Origin: Macrostomum hystrix
Taxonomy: Eukaryota > Animalia > Platyhelminthes
Length of the DNA stretch: 64,000 nt
NCBI GenBank assembly: GCA_950097015.1
Contig: CATNEN010000039.1
Coordinates: 12,524,001-12,588,000, forward strand
Direction of reading: 5' to 3'
Shown: one piece after another, positions 1 to 64,000 of the stretch
Position numbering within the stretch: position 1 is the stretch's first letter
Layout of the letters: every line of letters starts with the position of its first letter
Made by a program: the position numbers and the translations under genes
Notes under the pieces: generated by a model
Databases searched by the model: none
What the model saw: only the letters and a program-made list of their open reading frames with translations
Told to the model about the DNA's origin: nothing

Positions 1-2469
1 GAGAAGAACAAGAACGGTTGCAGAAAGAGAGAGAAGAACAGGAGCGATTGCGGAAAGAGAGAGAAGAACAAGAGCGATTGCGGAAGGAGAGAGAAGAACA
101 AGAACGGTTGCAGAAAGAGAGAGAAGAACAAGAACGGTTGCAGAAAGAGAGAGAAGAACAAGAACGGTTGCAGAAAGAGAGAGAAGAACAAGAACGGTTA
201 CAGAAAGAGAGAGAAGAACAAGAACGGTTGCAGAAAGAGAGAGAAGAACAAGAACGGTTACAGAAGGAGAGAGAAGAACAAGAGCGATTGCGGAAGGAGA
301 GAGAAGAACAAGAGCGATTGCGGAAGGAGAGAGAAGAACAAGAGCGATTGCGGAAGGAGAGAGAAGAACAAGAACGGTTGCGGAAGGAGAGAGAAGAACA
401 AGAACGATTGCGGAAGGAGAGAGAAGAACAAGAACGGTTGCAGAAAGAGAGAGAAGAACAAGAACGGTTGCAGAAAGAGAGAGAAGAACAAGAACGGTTG
501 CGGATAGAGAGAGAAGAACAAGAACGGTTGCAGAAAGAGAGAGAAGAACAAGAACGGTTGCGGAAAGAGAGAGAAGAACAAGAACGGTTACGGAAAGAGA
601 GAGAAGAACAAGAGCGATTGCGGAAGGAGAGAGAAGAACAAGAACGGTTGCAGAAAGAGAGAGAAGAACAAGAACGGTTGCAGAAAGAGAGAGAAGAACA
701 AGAACGGTTGCAGAAAGAGAGAGAAGAACAAGAACGGTTGCAGAAAGAGAGAGAAGAACAAGAACGGTTGCAGAAAGAGAGAGAAGAACAAGAGCGATCG
801 CAGGAGAGAGAAGAACAAGAACGGTTGCAGAAAGAGAGAGAAGAACAAGAGCGATCGCAGGAGAGAGAAGAACAAGAACGGTTGCAGAAAGAGAGAGAAG
901 AAGAACAAGAACGATTATTTAATAATCGGCAATCAGGTTTGAATGCTGTTCAAAAGCAGAAATGTTTCTATGACCAAGGTAAATCTATTGTTTCAAGCAG
1001 AGCTGCCCAATTTGATTGCAACTCTTCCTTTTGCACCGTACCGGTGAAATGCTCTCACTGTGGCAGAGAACGGAACTATTCTGGTCGTATCGATGTTGTT
1101 CGCATAGAATGCGTATATCGTCTGTGCCTTCAAGCGACCTGTCTCAAATGTCGGAAGCCCTGGGAAGATGCACATGATTGCCAATCAAGCAAAGAAAATC
1201 TAAATAGTCGTATCTCTGGCTTATCCGAATACCAGACGCTCCTTCCTGAAAGCTTTTACAAATGTGCAGCGCACTCAGGATTTGTTTCGAAAAAAGATTT
1301 AAACTGTAACGAGCAGCTATTAAGAAAAGAAGAAAAAACTGAGCCATGGCGAAAGAGTAAAATGGAATCGCATCGACGAATTGATAAAACACAAGAGCGA
1401 CTGCAGAATGAGCGAGAAGAACAGGAGCGATTTCAGAAAGAGCGAGAAGAACAAGAACGACTGCAGAAAGAGCGAGAAGAACAAGAACGACTGCAGAAAG
1501 AGAGAGAAGAACAAGAACGACTGCAGAAAGAGAGAGAAGAACAAGAACGACTGCAGAAAGAGCGAGAAGAACAAGAACGACTGCAGAAAGAGCGAGAAGA
1601 ACAAGAACGACTGCAGAAAGGGCGAGAAGAACAAGAACGACTGCAGAAAGAGCGAGAAGAACAAGAACGACTGCAGAAAGAGAGAGAAGAACAAGAACGA
1701 CTGCAGAAAGAGAGAAGAACAAGAACGACTGCAGAAAGAGAGAGAAGAACAAGAACGGTTGCAGAAAGAGCGAGAAGAACAAGAGCGACTTCAGAAAGAG
1801 CAAGAAGAAGAACAAGAACTGTTGCAGAAAGAGAGAGAAGAACAAGAACGACTGCAGAAAGAGCGAGAAGAACAAGAACGACTGCAGAAAGAGCGAGAAG
1901 AACAAGAACGACTGCAGAAAGAGAGAGAAGAACAAGAACGACTGCAGAAAGAGCGAGAAGAACAAGAACGGTTGCAGAAAGAGCGAGAAGAACAAGAGCG
2001 ACTTCAGAAAGAGCAAGAAGAAGAACAAGAACTGTTGCAGAAAGAGCGAGAAGAACAAGAACGACTGCAGAAAGAGCGAGAAGAACAAGAACGACTGCAG
2101 AAAGAGAGAGAAGAACAAGAACGGTTGCAGAAAGAGAGGGAAGAACAAGAGCGATCGCAGAAAGAGAGAGAAGAAGAACAAGAACGATTATTTTATAATC
2201 GGCAATCAGGTTTGAATGCTGTACACAAGCAGAAATGTTTCTATGACCAAGGTAAATCTATTGTTTTAAGCAGAGCTGCCCAATTTGATTGCAACTCTTC
2301 CTTTTGCACCGTACCGGTGAAATGCTCTCACTGTGGCAGAGAACGGAACTATTCTGGTCGTATCGATGTTGTTCGCATAGAATGCGTATATCGTCTGTGC
2401 CTTCAAGCGACCTGTCTTAAATGTCGGAAGCCATGGGACGACGGGCATCGAGTTTCGTGCAGTGGATAA
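1..2469 (+). CDS. 5'-truncated protein: (EREEQERLQK)n charged helical repeat + IBR-like Zn module, duplicated in tandem; apparent 2-nt frameshift at ~1711
   Basis: 30-bp coding repeat. Module CSHC..C..C..CLKCRKPW..H..C occurs twice (~905-1185 and ~2175-2466), nearly identical. ORFs 18..2198 and 1381..2469 join if one missing AG at ~1711 is restored. Confidence 0.65.
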
Positions 2470-2725
2470 TTTTGTATTGCTATTTCGACTAATGATTATC
2501 AGTTTTATATAGAGTATATACGAGTATATAATATTTAACTGCCGATTGTAGTTATTGGTGCTTTCTGTAGAATTTTAAATCAGAACAAACCAATTATTCT
2601 TCATTTGCTTAGTTTATTTTTTATATGAAAAGTGTTTTGCTGATCTGAAGTTTGGCTAATGCTACGTACCTCTTCGTATGCTATACTCTAGTTCTTATCT
2701 ACATTCTGAATGCTACCGCCGAAAT

Positions 2726-2990
2726 CAGGCCACATGTACAGATGCAGCTGTTGCGCGGCGCATTTGAGGGCTGCGTACGGACTTTCAGTCCATAGAACTG
2801 GGGGGACGTCACACCCACTCTCAATTACTTCAGCTGGTGCTGGTACCCATTTAACAGCTGTGTAAACTGAAGCAAAGCAGATTTAGTGCCTTGCTTAATG
2901 GCACCAATTGTTCCAGTGGACTCCGAAAACGAATCCCCGATCTACAAGAGCGTCTAGAGTCGGACGCTCCAACTACTAGACTACAATCTC
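2726..2990 (-). mobile_element. tRNA-derived CORE-type SINE (family A)
   Basis: Reverse complement of the element at 63862-64000; contains GGTACCCATTTAACAGCTG..TGAAGCAA..GTGCCTTGCT core. Confidence 0.7.
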
Positions 2991-4249
2991 CTAAATTTTA
3001 ATCGATTGGCAAGAAACATTATTGATGACTTTAGAAATCCAAGGAACTTCTCAATAAAAATGCGTTAACCACCGGCCCCTTAGAAAGAGCAAGGCGAACG
3101 CACAAAGAATGGCAGCGAGCACAAAGCGGATGGCAGCGAGCCAGCAGGTCGAGGCGGGGAAAGCGACCCCAGTCAAGCGAGTGTATATTTGCAAGCAATG
3201 AATGGCAAATCCAAAGAAAAAATGAACGGTTAAGATTAACAAAAAAAAATTTGGCGCACGCGTGCAGGGGCAGCGAGATTGAACGGCAGGACAGACAGAG
3301 GGGCGGCTTAAAAACCCCGCGCGCGCGCACAGGCGGAGGAAGGGGTGGGGGGTTAACACACTTTACCCAGAGAGCCCGCAGAGCAGGCCCTGAGTAAAGT
3401 ACACAGTAGTCTCAACTCGACGCTCTTGTAGTGAGCCTTCTGGCATAAACTTTTAATTGGTCTCCAGCTTGCGTTTCTAGAGTAGCTCAGATTCGCAGCT
3501 TGTTGCTTCTAAAAGACGTTTTCAGATATTTTTCCGCCTTGCGTTTTTCGGGTGACATTTTTAAAGAGCTTGCAGCTTCAGAGTAGCTTCTGCAGATTTT
3601 TTTGTAAAACGGGCTAGTAATTACATGTTTTTATAAGGCCTAGATGTGATTTTTTGCGAGAAGTTACAAAACTTTTATTTCGCACCTAGATTTCAAGTTG
3701 TGCATAATGTAGGTGTGCTTTATAACCGAGTACCTTGCAGATAGAGTCTTTATTTTTCATCAGCTTTTAGCCTTGCGTCTCAAAGATAGACTTTGTTGGC
3801 GCCAGGTTTTACTACAAAGTATCGCATAATTTACTCCTGTCTGTTTTTGTTCGCAGTTTTCAATCCGTCTTCCCCTGACAACTTTATTCTGTTTCAGATA
3901 GTTTTTTATGACGTAATTTTTTGTTTTATCCTTTTTTTCAGCTCAATCTTCCCTTTCCAGATGTATTCTAGCTTTTGCTTGGTTTTAAAAAAATAAAAAT
4001 GTCGTTTTGACTTGCGCGCAAATTTAGACTTTCGTTTTTTCTTAACATTTGATAGAAAATTAAACATTCAGAAAATTAATCAGCACCTCTGTAGCACTAC
4101 AACGCAACCACTTTGGTTTTCTGAGCGGGTCAATTCAATACTACTCGTATTTATTCCTCATTTTATATTATTGAACCCAGTATTGATTTGCCAAAGAGTT
4201 TTATACAGAACAATGTTAGTTGTCCTTGTCACCAGGGTTCTTTGACAGG

Positions 4250-4455
4250 AGTCGCTGAATATCTAGACGATGCTGACGTCGGACGGCTTTGAAAGTCAGT
4301 TCATTGTAAAAAGTGGAAAATTTTGATTCAAATGGTGGAGTTTCACGAAAATCGGTCATTCGGTTTGGGTATCGTGAAGTAGGCATCGGGTATTTGAAAT
4401 ATCCCCGTGGTGTGTCCCCAGGGCAGAATATCCTGGTCTTTCTATTGTTAATACT
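4250..4455. repeat. Dispersed repeat family C
   Basis: CGGTCATTCGGTTTGGGTATCGTGAAGTAGGCA..GGGTATTTGAAATATCCCC recurs at ~10458-10555 and ~42420-42590; inverted pieces at ~41760-41920. Confidence 0.6.
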
Positions 4456-4532
4456 CGTAGTATCTATTGTAATAATATATTGTTTGATTAAAAATTTCAG
4501 CTCTTTCTGAACTGCCAAGATCAGACAGAATT

Positions 4533-6401
4533 ATGTCAGCCGGTCAGCATTGTCTCCAGTTGTGCAACTTCTGCGCCAGCCAGCCAGCCGCGTTCTCCTG
4601 CTCATCTGACGACTGTCGCGATCGTCAGCTGCTGTGCGAAGCCTGCGACATCGACTGGCACGGATGCACAGAAGAGCGACGGCGGCATCGAAGGCAGGTC
4701 AGCGAGATTCTAGTATTTGTGCGGCTAGATTGTCCTAAATGCCATTTGTCTCTAGCGTCATTTTGTCAGATGCCATTATCTCAAATTCCATTGTGTTAAC
4801 TGCTATAGTCTCTAGGACCATTATCTTCAGTGTCAGTATGTGAAATGCCATTGTCTCAAACTGAATTGTCGCAATGTCTCTGCTGTCTAACAATGAATCT
4901 AAGTCAGCAATTTAACTTTCAGATACACCTGGCAGAGGCGGCCATGGTCTCGTGGAGCTGCACCCACTGCACATTCTCCACCAACCAGCGGGTGTTAGTT
5001 GCAACAGATCTACCTCAAACTCTAATTTGCCAGCTGTGCGATGCTCATTGCGCAGAGATTCAAAGTGTTGGCGGTCTTCTCTGCTCAGTCAGAGTTGCCG
5101 GGCAGATCAGAAGTGACGCGGCTAAAATCGACCAACTGACTGCTCAGTTGAATGAGCTGAGACAGCAGCTGGCTGATAAGGAGGCTCAAGTGCAGAGAGC
5201 TGAGCTGGTTGCTGTTCAAGAGGCCGGTAGAAGGCTGGAGGCGCTGGCACTGCTGAAGAAGTCTGAGCAAGAAAACATCACGATTCTGGCAGATGTTGAC
5301 AAAGAGAGAACGCTGAAACAGGAAACAGAAGCTAGGGAGACAGCGTTGCAGCAGCAGAAACTGGAAGAGGCAAAGCTGAGACAGGAAGCTGAGAACAGGC
5401 AGAGAGGGTTGCATCAGCTTCAGCAACAGAAGCTGGCAGAGGCAAAGCTGAGACAGGAAGCAGAGAACAGGCAGAGAGGGTTGCATCAGCTTCAGCAGCA
5501 GAAACTGGAAGAGGCAAAGCTGAGACAGGAAGCTGAGAACAGGCAGAGAGGGTTGCATCAGCTTCAGCAGCAGAAACTGGAAGAGGCAAAGCTGAGACAG
5601 GAAGCAGAGAACAGGCAGAGGGTTGCATCGGATTGATTGGGATCTAGGGTTTCAGCAGATACGGGAACTGACTGAGCGTAAGCGGCTGGTGAGAGAAGCA
5701 GCGGAGCGGAGGATGCAAAAGAAAAAACGTTGAGCATAAGTGAGTAAGCTGGCCGAAGGTAGTAGAAGTAAGAACATGATGTGCGGAGGAGGCAGAATTA
5801 AGAAGATGCCAAGAATATGAAGAGAGGAAATTAGGGAAGTTGATCGATAGAAAATACGAGTATATGGAAGGCATGGAAAAGGTGCTGGACAACGTGATTG
5901 TCAGATTTTAGCAGATATCTGCAGTATCTGGAACTAACGTATATTCTGCTCGAGGTGAACGAGAGATTTCTACCCGACAGCAAAGGATACTTAAGTATGT
6001 ATCTGATGAAATGGCTATTACTGGATGCTAGGTCCTGGTGAAAGTTCACAGATAGTTACTGACCAACAGCGCAACTACCGATAGGCTGAGCATTTCCACA
6101 ATGTAGCAAATACATTGGCTGGTATAAACGAGACTTTCACCTCGGCGGAATATGATAATCTTACGAATTCGAAGACCATTCTGATTTCGAGTCAGCAAAC
6201 TCAGCTCGAGTTCAAGACAGCTCAAAATTTCAGTGTGCTCACTGCGCGAAAAATACAGCAATCAAGGGTCGTATTGTTGGCTTCCATTGCTTCTACTGCA
6301 GCAAGTACACCTGCAAGATGTGCGGTAGAGCCTGGAAAAATGATCATTGTGGAGAGTCTTGTTCAGAATTCGCAACTTGCCAGGCAGGGCCGCTTCCTTG
6401 A
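4533..6401 (+). CDS. HOIP/RNF31-like B-box + NZF-like finger + coiled coil + IBR; 3' part disrupted or unresolved (possible pseudogene)
   Basis: Exon 4533-4697 (CNFC..C..C..LCEACDIDWH..RRRHRRQ), GT-AG phase-0 intron, exon from 4923 (WSCTHCTFSTN..CQLC, then 63-bp coiled-coil repeats). A frame absent from the ORF track, ending at TGA 6399-6401, reads QCAHCAKNTAIKGRIVGFHCFYCSKYTCKMCGRAWKNDHCGESCSEF. Confidence 0.55.
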
Positions 6402-7559
6402 AAGCTTCTCCACCGCAGCATGTTGGCAGCGCCGCGCCTCGACATGCGAGTAAACAGTTGGCAGTGATCCTGTGCACCAGGTGCCGCAAAGTTTAGAAAT
6501 TCGTTTTTGTTTACGCTTGTATGTGTCTGCTTCTTTCGTCGGCAGCAGTGTTGAACTTTAGCCAACTATGTCGAATGCAGTCAATTTTATCTTTCCTTTT
6601 ATCGTTTGTAATTTTGCTGTACGAAGATTTTTCTATTCTTTCAGAGGCGTCGCTAACAATTTTATCGCGAGACATTGTAACTGCTTAATTCAGGACCACA
6701 CAATTATTATACAGTAAGGAACTGAAGCAAAAATTATGGATATGTGCAATTCGATTGAATCACTTTTGAAATCCGATTTTTTAGATTTTAATACTTTACC
6801 GCTCTTGCCCTTTATGATATGAACATAAAATATATATTTGTTGTTTTTTTACTTTTTAAATCACCTTTGCTTTTAAATGTTTTACTTTTCATATCTAGGT
6901 CAGATTTTTTTGTCAGCAATTGTTCTATTACTGAGATTAGGTCACCTAAAACAACAATTCGCATGCGGAAGTCTATGATTTAGATAATTTTTTTCAGTTT
7001 TAAAGCATTCATCTTTATGCTTCATCGTTTTATTTCTTAAAGCTTTTATTAAACTAATTAAGTTTTGTTCCAAGTCAGATTTTCTTTCGTAAAATATCAT
7101 AAACTTTATATATTACTTTGATAGTGCCTGTTTATCTGTTAATTTATTAAATGTACTGAAAAAATTATTATCAATTCCAGGCTGAAAATCACTTTTCCCA
7201 TGATTTTCCCAAGCTGAGACAAAGCTGAGCTGGGTCAGCTCGGATGCCAGTCGGATCGATGGGGCTGATTCAGAATCGGAGATATACAAATTTAAAAAAC
7301 TATAATGTTAGCAGCTGCCCAAGCAGCAAAAGTGGATCGGATGGTGACACAACAGGTAGACATAGCTCGCAACATCAGGCTCGGTCCCTCTATCGCCCAA
7401 CTGCTCATGGACGCTCAAAAAGTTTTATTCCTGTTACAGGATAAACAGTAAAAAAGTCTTGACAACAGCAGCAACGAATATGTCCGCTCTTAAGGTGCTA
7501 GGCGAAAAATTGCACAAAAGAAATCTAGGAGAAGAAAACAGTGTTTAACAAGCCAATAG

Positions 7560-8015
7560 AAAAGAGTCTAAATAGAAAGATAAAGCAACAAAATAACAAG
7601 AGGGCTGAAGCTGAAGGTCAGCAAAACAGTCGCAGTGCCTGAGTGAGGCAGAAGCTCTAAAGAAACTAAATAGCTTGTTGAAGAAATCAGAGATGCTTGA
7701 GACAGCATTAAAGTAGCAGATTGAGGAACAGAAGCTGGCAGAGGCAAAGCTGAGACAGGAAGCAGAGAACATGCAGAGAGAGTTGCAGCAGCAGCTGGAG
7801 CAACAAAGGCGTTTAGAGCCAGAGTGCCAGAGAGAATCTGCTGCAGTCCATTGTGACAGAGCAGGAGCGAGCTGAGAAGGAGCGAAAGAGCAGCAGGCGA
7901 GAATTGAGGAAGAGAAACTGATTGGCCGAGTTAAAAATTCGCTGACTTGCATGGCAGGGCTGCTTCCTTTAGCGGCGCTGTGCCTCGTCATTCGGGTAAA
8001 CAGCAGGCATTGATA
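7560..8015 (+). pseudogene. Degenerate paralogous piece of the coiled-coil exon of the 4533 gene
   Basis: CAGAAGCTGGCAGAGGCAAAGCTGAGACAGGAAGCAGAGAAC at ~7730 matches ~5430; in-frame stops nearby. Confidence 0.5.
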
Positions 8016-8711
8016 TTCAGATTAGATCAAGCAAATGGCAAGTGTCGCAACCGTGGAGCTGTTCTACGAGCTGTTCCTCGTACATCTACCGAGATCTTAC
8101 TAATACATTGAAAGAATGTTATTGTAAGGACATGTTAATAAGAATTTTAATAATAAGGACATTAAAAGAATGTCCTTATTATAAAAGTTAAGGCATTATT
8201 AGATTCTATCTTCAATATATATTTTTCAGGATAGAACTGAGTTCCCTTAAATAAAAATATGTGTTATTCAATTTTTAGTTCATGTATCCCATTTTTGTAT
8301 TCATAAATATAGAAAATTTGCTTGTATGTTTTGGCTTCTTTTGCCTTTACTTTGCTTACAATTAATAACAGAAAAAAAACTGCAGGACCCAGTACACAAA
8401 TAAGAGAGTATAGCAAACAAAATGACGGTAACAAAACGCTATATTTTTCGACATATTTTTACAATTAAAAGAAATACATATACCTCTTTTAGTGTTGCTT
8501 TTGCAATTGAAGTAAACGTATGATAGTGACTAAATGCGTTCTTCCTCGTTATATTACAGTCAACTAGGTAACTAATTAGTTAGATTACCTGACTAGACAA
8601 GGTAGCTACTATGAGTAAGTAGTTCAGTAGAGTTCTTGTTTTCCCAGGAATACCGCATCCATTATACATGAGCCACCCTTATCGCAATTTCATGAAGCCA
8701 TCGCACTGACT

Positions 8712-9644
8712 ATGAAGAAGAAGGTGCTGCTAATGGGCAAGTCTGGCTCCGGCAAGACCAGCATGCGTTCCATCATCTTTGCCAACTTCATCGCACGCGA
8801 CACCAGACGCCTGGGCGCCACCATTGATGTTGAGCACTCTCACGTTCGTTTCCTAGGCAACCTGGTGCTGAACCTGTGGGACTGCGGCGGCCAGGAGGCC
8901 TTCATGGAGAACTACTTTGCCAGCCAGCGAGAGAACATCTTCCGCAGCGTTGAGGTCATGATCTACGTGTTCGATGTTGAGAGCCGCGAGTTTGACAAAG
9001 ACCTGCACTATTACCAGAGCTGCTTGGAGGCCATCATGCAGAACAGCCCGCAGGCTAAGATCTTCTGCCTCATCCACAAGATGGACCTGGTGCCGGAGGA
9101 GCAGCGCGAGGAGCTATTCTCTCAACGCATGGAGGATCTGAAGACACTCAGCAAGCCGCTGCAGTGCCGCTGCTATGCCACCAGCATCTGGGACGAGACT
9201 CTGTACAAGGCCTGGTCCAACATCGTCTACATGCTTATTCCCAATGTCATACTTCTCGAGGACAATCTGCGCCAGTTCGGCGACATCATCGATGCCGACG
9301 AGGTGCTTTTGTTTGAGCGGGCCACCTTCCTGGTGATCTCGCATTGTCAGCGCAAGAATCATCGGGATCAGCACAGATTTGAGAAAATCAGCAACATCAT
9401 TAAACAGTTCAAGCTCAGCTGCTCCAAGGTGGCCGCTTCATTTCAGAGCATGCACGTCCAGAACCGTGCCTTTGGAGCCTTCATCGACCTGTTCACCGCC
9501 AACACCTACGTCATGGTGGTGGTGTCCGACCCCAGCGTCTGTCCGGCACTGACTATGCTCAACATTCGCAACGCCAGGAAGCACTTTGAAAGGTTGGAAC
9601 GGCCCGAGGACAGACCGTCAGCTCTTGGCAGGCCCTTGGCCTAG
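8712..9644 (+). CDS. RRAGA: Ras-related GTP-binding protein RagA/B (Gtr1 family), single coding exon
   Basis: [39 protein letters not shown] and [16 protein letters not shown] are hallmark RagA/B sequences. Confidence 0.97.
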
Positions 9645-10789
9645 TCCGAACTCCTCTTCCTCCGGATAAAATTTTTGGGGCGTTCAACTGCTTCAATGAA
9701 CTCTGATTTTTAATACGTGTTAACTTAACCTCCGATCTACGGTTCTAAGGTAACTGATCTGTGAGCACCCCATTATAAGTCTACGCCAATAATGATCCAT
9801 TGTTGCAGAATCTGCCTATTTTTTAAAGAGCATCTTTTGATGTTAAGTCTCTTTGCTCTGTCTTCTCGCATAGTAGTTAGCCTTATCGCAATCTGTTTTG
9901 TGAAGGAAATTCCTACAACTATTTAGTACCTTGGCTTCTTATTATTCAGTAAGATTATTCTCATATTGGCCTGCATGTGTATTGAGTAGCCTTCTGGCAC
10001 GATACCTGGCGAAACTGGAGCAGATTCCTTCACTGAAATAATTACTGGAACCAGCCCGCATGGCTGTTTCTTTAAATGACTAAATAAATAAGCATATAAA
10101 TAAACAAATACTTTTATGAACTGCTTCATTTTCTTGCTGTTGTTAAATAATTCTAGTTCTATTAATTAATTCAGTACTCTTAAAATCAACAAATAAATGA
10201 TTGTAAAATTATTGTGAATTATCATGTGTTTCGAGAATGGTTTTTATGAAATTTTAATTTGCAAATAAAAGCATATTCTCATCATGTATTTCCGCGCTAT
10301 AGTTAATAGTTGTTTGTTTCATCTCGTTAGTTGTTTTTATAGCCGAGACGTCGTGAGTTCGAATCTCAGTCCAGGTGAATCGATTTGTTATCTTGAGTAA
10401 GAAAAATGGGTGGCTAGGCGGTTGTGGTACCTTCCAGTCCACGGACTGAGCAGTCGTTCGGTCATTCGGTTTGGGTATCGTGAAGTAGGCAATGGGTATT
10501 TGAAATATCCCCATGGTCTGTCCCCACGGGGGTAATAGCGTGGTCATTCTACTGTTAAAATTCGTAAACTACTACTGCCGCTCAAAAATTCAGTAGCATT
10601 CGAAGCATATCTTTCTATTATATAATTCCAGACCAGTTGAACCAGTTACAACCAGATTTAAAGCCAACTCGACTACGACAAGCAGGCACAGCAGCGCAGA
10701 TTCTTATCGGTGAAAATCCAACCCTATTATCTCAGAGAGTTCGCGGTCTCCAGGCCTGCAGCAGCTCTCATCCTCCCACCAAGATCCCG

Positions 10790-13700
10790 ATGGCCGAAAG
10801 TCGATTGCCTTCGAAGCCGGCCGCGGACGAATTCGACGCTGCCGACTCGGCCGATCTGGACGATCAGAATCGCAGCGAGGACGAAGACGCTGATGAAGAT
10901 GACGATCACGACGATGACGGCGAAGATCACGAAGAGGATCTGCCGATGAGTGAGGATGTGCGCCAATTGCGGCGAGACAACGGCGCCAACGACCATTTTA
11001 CTCTACTAGGACCAGACGCTGTCCACGAGGAGATGCACCGCATTGTGCAGGTCACGTGACCTTGTAACTGTACCTCTGCCACCACAATACTCATTGTTCT
11101 CAAACCTGACTAATTAGCAATTACCTCCCCGCCCTAACAGGAGGTTTGCCAGATTGTTCAGCTGCCCAGTAGAGTCCTGCGCCTTCTGCTCAGCACCTAC
11201 CGCTGGGACAAAGACCTGCTACTCGAACGATTCTACGAGCGCGAGCCTGAGGACTTCTTGGCCAAGCACCACATACCGGCCAGTCAGTGGCGCACTGGCG
11301 CTTCTGGCGACGGCAGCTCTAGCGGCGGTCAGGTGAGAAGTAGATTCTTAGACCAACTTTGGCGGACAGGTGAGAAGTATATTCTTAGACCAACTTTGGC
11401 GGTCAGGTGAGAAGTAGATTCTTAGACCAACTTTGGCGGTCAGGTGAGAAGTATATTCTTAGACCAACTTTGGTGGACAGGTGAGAAGTAGATTCTTAGA
11501 CCAACTTTGGCGGACAGGTGAGAAGTAGATTCTTAGACCAACTTTGGCGGACAGGTGAGAAGTATATTCTTAGACCAACTTTGGTGGACAGGTGAGAAGT
11601 AGATTCTTAGACCAACTTTGGCGGTCAGGTGAGAAGTATATTCTTAGACCAACTTTGGCGGTCAGGTGAGAAGTAGATTCTTAGACCAACTTTGGCGGTC
11701 AGGTGAGAAGTAGATTCTTAGACCAACTTTGGCGGACAGGTGAGAAGTAGATTCTTAGACCAACTTTGGCGGATAGTTGAGAAGTAGATTCTCACCATAG
11801 ACTGTTGAGAAGTATATTCTCACCATTCTCATGATTCTCACCAGGTGAGATCTAGATTCCTATCGTAGACAGGTGCAAAGTAGATTCTTAGTCTCGTATA
11901 CATAGACACGTGAGATTCTTAGACTTAACTTTGTTAGACAGGTGAGTAGTATAGTCTTACCATAGACAAGGGAGAAGTAGATGTTCATCATAGCCAGTTT
12001 AAAAAGGCTTAAAATGTCGAACTCACACTGACATCGTTAACTATCCAGACGTCGATGCTGTGCGAAATCTGCTGCCAAAGCCGGCCATGCGGTGGCATGC
12101 TGGGCAGCGGCTGCGGTCACGTGTTCTGCGTGGACTGCTACAGATCCTACGTCAGCCAGCGAATGATTCAAGCTGGCCAGTTTGAGGGCCTTCAGTGCCC
12201 GGCCTTCGAGTGTCGCGCTCTCCTAGACGACCAGCTGGTCCTTCGGCTGCTGTCAGGCTCAGCCAAGCTGCGGGCCCAGTTCCAGAAGGCTCTCGTCACC
12301 AACTTTGTCACCTGCAATCGCCGACTGGCCTTCTGTCCGGGCGCCGACTGCGAGTGCGTCGTCCGGCTGCTGGACGACGCCGGCTTGCGGGCCTGCCGAG
12401 TCACCTGCCACTGCGGCAAGACCTTCTGCTTCGCATGCGCTCAGGTTGGGAGGGGGGCTGAAGTTTTTCTGTGTTTGCGTCTCGGATTGTCTAGGGCCAG
12501 GTGTGCAGCCGACAGCACAGCCGCAGCTATTGCTCCATGGACTGAAGGGGCAACCACCCTCAATTTCCCCAGCTGGTGCTGATGCCCATTTATTAACAGC
12601 TGAGTGAGCTGAAGCAATGCATAGTTTAGTGTCTTGCTAAATGACACAAATTGTCCCAATAGAGTCGGGAATCGAACCTAAGACCTTCAAGTCGTGAGTC
12701 CGACGCTATAAACACTAGGCAAAACCCACCTTGCTTGAATCTCAGCCTAAGCCCTAAGCGAAACAAATTGAGTCCTTGATAGAAGCAACTCTAATTCCCT
12801 CCGAATGCTTTAGTTTATCTAGCTGGGAAATGGATTACATTGCTACTACCTGTCCGCGGACTGAAAAGCTGTACACAACCTTAAGAAGCATCGCATAATG
12901 GCTGTGGTATTGCCGCTGGCTGTACATGTGGCTCGATTGTGCTAGGTGCCAATTTTTTGTCAGTCTTATTTAATTTCAGTATCAATCGCATCATTATGTC
13001 CATCAATCTATATATCTTGATCTTAATATTATCTCTCACAATGCCTATCTTCTCTAAATCTAAATCAAATTTCGTTAATATCAATCTCATGCTTATCAAT
13101 CTCAATCTCATGATTATCAATCTCAATCTCATGCTTATCTATTTCAATCTCATGCTTATCTATTTCAATCACATGCTTATCAATCTCAATCTCATGTTTA
13201 TCTATCTTAATCTCATGATTATCAATAAAAGTCTGATGTTTATCTATCTCAATCTCATGATTATCAATCTCAATCTCATGCTTATCAATTTCAATCACAT
13301 GTTTATCTATTTCAATCTCATGCTTATCAGTTTAAATCTCATGTCCATCAATCTCAATCTCAATCTCAGTATTCCTATCATCATGCTGCCTAATGAATCA
13401 ACATTCGCCCAACCCCGTCACCAACCGCGGCAGGACTGGCACGAGCCAATCACCTGTGACATGCTGCGTCGCTGGCAGCAGAAGAACGCTGGCGAGTCCA
13501 TGAGCACCCAGTGGTTCATGGCCAACACTAAGGAGTGCCCAAAGTGTCACGCCACTATTGAGAAGAATGGCGGCTGCAATCACATGAAATGTCGCAACGC
13601 CACCTGCAATCACGAATTCTGCTGGGTCTGCATGGACGACTGGCAGCCGCACGGCAAGGAATGGTACAACTGTAATCGGTGAGTGACATTTGGAGCATGC

Positions 13701-15000
13701 GCCTGCTGACCTACTGTGAGTAGACATGCTTATCTGTAGTAAAGACAGGATGTACTAGTGGAAAGCGGGATGGGTTAGGACATGGCAGGATGGGTTAGGA
13801 CATGGCAGGATGGGTTAGGACAAGACAGGATGGGTTAGGACAAGACAGGATGGGTTAGGACATGGCAGGATGGGTTAGGACATGGCAGGATGGGTTAGGA
13901 CATGGCAGGATGGGTTAGGACATGGCAGAATGGGTTAGGACAAGACAGGATGGGTTAGGACATGGCAGGATGGGTTAGGACATGGCAGAATGGGTTAGGA
14001 CATGGCAGAATGGGTTAGGACATGGCAGAATGGGTTAGGACATGGCAGGATGGGTTAGGACATGGCAGGATGGGTTAGGACATGGCAGAATGGGTTAGGA
14101 CATGGCAGGATGGGTTAGGACATGGCAGAATGGGTTAGGACAAGACAGGATGGGTTAGGATAGGACAGGATGGGTTAGGACAGGACAGAATGGGTTAGGA
14201 CAGGACAGGATGGGTTAGGACAGGACAGGATGGGTTAGGACAGGACAGAATGGGTTAGGACAAGGTGGATTAGGATAGGACAAGACAGGATGGGTTAGGA
14301 CAGGACAGAATGGGTTAGGACAAGGTGGATTAGGATAGGACAAGACAGGATGGGTTAGGACAGGACAGAATGGGTTAGGACAATGTGGATTAGGATAGGA
14401 CAAGACAGATAGGTTCGCAAAACACAAGACAAGCACAGCAGTATTCCACGCCACTGTGTCTTTTATCGCCACAGCTTCGATGAGGAGCGGGCCGAGCGGG
14501 TTCGCCGGCAGCAGGCCCTGTCGCGCAACTACCTGTCCCGCTATCTGCACTATTACGATCTGTACATGAATCACTTCAAATCGTTGGAGTTCGAGGCCCG
14601 CCTGCAGGATACTGTGCACGTCAAGATGGACGAGATGCAGTACCACGGGCTCAGTTGGATTGAAGTGAAATTTCTGCGCGACGCAGTTGCTGTGCTGTGT
14701 AACTGTCGCCGAGTGCTGATGTACACCTACGTGTTTGCTTATTACCTTAAGCCCAGCAATCAGCAAAGAATATTTGAGGACAATCAGCGAAATCTGCAGC
14801 TGGCCACCGAGGATCTGAGCGAAGTACTAGAACGTGAGCTGCAGCTTGAGAACATTGCCCAGCTCAAACGCCTGGTGCAGGACAAATTTCGCTACTGCGA
14901 GACCAGATCGGCCGCCCTGCTGGACCATGTCTACGAAGGCTACCGGCTTGCCTGCTGGGATTTTGAGTTCAACGAAGGCCTTCGTCTGAACCTCGTCTGA
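10790..15000 (+). CDS. ARIH1: Ariadne-1-like RBR E3 ubiquitin ligase; exons 10790-11050, 11141-11332, 12049-12444, 13434-13678, 14475-15000
   Basis: Acidic N-terminus, UBA-like [16 protein letters not shown]1, IBR, RING2 [19 protein letters not shown] with catalytic Cys, Ariadne domain [13 protein letters not shown]. All four introns are GT-AG with matching phases. Confidence 0.9.
11323..11790 (+). repeat. 37-bp minisatellite (~12 copies) spanning the ARIH1 exon 2 splice donor
   Basis: Unit GGCGGWCAGGTGAGAAGTAKATTCTTAGACCAACTTT. Confidence 0.95.
12494..12725 (-). mobile_element. SINE family A in ARIH1 intron 3
   Basis: Reverse-complement tRNA-like head (GGGAATCGAACC..TCCGACGC..CACTAGGC) plus CORE-like body. 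Confidence 0.75.
13078..13370 (+). repeat. 21-bp minisatellite in ARIH1 intron 3
   Basis: Unit ATCAATCTCAATCTCATGCTT, ~14 copies. Confidence 0.9.
13768..14410 (+). repeat. 20-bp G-rich minisatellite in ARIH1 intron 4
   Basis: Unit GGATGGGTTAGGACATGGCA, ~32 copies. Confidence 0.95.
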
Positions 15001-16924
15001 TATTGAACCGCGACTGCTCATATATTGATTCTAACCCGACATGTGTGTGTGTGTTTGACCGTGCGTGCTATTTCTAATCACCGATTAAAGAATTATTTAT
15101 GACCCGGAAGTGACACTTAATTACCTGAGAGGTCCAGAGTTCGAATCTCAGCCCCATGAGGGAATATAATTTTACCAATAAAATATTCGCAGAGGGCTAC
15201 TATGAGTGGAAAGACTACGTTTCTTAGAAAAAATGTAGAGAGGCTAGCTTTTACCATAGACGGAGGTATCTCTTTCAGGTCTCAGATTTCTTTGTCTCAC
15301 TCTCTCCTCCCTGAGCTAGATTTTTCTCTCGCATGTGCTTTGCTTGTCTAGTTATTCGATAGTCTGTTGTAGCTGCAAATAACTTAATTAATTAAAGCGC
15401 TTGTTCTTGATTTTAATATTTAAACAAAAATCGGTCGTTTATGTCCATTTCATTCTACTCAGCAAGTAGAAATGCAGCATCTCTATTATCTTATTATTGT
15501 TCGCTGATAGTATAATTTTACCTATAGGGCATAGGAGTTTGTTGATCTGGCTATTTAGCATGTTGTCAGCAGTCGCATGTCTTCCATTTCGGCTGCTCAC
15601 ACTCTCAAATAATCGATAATTGCGCAATCATTGGTCAGCGGGACCGACCAACCAATCCCAAGCTCCGATCTGTGTCCTCAGTATGCGCCAGCTTTGATTG
15701 GTTGTTTAAATCTTTGTTTTAAAGTGGCCAGTTTTTTCGCTGCTTTTTATCCCGTAATTTCTTCCTTTCCACCATGAACCCAAGGTCAAACCAGCTGCCA
15801 TCAATTGTCAAACCTGTCAACTTTTTTCTTCTTACTTATCTGATTTATATTAGTTATGACACAGAGAATGTCAAAGTTTATCATTTTTGTCTAAGTTTGA
15901 CCACTCATGTCTCAAAGGAGTTGTTTATTAACCTTTATCTTAGATTGAATGTACATTCGTGCATGTACATTCTTCTCTGCCCCGCTGACTGCCGCAATGC
16001 GCCTGCAACTTTCGCCAACCCCACGGCTACAGAAAATAATTACAGCCAACTGCTTAGTCAGGCGAGCTATCAAAGATTGCTACAATGTACATTCTTCCTA
16101 GCGCGGCCGCGCACCCACCACACGCCCTCACTGTTAAACTATAGTCACGTGACGGAAAACCCTCTGTCCCGTCAAGCGCTTCTAGCCAATCAGCGATGAG
16201 CTAAATGTTTATAGCTTTCATATACTATTATTCAGCATTAATGTTATCATTCAAATGCAAAATAAAAAATGCACCATTTTTAATCCCTATGTAATTTGCC
16301 TTCTTCTTAATGGACTTTCTTTCAGCTTGGCTAGCTGACTTCGGTGTGATTTGGTTCTTATTGAGCTTGTCGTCCATCATGTCTCTTAATACGCCATTTT
16401 TTATTTATCATTTTCGTCTGATTTTCAACCGAACCCTGTCCCGTCCCCCTAATAATAAACAATTGTTTCGTGATAGAATAAATATTAATAATATCATATA
16501 TACACACTCTTCTACTCGTGTGAGTAGCGTAATTTGTGCACTAACTTATTCATTGCTGCGGGAGACAAGATACACCCCGAGTATCACAAACTAAATGGTT
16601 CCAGTTCTAGACAAAAATAAATGCGTTCTGTGCACCCTAATTGATTTTCAAAAGACCCCAATATTACCTTTGCTGCTATTTGTGACTGAATTATCCAATA
16701 AATCTATTCGGTATAAAGGAGACTGGCAAGCAGCCTCTGTTGCCTCAACCTTTTTTTACCAAGTCTGTCTTTCTGTCAGATAATCTGAGGGAATGCACTA
16801 ATCTGTGCGCGGATACATGCCCTTGACCGGGCTCTAAGCTTTTTTTCGGATTAAATAATGCTCTTAATTGTGAGTCCTTTATGGATCCCATTCATATATT
16901 CATCCGTTCAAGCACCAGTTCGTC

Positions 16925-18800
16925 CTTCCATCCATCCATCAATCCATCCATCAATCCATCCATCCATCCATCCATCCATCCATCAATCCATCCATCCATC
17001 CATCAATCTATCAATCCATCCATCCATCCATCCATCAATCTATCAATCCATCCATCCATCCATCCATCAATCCATCCATCCATCCATCCATCCATCCATC
17101 CATCAATCCATCCATCCATCCATCTATCAATCCATCAATCAATCTATCAATCCATCCATCAATCCATCCATCCATCAATCTATCAATCCATCCATCCATC
17201 CATCAATCTATCAATCCACCCATCCATCCATCCATCCATCAATCTATCAATCCATCCATCCATCCATCCATTCATCCATCCATCAATCTATCAATCCATC
17301 TATCCATCCATTCATCCATCCATTCATCCATCAATCCATCCATCCATCCATCCATTCATCCGTTCATCCATCAATCCATCCATCAATCTATCAATCCATC
17401 CATCCATCCATCCATCCATGAATCCATCCATCCATCCATCCATCAATCTATCAATCCATCCATCAATCCATCCATCCATCAATCTATCAATCCATCCATC
17501 AATCCATCCATCCATCAATCTATCAATCCATCCATCAATCCATCCATCCATCAATCTATCAATCCATCCATCCATCCATCCATCCATCCATTCATCCATC
17601 AATCCATCCATCCATCCATCCATCCATTCATCCATCAATCCATCCATCTATCCACCCGACAATCCATCAATTCATCCATCAATTATTCATACCTATATCC
17701 ATCCATACATTAGTCAATCCACCTATCAATCCATCAGCCCATCAATCCACCCATCAATCCATCAGCCCATCAATCTAGCCATCAATCCATCAGCTCATCA
17801 ATCCACCCATCAATCCATCAGCTCATCAATCCACCCATCAATCCATCAGCCCATCAATCCACCCATCAATCCATCAGCCCATCAATCCACCCATCAATCC
17901 ATCAGCTCATCAATCCACCCATCAATCCATCAGCCCATCAATCCACCCATCAATCCATCAGCCCATCAATCCACCCATCAATCCATCAGCTCATCAATCC
18001 ACCCATCAATCCATCAGCTCATCAATCCACCCATCAATCCATCAGCCCATCAATCCACCCATCAATCCATCAGCTCATCAATCCACCCATCAATCCATCA
18101 GCTCATCAATCCACCCATCAATCCATCAGCCCATCAATCCACCCATCAATCCATCAGCTCATCAATCCACCCATCAATCCATCAGCCCATCAATCCACCC
18201 ATCAATCCATCAGCTCATCAATCCACCCATCAATCCATCAGCTCATCAATCCACCCATCAATCCATCAGCTCATCAATCCACCCATCAATCCATCAGCCC
18301 ATCAATCCAACCATCAATCCATCAGCCCATCAATCCACCCATCAATCCATCAGCTTATCAATCCACCCATCAATCCATCAGCTCATCAATCCACCCATCA
18401 ATTCATCAGCTCATCAATCCACCCATCAATCCATCAGCTCATCAATCCACCCATCAATCCATCAGCTCATCAATCCACCCATCAATCCATCAGCCCATCA
18501 ATCCACCCATCAATCCATCAGCTCATCAATCCACCCATCAATCCATCAGCTCATCAATCCACCCATCAATCCATCAGCCCATCAATCCACCCATCAATCC
18601 ATCAGCTCATCAATCCACCCATCAATCCATCAGCCCATCAATCCACCCATCAATCCATCAGCTCATCAATCCACCCATCAATCCATCAGCCCATCAATCC
18701 ACCCATCAATCCATCAGCCCATCAATCCACCCATCATCTATCCATCAATCTCTCCATCAATTTATCCATCAATCCACCCATTGATCTATCCATCCATCTA
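16925..18800 (+). repeat. (ATCC)n microsatellite grading into a 28-bp minisatellite
   Basis: ATCC/ATCA units to ~17650, then ATCAATCCACCCATCAATCCATCAGCYC. Confidence 0.95.
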
Positions 18801-18898
18801 GCTATCTACCCAAACACTCAAAGAGCTCACTAGTACGAGTATATATCGCACTACGTATCTACTTAGTAGTAAATAGAAATAATTAATATGCATTAGCT

Positions 18899-19803
18899 AT
18901 ATTTTTATTGTTAAGTCTGTCAAACTGTTCATAGTCAGTAACCTAACGATTGCCCATAGCCTACAATGAGTGTCTAAGCGAAAAATGTTTGCCAACTCAT
19001 ATTTTTATTGTTAAGTCTGTCAAACTGTTCATAGTCAGTAACCTAACGATTGCCCTTAGCCTACAATGAGTGTCTAAGCGAAAAATGTTTGCCAACTCAT
19101 ATTTTTATTGTTAAGTCTGTCAAACTGTTCATAGTCAGTAACCTAACGATTGCCCTTAGCCTACAATGAGTGTCTAAGCGAAAAATGTTTGCCAACTCAT
19201 ATTTTTATTGTTAAGTCTGTCAAACTGTTCATAGTCAGTAACCTAACGATTGCCCTTAGCCTACAATGAGTGTCTAAGCGAAAAATGTTTGCCAACTCAT
19301 ATTTTTATTGTTAAGTCTGTCAAACTGTTCATAGTCAGTAACCTAACGATTGCCCTTAGCCTACAATGAGTGTCTAAGCGAAAAATGTTTGCCAACTCAT
19401 ATTTTTATTGTTAAGTCTGTCAAACTCTTCATAGTCAGTAACCTAACGATTGCCCTTAGCCTACAATGAGTGTCTAAGCGAAAAATGTTTGCCAACTCAT
19501 ATTTTTATTGTTAAGTCTGTCAAACTCTTCATAGTCAGTAACCTAACGATTGCCCTTAGCCTACAATGAGTGTCTAAGCGAAAAATGTTTGCCAACTCAT
19601 ATTTTTATTGTTAAGTCTGTCAAACTGTTCATAGTCAGTAACCTAACGATTGCCCATAGCCTACAATGAGTGTCTAAGCGAAAAATGTTTGCCAACTCAT
19701 ATTTTTATTGTTAAGTCTGTCAAACTGTTCATAGTCAGTAACCTAACGATTGCCCATAGCCTACAATGAGTGTCTAAGCGAAAAATGTTTGCCAACTCAT
19801 ATT
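18899..19803 (+). repeat. 100-bp tandem repeat, 9 near-identical copies
   Basis: Unit starts ATATTTTTATTGTTAAGTCTGTCAAAC; period exactly 100; two variable sites seen. Confidence 0.97.
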
Positions 19804-20198
19804 TGAATATTTTCTGCTTCTGCTTTTGGAAGCTGGAATGGGTAGGCCGCCTCCAGCTGTATCGTAAGTTGAATAATTAAACCCATAGATTGTGTAACCC
19901 AAGGCCTCTAAGGAGAATGTAGAAAGGAATGTCCTTGCAGTCTCAAGACTTGCTTGTCTTATAAATTTGCTGTTCAGCTGGCCTAGGCTACACAGTGTGG
20001 ATTAGTAAACTGATAGGCCGGATGCAGAATACTTATGCATACTCCATCCTAATCATTTTCCCGGCTTTTTCAGTATTATGAAGGTCAGAAAATTTGTGTT
20101 TCTTGAGGCTCAAAATATTTTTAGCAGCTAGTGATGGACATAGCAAAATACATTGCAAAATGAACTTCATCTTATCCCGGTTGGCAGGCATAGACCTT

Positions 20199-21830
20199 TA
20201 ATCCCTTGATAAACTCTTCTTAAATCCCTTAATAAACTCTCCTTAAATCCCTTGATAAACTCTCCTTAAATCCCTTGATAAACTCTCCTGAAATCCCTTG
20301 GTAAACTCTCCTTAAATCCCTTGATAAACTCTCCTTAAATCCCTTGATAAACTCTCCTGAAATCCCTTGGTAAACTCTCCTTAAATCCCTTGACAAACTC
20401 TCCTGAAATCCCTTGATAAACTCTCCTTAAATCCCTTGATAAACTCTCCTGAAATCCCTTGATAAACTCTCCTTAAATCCCTTGATAAACTCTCCTTAAA
20501 TCCCTTGATAAACTCTCCTTAAATCCCTTGATAAACTCTCCTTAAATCCCTTGATAAACTCTTCTTAAATCCCTTGATAAACTCTCCTTAAATCCCTTGA
20601 TAAACTCTCCTTAAATCCCTTGATAAACTCTTCTTAAATCCCTTGATAAACTCTCCTTAAATCCCTTGATAAACTCTCCTTTAATCCCTTGATAAACTCT
20701 TCTTAAATCCCTTGATAAACTCTCCTTAAATCCCTTGATAAACTCTCCTGAAATCCCTTGGTAAACTCTCCTTAAATCCCTTGATAAACTCTCCTTAAAT
20801 CCCTTGATAAACTCTCCTGAAATCCCTTGGTAAACTCTCCTTAAATCCCTTGATAAACTCTCCTGAAATCCCTTGATAAACTCTCCTTAAATCCCTTGAT
20901 AAACTCTCCTTAAATCCCTTGATAAACTCTCCTTAAATCCCTGGATAAACTCTTCTTAAATCCCTTGATAAACTCTTCTTAAATCCCTTAATAAACTCTC
21001 CTTAAATCCCTTGGTAAACTCTCCTGAAATCCCTTGGTAAACTCTCCTTAAATCCCTTGATAAACTCTCCTGAAATCCCTTGGTAAACTCTCCTTAAATC
21101 CCTTGATAAACTCTCCTGAAATCCCTTGATAAACTCTCCTTAAATCCCTTGATAAACTCTTCTTAAATCCCTTGATAAACTCTTCTTAAATCCCTTGATA
21201 AACTCTTCTTAAATCCCTTGATAAACTCTTCTTAAATCCCTTGATAAACTTTCCTTAAATCCCTTGATAAACTCTCCTTAAATCCCTTGATAAACTCTCC
21301 TTAAATCCCTTGATAAACTCTCCTGAAATCCCTTGATAAACTCTCCTTAAATCCCTTGATAAACTCTCCTTAAATCCCTTGATAAACTCTCCTTAAATCC
21401 CTTGATAAACTCTTCTTAAATCCCTTGATAAACTCTTCTTAAATCCCTTGATAAACTCTCCTTTAATCCCTTGATAAACTCTTCTTAAATCCCTTGGTAA
21501 ACTCTTCTTAAATCCCTTGATAAACTCTTCTTAAATCCCTTGATAAACTCTCCTTAAAACCCTTGATAAACTTTCCTTAAATCCCTTGATAAACGCTCCT
21601 TAAATCCCTTGATAAACTCTCCTTAAATCCCTTGATAAACTCTCCTTAAATCCCTTGATAAACTCTCCTTAAATCCCTTGATAAACTCTCCTTAAATCCC
21701 TTGATAAACTCTCCTTAAATCCCTTGATAAACTCTCCTTAAATCCTTTGATAAACTCTCCTTAAATCCCTTGATAAACTCTCCTTAAATCCCTTGATAAA
21801 CTCTCCTGAAATCCCTTGATAAACTTTCCT
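20199..21830 (+). repeat. 23-bp minisatellite (~70 copies)
   Basis: Unit AAATCCCTTGATAAACTCTCCTT. Confidence 0.97.
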
Positions 21831-22879
21831 AAAGGCCGTAGATTGCGAGGTCTTCCGCAAAAGTAGATAATCTCCGAGCTCCTAATTGATTGGTGCTATC
21901 AAACTAGAAGATTATAATCGAGCAATTTTGTCAGGAGGTTACTGAACACAAACAGTGGTTAGAATTGGTGGATCTGTCGAATTTATCGAATTCGAATCGA
22001 ATTTAATTGCCATTTAAATTTCTTCCAATTAGTGAAAGACCAGTGTGTGAGTGTGTCTCGTTGATGGAACTGATTGTTCTGCGAGCAAATAGTCTGCATG
22101 CGCCATTGGTTTCTGATTTAAATTATTTTTTTCTTTCCAAACTCGGGGGGGAAATCTTATTCCGTGTCCACTGCCGTGGGAAAACGGGCAGGCGTCTTCG
22201 AGCACTTGTTTGCCGCCCGGTAGCTAGGGTTGGGTTGCGTGCCTCCCAGCGACTGCTCAGTTCCTTCCGGCTCGATGTGTTTCTGGCTCCCCGAAGCGTC
22301 TAGAAATATTGAACCATTCCTGTTCGATTCTAGTGAATGCAGCAGCAGCAGCAGCGGAATATTTTATACGAGACTCTATGAGAACATCTTCGATTTCTGC
22401 TGTCTCGAATTTTCATTTCCCCACGCAGACGGGCCGCGATGAGTTTGCTCATACCCCTCTCCCTCCTCGCTGGCCAATGATCAGTTCGAAAATAACCAAG
22501 TTCGACTGCGCATACTAATGCCAGTCCTTCTGCCCCGTCCCAGTCACTGTATTATCGACTTATCGATCGACTGCTAGCTCTGTGACGGGCGCCATATTTT
22601 GCCTCTAGTAACTATGCAATCATTTTGTTTCTGCTCGATTTTCGGCTGTTTCCGAGTCCTCTGGAATCGAACTGGCAAGCTGGAGACACTCTAAAAGTGC
22701 GAAGCGTTTTCTTGTCAGCGTTTTATGTCTCGGCGAATCTCAGCCTATACGAAATGATTAACGTTTCCTTGAGCAGGAAACTTTATTCCCGATTGCTTCA
22801 GAGTTCACGCAGCTGCTTAAAAAACTGGGTAGAATTTCGGTTATGGATTTCGCCCCCTTCAGGTAACAAAGCTCCGTTT

Positions 22880-23200
22880 TCACCCACCTCAAACCGCCTT
22901 AAGCGCCCACCTCACTCCAAACCGCCTTAAACGCTCACCTCACTCCACACCGCCTTAAACGCTCACCTCACTCCACACCGCCTTAAAGGCCCACCTCACT
23001 CCACACCGCCTTAAACGCCCATCTCACTCCACACCGCCTTAAACGCCCACCTCACTCCACACCGCCTTAAACGCCCACCTCACTCCACATCGCCTTAAAC
23101 CCCCATCTCACTCCACACTGCCTCAAACCCTCATTTTACTCCACACTGCTTTAAACGCCCACCTCACTCCACACCGCCTTACCCCCATCTCACTCCACAC
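22880..23200 (+). repeat. 28-bp minisatellite
   Basis: Unit CCGCCTTAAACGCCCACCTCACTCCACA. Confidence 0.9.
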
Positions 23201-23849
23201 CGGATTTTAAACCCGTACCCGGTTCTTCGAAGAATACTGTGCCACTCACTGTTCATTAGGCCCAACTTGACTTCATGTAGTGTCTGCATATTATTTAACT
23301 AGATTTTTGTCAGGAAGTTTAATGTTTTATTAAGAACATAGCATTTTGGCTAAAGAGGATGAGGAAGAAACTCGGGACAAAACTCATAGGGTTTCTATGG
23401 CACTCGTAAGTAGCGGCCATCCCATTGCTCGGATCCCAACTTTAAATTATAGAGTTCTGCAGTCAGTCTGCTGGCGTAGCTCGAATTGCGTGCCTTCTTG
23501 TCTGCCTCCACCTGTCCGCCCCCCTCGGGCCATTAAGTCTGACTTCGAGACGGGGGAATTCGGCTCAAAGTGGAACTCTTTCCAACGGAACTCGACTTAG
23601 TTGGATGCTTTTGGGATTTATCTTAGGGTAGGGGGTAGGAGCGGTCAAGTGAACGCTGCTTCAGTCCCATAAGTCACCTGCCTTATTAGGAGAGACTTGA
23701 AGGATTTGGAAAACTTGAGAGTTTAGCTTTAAATCGATTTAGTAAAAAGGTCTTCCTCTGGCGTGAAGGCTAAAGGCAAAATTTGTTTTTTTAATTGACT
23801 AAAACTATTTCAATTGTGAGTTTTTTGTATCACTCTCCTCCTGTTCCCC

Positions 23850-24710
23850 AGTGTACAGCTGTCAATCACTTCCTGCCCTCAAGTGCACAGCTGTCAATCA
23901 CTTCCTGCCCTCCAGTGCACAGCTGTCAATCACTTCCTGCCCTCAAGTGCACAGATGTCAATCACTTCCTGCCCTCCAGTGCACAGCTGTCAATCACTTC
24001 CTGTCCTCCAGTGCACAGCTGTCAATCACTTCCTGCCCTCAAGTGCACAGCTGTCAATCACTTCCTGCCCTCAAGTGCACAGATGTCAATCACTTCCTGC
24101 CCTCCAGTGCACAGATGTCAATCACTTCCTGCCCTCAAGTGCACAGATGTCAATCACTTCCTGCCCTCCAGTGCACAGCTGTCAATCACTTCCTGCCCTC
24201 AAGTGCACAGCTGTCAATCACTTCCTGCCCTCCAGTGCACAGCTGTCAATCACTTCCTGCCCTCAAGTGCACAGATGTCAATCACTTCCTGCCCTCCAGT
24301 GCACAGATGTCAATCACTTCCTGCCCTCCAGTGCACAGCTGTCAATCACTTCCTGTCCTCCAGTGCGCAGCTGTCAATCACTTCCTGCCCTCAAGTGCAC
24401 AGCTGTCAATCACTTCCTGCCCTCCAGTGCACAGCTGTCAATCACTTCCTGCCCTCAAGTACACAGCTGTCAATCACTTCCTGCCCTCCAGTGCACAGCT
24501 GTCAATCACTTCCTGCCCTCAAGTGCACAGCTGTCAATCACTTCCTGCCCTCCAGTGTACAGCTGTCAATCACTTCCTGCCCTCCAGTACACAGCTGTCA
24601 ATCACTTCCTGCCCTCTAGTGCACAGCTGTCAATCACTTCCTGCCCTCCAGTGCGCAGCTGTCAATCACTTCCTGCCCTCCTGCGTACAGCTGTCAATCA
24701 CTTCCTGTCA
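23850..24710 (+). repeat. 32-bp minisatellite (~27 copies)
   Basis: Unit CAGTGCACAGCTGTCAATCACTTCCTGCCCTC. Confidence 0.97.
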
Positions 24711-25159
24711 GCTTCGACTTCCTCTTTGCACTTTTATAAATTGTACACGTAACGACTTTTGCCCACCTTTTTATAATCTTTATCCTTGATAGCTGCTTTA
24801 AAACAAAGTTTTTTTGTATTTTTCCGCCAAGTTCTTGACACGAAATTTTGTCTGTTAAATATTCGTTTTCTCGTCTATGCACTTAGGCAAAGCGGGAAAG
24901 GTAACTGCTGAGTTACTTTCTGACTTTCTTGGAAACTTTAGGAATTCGGTTGGGACCCACGGATAAATCTCTTTCCACACTAAATACGTAGATATAGCGG
25001 CAATTTAGTTTTAACAAGATCTGCAGTTTTCGCTTGTTTATTTTCACTTTTCATTTAAAGTTTCAGTGTTCGTAAAACTGCTTTTTAAACTACGAGTTTA
25101 TGGTAGCAAAATGCGTACGAAAATGGCGCGAGAAAACTGTGAAAGGGAGCGAAAAGGGT

Positions 25160-25735
25160 GAAGTAGGGAGCAGAAATGACGGAGGAGGGAGCGGAAATGA
25201 TGAAGAATAGAGCGGAAATGACGGAGGAGGAAGCGGAAATGACAGAGTAGGGAGCGGAAATGACACAGGGGGGAGCGGAAATGACAGGAGGGAGCGGAAA
25301 TGACAGAGTAGGGAGCGGAAATGACGGAGGGAGCGGAAATGACAGGAGGGAGCGGAAATGACAGGAGGGAGCGGAAATGACAGAGTAGGGAGCGGAAATG
25401 ATGGAGGAGGAAGCGGAAATGACGGAGGGAGCGGAAATGACAGAGGAGGGAGCAGAAATGACAGGATGGAGCGGAAATGACAGGAGGGAGCGGAAGTGAC
25501 GGAGGGAGCGGAAATGACAGAGTAGGGAGCAGAAATGACAGGATGGAGCGGAAATGACAGGAGGGAGCGGAAGTGACGGAGGGAGCGGAAATGACCGAGT
25601 AGGGAGCGGAAATGACAGAGTAGGGAGCGGAAATGACAGAGGAGGGAGCAGAAATGACAGGAGGGAGCGGAAATGACAGAGGTGGGAGCGGAAATGACAG
25701 AGGTGGGAGCGGATATGTTGGAAAAGGGAGCGGAA
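25160..25735 (+). repeat. 18-22-bp purine-rich minisatellite
   Basis: Unit GGGAGCGGAAATGACAG(GA/AGTA/AGGA). Confidence 0.93.
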
Positions 25736-26390
25736 AGAGAAATGAGGTTGAAATACCAAGAAAAGTTATTCTGTATATTAGCTCCGGCATAGGAATGAAG
25801 TTGAAGTCAGAATGAAGTCAGCAGTGGGTGCGTGACCCACACTCTAGAGCCAACGACCCGCAAGGGGATGAAATTAGTAGGGCTCCGGGATCCCTGTTCG
25901 GTAGTTTTATGCACTCTAACGCGGCATTGACGTCTCGACGACTTCCAAATGAGCGCCAAATAGAGAAGACCTAAAACGGTCGGTGCTGAGGACGGAGCTA
26001 TGAGGTTCCGATTGACACGGAGGCCCAGCGAGGCCCTCCCAAATCAATAATTGATTAGGGAGCCTGGCAGATTGGCTACTTCACCTGACTGCGGCTTTCT
26101 CCAGCCAGCTAGAAAACTCCTCGCCTCGGCTTGCTCATTCAGCATCTCGTTTGACGGCGCGGGAGTGCCCGAACAGCCGGCCAACCAGGAATCTCCCAGC
26201 TAGGCGGTGGGTAAGATATTCCACAGCACCGGGCTAAGAGGCAGAGAAAGAGAGAGAGAACGGCCCTCCCCCCCCCAAACAGCTGCAAAACCTTCTCAGC
26301 ACGGCTGGCGGAGACCTAAGAACCAGAATCAGACAGCTTGTAATCAGACAAATCCCCTGAGGATTGAAGCCATTGCGCTGAGCCATCCAG

Positions 26391-27388
26391 ATGCAGAAGC
26401 TTCCAGCAAGTCGCAGCCTGCTGACTGTCGCCCTGCTGCTGAGCGTCGCGACTCCGTCGTATTTGAGCGTCTCGGCTGCCGTAGCCGACAGTCAAGGAGG
26501 CGGCGGCGGTCTGCGCACCGCAGCGGCCCCTAACTACACCAACATTGTGGACCGCATTGTTGAGAATATCTTCCAAGGCTACAACAAGCATCAGCGACCC
26601 GTGCCAGCCCGGCGCTCCAGACCCGACGGCCGGATCGAGGAGGACTCCACCGTGGTCTTCGTCAACATGAAGATCCTCAGCATCAACAAGGTGGACGTCA
26701 TCAATATGGAGTTCACGCTGGACATGTACCTGAGGCAGTACTGGAAGGACCACAGGCTCATGTGGAGCAACAACCAGTTCCGCTTCTACAACGAGTCAAT
26801 CGCAATCCCGGCCAAGAAGGAGAACCTCTGGCTTCCAGATCTGTTCTTCCGCAACGGCAAGGAGGGCTACTTGCACAAGATGACGCAGCCCAACTATCTC
26901 ATCCGGGTGGACCCGGACGGCAGCATCCTGTACTCGCAGAAGGTGACCATGAAGTTCTCCTGCCAGATGCAGCTGCAGACTTTCCCCATGGACACCCAGA
27001 CATGCTTCATCAACATCGGCAGCTACGGCTACACCACCAAGAACCTCGAGTTCCGCTGGCTGCAGGGAGAGAAGGACCCTGTTGAGCTGGACTCCAGCAT
27101 GCAGATCTCCGAGTTCAACACGCCGAAGGGAGTCAAAGTGATCGACTGCACCAGCGGCAGCGCCACCAGCACCGGCAGCTACGCCTGCCTGAAGGCCGTC
27201 TTCAAGCTGGAACGGCAGCTGGGGAGCTACCTGTCCGGCACCTACATCCCCGCCATCCTCATCATCGCCGTCAGCTGGCTGAACTTCTGGATCAACGTGG
27301 AGGCGGTGCCGGCCCGAGTGTCGCTAGGTCTGCTGACTCTGCTGGGCATCCTCACCCAGGGCATGTCAGTGATCAACAACCTGCCCAG
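26391..27388 (+). CDS. Cys-loop ligand-gated chloride channel (GluCl-like), first exon A: signal peptide, ECD, M1, M2
   Basis: LWLPDLFF, Cys-loop CQMQLQTFPMDTQTC, second disulfide C..C, anion-selective PAR motif; ends CCC AG|GTGAGG (phase 2). Confidence 0.9.
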
Positions 27389-27434
27389 GTGAGGCAGCGG
27401 AGCATGTTTCCGGGTTTATTTTCAGCCCGCAGCC

Positions 27435-27635
27435 GATTTGTGTCCTATAGCAAGACATTTAACTATGCATTGCTTCAGTTCAACCCTGTTAGATGGGTAC
27501 CAGCATTAGCTAGGATAATTGAGGGTGGATGTGGCATCACCCCAGTCCATGGACTGAACAGCCGTTCGCAGCCTTCAGATGCGCTGCGCAATAGCTGCGG
27601 CTGTGCTGTCGGCTGCACATCTGGCTCGCTTAGGG
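27435..27635 (+). mobile_element. SINE family A, 5'-truncated
   Basis: TGTGTCCTATAGCAAGACATTTAAC..TTGCTTCAGTTCA..ATGGGTACCAGC CORE-like segment. Confidence 0.7.
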
Positions 27636-27693
27636 CAGGTTTAATCAATACAGAATCGAATGATAACCAGAATAGCTACATATTCATTTAAGT

Positions 27694-28367
27694 CAGGGGT
27701 CGGCAAACTCCGGCCCGCGGGCCAGATGCGGCCCTCGAAGCTCTCAAATCCGGCCCGTTGCCCCTTCTGACATCTACAGCGTCCTGTTTCCTCTCTCTCG
27801 TGTCTAATCTCTCCCGTGTCTCATCGCTCTCGTGTCTAATCTCTCCCGTGTCTAATCTCTCTCGTGTCTAATCTCTCCCGTGTCTCATCGCTCTCGTGTC
27901 TAATCTCTCCCGTGTCTAATCTCTCTCGTGTCTAATCTCTCCCGTGTCTAATCTCTCCCGTGTCTAATCTCTCCCGTGTCTAATCTCTCCCGTGTCTAAT
28001 CTCTCCCGTGTCCAATCTCTCCCGTGTCTCATCTCTCCCGTGTCTCATCTCTCCTGTGTCTCATCTCTCCCGTGTCCAATCTCTCCCGTGTCTAATCTCT
28101 CCCGTGTCTCATCTCTCCCGTGTCTCATCTCTCCCGTGTCTCATCTCTCCCGTGTCTCATCTCTCTCGTGTATCATCTTTCTGTGTCTCATCTCTCCCGT
28201 GTCTCATCTCTCCCGTGTCTTATCTCTCCCGTGTCTCATCTCTCCCGTGTCTCATCTCTCCCGTGTCTCATCTCTCCCCTATCTCATATTTATACAGTCA
28301 ATGCGGCCCGCTGTCGTCTTTTAGGTTCTCTCTTTGGCCCGCCAGCAAATAAGTTTGCCTACCCCTA
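27694..28367. mobile_element. hAT-type MITE with an internal 16-bp minisatellite
   Basis: TIRs CAGGGGTCGGCAAACT / AGTTTGCCTACCCCTA (14/16 match); 8-bp TSD ATTTAAGT at 27686-27693 and 28368-28375; internal unit CGTGTCTMATCTCTCC. Confidence 0.85.
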
Positions 28368-28859
28368 ATTTAAGTCTTTCGGTTTGAGTTGCTCCTAAGG
28401 ATATACTCCAACCGCTCTGAACCTGTATACGCTATACACTATGTAGTTATACGCTAAAAATAGCTAACTGCAATGTGACAAATTCGACACCGCGTCCTGT
28501 TTACTTGAGACTCGCCTTGGCAACATCTGGCCTGTCCACTTTCTTATTTGAGCACAATCCGACTGCTCAAACTACTCAATGCCTAGTTTCTCACTTTAGG
28601 CAGCTCGCGTGTACACTGCATTGTTAGCGGTGAAATCCCACCGTAGTTACTACGACTATAATGCTTTGGAAATCTAAAGTTGGGTTCCAGTGGCCCACTT
28701 TAGATTTGCTAATTACCAATAGCCCGATGAGGCAATTCATCTTCTCATGGTTAGCTATGACACTAAATTTAAGAAATTACTTTGCTCTGCAGCTTTAAGT
28801 ACATGTGTACTTTAACAATCAGGATTTTTGTGCCACTGACGCTGGAGTCCCTGATTAAT

Positions 28860-29075
28860 AATCATTCGGTGACACTAGACCCGCAGCCAGCGAGGTGGCA
28901 ATTCTGACCATTCCCCTGACTCCTGAGCACACACTCACACAGATACTGTACGCGGACACACGCTGACACAGGTGTGTACATCTGCCCTGACTTTCTCATC
29001 GTCAGGCAGTGTACACTCTCACTGTGCCTTGGAGGTTGGCCCACAAATGTGTTAACCACTCTGCCACTGACCCTC
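28860..29075 (-). mobile_element. SINE-like family B, internally deleted copy
   Basis: Reverse complement of 42035-42390 (A-box TGGCAGAGTGG; CCAACCTCCAAGGCACAGTG). Confidence 0.7.
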
Positions 29076-29855
29076 TCTCGAGTCCCAGACGGTCCTTGGT
29101 TCGCATCGGCGGCGAGACCACATAACTCAAACTCAATGCATATCAGTACATAGCAACCGATATAATGTGATGCAATGTTATCCCACATTTTTGGCACTGA
29201 CCCCTATAGCCGATCTATCTTGAGTTAGCTATTCCCATTTGGCGCCCAGAGTAGATAATTGAAATCTTGCTACGTCTCGTCCTCACGCCCTGTTAGCCAA
29301 ACCAAGCATAAGCTCGCCACTCATGCTGCAGCCTGTGCTGTTGTCGGGTAAATTGAAAAATAAATTTGTAAGAAATTTCGCGCTAAAATTGTTGCAGCGG
29401 TGTGAAACGGTGTGGCATAGCTCCCCCCCCTCTAGCAACGGGTTTGAGTGAGTGGGGTGGGGGTTCTGGGTTTGCAGCCGGCTAGAAGAGAGGCCTCTTC
29501 AACTGAGACCGAGAATTTCTCGTCATCCAGTTTGCCTGAAGTATGGGTCAGTAATGTTAATGACAATAATAATCGTAGTCGGAATAGTTATACTCTAGAA
29601 AAATATACAGCAACTTCAGTCGTTAGTCAAGTGGTATCGACGGGCAGAATATGCTTCTTGAGAATTTTCCTAGGCATAATTTCTACTGAAGAAAACATTT
29701 GCCTTCTTAATGGGAATATTGGAATGCTTATTTTAGTGCAATATTAAGAAAAGCGTGTAAATTGGTTTCGTTTTCTTGAAATTCTCAAAGTTGACTTAAC
29801 TCCATGTGCTTAGACTTGACTTTCTGCCAAATTTGGTCACAAACTCACAGACTCT

Positions 29856-30270
29856 CAAACTCTGTGGGTCACAAACTCTGTGGGTCACAAACTCTGTGGG
29901 TCACAAACTCTGTGGGTCACAAACTCTGTGGGTCACAAACTCTGTGGGTCACAAACTCTGTGGGTCACAAACTCTGTGGGTCACAAACTCTGTGGGTCAC
30001 AAACTCTGTGGGTCACAAACTCTGTGGGTCACAAACTCTGTGGGTCACAAACTCTGTGGATCACAAACTCTGTGGGTCACAAACTCTGTGGGTCACAAAC
30101 TCTGTGGGTCACAAACTCTGTGGATCACAAACTCTGTGGGTCACAAACTCTGTGGGTCACAAACTCTGTGGGTCACAAACTCTTTGGGTCACAAACTCTG
30201 TGGGTCACAAACTCTGTGGATCACAAACTCTGTGGGTCACAAACTCTGTGGGTCACAAACTCTGTGGGTC
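29856..30270 (+). repeat. 16-bp minisatellite (~26 copies)
   Basis: Unit CAAACTCTGTGGGTCA. Confidence 0.97.
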
Positions 30271-30725
30271 GTACAGTTTGTGGACAATACTAAACTTTAT
30301 GAGTGAAATATGCTTTTGATAAGACTGTAGTTCTTATAGTACGAGCAGCTAGTCGTTGAAGAACAATTTTATATCGGTAAAACTCTACTGACAGTAGTAG
30401 TAGGTTTAGAAGCACGAAGTCACAACCATAAAAAATCCCAAATTTTCTTGAAAAGAAGGAAAACTCCGGGGTTCGAGTCTCAGCCCAATTGAAACGATTT
30501 GTTCCCTAGAACTATAAATTTGATTCGCCTGAGCTTCACTTCATTCAGCTGTTAAATGAGTAACGGACTGAAAAAAGTTCACGATGCCATTTAGAAGAGC
30601 AAAGCAAATAGCTGCTACTGTGTCAATACTGGGCCAGGTCTAACTTCTACCTCTTACGAGTCTGTCCTTCCTGATTGGCTAGCTTGAGCCGATAGGAATA
30701 AAAGTACTTTGCTCATCGCTCTGAG

Positions 30726-31717
30726 ATGCCACGGACGCCAAGGACGAGGAACATGAGAACATACTCAGCGATCCGCAAGCTGCTGTGCTACTGGGTTCTC
30801 AGCGTCGACATTATCAGCCTCGCGCAAGCCAAGCTGCTGCGATCATCTCCGCCTGGCAACCACACTAGCATTGTGGACCGCATTGTTGAGAATATATTCC
30901 AGGGCTACAATAAGTATCAGAGGCCAGCATCCCATTGTGACAGTCCTGGTGGAATCGAGCCGTGCAACCAATCCCCCACCGTGGTCTTCGTCAACATGAA
31001 GATCCTCAGCATCAACAAGGTGGACGTCATCAACATGGAGTTCACGCTGGACATGTACCTGAGGCAGTACTGGAAGGACCGCAGGCTCATGTGGAGCAAC
31101 AACCAGTTCCGCTTCTACAACGAGTCAATCGCCATCCCGGCCAAGAAGGAGAACCTCTGGCTTCCAGATCTGTTCTTCCGCAACGGCAAGGAAGGCTACT
31201 TGCACAAGATGACGCAGCCCAACTATCTCATCCGGGTGGACCCGGACGGCAGCATCCTGTACTCGCAGAAGGTGACCATGAAGTTCTCCTGCCAGATGCA
31301 GCTGCAGACTTTCCCCATGGACACCCAGACATGCTTCATCAACATCGGCAGCTACGGCTACACCACCAAGAACCTCGAGTTCCGCTGGCTGCAGGGAGAG
31401 AAGGACCCTGTTGAGCTGGACTCCAGCATGCAGATCTCCGAGTTCAACACGCCGAAGGGAGTCAAAGTGATCGACTGCACCAGCGGCAGCGCCACCAGCA
31501 CCGGCAGCTACGCCTGCCTGAAGGTTGTCTTCAAACTGGAACGGCAGCTGGGCAGCTACCTGTCCGGCACCTACATCCCCGCCATCCTCATCGTCACCGT
31601 CAGCTGGCTGAACTTCTGGATCAACGTGGAGGCGGTGCCGGCCCGAGTCACCCTTGGGCTGCTGACTCTGCTGGGCATCCTCACCCAGGCGTCTGCTGCG
31701 ATAGCCAGCCTGCCAAG
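30726..31717 (+). CDS. GluCl-like channel, first exon B: signal peptide, ECD, M1, M2
   Basis: Near-identical ECD to exon A, different N-terminus and M2 end; ends CCA AG|GTTGTT (phase 2, weak donor). Confidence 0.88.
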
Positions 31718-31817
31718 GTTGTTGCCTAGCAACAGGGGAAAAATTCCCTCTCTGAGTGGTTTTATATCCCACTCCGCTTCGCGGACATCAGCGGCTGCAT
31801 TGACCATGTTCACGTGG

Positions 31818-32000
31818 AGGCTGTAGCCTAGTGCTTAGAATCACGACTTAAAGGTCGGGGGTTCATTTCCCTACTTTAGCAAGAGTGCGCATTGCTTCAG
31901 TTCACCCAGCTGTTAAATGGGTACCAGAATCAGCTGGGGTAATTGAAGTATGTGTAGCGTGTCCTCAGTCATCAGCTCTTTCTACCTATATCTGCAGCGT
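31818..32000 (+). mobile_element. SINE family A, internally deleted
   Basis: TGTAGCCTAGTG head; TTGCTTCAGTTCACCCAGCTGTTAAATGGGTACC. Confidence 0.65.
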
Positions 32001-32433
32001 CTCATTAATTTACCTAGTTAGTTAGTCAGATGGCAATTCATACCAAATAAATGTTGGATAATTGAGTTAGCACAACCTCACATCACGCACGCAATAACCT
32101 CAATCTCAACGCACACATTCGTGAGCAGTTCATCGGATGATTAATCACTAGATATCCTCTTAAGCCAAGGACCATTGTCCGTGGGACTCTAGTGCACTCT
32201 AGTGCATACGAGTGTATACTATTAGCACAGTAGAATGACCCACGCTATTGTCCCTGCCCGAAGACCACAGGGGTATTAGAAACCCCGTCTTTCAACTGTG
32301 ATTATCAGCAGTACTCGCGTACATATTACTTTTGGTCCTGAGCTCTTGATCATTTATCGGTAGATAGATCGCGTTAATCCCATCGTCAAAACAAGCACGC
32401 ATCGCCCATTGTACACCCCTCGCCACCACGCAG

Positions 32434-32890
32434 AGTGGCCTACATCAAGGCCATAGACATCTGGATCATCGCCAGCATAATGTTCGTCATCGGGGCCCTC
32501 ATTGAGTTCGCCGTCGCCTCTTTCCGCGCCCGCCGCACCAAGATGGAGAGCTGGCAGCGCGAGATTCGCAGCGTCGTCCGCTCCGAGCTGCAGCGTCTGG
32601 CCGTTATTCGCGGCGGCGGCCTCCCGCCGGGGCTGCCCTGCGCCGGCGGCGGCGGCGGCAACCTTCACGGCTACCCTGGCTTCCCCGAGGAGCTGGAGGA
32701 TCTTCTGGCTGCCAGCGTTGAGGACGGAGCCGGAAACAACAAGGGCCCGCCGCCGGCTCCGGTGCCATCGCCAGACTCCGACATCGACACCTACAGCCGG
32801 TTCGTGTTTCCCGCCTGCTTCCTGCTCTACAACTGCTTCTACTGGCTCTATTATCTAGTGCTGGTGGTCAAGATTGACCCCAGCCAATAA
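32434..32890 (+). CDS. GluCl-like channel terminal exon: M3, intracellular loop, M4
   Basis: Acceptor CACGCAG|A GTG GCC gives LPR-VAYIKAIDIW; IDTYSRFVFPACFLLYNCFYWLYY is M4. Confidence 0.92.
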
Positions 32891-33013
32891 TTGCTGATGC
32901 GGGCGCGGTGTCGACAGGTGCAGCTGTGCCCTAACTGGATGGCCTGCCGTGCCTGGAGATTAATAGAAAACCCACGAAAGATTTATTATACCTGACCACT
33001 TATTAACAAGACT

Positions 33014-33160
33014 GCAGACAGTTGACGTGCAGACAGTTGACCCACAGACAGTTGATTCATAGACAGTTGACCCATAGACAGTTGACCCACAGACAGATGA
33101 CCCACAGACAGTTGATCTACAGACAGTTGACCCACAGACAGTTGACCCATAGACAGTTGA
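33014..33160 (+). repeat. 15-bp minisatellite downstream of the channel stop
   Basis: Unit CAGACAGTTGACCCA. Confidence 0.9.
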
Positions 33161-34422
33161 TATCTGGAAATCTACCGACTCCATTCCTGCAGCATAGATT
33201 TCGATTCAAAGCCGGGTGAGTTTCTATCTTTCATCCCGCACTAGCATGCTTCTGTAGCAAATAGTTTTTTTCTAGCCAGTTAAGATTTTCACGATTTTAG
33301 ATTTTTGTTTACTTGCTTAGTTTAAAATGCGAATTAGTTTATTTGATAATTAAATGCGAAGTTTTTTCATTAAACGTCTTATACTCACTTATCAATATTC
33401 GTGCAAATAGCAGTAGTCTGTATCGAATATAATCTAAATTTCGGTATGCAAACAAATTTTTCTTGCTTTTTTAAACTAAATTATTTCTTCTTTTATTTAC
33501 TTTTGGCATAAAAAAATTTTCGTCGGTGAGCAACAATCATATAAAGGCAAATATAAGCAACACAAGGTCTGATGACAGCTTTTTATGTCTTCCGAAGTCG
33601 TCATTGATAAATTCTGCGTCAATAAATGTTCAATCTTCAAAATAATAAGCTTTACTGAATAGACAAGCTGTCATCTGACTGTATTTACCATTTATTGAAG
33701 CAGCAATGTACATGTACAACAATAACGAGCATATCTACTTTATTATTCTTTGTACTTGCATTGGTTTTAAACAGCAGTAAGCTATATACAGTCCCGTGCG
33801 ATGAGCCTGTTCACCTCTCAGCGACAACTTAACCGTTGAGCGAATAGTTTATTTTTTTATTCTAAATACAAATGAACTCGCAGCACAGACTTGATTGGCT
33901 TCGTTTTATAACGCTAGCCAAAAATTACGTCATATTATAGTTTTTCTTCGCTCCTTTGTTAATTTAATTAAGTCTTTATTATTTGGTCTTCAATCACGTA
34001 ACAAAATGTGAATTAGTCACAAAGACACATGCAGTTAGAATTATACTTCGAAGTATTGAATTTGCAGTGGAAGACCACGCTATGACCGAGTGATCGATTA
34101 TCGAAAGATGAACTAACTCCTGTCCTAACTAACTCCTATAAGGCTTAACTTTATGCTCACAAAAATTCGTCATGTCACCTGTCATGTCGCCGTCGGCTAT
34201 TGTTGCTGACAATTTGGGATTGACTAAATTGTTACAATTTTCATTTTAAACCAATATTTATTCGCCATAGGGGGGAAATTGTATAGTCTTTCTACTGTCA
34301 AGGCTCGGTCACACCGCCATCAAACGAGGTGAGGGCACAAGATTGTTTCACTGATTTAGGCATCAAATAAGCATACAGGAACATAGAAAACGTGTCATTT
34401 GATGGCAGACCGATCGAGTTTT

Positions 34423-37280
34423 TCAAACATTCAGCTCCAGCAGGCAGGCAGTCAGCGTCACCACAAACTGCAGGCGTCTCCCGGCATCCTCCGTCAGTGT
34501 CTCCACGGTCGACCTCACCAGCTCGGCAAAGTTCGCCGAAGCCAGCTCTCGAATACAAGCGAGTCGTGACTCATCATCGCTTCTCAGTTCTCCAGCAGCA
34601 ATTCGGAAAGCAAATTTCAGCATCGAATTGAGTAGCTTTTTAAGCAGACCGTGTTGGGGTTGAAGAAGCAGGTCAGACTCCAGCTCCCGGACGCACAGCT
34701 CAGCCCAACTGGCAGCGTCATCCGGAGAACAGGGAGTAGCAGCGAGGCTGGAGCTCAGCTCAGAACTCTCGTCAGCTTCGGTAGGAGTCCTTTCGATCAC
34801 CTTCAGCATGGGGTAGGGCGACTTCTCCAGCGGGAAGTACACGAACATTTCTAGGCGCTTGCCTGGATCATAGTCGCTAATAGGTGCGTAGGTGAAGCCA
34901 CGAAGGCTTTTCGTCGCAGGATGGGCGTCAGTGAACAGCAGATGAACGGGAGCTTCTTGTCCAGATTCTACTATGATGTGGTCCCAGGTATTCAGGCACT
35001 GGAGATCGGTGATAACCTCTTGCTCATCTGCGGGCTGGTTGGAGGCGTTGTTGGAGCTGGCAGACAGTAGAGCGGCGAGCTCCACGAGACCGGGTCGTGT
35101 CAGGCCCCGCAGCCAGGTGCAGAAGTCTCTGTGTGAAATTCCGTAGCCAAGGTGCCGATCTGATGCGTTGACGAGAGAGGCGCCAAGCAAAATGGCGGTC
35201 GTGTCGCTCAGAACTTGCGCCGTCGAGCCGACTGGCTCCTGGAGGATGCGGCACACCCGCCTGATGCAATTTTTCGAACTTTCGTAAGAGACTGTCAGCA
35301 TTTGCACGGTCTTCGGCTGCCAAGTAACTGCTGTGAGGCTCAGGTGGGCCATGTCGACACACTCGTCACAGGGACATATCTTTAGGAGGCGTGCAGTTTG
35401 AAGGCTCGGCTCAGCAGATTGTGGGACGTCCTGCTGTAGGTTCAGGTGTCCCTGACCCAGAACTGGCAAAGTGACCAGCAAGCTGATACCGGTCACTGGT
35501 CCAAAATGTCTAGGAGAATTCGACTTGTGATTAACGCAGCACCAGCGAACAAGGTCACGCGAGCTGCTCCATGCGGCTGAGTATCCGGCAGTCCCTAGTC
35601 GAGCTCTGGCTCTCTGCAGGACTTGCTCTCTAGTACTCAGCTTCTCTGCGTCAGCTTGGAAACGGAGCGTACTAAATACGTGACCCGATGCTGAGACACG
35701 CAGTGTATCAACGCTCATTGCGTCCCCTGCGAAGCAAATTACCTCCAATGACGACTCGTCAGTCGATTTATTCAGCTTGTTGACGATAGCATGGAGTCCT
35801 GGCACTGTGGCTTCAAACGGATGCGTATCAGTTTTCTGACGGATGCAAACGGCGTCGCCTGGTTGTAGATCGGCAAAATCACCAACCGTGTGCTCTTCAA
35901 ACATCGGAACGTCGCTCTTCCATTGCCTGAGAATCGGGCACTGCAAATCAGGCTCGCTGTGCCGGATCAAATGGACTTGCTGATGCTTCTCCGTGTCCAG
36001 CACAACGTGCACTTCACTTGTAGCCTGAGCTGGATTCAGAATCAACGGTCCATACTGCAGAGTCTCAACTCTAAATGAACGATCTTGCTGAGATTTCCGA
36101 CGTACAGACAGAACTATTTGAGCTCGTCCCTGCCTAGAAATCAGGTAACCGGGAAGCAACTGAGCAGCTTCGATACCAGCTTCCCGGTGATCCCTTGGCT
36201 CGGCGCAGACTCCGGTGGCAAGAAAGGCGATCGCCTGCAGGTCGCTGCACTCCCAGGACAGGCAGGCACCAGACAACTTTTCAACTCCCTGGCGGACTTC
36301 CGCCATCTGGAACGGCACGTGCAGTCGCACAAGTGGATCATCATCGTCAGGCCCGATGCTGAACGAGCTTCTCGTAAACGCGCAAAGATTCGCAACCGCT
36401 GACGTTTCAGCAACTATCGACAGGACAAGCCAACGATTTTCGACGTCTAATGATTTTGCTTCGCTAACAACAGCATGAAATTTGCGGTTGCAGAAGGACA
36501 TCCAGGCATGATCAGCCGGTCGGATTTTGTGCAGCTGCAGCGGAACGTGGCAGTCGTCTTTGTTCCTCTGACAGTCGCGCACTCGACACCACACAGCCAG
36601 GCTGTGGGCATTGTTACTAGTGGGATGATGTTGCGTCTCGCCGAAGCGACTCTTAGCTCTGGCCAGCGACTCATTGGCAGAGTAGAGCACGGAATTAGGA
36701 AAGGTGTGCAGCCAAGCCTTGGAGCTGGTGCAATCAATGATGAAGTCCTCGCGCAGCACAGTCACAGGGTCGAGCAGCCTCAGCCTGCCGTAGTGGATCG
36801 CTCGCACGGCCAGCTGGTTGTCGGCAGCTGAGTACCGGCAGCTCTCTACGACCAGCTTGTGCGGCAGCGTGTAGTAGGACACGTTTAGAACGTCACCTGT
36901 ATTAGTAGTGTATACGAGCGTAAGTTAGCTAAGTGTGAAAGAATTATACATTTTTCGAAAAAAAAGTTTGGTATCATTCAGTATAACAGCAAATACAACT
37001 ACTAAAAATTGTGATTCTCACCAGCACTGATCCTCTTTGCCACCTCAGTTGTAATAACTTCGTGATTTTCACTTGGCACCTGCGTGGCTGCCAGACGAAT
37101 GCTCAACTGCCACCGCGGCTCCTCTAGCACAGCCCTCAGCCAGGGACTGCCAACAATGGCTCGCCTGAGCAGCCAGAACTGTTGCTCTCGGGTCATCCTG
37201 GTGCGCCTTTCCTGTTCGTCCAAGATGCGCTGAAGCTGCAGAGCCAGCTGCTGAAGCTGCGGGTCCGCCTGGTCTGCCAT
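34423..37280 (-). CDS. ~910-aa protein with tandem degenerate LRAT/PLAAT (NlpC/P60-like) domains; exons 37280-37022 and 36896-34423
   Basis: Phase-1 GT-AG intron joins the 92-aa and 819-aa ORFs. Motifs AGDVL..PH..AIHYG..SLARAKSRFGE..NNAHSLAVWC and LQPGDAV..LHAIV..QVLQRARARLG..Y..SSRDLVRWC. Confidence 0.7.
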
Positions 37281-38091
37281 GTCAGTCGGGCCTCTCTGCC
37301 CATTAAGAATATTGTGCTAGGAAAGTTATGAGTACCTTGTTTATAGTTTTCTAATAAGACGCATATTTCTCAGTTGTAGGCAAGAGGCCCAGTTAAACTG
37401 TACGTTTCACAAGAAACTCTGAGCTGCATGTACAGTTAGTTCTGTATTTTACCCGGGTAGACTTTTTTCTATAGCCTTCGCTGTTGAAATTCAGCGCAAG
37501 TGCACGAACGTAGGGCAGTGTGTGGGGTGCCGGCACATTGGTTGATAAGCATACAGAGTAGAACTAAATGCGAGTATATAAAGTACAGTGTTTGCAATGT
37601 GCACAGATTTTCGTTTCTCATGTAGGGTGGTCTGAATGGTAGAATGGAACTGTAATTCTCGCAGCCAGGTAGGGCGCACTGATCAGCTGGTTTAAGTTGT
37701 AATTCTGGCCTTCCCGTCAGCGTTACCTCGACACAAGTCTGTTGCTCTGCCTTTCCAATGAGCTTTTGAGCATCAAAACACTATATGTGACCCTGTTTCT
37801 GGCGTCTGTCATCGCGTAAAAATTATTTCCTAGCTTCCAGATTAATTCCATTTTTTACTTTTTTCGTCAGATAGTCGCGTTCTGGTCGGTGCGAATTGAG
37901 CTCAGACCTGGTAGCTTTGAGCTTTAAAATTTCGGACTAGATCTTACTGATGTAAAGGGTGATGGCTCTGAGAGTTGCATACTTGTTAGATATGCCACCT
38001 TCTTTTAGATGTGTCATCCCATTGTACTGGAAAGATGTGACCCATATTTTTAAAGGCTTTGATATTGGTTTTCAACTTCTATTTCAAACCA

Positions 38092-38318
38092 AGTAACTTC
38101 AATTTCGTCCGCGTGGAGGGGGATGCTCGTGTGTACCCGATTAGTAACTTCAATTTCGCCCGCGTGGAGGGGGATGCTCGTGTGTACCCGATTAGTAACT
38201 TCAATTTCGCCCGCGTGGAGGGGGATGCTCGTGTGTACCCGATTAGTAACTTCAATTTCGTCCGCGTGGAGGGGGATGCTCGTGTGTACCCGATTAGTAA
38301 CTTCAATTTCGTCCGCGA
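38092..38318 (+). repeat. 51-bp tandem repeat (~4.5 copies)
   Basis: Unit AGTAACTTCAATTTCGYCCGCGTGGAGGGGGATGCTCGTGTGTACCCGATT. Confidence 0.95.
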
Positions 38319-38793
38319 GACCAGCCTGCCCAAGTTAGGGTAAATCAATTTCACAAAATGTAACATGTTTGTCTCCCACTTTGGTGTCTTGCCTGAGACG
38401 TCAAATATATATTGAAAGTACAGGCCCATCAAGGCCTATATTAATGTTGGAAGCCGGATGAAAAAATGCAAGACGAAATAGAAGTTACTTAGTTTGAAAT
38501 AGAAATTGAAAACCAATAAACATCACGGAAAGTTACAAGAACAAATTCGTCATATTATTGTATAAATTCAAACGCAAATTTGTTTTTACTATATATACTT
38601 AGAAGTCAAATAAGCAATCGAAATAGTAATCTAAGGCGTCCAAGTAAAGTTTTCTCTCGAGCCAGAACTCTCGCTAGGAGGGAGTTCTTGTTGCCATAGT
38701 AACAGCAAAGTGAGAGTTTCATAGATAAAAACATAAATAAAAAGTCTAGGCACAATCTGAGCGCGTGTTCCGTTCGTGTCGGTGCGATCCTCA

Positions 38794-41700
38794 TCACTCG
38801 GCCTGCTGTTGTACAGGCTCAGCCGAATTCGCTGGCTGGTCACCGCCCTCAGCAGCGGCGCCGCCTTCTTCGCCAGACTTGTCAGCGGAACCTGGGATTG
38901 ATAAATGGCGATAGGATGTCAGAATGTCAGCTGTCAGAATCTGCACTGCTATGCCGGGCCCTGTACGCTCGTAACTGTGGGCTGCGAAATCTTTCGATGG
39001 ATTTTTGAAATCCATTTGACACGATTAGACACTTCTTAAAGACTTCAGACACCTGTTAAAGACTTCAGACACCTGTTAAAGACTTCAGACACCTGTTAAA
39101 GACTTCAGACACCTGTTAAAGACTTCAGACACCTGTTAAAGACTTCAGACACCTGTTAAAGACTTCAGACACCTGTTAAAAACTTCAGACACCTGTTAAT
39201 GACTTCTGACACCTGTTAATGACTTCAGAAACCTGTTAAAGACTTCAGACACCTGTTAAAGACTTCAGACACATGTTAATCACTTTATACACCTGTTAAT
39301 TACTTCAGACACCTGGTAGAGGCTTCAGGAGAACTAAAATTTGTTATAATCAACTTATCTCACAGTCCAAAAGATACCCAAGAGAACTTTTGCTCGCAGT
39401 TATCTCACCTTCGCCCTCGCCAGCAGCTTCGGCGGCCTTTTTCTCCTCCTCGAGACGTTTCTCCTCCTCCACCAGCTTCTGGTTGACGTCCTGGATGGCC
39501 CGATTGATAGCGTCGATGGCGAGACCGTTGTCAACGATTTTCGCTTGCTCCAAAGCGCTCTCAAAGTTGTTCACCGCACTGCCATAATTCTTCAACCGGA
39601 CCTCGCACTGGGCGACCTGAGAGGGTACAGGTTATCGACAGGTAAGTATACTTGACAAGGTTGGCAAACTGCTCGAGTAACTATACCTTTTTTTTAAGTA
39701 ATGAATGCTTCCTCATCTTTTTAGTAACTACAAATACATTTTCAGAAATGAATAGCAATACGAGTACAAAGACTCGATAATCCACCAGCACGTTATGGGG
39801 TGAGTGGCAGAGCGGTTAACTCAAGGTCCCTGAGCTCGATTCACGGCCAGGCCACATTAAATTGGGGCGCAGCCGAGGAGAGACGGCTTTGGGGGGCTTT
39901 TCGTGCAATTTACGACCCTGAGGGCCAACCTCCAAGGCACAGTGAAAGTGTAAACTGCCTGACAATGAGAAAGTCAGGGCAGATGTACACAGGGCTGTGA
40001 GCGTGTGCTCAGGAGTCAGCAAAATGGACAGAAACTGGCTGCGTGTCTAGTGTCACCAAATGATGTGCGATTGGCGGCAGCCCTTTAGCAACTATTAATT
40101 ATTTTAATTAATAAATACTTCGTCATGTTTTCAGGAACTGCAGATTCGATTTCAGACATGAATTGCGTTACAAAGGCTTGGCAAACCCACCAGCACGTTG
40201 GTGTTTAGCAGCCACTGGTTGTCGCCCATTTGATTAGCATAGTTTAGCGCCTTCTCAGCCAGAGCTTTAGCCTTGTCGAACTCTTTCAGCTCCAGATAGC
40301 AGCGGCTAATCTCGTGATGCAGCCAGGTGGATTCCATCGGGGTGAGACTCTTCGAGCCTTGCAGGCGTCGCTCCCAGACCTCGATGGCCTCCTTGTAGTT
40401 GCCCTGCTTGGCCAGCACTCGGCCGATGTTGTCGCCGGAGCGGGCCAGCGATTCCTCGATGCCGTGCTCCTCGCCGATCTTCTGGTCGGCCTGGTGACTG
40501 GCCAGCGCCTGGTCGTACCTCTCCAACTCGAACTGTGAGTTGCCAATCAGAGAATGCAGGGTGGCGCGGATGCCTTCGCGGTTCTGCAGCTCCTCTGGCG
40601 TCCACTTCTCGACTGTGCGGAGCAGCCGCGTGGCCTGCTTGATGGCCGCCTCGTGCTCGCCTGCCGTCTGTGAGGGATGGGATGTGGGATTCAATGGAAG
40701 GTGAAAGGGGTTCAAGGGTTGGAGTATGGGATTCAAGGGTTGGAGTATGGGATTCAAGGGTTGGAGTATGGGATTCAAGGGTTGGAGTATGGGATTCAAG
40801 GGTTGGAGTATGGGATTCAAGGGTTGGAGTATGGGATTCAAGGGTTGGAGTATGGGATTCAAGGGATGGAGTATGGGATATGGGAAAGAAGAATAAGCAA
40901 TTAAGGCAGCTAGGTTTAGTCCATCTCACCTGTTTGTTCTCAATCTCATCCAATGAGGTGACAACGTATTTTCCAGCGCTACTCTTGTCCTTCTCAGCCG
41001 CATCGCGCAGGGCGGACTTCTTTCGGCTGTACAGCGGCTTCTGCTGCTGCCAGAACTCCGACCTGCTGTCCAGGTAATTCAGGCCCTCAATGCACAGGTC
41101 CTGAATCTTCTCACTGTGCTCAGTTTTTCTGGCCTTAGCCGACTCCTCTCGAAGCAGCTTCTCCAGGTACTCCCTATCGGCGTACAGGTCGCCGAGCATC
41201 TTCTTGATGGTCTTGGAGTCCGCTGGCGGCTTGTTCCGCTGAGCCCGCTTCGGCCCGGTGTCCTCCTTCTTCGGCTTCTGATAGCTGGACCTGGCAGCGG
41301 GTCTCTTCTTCTGCAAAAGAGGGCGCGGCTAGGGTGAGCACACATTTCAGAGGTGCTCAAATGTTGCATCAAGATCCTGAGGTCGAATCTGGGACGAGGC
41401 CACATTCATTTTGAGGCTTGGAGGTCTTGTCGAGGAATTTGCCGCTTTGAAGAGGGCTAGCAAGTGAGAGTGTACACTGTCCTGACGGTGAGAAAGTCGT
41501 GGCGGATGTACACATCTGTGTGCGAGTGTGCTTGAGTGCGCTCAGAGGCCAGTGGAATGGACAGAGTTGCCTACTCGCTTTCTTACCGATCGAAATTTTT
41601 CTTCGATTTTTTAAAAACGATTTCAAAAAGCCAAATATTCCTATGGGTTAGTACTGTACTGAAAAAATAACAATAAATTAAGCGAGACTGAAGCGACCGA

Positions 41701-44700
41701 ATTTTAAACTTCTTAAAAAAGGCACCAAATAAAATTTAGCGGAATTTGAGATTGTGACTTTTTAACAGTAGAAAGACCACACTGGTAACTTCCCATTTTT
41801 CGTTTTTCTGAATCTCTGTTTCTGAAAATCCTTAACACGGACAGAATTTTTCGATTCTATCCGATGAAACAACTTCCAGAAGCACAAAACATCGGCATCG
41901 TCGAGATATTCAACGATTCTCGACGGGGTGTGTGGTGGCAAAATCCACCAATATAGGCAGAGTTATTTCCATTTCTATTGTACTATACTGATTATATTGT
42001 TAATTTTTTATCATTGAACTAATGTGGATTCGTAGGGGTCGGTGGCAGAGCGGTTATCGCGTTTGCCTCTCGCACAAAGGTCCAGCTCGATGCCACGGCG
42101 AGGCCACATTTATTTGGGGCGCAGCCGCGGAGAGAAGGCTTTGGGGGCTTGTCGTGCAGTTTACGCCCTTGAGGGCCAACCTCCAAGGCACAGTGAAATG
42201 TACACTGCCTGACAATGAGAAAGTCAGGGCAAATGTACACAGGGCTGTGTGAGCGTATGCCCTGCGTACAGTATCTGTGTGCGTGTGCTCAGGAGTCAGC
42301 GAAATGGGCAGAATTGCCTCCTCGATGGCTGCGGGTCTAGTGTCACCAAATGATGTGCCATTGCCCGCAGCCCTCCTGCAATTACTATTATTATCATGGA
42401 TTCGTCATAGAGGCTTACATCGACGATGCTGAGTCGGATGGCTTTAAAAATTAGTTCATCGGAAAAAAAATTATCTATGGCAGACTTTCATGATATAATT
42501 ATTCGGTTATTCGGTTTGGGAGCTATCGTGAAATAGGCAGTGGGTATTAAAAATCTCCCCAGGTGAGAAATAGCGTATTATTTTTACTGTTGAAGCCTCA
42601 TTATAGTCTTTCAGGGAATAGCAGGCATAAACGAAACATAAACGAAAAAAAATATTTAAGAAGCTTGACTAATATCATCGATCATTGTCATCTACTGGGT
42701 TTACGAGAACTCGGTCTATTCGATAGCTGTGACAAAATACGAGTTTTCTTCTTCTATTGGAGTTCGAGTTTAGTGTGCAGCTATGGTGGCAAGAACCGGC
42801 ATTATTAATTAAGAATACGAAACTAAAAAGTCTGAGGTAATTAAGCTAATGAAATTTACCTCGTTACTCATGCCATTCTTCTGAAATAAAAGAACATACA
42901 TATTAGTTTTTATATCATGAATTCTTGTTTTCGCATAAATATGAGTTCGTCAATAATATAGTACGGCCATAGACTAAAGCAAAAGCATTATTTGTTAGCG
43001 TACTCTTTACCTTGGTTAGTTACATATCAAGTAATATAACAATTAGTTACCATTTATGATTTTAGCTATATAATATTATTATTCCGAAAAATATTTGTTA
43101 AATGAAGGCGGAACCGCCTTATCGTCAGAAAAAGAAAATCTTCATCGATTCCTCGATTTATATAATTTATTTTAACCAACTTTATAACTACTTGCTAGAC
43201 TTTTGTCAGAGCTAAAAGTACATTCGCATTTGCGCTGAGTTTGTTAGACCGTATCTCGGCAGCACTAATTAGATTAGAACAACAAAAGCACCAGACCTGT
43301 GCGTCCTTAGCGACGGCATTGGATGGCTTAGCAACGGAATTGGCATAACTGCCGTTTTCCTGTTTTGTGTCTGCAAACTAAATTAGCAAAAAAATTGCCG
43401 CGGGGCAATGGGTCTGTAAAATTATTAAGTTTTAGCGCATCGCAAGCCGAAAAATCAATAATTTCCAAAGCGATTATTTAGTAAAAAATGAATAAAATTG
43501 TCGGTGAAAATATGAAATGTTTGTAAACCACAAAGTGCTGCTTATGCCAAACTCAGATTACTGTTTAGTAAAAAAAACTAAGTTAGCAAACACGCAAACA
43601 ACGAATAAGTGCACGCCTCATTAGTACTACTGAGAAAACAAATAACTTTAGTAGTATGTAGTGAACATTTCTGATTTTCTTGCTTTTTACCTCTTCGGCA
43701 GCGTAGAAAAAAGACAGATCGCCGTCTGACCTCAGCTTGATGACCGATGGATCTGGTTAAATTTGTGCGAAATTTGTATAGTTTTATAAGTTAAACGTTA
43801 CATTCATGCATGGAGCAATGTCTCACCCCCGACGCTGTTGTTAATGGCCTCCTCGGCTTTCTGGATGCCCAGCCGGAATTCCTGCATCTCGGGCCGCAGC
43901 TTGTGACCGCGGTGATAAAATACCAGCGCATTCTCAAAGTCGCCTTTGAAGTACAGAACCTCGGCTTTTTGGAAGATACCCTGCAGTTTACAACAGTAAA
44001 CTAGCAATATAAATATTTGTTTATTAGAATGGTTGCTAAGTAAAATCTGCAAATTGGTTTCTTGCGTTTCGTCACCTTATGAAATGTGGGCTCCTCCTTG
44101 AGGCTCTCCTCGGCATCAGCCAGCGCCTTTGCGATGTTTCCCTCATTTAGATAGCACTTTGACCGGTTGACTAAGCAATACTGGTCGCTTGGCTTCAGCT
44201 CTAGTGCCTAGCAACAGGTCGGTTTTAGCGATTTTTTAGTTTAATATGTTTTTGTTTAAAATATGAACTAATAATATTTTTTGCTCAAAACTATGCTGCC
44301 AATAATTACCTATATTCGTTTACAATATATATTTATTCAAGGAACACAATAGAAAGCATATATTACAAGTATTATAACAAAATAGTTCTGTATCAAAATT
44401 AAATGTAATTATAAAAATTAAGAATTAATTGGTACTTGTACTTACAAACAAGTATACATGAGCGCTAATCTAATTCTAGTGTCTCGTTTAGTGTCTATTC
44501 TAAGCAAATAAAGAATCCTTCGCTACACAAGACACACTCATATGATTAACAAAAAATTTACAAAAAATAAATTTATTATATTTTGGCTTTATGTAATGTC
44601 ATTATGAATACTTTTGTGAGAATATAAAGAAGAAGAAGTGAGCGAGTATAAGCGGTTTAGCCAAAATCTTTCAAAAATAAAATAATCAACATAACTTTAT

Positions 44701-44898
44701 GCCGACTGCATGCGTACTTTAATACGTATTTCAGCACTTTATAACTACAAAGTTTATTACCTGTGTGTAGCACTCAATTGATTTAACGAAGTTCTTGTTC
44801 CGAAATTGAGAATCACCTTCAGCTCTATATATCTCAAATGTGCTCTTCGGAATCTTTCCATGATCTGACTCTGACCCGGCGTCGTCTTGCCTCGGCAT
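38794..44898 (-). CDS. ODAD4: Outer dynein arm docking complex subunit 4 (TTC25, TPR protein); exons 44898-44761, 44207-44076, 43980-43827, 43752-43691, [43359-43297], [42880-42860], 41310-40930, 40667-40191, 39616-39409, 38891-38794
   Basis: STFEIYRAEG, CLVNRSKCYL, ALVFYHRGHKLRP..FRLGIQKAEEAINNSVG, LGDLYADREYLEKLL, FWQQQKPLY match TTC25; all introns GT-AG and in phase. Confidence 0.9.
39026..39315 (+). repeat. 20-bp minisatellite in last ODAD4 intron
   Basis: Unit GACTTCAGACACCTGTTAAA. Confidence 0.95.
39795..40090 (+). mobile_element. SINE-like family B
   Basis: Similar to 42035-42390 along most of its length. Confidence 0.7.
40688..40880 (+). repeat. 21-bp minisatellite in ODAD4 intron
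   Basis: Unit GGGATTCAAGGGTTGGAGTAT. Confidence 0.95.
42035..42395 (+). mobile_element. SINE-like family B, longest copy
   Basis: tRNA-like A box GGTGGCAGAGCGG, internal hairpin TGTACACTGCCTGAC..GTCAGGGCAAATGTACA, (TTA)n-like tail; diverged copy at ~41390-41570. Confidence 0.7.
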
Positions 44899-46448
44899 TT
44901 TATCTCTGTTTGACTGGCAATCTGAAAGTAAGCTACAATAAGTGATGAAAATTGATATAACAGACACAGCAAAAGTTTATTTTTGAGCAAATACTAAAAA
45001 AGCGAAGGTGTCATAGAAACAGGTGTGTTTTACCTGAAAGTTCAAAAGTGTTAATTTTAATCTTTTTTATACATAAATCAGTTTGGAACTGATGCATTTT
45101 TATGCTTTTTTTTACAAAGAAGGAGGAATGAAAGATTTTATTGTTTTATTTTACTGTTTTAATTCTCAGCAAAGACGGAACTTTTCACATTTTTAATACG
45201 AATCCAAAACGTGACGTATAAGAAGAGTCCAATTTTCAAGTTCTCTAAATAACTTTTGTATGGAAAACTTCTAAAACCGCAACAGTGGTTTTTGTTTCGA
45301 ACTTTTACCGTACATGAGATATCCATTGTTCTTTCGTTTCTCATACACCTAATTGAAATATACTGAAATAAAGAAATAGAACATCGTATCTCGCGCAAGG
45401 ACTACTTAAGTATCGTCTACTTAAGTAGTCCTTGATCTCGCGATTACCGTTTATCTTTTTTGCTCTTGTCTCGCACTCTTGCACTATTTACAATTGTAAC
45501 AGGGCTTAACGATCTATCTTCCTCTCTGTTAGTAGGCCTAGCGTATCATTCGTTACGAGCGGTTTATCCTTGTAAGTCACTGGTCCTTTCTAGGCTTTTT
45601 CCGTATATCAGAGGGTCACAGCATTAAGTAACCAACTCGACACTCAAGCACTATTTTCTTTTTTATATTCAATTACTCAACAAGTTTATTCGCTTGTCGC
45701 CACACTGGCGACATCTTTGGGTGCGTTCGAGTAGCTAAAAATGACTTAAATTTTAACCTCTTTAAAAAAAACTAAGGCTTAACATGCAGACTAAATGTCG
45801 AAATAAAGTAAAATGATTACAGCTGAATGATTGAGTAGAATGAATTAATAATTAGTCTTTACATTCTGGTCCTAAAATAGTGTAGTTTTGATATAAGATG
45901 AACAGTAGCCCTATGCGCGCAAATTTGACATGCAAACATGTACGCGTATTTTATTTAGAATGTGTACTTGCACCCCAGTTTTTTTCAAATATATTAGCAA
46001 ATGTGCGAAAATTGAATTATTAAAAGCAGTATACTTCAGTAATAGATAAAAGCCTCTGTAGTTTAAAAAATTATTGGCTTCTGGGATTCGAACCAGTCCA
46101 CTCGATTGCGCAGAAAGTCTCTTATCGATTAGGGGCCTGAATAAAGCTAGAAATAAAAAAATGTACGTGGTTAAGAATATTAATTTAAATGCATATATCT
46201 TTGCTCCGAAGGAACTTTGAGAGCTGTAATTTAATTTATTCGATGCAAAATTAGAAGACGAATCCAGTGATATATTTATTAGTAATTAAATATAAATATT
46301 TAATTTCGATAGAGACATTCTGATTTCAATTAAATCATTAAAAATACTGGATATTTTTTCAGTACTTAAGGAGAAATAATCTAAAAACTTTTTTGATCCG
46401 CGGAATTTCAGTACAACTACACATTTACGTCTTCATTGAAACAATGGT

Positions 46449-48322
46449 TAGTTGTCTATATGGTTTCGGAGTTAGACAACGCTCAATTGCCACTAGTGGT
46501 TTTGAGCGTTGTCTATGATGGAACCATTTGGCAATATTATTGTCCTATAAGCTAGAAAGCTAGAAAGAGACTAACTAGTCTGTGCCTTCGCTACTGATTA
46601 TAAATTTGAGATTACAAAGATGTTAAACTGGAGTCATTTGCCTGTTGACTCCCTTGATGGTGTGTCAACAACGCAACTGGAAGGGATAAGCGAATTGAGT
46701 CGTGAAGACCATAGTAAGGATAAAGAACTAGAGCGCTTTATCCAGTTCATCACCGACTTTAGCAAGAATGACGACAGCATCGCAGGAGTAGAGCTGCCCG
46801 AACTGCAAGAGAGAGCGAGCGTGTCAACTGAAAGAACCGACATGAGTGCAATTGACAAAATGGAGTTGGAGCCTCTTCCAAGAACCACGCGAGATCAAAT
46901 GCTCCTACATGGACACAAGTTTGCGGACTACATGAACTCTCTCGGCTACCAACTAGATGCTCTGCAGACGGTGAAACAGGAGAAGCTAAATGATCGAGTA
47001 CCTTCGTCTGTACTATTTTCGATTGGCCAAGCCAGACGGCGGACTGTATTCTGCATCGAGCCTTGTCTGCATCAGGGCTGGGATACAGCGTTTTTTCAAC
47101 TACATTGTAAAACGCGAGATCAACATTATCGACTCGCCTGAGTTCGGCAGCGCGAATCGTATGCTGCGAATGAAAGTCCGGGACTTTCAGGCTTCAGGTG
47201 GAAGTGTGAAGCGATACGAGCCAATCGAAACCACTGACCTTTCAAAGCTGTTCAGCTATTTCAATCGGTCAACTGCCGAACGTCTACAGAACGAGGTCAT
47301 CTTCACGTTGTTGTCATCTTCAAGTTCGTGGCATCAACTGGCTAAGTACGTTTATGCAGCGGCTCAGCAAGTTGTGCAGTCTCAGCAAGGGTTATACGAA
47401 CCATTGCATCCGCGTGACTCGCATCACTGATCTGAATGATGCAGGTTACTCTGTCTCTGAGATTATGAATGTCACGGGCCAACAGGCCGAATCGACCGTG
47501 CGACGCTATCTCTCCACAAAGCGTGACGGCGCAATTCACAGCATGGCAACTACTGTGGGTGCTACTCTGGACCTGCATGGTGCGAACGCCAGCATCAGTA
47601 GTTCAAGCGTTTCCACCAGCAAGGAGAGCGTCTAAGTCATGAAACGACGACTGTCTGTGAAAAGAACAGTTCAACACTGTTTTCCAACTGCCACCTCGAG
47701 AATTGTGCCGTCAATTTCAATAAGTAATAGAAAAATGTAAAACGAACGAACTTTGTGCACCAGGAACTGCAAAACGAATTTACTGGAATGGTAGATTTGA
47801 AGGTTTGAAGATTTAAAGATTTGAGCAGCAGCAGCGCAGCAGCGCGCAGCGCACTCGTGCCATAGACTATTTACGCACTCGGAAGCCTAGCATAAGTGCA
47901 TTGATTTATGACCAAGTGTGTGTGCGCAAGACCAGCTCCTTCGGCCCATAGACAATACCCGTCTGGGATTTACTGCATATAGTAGCTCAGAAGAGGGATG
48001 GCACGGAGATCAAGTGGGGCAAGATTTACCGCACAGTTGCGGAATTTACTGCACACTTCAATCTATTTCTTTGATGGCCTTTGGGCCATAAACTATACAC
48101 GAGCTTGAGACGTTTACGCACACTTGGTTATATGTCAATGCATGTTGTTGTCAACTTTTTAACTCTTGCGTATGCTTCGTTTCGTTTCTACTCTGTTCCG
48201 TTGCGTTGGCACTGAAATAAACAGATAAATGGTCTATAGTCTATGTCTATGGTCAAAACATAGTTGACAACGTTAGGCAATTTAGAAGCCTTGCCAGTGG
48301 GCTTGATATATGTGACAATCGT
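46449..48322 (+). mobile_element. Crypton-like tyrosine-recombinase element, defective
   Basis: KPDGGLYSASSLVCIRAGIQRFF, RLQNEV, GINWLSTFMQRLS..YTNHCIRVT..MNVTGQ..STVRRY; frameshift ~46990 and internal deletion ~47320; flanked by ACAATGGT / ACAATCGT. Confidence 0.75.
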
Positions 48323-48693
48323 CATTGTCTTACTTCGCTTGAACTTTACTTATCGGTTTCTGTAACTACTGAAAATTGAAACCTATATATAACCACTACA
48401 TGATCAATTAGAAGAATACAGGCGAAGCAAGACAATGAGTTCACACTAATTAAATGATACTAATATTTAAAGTAAAATACGCAAAAGTTCGAATGTCAAA
48501 TTTGTGCGCGTACGGCTACTGTACATCTGGTACCAAAGCTACACAATTTCAAGACGAGAATGTAAAGACTAATTATTCATTCATTGTACTTAATCATTTA
48601 GCTTCAATCCTTTTACTTAATTTTCACATTTAGTCTGTCTAGCTTTTGTTTTATTAAAGAGGCTAAACTGAACCTTAAAGTTCTGCAGTTTAA

Positions 48694-49934
48694 GGGTGCG
48701 TTCGGGTAGCTTAAAATGACTTAAAATGAACTTAAACTGCAGTTTAAGTTCATTTTAACCTCTTTAATAAAACAAAAGCTAAACAGACTAAATGTCGAAA
48801 TAAAGTAAAAAGATTGAAGCTGAATGGTTAAGTAGAATAACCGAATAATTAGTCTTTACATTTCCGTCTTGAAATTGTGTAGTTTTGGTATCAGATGTAC
48901 AGTAGCCGTACGCGCACAAATTTGACTTTCGAACTTTCGCGTATTTTAATTTGAATATTAATATCATTTAATTTAATTAGTGTGAACTCATTGTCTTGCT
49001 TCGCTTGTATTCTTCCAATTGATCATGTAGTGGTTATATTAAGGTCTTAATTTTCAGTAGTTACAGAAACCAATAAGTAAAGTTCAAGCGAAGTAAGACA
49101 ATGACCATTGTTTCAATGAAGATGTAAATGTGTAGTTGTACTGAAATTCAGAGGATCAAAAAAGTTTTTAGATTATTTCTCCTGAAGTACTGAAAAAACA
49201 CGAGTTTTAGTTTGTTGAAACAGTGAAAATTCTGTGCACTGCGCATAAGTGTAAAAAGAGAAGTTTTGTGATTTTTGTGCAGAAATAAGTAAAAAGTAAA
49301 ATTATAAAAAAGAATTTTTCTGTCGAAATTAAATGTTTCTATTTAATTACTAAGAAATATATCACTGGATTCGTCTTTTAATTTTGCATCGAATGACTTC
49401 AGTTACAGCTCTCAAAGTTTCTTCGGAGAAAAGATACTTGCATTTAAATGAGTATTTTTAACCACGTACATTTTTTCTTTTGATTTCTAGCTTCCTTCAG
49501 GCACGAGGCCACTAATGGATAAGAGACTTTCTGCTCAATCGAGCGGACTGGGTTCAAATCCCAGAAGCAAATAATTTAAAAAAATCAGGAGGCTTTTATC
49601 TATCACTGAAGTGTACTACTTTTAATAATTTAATTTTCGCACATTTGCTAATATATTTGAAAAGACTGGGGTGTCCTACACATTCTAAATAAAGTTTGCA
49701 TGTCAAATTTGCGCCCATATGGTTACTGTACATCTGATACTAAAACTACACAATTTCAAGACGAGAATGTAAAGACTAATTATTCGTTTATTCTACTTAA
49801 TCATTCAGCTTCACTATTTTTACTTTATTTCGATATTTAGTCTGTCTAACTTTTGTTTTATTAAAGAGGTTAAAATGAACTTAAACTTCAGTTTAAGTTT
49901 AGTTTAAGTCATTTTAAGCTACTCGAACGCACCC
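48694..49934. mobile_element. Intact inner copy of the same Harbinger-like MITE with ~240-bp TIRs
   Basis: TAA|GGGTGCGTTCGGGTAGC ... GCTACTCGAACGCACCC|TTA. Confidence 0.8.
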
Positions 49935-50448
49935 TTAGTTTGGTTTAATTCATTTTAAACTACTCGAACGCACTTAGCGAGATGCGGGATTTTAAGATTC
50001 CGTTTCGAAAATGCATTAGCGCCTATAAATCTTACATTTTTGTTATTGCATTTTTTGTTCATTTTCTTTTCTAGGCTATATTTTGTTCCTTATTTGGGTT
50101 AACGTCATGGCTGTTCTCTACATTCTACATAGTGCTGAGATTGTAACTCAACTGTCGTCTTATTTGTGACTCAATCTTAGAATCCAAAGCTCTAAACATT
50201 TATTTATCAACTGTTTTGATGAGCTTACTATATTTCTATGTAAATTCGTCAACTTCACTTAGCGACAACATAGGCCTAACTAGTATCAACGAAAATGAGT
50301 TACAGGCAACAATAACTTAATTATCTTGATATATATTTACTGTTAATAAATTCTTTTCTCGAATGTTTTATTATAATATATAACAGACTGCACTTTTCTT
50401 AAATTAACCAATTACAGATACAGATAGTGCTTCCTATTGCTCCCAAAT

Positions 50449-53400
50449 TGTATAGAATTAGCCCTACTCTTTAATATTATTGGTTATAGGCCTAACCAGT
50501 CTTTAAAAGGCTCCAATGGATTGGAGGGTACCAGTCATACACATGTATTATTTTCAGTCCAAAACTGGCTTCATGCTATTGTCTTAGTAATATACTATCC
50601 TCCAATACAATTTATGTAGCTTCAATGCTATTTCCTCTTATAACAGTTTTAACTCAAAGAACTCGATAGGCCTAGGCCCCTATGCATGCATTCAGCAAGT
50701 TTTATTCTTGAACTTGGTTTTAAGTCCCAAAGTTAGGCCTAATTCTCTCGCTTGTAGAGTGCCTATATTTATAGCATAAAATTGAGGTGGTTGAGTATTC
50801 ATAAAACTATTTTTCTGATTTAAACAAACAATGAATTTATACATTTTACTAGAAATAAGCGTAGATACAGTAACATACAAAATATAGCCTATTACAACTG
50901 GCTTCCCTAAAGGCATCTTTTTGAATGAACATGTGAATGAGTGAGAAAAATGACAAAAAAAACTAAAACTGACATTCTTCTGGAAACAACATTTGACGCA
51001 GCCAGCCAACGGGGCCAGCCGGCCCATCTTGACTCAATGTTCAAAAGTATCTTATTAAAGTCATAAGGGTTATGAGTAATCACATGTTTGGCATAGCTGG
51101 AAGCACGTCGCCAGGCAGCAATGACTGTCTCCCGGCTGAAGCAGGCTGGCAGAGTCCGAAATGCCGGCTGGACATGTTCTCGCTGCCTCGTCAGGTGGTC
51201 CAACTGAGCATATGCGACATGTAGTAGGTGCTTCTTGATTAACTGAATTTGCTGTTTGAGGACCACCTGTTGTGCCTCAGTCATCTGAGCTATGATAGCT
51301 GGAAAGTTGCCTCCGGGACCGTCACCAGGAGGTTGGTCATCTTTGCTTCCTTGCTCCTGCTGCAGCTGATGTGGCAGCTGTGGCTGTTGCTGCAGGGTAT
51401 TTCCCAATGGTGTTACACACTAGTTCGGAAAAGTGTCATATATAATTTTTTAATCAAATAACTCACAACTAAGCTTAGGAAATTGTGATATTATGTTCTG
51501 TTATATTATTATTGTTTAATTTCGTATAATTTGTTTTACTTTAGACCTATTTATTCCAGTTTTTATTACTTTTTAAATTCAAAAAATACTGTAAACAATG
51601 TAAAACTCCATGTCCAAAAAATATGGTAGCCTAGTTCCCTGTCTATAAAAACGGGACTATATGTTCATTTCTTATTGCTTCTATGTTTTATTCAGCCACT
51701 CATATGTTATACCTGATTGCACAACCGTTATTTCTAGTTTCTAAACAGTTTTGACGGAATTTTAAAGGTTCGTAGCATGTCCTACAAAATATGTGTCATC
51801 TGAGCGACGCTAGACATGCATAAATTGAAGTCAGATATTTAAGCTATGGAAAGTGTATTAAACAAAAGCATTGGCTTAAATAATTGTCATGCTGTATAGT
51901 CTATTAGAATGTCTGGTCTCACCCTGTGACTCGTTGAGGAATATAGTTTTTTCACAACCTCAAACATATTTACGTTTTTTCGTGTACAGTTTTTGTCATC
52001 TGAGCGACGCCGGAAAAATTAAATTTTTTATTACACAGTCAAACTAAAGAAAGAAGTCGAATTTTATTCTTAATTTAGAATAAATTTTGATTATAATGAC
52101 ATATGATTTGACTATGAAATATATTTGGATTCAACTAAAAAGTTGACAATACACCAGTTTGTGTCATCTAAGCGACGTCATCTGAGCGACGGGGCTCAGT
52201 GTGTAAACATAGGTGAATGTCATCTGAGCGACGTCATCTGAGCAACAGGGCTCAGTGTGTAAACATAGGTGAATGTCATCTGTGCGACGGTCTGTAAAAA
52301 AATGAAATATTTAAGACAGTTAGGCACAGGAAAACTGCTTTCGACTTAATATTTATACAGTATATGATGTGAGTGATGATTTAAAATGCTTTCGCCAATA
52401 CATAAGTAAAAAAATTTAAATTTACAACATGTGTATATTTTTTTTGGGAAACACCCTGCAGCTGCTGTTGCTGCAGCTGCCGTTGCAGCTGTTGCTGTGA
52501 CTGCTGATCCTGTTGCTTCGGCTGCTGCTGATGCTGTTGCTGCAGTTGCTGCTGCGGCTAATGAACCAATGGCTTTGGCTTGGAATGCTGCTGCCTGGTC
52601 CTGGGAATCTTGGCCTGTACAGCGGCTGCTGTTGTGGCTGGATCTCCTGTAGTGGCAGTTTTGGCGCAATTGCACGATAGGCTGTTTCTACCTGCAGCCA
52701 AGCTGTGACCTTTCTACTTGTAACACAATCGCTGATCAAGCTCCAGGCAGATGACGACTAGCAATCTCCTCACAGGCAGGCACTTCTGCACCTGCCAATG
52801 TCCGCACTAATGCATCTCGTTCTACCGGAACCAGGATTTTGGATGCCGAGTGGTTCCGCTTACTAGGAACAGACTTGCCGGTTTGAGGTGCACCTGCTCA
52901 CTTGTTTACCACCCTTGGCATCTGCGGAGCTGTTGGTTGCCGTACCGGTATCTCGCACAACTCTTGCTCGTTTGGCACTTCAGCCTCCATAGATTCGACC
53001 TCAACAGAGCTGCGGCTTGCTGAACCCTTAGGTGTCAGGTTGACAGTAATTGCCTCCAACATTTGGTCAAATTTGTCTATGTCCAGAATGTCTTCCATTA
53101 CAGTTTCAATACAAATGATATATTTGACTCAGAACAAGGTGATATATGCTTCTTTCTCCCGCCTAGGTGGTCTCCCTTATATAGGCACAGAAATGGGATA
53201 AACTTTCTTCCTTATTGGCTGCACTGATTTTCCCGCATTGTCCAATGACTTCTCAACTTCCAACCCTCTCCCTAAACAATTCCTATTGGTTAGCCAAGCT
53301 TCCCCTTGTTTTGTTCCCTAGCCATTGCTTGGTTCTTCACACCCTTCTTCTGTGCCCTCTCCTGCTCTCCTTAGATACAGGGCCGATTAAATCGATGTGT

Positions 53401-54905
53401 AAGCGGTGGAATGGCTCAGAAATGGGAAATGACTACACAGGGGCTTGAATATGATTGCCCTTTTTACTTTCTAAACACAGAATGTACTTAGCGATCATTT
53501 CTTCAATGGCTGCGACCAATCCAGGTCTCCAGAATCGCTTCCTTACTCGCTGAAGTGTTTTGTCCCATCTCAAATGTGCTGCTAGTGGGCTCTCATGCAG
53601 ATTGCTAGAGACTAGCGTGTCCATGGACCAGGGCAAAATAACCTTCAATTCTCCTTTTTCCTTAATCATTAGTAATCCTATTTCAATAAACATCGCTTCA
53701 AATGTTGCTCTTTTCTTCTCTCTTCTGTTCTTCTGCCAATCCAGTGGGTCTCCTTGACAAACTGTCAGCATTCTGATGGGAAGTACCTTTCCGGTGCTCA
53801 ATGTCAAATTGAAATTCATTTAATCGTTCAATCGTTCATCATTCATTGTTCAATCGTTAATCTACCTAGAATGCCTTGCACTTCTGTCTGTCTTAATAGC
53901 CAAATAATTGCCAAACAAACTGCCCAATCGTCCAAATCTTTCAACCAGTCTCTCCTTAAACTCATCATAGGTCAATTCTTCTGGTAAATTCAATTGTTGG
54001 ACTGCTGCAAACTCAGTGGCTAAGTCCAAATTAGCCAAAAGTTCACTTTTTCTGTGTTTTTCTTGTTCAATCCCTTCTGTGTCACACATTTGATCATAGG
54101 CAGTCAGCCAAATCCGAATGTCCTGACTCTGTGTATATATTTGAATTTTCACATGCCTCATTGGGCCCAATTCTAACCGATTTCTTAATTCTTCTGCTAG
54201 TAGCCCAATAGCATCATTAATTCCAGTCATAACGGTTTATTTAGTTGTGCCTGACTGGATTTCCAATCCTTCACCGTTGTCACCAGTTGTTGTAGGGCTT
54301 CTACCTCTTAAAATTACTTATATTTATCCACTGCAAAATGCTTTGTTAATAGTCAACTCTCATTCTATTTTAAATTGCCCAATTATAGGGAAGTATAACA
54401 CTTTTAATTAAATATATATATATGTATATTCAATAGCAGTGGTAGCAAATTACAAGTGCCTGAGCCGTAAGACACTTTAACTCACAAACTGTATAGAATT
54501 ACTCTTTAATATTATTGGTTATAACCAGTCTTTAAAAGGCTCCAATGGATTAGAGGGTACCAGTCATACACATGTATTATTTTTGGTCTAAAACTGGCTT
54601 CATGCTATCATCTTAGTAATATACTATCCTCCAATACGATTTATGTAGTTTCAATGCTATTTCCTCTTATAACAGTTTTAACTCAAAGAACTCGATATGC
54701 ATGCATTCAGCAAGTTTTATTCTTGAACTTGGTTTTAAGCCCCAAAGTTAATTCCCTCCCTTGTAGCATGCGTATATTTATAGCATAAAATTGAGGTGCT
54801 TGAGCATTGGTAAAACAAAATTTCTGATTTAAACAAACAATGAATTTATAAATTTTCTTAGAAATAAGCATATATATGGTAACATACGAAATATAGCCTA
54901 TTACA
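50449..54905 (-). mobile_element. Degenerate Gypsy-type LTR retrotransposon
   Basis: Direct repeats 50449-50896 and 54490-54905 (TG..CA); PBS-like TGGTGACAAC at ~54285; gag-like 54230-53862; RNase H end EFQFDIEHRKGTSHQNADSLSR (~53820-53752); integrase HESPLAAH..RFW and HIDLIGP. Protease and RT not seen. Outer limits uncertain. Confidence 0.65.
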
Positions 54906-56419
54906 CTCACATACATGTATGCATATGTACCAATGAACAGACAGTTGACAAATTTACTAGCTTACAAATTTACAATAGTTGATTGCAGTTGATAAACAAA
55001 AAGTTGACAAGTCTACTAGCATAGGCCTAATTAAAGAAATTAAGTTAGCCTTACATAAGCCTTACATTAGCCTTACATTAGCCTTACATACATTATATAT
55101 GCATGATTCTTAACCAAATTATTAACTTTAATTCTATCAGGTACTCTTAAACTACCTGGAGTTTACACTTTCCATGCAATTTTCATGTTTTTCATGGATT
55201 TATCAATACTATATTGATGATATAATCAACTCTTGTAAATTTACAATTCTTTGAGCATATGTGTATCCATTTTAATCAGGGACTAATTAATTTCTCCATT
55301 TCATTAGATTTTTCACTTCTTACTACTGCAAAAAATAGTCAGCTTTAAAGATATTAAAAATAGTCAATATATATAAGACCACATTGCAAATATTTCTAGA
55401 GAATCAAAAGCAAAAATGTTGGGTAGCTTTAGTTTTAGTACCCTTTTTAAATAGGCATGTTGTGTATTTAACAATCTAGATCTGACCTCCTATATAAGTT
55501 TTGAGTGACAATCATTGTAGTGCAGATTTCTTATTCAAATGATAGTCTTCTGAAACTACACTTCCCCTCTAATATCTTATTAAAAATAGGCCCTTGTTTA
55601 TTATTTCAGTTTTGGTAGTTTCTCAATGATCCTATTCTGAAACTATAGTATTTCATGTCTTATTTAGCATAGGGCCTAACAAAAGTTGTTTGGCATAAAT
55701 AATACAAAAATAACTATGGGTTACAAAGTTGTACCCTCTCAGTTTTGTAAGATAATCATTTTCAATGGTATGGGTAAATTCAAATATTTAACCAAAAGTG
55801 CAGTACTATACTTTTGGCTTCAAGTAAGCCATAGAGATTGTTTGCTGAAAGTTTAGAAAAAAAATATTTTGATTATAGTTCAGTATCACAATCATTTCTC
55901 TTAAAAAGTTGCATTGAAATGGTCACCTTCCAAAACCAAGAATAAGGCTTCTTGAGCTTTAATCCTATAAATTACTGGGTTTTTCAATTAGTAATAGTAG
56001 TAGTAGTAAGTAGGATGGCTCATTTTAGTAGCAGCCTATTTTTTCAATTATATTTTTTGGATGAATTAAGAATGCAAGTGTTTAAAAGTATAATTTATTA
56101 GGGCAGTTTTAAATTAGTACAAAACAGAAAAACAAAAGTAATAATGAGCATTTAATCAATACAAATAGTTTTTTTTAGTTAAAAAAGGTAAATGTAATTG
56201 TTCTCTGTATGCACAAAGATTGGAAATTAGGGAAAAGCTACAAAGAAAAAGTCTAAGCAATGAAGCCATAAACAAAGAGAAAAAAGTCTGCTGATTACAA
56301 GTTGCTGAAGTCAAAAGTAAGTAGTTTGTACTTTTAGTACTTGCAAACAAACAAACAATGAAAAATGTATGATTCACAGACCTAAATTCATAACTATTTT
56401 TTATTACACCTGCCTCAAT

Positions 56420-56600
56420 TGGGCTAGATGTGCAGCCAACATTGTGCGGCACATCTGAAGGCTGCATATAGCTGTTCAGTCCATGGACTGGGGGGACGCC
56501 ACACCCACCTTCAATTATCCCAGCTGATGCTTGTATCCATTTAACAGCTGGGTAAACTCAAACAATGCAGAGTTAAGTGTCTTGCTAAAGGTGTCTTGCT
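56420..56600 (-). mobile_element. SINE family A, partial
   Basis: CAGTCCATGGACTGGGGGGACGCCACACCCAC..CCATTTAACAGCTGGGTAAACT matches 2785-2870. Confidence 0.7.
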
Positions 56601-56689
56601 AAAAGTGTCTTGCCAATAACTATTATTATTATAGCAAAACATAAAGCAAAACAGTAAAATTCTAAACTGGTATATTGTAATAGGCCTTG

Positions 56690-59600
56690 ACTTACTTGCC
56701 TTATCTGCAGGGTGGTCCAATGGACACAGCGGGGATGCGGGAGTCGCCCATTCCGCTAATCCCTGAAAGACCTGCAGTCGGCCGATGGCGTGGGGCCAGT
56801 CAGGGAGGTCTGTGTTCAGTCCTTCCTGCAGCTTGTTCCTCGCTGGGGAAGAAAGAGGCTCGTCTGGTAGCTCTTAGGAACCGGACGAGCTGCAGGATGT
56901 TCTCGGATCTGCAAACATCGTCCATGGATGGGTTTAGTCCGAGGTAATTAAGCCTCTCTCTGGTGAAGAAAGGGCAGTGACAGACGAAGTGCAGGGCATC
57001 CTTGTTCTCAAGGTTGCAGGCACAGCTCACTCCAGAGGTCTCCACAGAGGAAACAGTGTCTGGCGTAGAAGCTATGGCCATGGTGAGGGTCATGGTGAGG
57101 GCCCGGATGTCCTTCCAGGTCTGGTTTAGAAGGACCTTCCGGAGCCTAGTGGATGGCACTGAAACTGCTGCTTTGGATTGGCGGCAGTTAGTGGTGCTTC
57201 TCCACCGGGTAAGATGGAGGTTGGCAGTCCAGTCATTGATCTGACAATAGATGACAGTGTTCGGAATTGGAGCCGGGGGGGAGGGGCCCGGCGCAGAGCT
57301 GGCGCCTCCCTGCTTGGCCAGGTAGACAGCAAGCTCGTTTCCAGGGAAACGGGCATGCCCTGGTATCCACTGAAGTCTGACGGTATTCTTACCGGCCAGG
57401 TTATTGAGCTGCCGGACACAGTCGGAGACTGTCCGGGAGGTTGTGGTGGTGTGACAGAGGGCTTGCAGAGCAGCCTGACTGTCCGACTGAAAGATGATAG
57501 TCCTGCCTGAGATGTTTTTCTCATTCACCTCCGCAGTGCAGGAGCTGATGGCCAGGACCTCATTCTGGAAAAGGCTCAAGGAGTTTCCAGTGTGTTGGGC
57601 GTGTGTGGCGACAACACGTCCATTGATTAGGATACAGACCCCGAAGCCGGATACAGACGTCCGTGTAGCAGTGGACCTCCTGAGTGTTACAGTGGTTGCT
57701 TGCTTGGTCCCTGGTGGGGATGAGAACTTTGAAGCACTGAAAGAGGTTGAGTGTGCACTGTTCACTGTCCGTGAGGACATTGATTCCATTGCTTGCGCCC
57801 AAATCTCTCAGGCAAAGGTCCGTGTGAGGCAGGAGCTTTTGTTTTGCTGCCGCTCGTTGGTGGATAAATCGCACACCAGCATCAAGGAGATGCCGGGTGG
57901 TTTTTGCCGCCTCATTGCGGATAAAGATATCAAGTGGGAGGATGTTCAGGAAGGCGCTGAGGCCATCAAAGGGGGCGGATGGCGGGGCGCTCATAATCAT
58001 GTGACATGCGCGACCTTGCACTCTCCAAAAAGTCTCATGGCAGGTCTTTAGCTGCAGGGTGCTAGCCCAGATCAGTCTGGCATACGAAACAGCCGGTCTG
58101 ACCATAGCATGTAGATCCACCAAAGGCGTTTGGGGGTGAGACCCCAAGTGTTGCCTACCGCCCTGCCAGCTGCGCAAGGATCGCAAAGGCCTTTTTGGCT
58201 TTAGCGTGGACATGAGGAGTCCAGCTGAGCCTGTGATCAAGCCTTATGCCCAAGCATTTAGTTTGCTTCTGGAAGGTGATGTCCTTTCCATACAGCTGGA
58301 GGGGGCGAATATGCCATTTGTTTTTGCTGGTGAACATGATCACCGCTGTCTTAGACTCGGAGAGCTTCAGACCACAGCGAGTTGCCTATCTTTCAGCATT
58401 GTTAATAAAGTTTTGCAGTTTTGCGGAGTCCCGTAAGAGCTCCTCGATAACCATGTTCCAGAGGATTGGTGAGAGGACAACGCCTTGTGGGCTACCTTTG
58501 CAGACAGTGACTGTCCGCTGGTGTCCAAGGTGTGCCGTAGCAATGCAGTGGTGGACCATGTACATGATCCACCTCCTAAGATGCGAATGCATATGCCGCA
58601 TATGTAGGGCCCTGTCAAACGCCTCAAAGAGAACATTGTCAAAGGCCCCATCAATGTCCTGGAAGATGCTGAGGGCAAAGCCATTCCCGAGGACAGCCTT
58701 TTCCAGAGCGCCCACCAGAGCATGGAGAACGCTTTCGGTGGAGCGTCCCAACCGAAAAGCGTGTTGATTGTTGCTTAGCAGCATATTTTTCAGCTCCACA
58801 GAGAGGAGGCGCCAGAGCACCAGTCTCCATCAGTTTGACCATGGTGGAGGTTAGGCTAATTGGCTGAAACGATTTAATGGAATGGTAGTCCGGGTGGCCT
58901 GGCTTGGGGATAAATACCACCCTTGCCTCGGTCCATGCCTTCAGGACATACCCAAGCACAATGCAAGCTTTAAGGAGCTTGCAAAGATTTGTGAGGAAAC
59001 CATGGAATTTTACTGCCTCACAAATGAAGGCTGGTATAATGCCGTCCGGCCCCGGGGACTTAAAGGACTGTAAGGTTTGAAGGACTGGGCTGCCTTGGTA
59101 ACCCGGTCTTGATGGACATCATTACCATCATTTTTGCTTGACAATAATGATAGACGCTGCAAGGATATGACCTCCCTCGGTATGATCCGGGGGGTCTGTC
59201 CCTGCTGGCATGCTGGGGAAGAAGGCTGTGAGCAAAGTGTCAAGCGTTTCCCCAGGGTTCTCAGTGGGTCGGCCGTCGGCCTTCCTCACCATCAAAAGCT
59301 TGGACATTTTGTCCAGCGTGAGGGCTTTGACAACTCTGGAGGTGGGGCAAGTGCCCTCAAGCTCCTCACAGTATTGCTGCCACTTACTATTTTTGGCATT
59401 TCTGACTTCCTTCTTGAAGCTATGAATGGCTTCAAGATACGCAGCCTGATCAGCCGGGTTTTTAGTTTTTGTGGCCCTGTGGTGTAGCCACTTCGCTGCT
59501 CGATGGAGCTTGCCGAGCTGCAGATTCCACCATGAGGCAGAAGTTTTGCCTCTGTAGGCTTTGAGGGGGCAGGAGGCCTCAAAGGTGGTGGTCAGCAAGT

Positions 59601-59765
59601 TAGTGAGTAACTCAGCTAGCTCATCCGCTTCATCGCAGGTGCTGGCAGGGGGGCTGAGGTTTCGTTGGGTTCCTTCGAGGTTATACCTGAAGGCTTCCCA
59701 ATCGGTGTTCCTAGCATTCCTTTTCCAGGAGATCTGGTTAGTGCAGCGTGCACCCACCAGTTGGG
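56690..59765 (-). mobile_element. 5'-truncated, frameshifted non-LTR retrotransposon with RT and RNase H (LOA/R1/I-like)
   Basis: WWN, ARVVFIPKPG..FQPISLTS, QHAFRLGRSTE, DIDGAFDNV, GSPQGVVLSPILWN, LGIRLD; RNase H SDSQAAL, WIPGH..GNE; YADD segment not seen. Confidence 0.88.
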
Positions 59766-60515
59766 TGTATTTAACAATATTTAACAATATACAAATATTG
59801 TTAACAAAATAGGCTCTGTTGTCTGCAACAAATGAAAACACCATAAAATTGATCAATTATATATTATTTCAGATATCTCCATGGTTTCAAAATATATTAT
59901 AAATAGTCAAGTTTACTTTAAGCTTGATAGAGTGTGCAAGAATATGTAAATATGATAAAATTGTGCAATAATTGACTTGAAACTTCACCCTTAACTGATT
60001 GCTTTCTAACACAGATTATTTACAAGTGCATGTCAATTTAATTGTTGTAAACAATGTGCAGTTCTTTTGTTTGATTGTCTGTTTGATCTGATATTTGATT
60101 TATAAAAATGTTTGTAAAGGTGATCATTAACCAAAACTAGTATGTAAAAGAATCATGATCATCATAAGGAATGCCTAAACAATTTTAATAGTGCAAGTCT
60201 AAGTTGTGATTATTTTAATTACTTTTTAAATAACAAAAAACATGAATTGTTGACTAAATTTTAAAGCCTTCTCCCAACCTCTGTATCTATGCCCAAATTT
60301 AATGTTTTCTAACCATGGATTTAAACATCAGCACTTTGTGACTATAAGAGCTAATCCACATTTTAAATTTAAGGCCTATTAAGTTAAGTTTAACAAAATT
60401 CTTTTATTAACTTGCAATAAACCAAGAAAAGTATTTTACAACTTTTGCTCCACAGGTCAATCTGTTCTGCAGAAGAGAATCTAAACTAAAAATAGAAATA
60501 GTTAACTAAAGCAGT

Positions 60516-63457
60516 ATGGATGAAAGTCATGGATTAGAAGCTAAACAAGAGGAATCTCTGATAAAAGAAAACAAACAATCTACAAAAGTACAAGAGCCTG
60601 ATACTAGATCGATTTGGCAGATCCGTTGCCAACAGCTGAAACTTTTGCTTCGCTACCTATATCTGCTGCGTATTAGACACTATTTACGCCTTAGTGTCAG
60701 CATACTTTTGTTAATGCTATGTGTGCCAGCAAATTCTTGGACTTACAAAATAATAGAATCTTTTATTTTAAACACTAGAGCAGCCACTGGAATGTTGGGT
60801 GTTAATTTAGTTGATGGCTCCAACTATGGAACAAGCTCTAGATTATCACTAATGGCTGAGAATACAACTGACTTTGCTGCCATCAAAGCTACTTTGTTGT
60901 CTCGTGGCGTCAAACCTGATGTGTTCTCTCGGTAAGGAAGTGTTCATTTTCAATTTGTTACCACTTTCAAATGTCATATTTAAAGTACTAAGTGTGCAGT
61001 TTGAATTATGCATTATAAGGCCACCGCAAAATATACCAAATCTACAGTAGCTGAAACAATATATATTAAACATTCAGTAGCTGACACTAAATATGCCAAA
61101 TCTGCAATAGCTGAAACAATATATATTAAACATTCAATAGCTGACACTAAATATAACAAACCTTCAGTAGCTGACACTAAATATACCAAACATTCAGTAG
61201 CTGACACTAAATATACCAAACATTCAGTAGCTGACACTAAATATACCGAACATTCAGTACCTGACACTAAATATACCAAACATTCAGTAGCTGACACTAA
61301 ATATACCAAACATTCAGTAGCTGACACTAAATATACCAAACATTCAGTAGCTGACACTAAATATACCAAACATTCAGTACCTGACACTAAATATACCAAA
61401 CATTCAGTACCTGACACTAAATATACCAAACATTCAGTACCTGACACTAAATATACCAAACATTCAGTAGCTGACATCAATAATGCCAAGCCATTTTCCC
61501 CCTAGTTGCGGTACCTGGCCGGAGTGTCGGCGCCAGTTCCTGTCGCGGCTGCACAGCACCCTGCTGGACAAGTACTCACAGACTGGCCTACTAGACGATA
61601 AGGGCAATCCAGTCCGAGCCGAATGCACTGGGGGGTCTAGTCACGCCCTGACCTGCGCCTACTTTCTCCAGTTGTTGATGCGACCGAAAGTCAGTACCTT
61701 GTCTCCAGGCGGCGCCGCATTCAAAGATGTTGGCTTTCTGCGCTACGTTGTGAAACATCTGAAGCCTCTCAACGGCGATTCCTTCGACGATTTTTCATCA
61801 TCTGGAACGGATTCCAGTCACACGAGTGAGTTATCTGCTAGCCTTGTTCACGATTCGACCATGCTGAAATGCTTTTATGAGGGTATATTCATGAGGTACT
61901 GATGTTAATGTCATCGGATTACCAATGTTTAGATGCTGATGCATTTAAATTCTTCGGGTATTGATGCTTATCCCTACAAATTTCCAGGGTTTTTCGCTAA
62001 TCCATCCCGATTCCCAGGGTTCTGATGCTAATCCATCCCGATTCCTAGGGTTCTGATGCTAACCCATCCAGATTCCTAGGGTTTTGATGCTAACCCATCC
62101 CGATTCCTAGGGTTCTGATGCTAATCCATCCCGATTCCCAGGGTTCTGGTGCTAACCCATCGCGATTCCCAGTGTTCTGATGCTAATCCATCCCGATTCC
62201 CAGTGTTCTGATGCTAATCCATCCCGATTCCCAGTGTTCTGATGCTAATCCATCCCGATTCCCAGTGTTCTGATGCTATCCCATCCCGATTCCCAGTGTT
62301 CTATTTCTAATCCATCCCGATTCGCAGGGTTATTATGCTAATCCATCCCGATTCGCAGGGTTCTAATGCTAATCCATCCCGATTCCCGGTGTTCTGATGC
62401 TAATCCATCCCGATTCCCAGGGTTCTGATGCTAATCCATCCCGATTCCCAGTGTTCTGATGCTAACCCATCCAGATTCCCAGTGTTCTGATGCTAATCCA
62501 TCCCGATTCGCAGGGTTCTGATGCTAATCCATCCCGATTCCCAGGGTTCTGATGCTAATCCATCCCGATTCCCTGTGTTCTGATGCTAATCCATCCCGAT
62601 TCCCAGGGTTCTGATGCTAATCCATCCCGATTCCCTGTGTTCTGATGCTAACCCATCCCGATTCGCAGGGTTATAATGCCAACCCATCCACATTCCCAGT
62701 GTTCTGATGCTAATCCATCCCGATTCCCAGTGTTCTAATGCTAATCCATCTTGATTTCCTGTGTTCTGATGCCAATCTCCTTAGATTTTTAAGGTTTTGA
62801 GCTAATCCTCTCAGGTTTCCGAGTTTCTGATGCTAATCCCTTTTGGTTCTTAAGTTTTTATGTGTCTATTTTTGGCAAACTTCTTTCACAAATGTCATCC
62901 TAGTTTAACCATAATTTTATCCTCGGGATTTTCTAAACCGCACAGAATCCGGTGATCTACCGCCCATTGCTCCGGAATATCGGCCGATTCCGGACACTCC
63001 GTGCACTCGCACGCATTCGCATGCTTTATTTGGTGCAGTCTCGCATTTTCATTCTGTTCTACTGCTGACCGCGCTAGCCTCTTTAATGCTTCAGGTATGG
63101 CCCATTTAGAATAATTTTATATATGAGACCATTTTCAAACCTCAAAACTTTTCCGTTTCTCCACTGTACACGTAGGCTGACCTGTTCCCGCTGTGCAGTC
63201 TACGTCGTGCCGGCTTCCTTCGCCTGATGTACTTTAGCGGCCTGGAGCCCGTCATCGCCTGGCTGGCAGCCTGCATTTGGGGCCTGGCCGAGTGCTTCGC
63301 CGTGGCGTTGGCCGTAGCCGTAGCCTACAAGTGCCAGTGTCCGGGCGAGGCGCTGGAGCCGGCGAGGTTCGGTCTGGCCTTCCTAGCTGTCACCTGCTCA
63401 GCTGTGCACTACCTGGCCTGCGGACTGCTGGCTGTGTCCTGTGGTCATTTTGGCTAT
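60516..63457 (+). CDS. Unidentified multi-pass membrane protein, 3'-incomplete; exons 60516-60931, 61506-61825, 62946-63094, 63176-63457
   Basis: Four exons join in one open frame through GT-AG introns (phases 2, 1, 0); several hydrophobic segments; no family recognised. Confidence 0.6.
61030..61480 (+). repeat. 30-bp intronic minisatellite
   Basis: Unit CTGACACTAAATATACCAAACATTCAGTAG. Confidence 0.95.
61980..62775 (+). repeat. 31-bp intronic minisatellite
   Basis: Unit TCCCAGKGTTCTGATGCTAATCCATCCCGAT. Confidence 0.95.
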
Positions 63458-63825
63458 GTGAGTTATTGGTCATTAACCTACTCAGTGTGCTCAGTTTGGC
63501 TATGTGAGTTATTGGTCATTAACCTACTCAGTGATCACAGTTCGAGTTGGTCGTTAATGTACTCAGTGTTATCAGTTCGAGTTGGTCGTTAATGTACTCA
63601 GTGTTATCAGTTCGAGTTGGTCGTTAATGTACTCAGTGTTATCAGTTCGAGTTGGTCGTTAATGTACTCAGTGTTATCTGTTCGAGTTGGTCGTTAATGT
63701 ACTCAGTGTTATCTGTTCGAGTTGGTCGTTAATGTACTCAGTGTTATCTGTTCGAGTTGGTCGTTAATGTACTCAGTGTTATCTGTTCGAGTTGGTCGTT
63801 AATGTACTCAGTGTGCTCAGTTCGG
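63449..63825 (+). repeat. Duplicated splice-donor segment followed by a derived 35-bp minisatellite
   Basis: TTTGGCTATGTGAGTTATTGGTCATTAACCTACTCAGTG x2, then GAGTTGGTCGTTAATGTACTCAGTGTTATCWGTTC x~8. Confidence 0.9.
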
Positions 63826-63861
63826 CTTTGTTGGAGAGTTATCAGTTCTACAAGACAGAAG

Positions 63862-64000
63862 AAGTTGTAGCCTAGTGGTTAGGGCGTCGGACTCACTACT
63901 TAAAGGTCGAGGGTTCAATTCCCGACTCCACAGGAGCAATATATGTCTCCTTTAGCGAGACACTTAACTCTGCATTGCTTCAGTTCACCCAGCTGTTAAA
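63862..64000 (+). mobile_element. SINE family A, 5' end (tRNA-like head + CORE-like domain)
   Basis: A box TAGCCTAGTGG, B box GGTTCAATTCC, followed directly by GAGACACTTAAC..TTGCTTCAGTTCACCCAGCTGTTAAA. Confidence 0.75.

What the first reader, a model, noticed from the sequence alone, without database searches (positions are those of the whole stretch)
26391..32890. Chloride-channel locus with two variable first exons and one shared constant exon
Seen: exon A (26391-27388) and exon B (30726-31717) each carry their own ATG, signal peptide, whole ligand-binding domain, M1 and M2. Both end at the same codon (LP-AG|GT, phase 2). The only M3-M4 exon in the window is 32434-32890; 27389-30725 shows only repeats and non-coding sequence. 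Either donor spliced to the 32433 acceptor gives the canonical LPRVAYIKAIDIW. Known: variable-first-exon/constant-exon layouts occur in clustered protocadherins and UGT1; Cys-loop ECDs are normally split over many exons. Inference: promoter choice yields two subunits with the same ligand site and cytoplasmic loop but different pore helices, possibly co-assembling. I do not know of this layout in a Cys-loop receptor.
Basis: partly seen in the sequence, partly recalled or inferred. Interest (0 to 1): 0.88.

Follow-up and report, generated by a model that had tools for sequence, protein, structure and literature searches.

The report
Chloride channel gene, two alternative front halves
A Macrostomum flatworm gene for a glutamate-type chloride channel has two complete alternative first exons (ligand-binding domain plus the first two membrane helices) and one shared last exon; the same layout is kept at four loci and RNA contigs show the far exon spliced to the shared one, so one locus very probably makes two subunits that differ mainly in the pore helix.

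Summary
Exon A (26391-27388) and exon B (30726-31717) each carry an ATG, a hydrophobic N-terminus, the whole ligand-binding domain, M1 and M2. Both end at the same ..LP-AG|GT phase-2 donor. The only M3-M4 exon is 32434-32890.

New evidence:
- **Same layout elsewhere.** Three more loci of this genome have it, with no relic M3-M4 exon between A and B. Macrostomum lignano has orthologues of both exon types.
- **Split evolutionary history.** The ligand-binding part is homogenised within each locus; here 549 nt are 99.3% identical. M1-M2 instead groups by type across loci. The M2 tail is GMSVINNLP in all four A exons and AS..LP in all four B exons, with 2' Ser against Thr, under strong purifying selection.
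- **RNA.** Transcript-like contigs from two runs of one study carry exon A's own letters joined to the constant exon (27388>32434). Exon B and its 5'UTR are transcribed, but the B>C joint was not recovered; assembled contigs cannot show absence.

The family is the Schistosoma-like GluCl clade. The layout mirrors nematode unc-49 and avr-14. Promoter choice and co-assembly remain inferred.

The scan had already noted this layout on two other pieces of this genome, probably two of the paralogous loci.

The parts
26391..27388 (+). Variable first exon A: ATG, hydrophobic N-terminus, ligand-binding domain, M1 and M2 (A type). Donor AG|GTGAGG at 27388/27389, phase 2.
   Evidence: A-type letters are seen in contigs of all four runs. 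It is joined to 32434 in runs X2 and X3.
27309..27388 (+). M2 of exon A, from PAR to LP-AG: 2' Ser and a 15'-21' tail of GMSVINN. The tail is identical in the A exons of all four loci and in M. lignano P0001 and P0002.
27389..32433 (+). 5,045-nt intron removed from A transcripts. It contains exon B, which has no upstream acceptor in use.
   Evidence: Joint; lengths
26647..27195 (+). Gene-conversion tract, A copy. It is 99.3% identical to 30976-31524 and covers the ligand-binding core from beta1 to just before M1.
   Evidence: ECD dS between A and B is 0.038.
30513..30519 (+). TATAAAT, a candidate core promoter for exon B, 48 nt upstream of the first transcribed base seen. This is inferred only.
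30567..30725 (+). Transcribed 5'UTR of exon B. The contig is collinear with the genome, with no leader letters, and there is no depth upstream of it.
   Evidence: X1 record 1, X2 record 9
30726..31717 (+). Variable first exon B: ATG, hydrophobic N-terminus, ligand-binding domain, M1 and M2 (B type). Donor AG|GTTGTT at 31717/31718, phase 2.
   Evidence: B-specific exact contigs lie at 30567-30814, 30631-30818, 30771-30959 and 31369-31689.
31638..31717 (+). M2 of exon B: 2' Thr and a 15'-21' tail of ASAAIAS. The B-type tail is AS(T/A)(V/A)(M/I)(A/G)(N/S) across the four loci.
31718..32433 (+). 716-nt intron expected for B transcripts. It carries a dispersed, highly transcribed repeat at about 31822-31970.
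   Evidence: This joint was not observed.
32434..32890 (+). Constant exon: last base of the Arg codon, M3, cytoplasmic loop, M4 and stop at 32888-32890. The 3'UTR runs past 33000.

Best explanation
This is one transcription unit of a Schistosoma-like glutamate-gated chloride channel (GluCl) gene with two mutually exclusive first exons and one shared last exon.

**How it works.**
- A transcript that starts upstream of exon A uses the donor at 27388. Exon B has no acceptor in front of it, so the donor joins the only acceptor available, at 32434, and B is removed inside a 5,045-nt intron. This step is shown by RNA contigs.
- A transcript that starts about 160 nt or more upstream of exon B, inside that intron, uses the donor at 31717 and the same acceptor. 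B's transcription is shown; the joint and the separate promoter are inferred.

**The products.** They are two subunits of 484 and 482 residues with identical M3, cytoplasmic loop and M4, and a nearly identical ligand-binding core. They differ in five places:
- the signal peptide;
- the N-terminal loop;
- parts of M1;
- the pore-lining 2' residue (Ser in A, Thr in B);
- the top of M2 and the M2-M3 linker (15'-21').

The layout is old and selected. It is kept at four paralogous loci and in M. lignano. Gene conversion homogenises the ligand-binding part within a locus, while selection keeps the two M2 types apart.

The likely purpose is two channel types, or a heteromer, with the same agonist site but different conductance, gating, desensitisation or blocker sensitivity. 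This is inferred by analogy with UNC-49B/C.
For: **Anatomy.**

**Four loci with two first exons and one constant exon.** C39 is this window; the others are on contigs C41, C7 and C11. All eight first exons have their own ATG and hydrophobic N-terminus, are intact, and end at the same phase-2 AG|GT donor. No relic M3-M4 exon lies in any A-B gap.

**Selection.**
- M2, same type across loci: dN 0-0.02 for A and 0.02-0.12 for B, at dS 0.5-1.4.
- ECD, A against B within a locus: dS 0.038, 0.086 and 0.175 in three loci, against 0.5-2 between loci.
- M2, A against B within a locus: dS 0.45-0.57.

**AU tests.**
- ECD: the by-locus tree wins by 283 lnL; p for the by-type tree is 2e-9.
- M1-M2: the by-type tree wins by 31 lnL; p for the by-locus tree is 0.027.

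**RNA.**
- The four runs hold 44-50 Mb of contigs each, against a 220-Mb genome. Most intron bins are empty and spliced joints are present, so I take them to be RNA.
- Contigs in X2 and X3 carry 11 of 11 A-specific letters, then A's unique tail (27361-27385), then 23-26 nt of the constant exon.
- A-type tails of C41 and C11 are joined to a constant-exon start matching 32432 onward. The 20-23 nt on that side do not tell the four constant exons apart.
- A contig in X1 and X3 matches the C7 constant exon at 13 of 14 variant letters and is best explained by C7_A joined to it.
- B-specific exact contigs, including the 5'UTR, are present in X1, X2 and X4.

**M. lignano.** P0001 is 93.9% identical to C41_A and P0002 is 93.9% identical to C11_A. 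P0031 carries the B-type N-terminal insertion.

**Family.** The best named hits are flatworm GluCls, including SmGluCl-2 at 56%. GluCl alpha 3RHW aligns over M2.
Against: The 31717>32434 joint was not listed in any of the four runs. A and B share an exact 31-nt run just before their tails (31659-31689), and they share the constant exon after them. The two tails therefore form a bubble in a k=31 assembly, of which only one arm may survive. I take the absence as uninformative, but B>C at this locus remains unproven.

B's donor (GTTGTT) is weaker than A's (GTGAGG). B was not detected in run X3.

All RNA evidence comes from one study, as assembled contigs of a library with no recorded type.

The promoter for B rests on one TATA-like heptamer that is not conserved at the other loci, and on where a low-depth contig starts. 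No 5' end of A was examined.

Function, ligand and co-assembly are untested.
Confidence: 0.8

Rival explanations
1. Only exon A is productive. Exon B is transcribed but is not spliced to the constant exon, so it is a decaying or regulatory duplicate inside A's intron.
For: No 31717>32434 joint appears in four runs. B's donor GTTGTT is weak. B's contigs are at lower depth than A's, and B is absent in X3. B's ECD is overwritten by A-like sequence.
Against: B-type exons are intact at all four loci, with the donor at the same codon. Their M2 is under strong purifying selection: dN/dS is 0.03-0.12 between loci at dS 0.7-1.4. The B-type M2 tail and N-terminal insertion are kept distinct despite gene conversion next to them. 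M. lignano keeps a B-type exon, P0031. Contigs cannot show absence, and here a bubble is expected.
Confidence: 0.07
2. The two mRNAs are the same as in the main explanation, but the switch is not promoter choice. A single promoter upstream of A makes one pre-mRNA, and B is selected by processing, for example spliced-leader trans-splicing to an acceptor upstream of B's ATG.
For: From my own knowledge, not checked here: Macrostomum mRNAs are often SL trans-spliced. An earlier first-reader note on this genome mentions acceptors just upstream of ATGs (s1-845284). A ttcattcag acceptor-like site lies at 30540-30548. No promoter motif is conserved upstream of the B exons.
Against: B's 5'UTR contig (30567-30814) lies on the genome over its whole length with no foreign letters, and the base pair before it is GG, not AG. 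Depth is zero in all four runs from 30300 to about 30566, so there is no sign of a precursor running through. TATAAAT lies 48 nt upstream of the contig start.
Confidence: 0.1
3. The layout is an assembly artefact or a very recent partial duplication with no biological meaning, and A is a dead copy.
For: There is a 549-nt near-identical tract between A and B, and tandem repeats lie in the gap.
Against: The same order and number of exons occur at four diverged loci. The A-type M2 tail is identical in protein at dS 0.5-1.1 between loci. The A>C junction is present in RNA contigs. The window has no N.
Confidence: 0.02

Closest known systems
C. elegans unc-49 GABA receptor locus (Bamber et al. 1999, as summarised in PMC8841521)
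   Same: One Cys-loop locus encodes several subunits by joining a shared part to one of several tandem alternative parts. Two of its products, UNC-49B and UNC-49C, co-assemble into a heteromer with changed pharmacology.
   Different: The layout is the mirror image. unc-49 has a common N-terminus and three alternative C-terminal copies, chosen by splicing from one promoter. Here the alternatives are complete first exons (start codon, signal peptide, ECD, M1, M2) and the shared part is M3, the loop and M4. The receptor clade and the phylum are also different.
Nematode avr-14 (gbr-2) GluCl alpha3A/3B
   Same: A GluCl gene makes two subunits from one locus, with different channel domains behind the same ligand-binding domain.
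   Different: In avr-14 the N-terminal part is literally shared and the C-terminal channel and intracellular parts alternate. Here the ligand-binding cores are two separate DNA copies kept alike by gene conversion, and M3-M4 is literally shared.
Schistosoma mansoni SmGluCl-2 and SmGluCl-3 (Dufour et al. 2013, PMC3757052)
   Same: Same receptor clade: 56-57% identity, the PAR motif, the loop A Arg and two Cys loops. The ECD is not split by introns. These subunits form homomeric glutamate-gated chloride channels.
   Different: [quoted passage not shown] The Macrostomum genes have an intron in the Arg 24' codon after M2, and a duplicated first exon.
Variable-first-exon, constant-exon loci (clustered protocadherins, UGT1A). 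This comparison rests on my own knowledge and was not checked in papers here.
   Same: Tandem first exons each carry a start codon and most of the functional ectodomain, and each is spliced to shared downstream exon(s), skipping the intervening variable exons.
   Different: There are only two variable exons here, and a separate promoter for each is not shown. The protein family is unrelated. Here the variable exons also carry two membrane helices, including the pore lining.

Membership tests
Cys-loop (pentameric) ligand-gated ion channel | Neur_chan_LBD plus the Neur_chan_memb domains | tested here: met
   PF02931 has E 4e-48 and 3e-47 in A and B. PF02932 positions 1-49 match in A and B, and positions 52-110 match in the constant exon.
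Cys-loop (pentameric) ligand-gated ion channel | Signature Cys loop, C-x13-C | tested here: met
   CQMQLQTFPMDTQTC is present in both exons and in all eight paralogous exons, with two substitutions among them.
Cys-loop (pentameric) ligand-gated ion channel | Four membrane helices, M1-M4, in one polypeptide | tested here: met
   This is met only through splicing. M1-M2 lie in the variable exon and M3-M4 in 32434-32890. The A>C joint is seen in RNA contigs, and the frame across the joint matches homologues. For B the joint was not observed.
Anion-selective subgroup (GlyR, GABA-A, GluCl) | Pro-Ala-Arg at M2 positions -2' to 0' | tested here: met
   VPARV is present in A and B and aligns with PARV of GluCl alpha 3RHW.
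Schistosoma-like (S-like) flatworm GluCl clade (Lynagh et al. 2015) | Loop A arginine that takes the glutamate alpha-carboxyl | tested here: met
   LWLPDLFFRNGK is present in all eight exons, the same as in SmGluCl-2 P0018. The criterion comes from PMC4338433.
Schistosoma-like (S-like) flatworm GluCl clade (Lynagh et al. 2015) | Closest relatives are verified or annotated flatworm GluCls | tested here: met
   The top 80 or more hits are platyhelminth proteins at 48-78% identity, including SmGluCl-2 isoform 2.
Schistosoma-like (S-like) flatworm GluCl clade (Lynagh et al. 2015) | Gated by L-glutamate and conducts chloride | not testable with these tools
   This needs oocyte or HEK electrophysiology.
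Variable-first-exon, constant-exon locus | Two or more tandem first exons, each with its own start codon, and one set of constant exons | tested here: met
Variable-first-exon, constant-exon locus | Each variable exon is spliced directly to the constant exon | tested here: inconclusive
   A>C was seen in X2 and X3. B>C was not recovered from the assembled contigs.
Variable-first-exon, constant-exon locus | Each variable exon has its own promoter | tested here: inconclusive
   For B: the 5'UTR contig starts at 30567, there is no depth upstream, and TATAAAT lies at 30513. The motif is not conserved at the other loci. The 5' end of A was not examined.
unc-49 / avr-14 type locus | Shared N-terminal exon(s) with alternative C-terminal channel domains | tested here: not met
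   The polarity is opposite: the N-terminal halves alternate and the C-terminal part is shared. It works like these loci but is not of their type.

The most novel reading that the evidence does not exclude
The locus is a built-in heteromer generator. A and B subunits are co-expressed in the same cells and co-assemble. Gene conversion keeps every agonist site in the pentamer the same, and selection keeps two different pore and gating modules: 2' Ser against Thr, and the 15'-21' segment with the M2-M3 linker. The modules set conductance, desensitisation or blocker sensitivity by stoichiometry. This division of labour would have been preserved at four loci since before the Macrostomum species split.
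Probability: 0.3. Interest if true: 0.75.

Novelty: new variant of a known kind. Interest (0 to 1): 0.6.

Why it matters
Making several Cys-loop subunits from one locus is known from nematodes, but only with a shared ligand-binding half and alternative channel halves. Here the polarity is reversed, and the alternative halves are whole first exons. In seven full-text searches I found no description of such a layout for this receptor superfamily.

The evolutionary pattern amounts to a natural domain-swap experiment. The ligand-binding core is repeatedly overwritten by gene conversion, while the M2 helix and the M2-M3 linker resist it at four loci. That points to exactly which residues matter for the difference between the two subunits: 2' and 15'-21'.

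It also has a practical side. Two M. lignano protein predictions (P0001, P0002) run through the A donor into the intron, and a third (P0031) is truncated within the ECD. Annotation pipelines can therefore miss the far constant exon. These GluCls belong to the clade studied as anthelmintic targets in schistosomes, and M. lignano, a congener, is a transgenic free-living model in which exon-specific tests are feasible.

Tried and rejected
- **Read laying over both donors and the acceptor (26950-32940).** As the tool advised, I laid the part beside it (30300-33000) at 90% likeness, so that A-derived contigs would lie on B and betray themselves by their letters. A's 5' end and A's own stretch were never laid.
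- **The look-up of encoding contigs was closed.** Conservation of the layout in M. lignano rests on the proteins only.
- **Joined models.** I did not build or search a joined A+constant or B+constant protein or mRNA. The reading frame across the joint was checked from the bases at the two exon ends and from homologues.
- **Relic M3-M4 exon after A.** A sensitive tblastn and blastn search of all four loci found only chance matches, the best at E about 0.2 and on the wrong strand.
- **Conserved promoter motifs.** Alignment of 400 nt upstream of the four A and four B exons found none.
- **Full-length Macrostomum proteins.** The 90%-clustered protein collection held none that would show A+C or B+C.
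- **Literature searches.** 'alternative first exon' with 'Cys-loop', and SmGluCl-2 with 'splice', returned nothing.

Full report
**1. What is in the sequence**

Exon A (26391-27388) and exon B (30726-31717) translate without stops into 332 and 330 residues. Each starts with Met and a hydrophobic N-terminal segment. I ran no signal-peptide predictor.

Each exon matches the whole ligand-binding domain PF02931 and the first 49 positions (M1-M2) of PF02932. The stretch 32435-32887 matches PF02932 positions 52-110, with M4 at its end.

Both exons end ..CTG CCN AG|GT. The acceptor is ..cacgcag|A at 32433/32434. AG + A gives Arg, followed by VAYIKAIDIW. Full-length flatworm relatives read LPRVSYIKA(L/I)DIW at that place.

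The coding lengths are 998+457 and 992+457 nt, giving 484 and 482 residues. The introns are 5,045 and 716 nt.

tblastn at E<=10 finds no second M3-M4 exon in the 64-kb window. The A-B gap holds two 16-nt tandem arrays and a dispersed repeat.

**2. Organism and family**

The best protein hits are Macrostomum lignano (78%) and then parasitic flatworm proteins at 48-60%, among them SmGluCl-2 isoform 2. M. lignano P0001 and P0002 are 93.9% identical to paralogous exons of this genome. The window therefore comes from a Macrostomum species close to, but not, M. lignano. The assembly is 220 Mb in 42 contigs, and the window is C39:12524001-12588000.

The exons carry these family marks:
- the C-x13-C Cys loop;
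- a second Cys pair in loop C;
- PAR at -2' to 0';
- the loop A arginine (FFRNGK), which Lynagh et al. give as the mark of the Schistosoma-like GluCl clade (PMC4338433; alignment).

SmGluCl-2.1 and SmGluCl-3 form homomeric glutamate-gated chloride channels, and their genes are single exons (PMC3757052). An unsplit ligand-binding domain is therefore normal in this clade. What is special here is the intron after M2 and the doubled first exon.

**3. The layout is repeated four times**

I searched the whole genome with the constant exon and with exon B. The same arrangement turned up on contigs C41, C7 and C11. At each of these loci:
- there are exactly two ECD-M2 exons in tandem, followed by exactly one M3-M4 exon, all on one strand;
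- all first exons are intact, with their own ATG and hydrophobic N-terminus, and end at the same phase-2 AG|GT;
- the constant exon starts with (A/G)GTGGCCTACATCAAGGCC after ..(c/a)(g/a)cag;
- no relic M3-M4 exon lies in the A-B gap.

The introns removed from the upstream exons are 5.0, 7.9, 16.1 and 21.8 kb.

The upstream exon always has the M2 tail GILTQGMSVINNLP and 2' Ser. The downstream exon always has GILTQAS..(N/S)LP and 2' Thr, and in three of the four loci a clearly longer N-terminal loop.

M. lignano P0001 and P0002 are A-type. P0031 has the B-type N-terminal insertion. The A/B split is therefore older than the four loci and older than the species split.

More distant paralogues in this genome have an intron six codons further on, or none at all. 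The intron in the Arg 24' codon thus goes with this subfamily.

**4. Mosaic evolution**

| Comparison (Nei-Gojobori) | Value |
|---|---|
| ECD, A against B within a locus, dS | 0.038 (here), 0.086, 0.175, 1.71 |
| ECD, between loci, dS | 0.5-2 |
| M2, same type across loci, dN | 0-0.02 (A), 0.02-0.12 (B) |
| M2, same type across loci, dS | 0.5-1.4 |
| M2, A against B within a locus, dS | 0.45-0.57 |

In the ECD, same-type and cross-type distances between loci are alike.

In this window, 26647-27195 and 30976-31524 differ at 4 of 549 positions, with 331 identical in a row. The following 193 nt (M1-M2) differ at 20 positions.

AU tests agree with the distances:
- For the ECD, the by-locus tree beats the by-type tree by 283 lnL (p = 2e-9 for by-type).
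- For M1-M2, the by-type tree wins by 31 lnL (p = 0.027 for by-locus).

Gene conversion therefore keeps the two ligand-binding cores of a locus alike. It stops, or is selected against, before the pore helix. Both M2 types are under purifying selection. A dead duplicate would not behave like this.

By alignment with GluCl alpha 3RHW, the type-specific residues are 2' and 15'-21'. From my own knowledge of the family, not tested here:
- 2' lines the narrow intracellular end of the pore and contributes to the picrotoxin site.
- 15' is the alcohol and ivermectin position.
- 19'-24' is the M2-M3 linker, which couples binding to gating.

**5. RNA**

Each has 44-50 Mb of contigs against a 220-Mb genome, most intron bins are empty, and the contigs contain spliced joints. 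I therefore take them to be transcriptomes.

I laid them on 30300-33000 at 90% likeness. The results:
- **A>C at this locus.** Contigs in X2 (6.3x) and X3 (10.6x) run along 31495-31689 with exactly the 11 letters by which A differs from B there. They then carry 25 letters found only at 27361-27385, then 23-26 nt of the constant exon. This is the 27388>32434 junction. The final CAG of exon A equals the last three intron bases, which is why the aligner reports 32431.
- **A in all four runs.** The ECD contigs carry A's letters at three or four of the four sites where A and B differ.
- **A>C at the paralogues.** The unique A tails of C41 (X2, X4) and C11 (X4) are joined to a constant-exon start matching 32432 onward. 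The 20-23 nt on that side do not tell the four constant exons apart. A contig in X1 and X3 matches the C7 constant exon at 13 of 14 variant letters, and its upstream piece is nearest C7_A. The C7 assignment is an inference.
- **B is transcribed.** Exact, B-specific contigs cover 30567-30814 (X1), 30631-30818 (X2), 30771-30959 (X4) and 31369-31689 (X4). B is thus transcribed from at least 159 nt upstream of its ATG, with zero depth further upstream.
- **B>C was not recovered.** No 31717>32434 joint is listed in any run. A and B share an exact 31-nt run (31659-31689) just before their tails, and they share the constant exon after them. In a k=31 graph the tails form a bubble of which one arm may be dropped, and the B contig in X4 ends exactly at 31689. 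The absence says little, but B>C is not shown here.

**6. Mechanism**

- Shown: the gene structure, its conservation, A>C splicing and B transcription.
- Inferred: B>C splicing. This rests on B's conserved donor, on selection on B's M2, and on the lack of any other M3-M4 exon.
- Weakly inferred: a separate promoter for B. The evidence is TATAAAT at 30513, a contig start at 30567 that is preceded by GG rather than AG, and no leader letters. The motif is not conserved at the other loci.
- Still open: a single promoter with trans-splicing (about 0.1).
- By analogy only: co-assembly of A and B, as in UNC-49B/C.

**7. Comparison with what is known, and novelty**

unc-49 joins a common N-terminus to one of three tandem C-termini. 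avr-14 variants share the N-terminal part and differ in the channel and intracellular parts (PMC8841521). Both work like this locus, giving several subunits from one gene, but with the opposite polarity. This locus therefore fails their defining feature.

In form it resembles protocadherin and UGT1A loci, which have variable first exons and constant exons. That comparison rests on my own knowledge.

In seven full-text searches I found no description of alternative whole first exons in a Cys-loop receptor. I rate it a new variant of a known kind.

**8. Earlier notes of this scan**

A look-up shows that the scan had already flagged the same layout on two other pieces of this genome. By their lengths these are probably the C41 and C11 loci.
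- One follow-up reports RNA fragments joining each of the two first exons to the shared exon.
- The other did not read the joint.

I treat these as leads only. My own data confirm only the A-type joints of those loci.

**9. Limits**

- All RNA evidence is assembled contigs from one study.

Noticed in passing
window 31822-31970; also 27436-27648, 2738-2908 (-), 12496-12651 (-), 56400-56591 (-), 63866-64000: A short dispersed repeat, SINE-like and not classified, sits just downstream of both donors. It is very abundant in the RNA contigs, with summed depth 2,300-3,400 against 5-40 on the exons, and dozens of contigs run out of it into unrelated sequence.
   Followed up: partly
window 31306>32435 (joint): All four runs hold a contig at depth 8-10 with 22 letters ending at 31306, in the conserved Cys-loop codons, and a piece starting at 32435. 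The letters between are not known. It is probably a paralogue's first-exon-to-constant contig, possibly C7_B, which has the exact 22-mer. It could not be resolved.
   Followed up: partly
L021 (C38:32801401-32805285), L022 (C3:12747848-12751675), L023, L024: More distant GluCl paralogues of the same genome do not share the intron in the Arg 24' codon. Two run on to ..RVSY(V/I)K before a GT, and two read straight through M3 like the single-exon schistosome genes. Only one ECD-M2 match was listed near each in the genome search; a second first exon was not searched for specifically.
   Followed up: partly
proteins P0001, P0002, P0031 (M. lignano): The public M. lignano predictions of the A-type exons read through the donor into intron sequence after ..NNLPR and lack M3-M4. 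The B-type prediction is truncated. The far constant exon was evidently missed by annotation.
   Followed up: partly
window 19000-19804, 20195-21830, 22893-23202, 23848-24707, 25165-25736, 27792-28287, 29856-30270, 33015-33160: There is an unusually dense series of tandem arrays around the gene: 100 nt x8, 23 nt x71, 28 nt x11, 32 nt x27, 21 nt x29, 16 nt x31, 16 nt x26 and 15 nt x10. The region 16-22 kb has strongly negative GC skew.
   Followed up: no
window 34423-36882 (-): An 819-codon open frame lies on the opposite strand, 1.5 kb downstream of the constant exon. It has no Pfam match at E<=0.001.
   Followed up: partly
window 32158-32388: Run X2 alone holds a low-depth (3.4x) exact contig inside the B-to-constant intron. 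It may be unspliced precursor or a trace of genomic DNA in that library.
   Followed up: no
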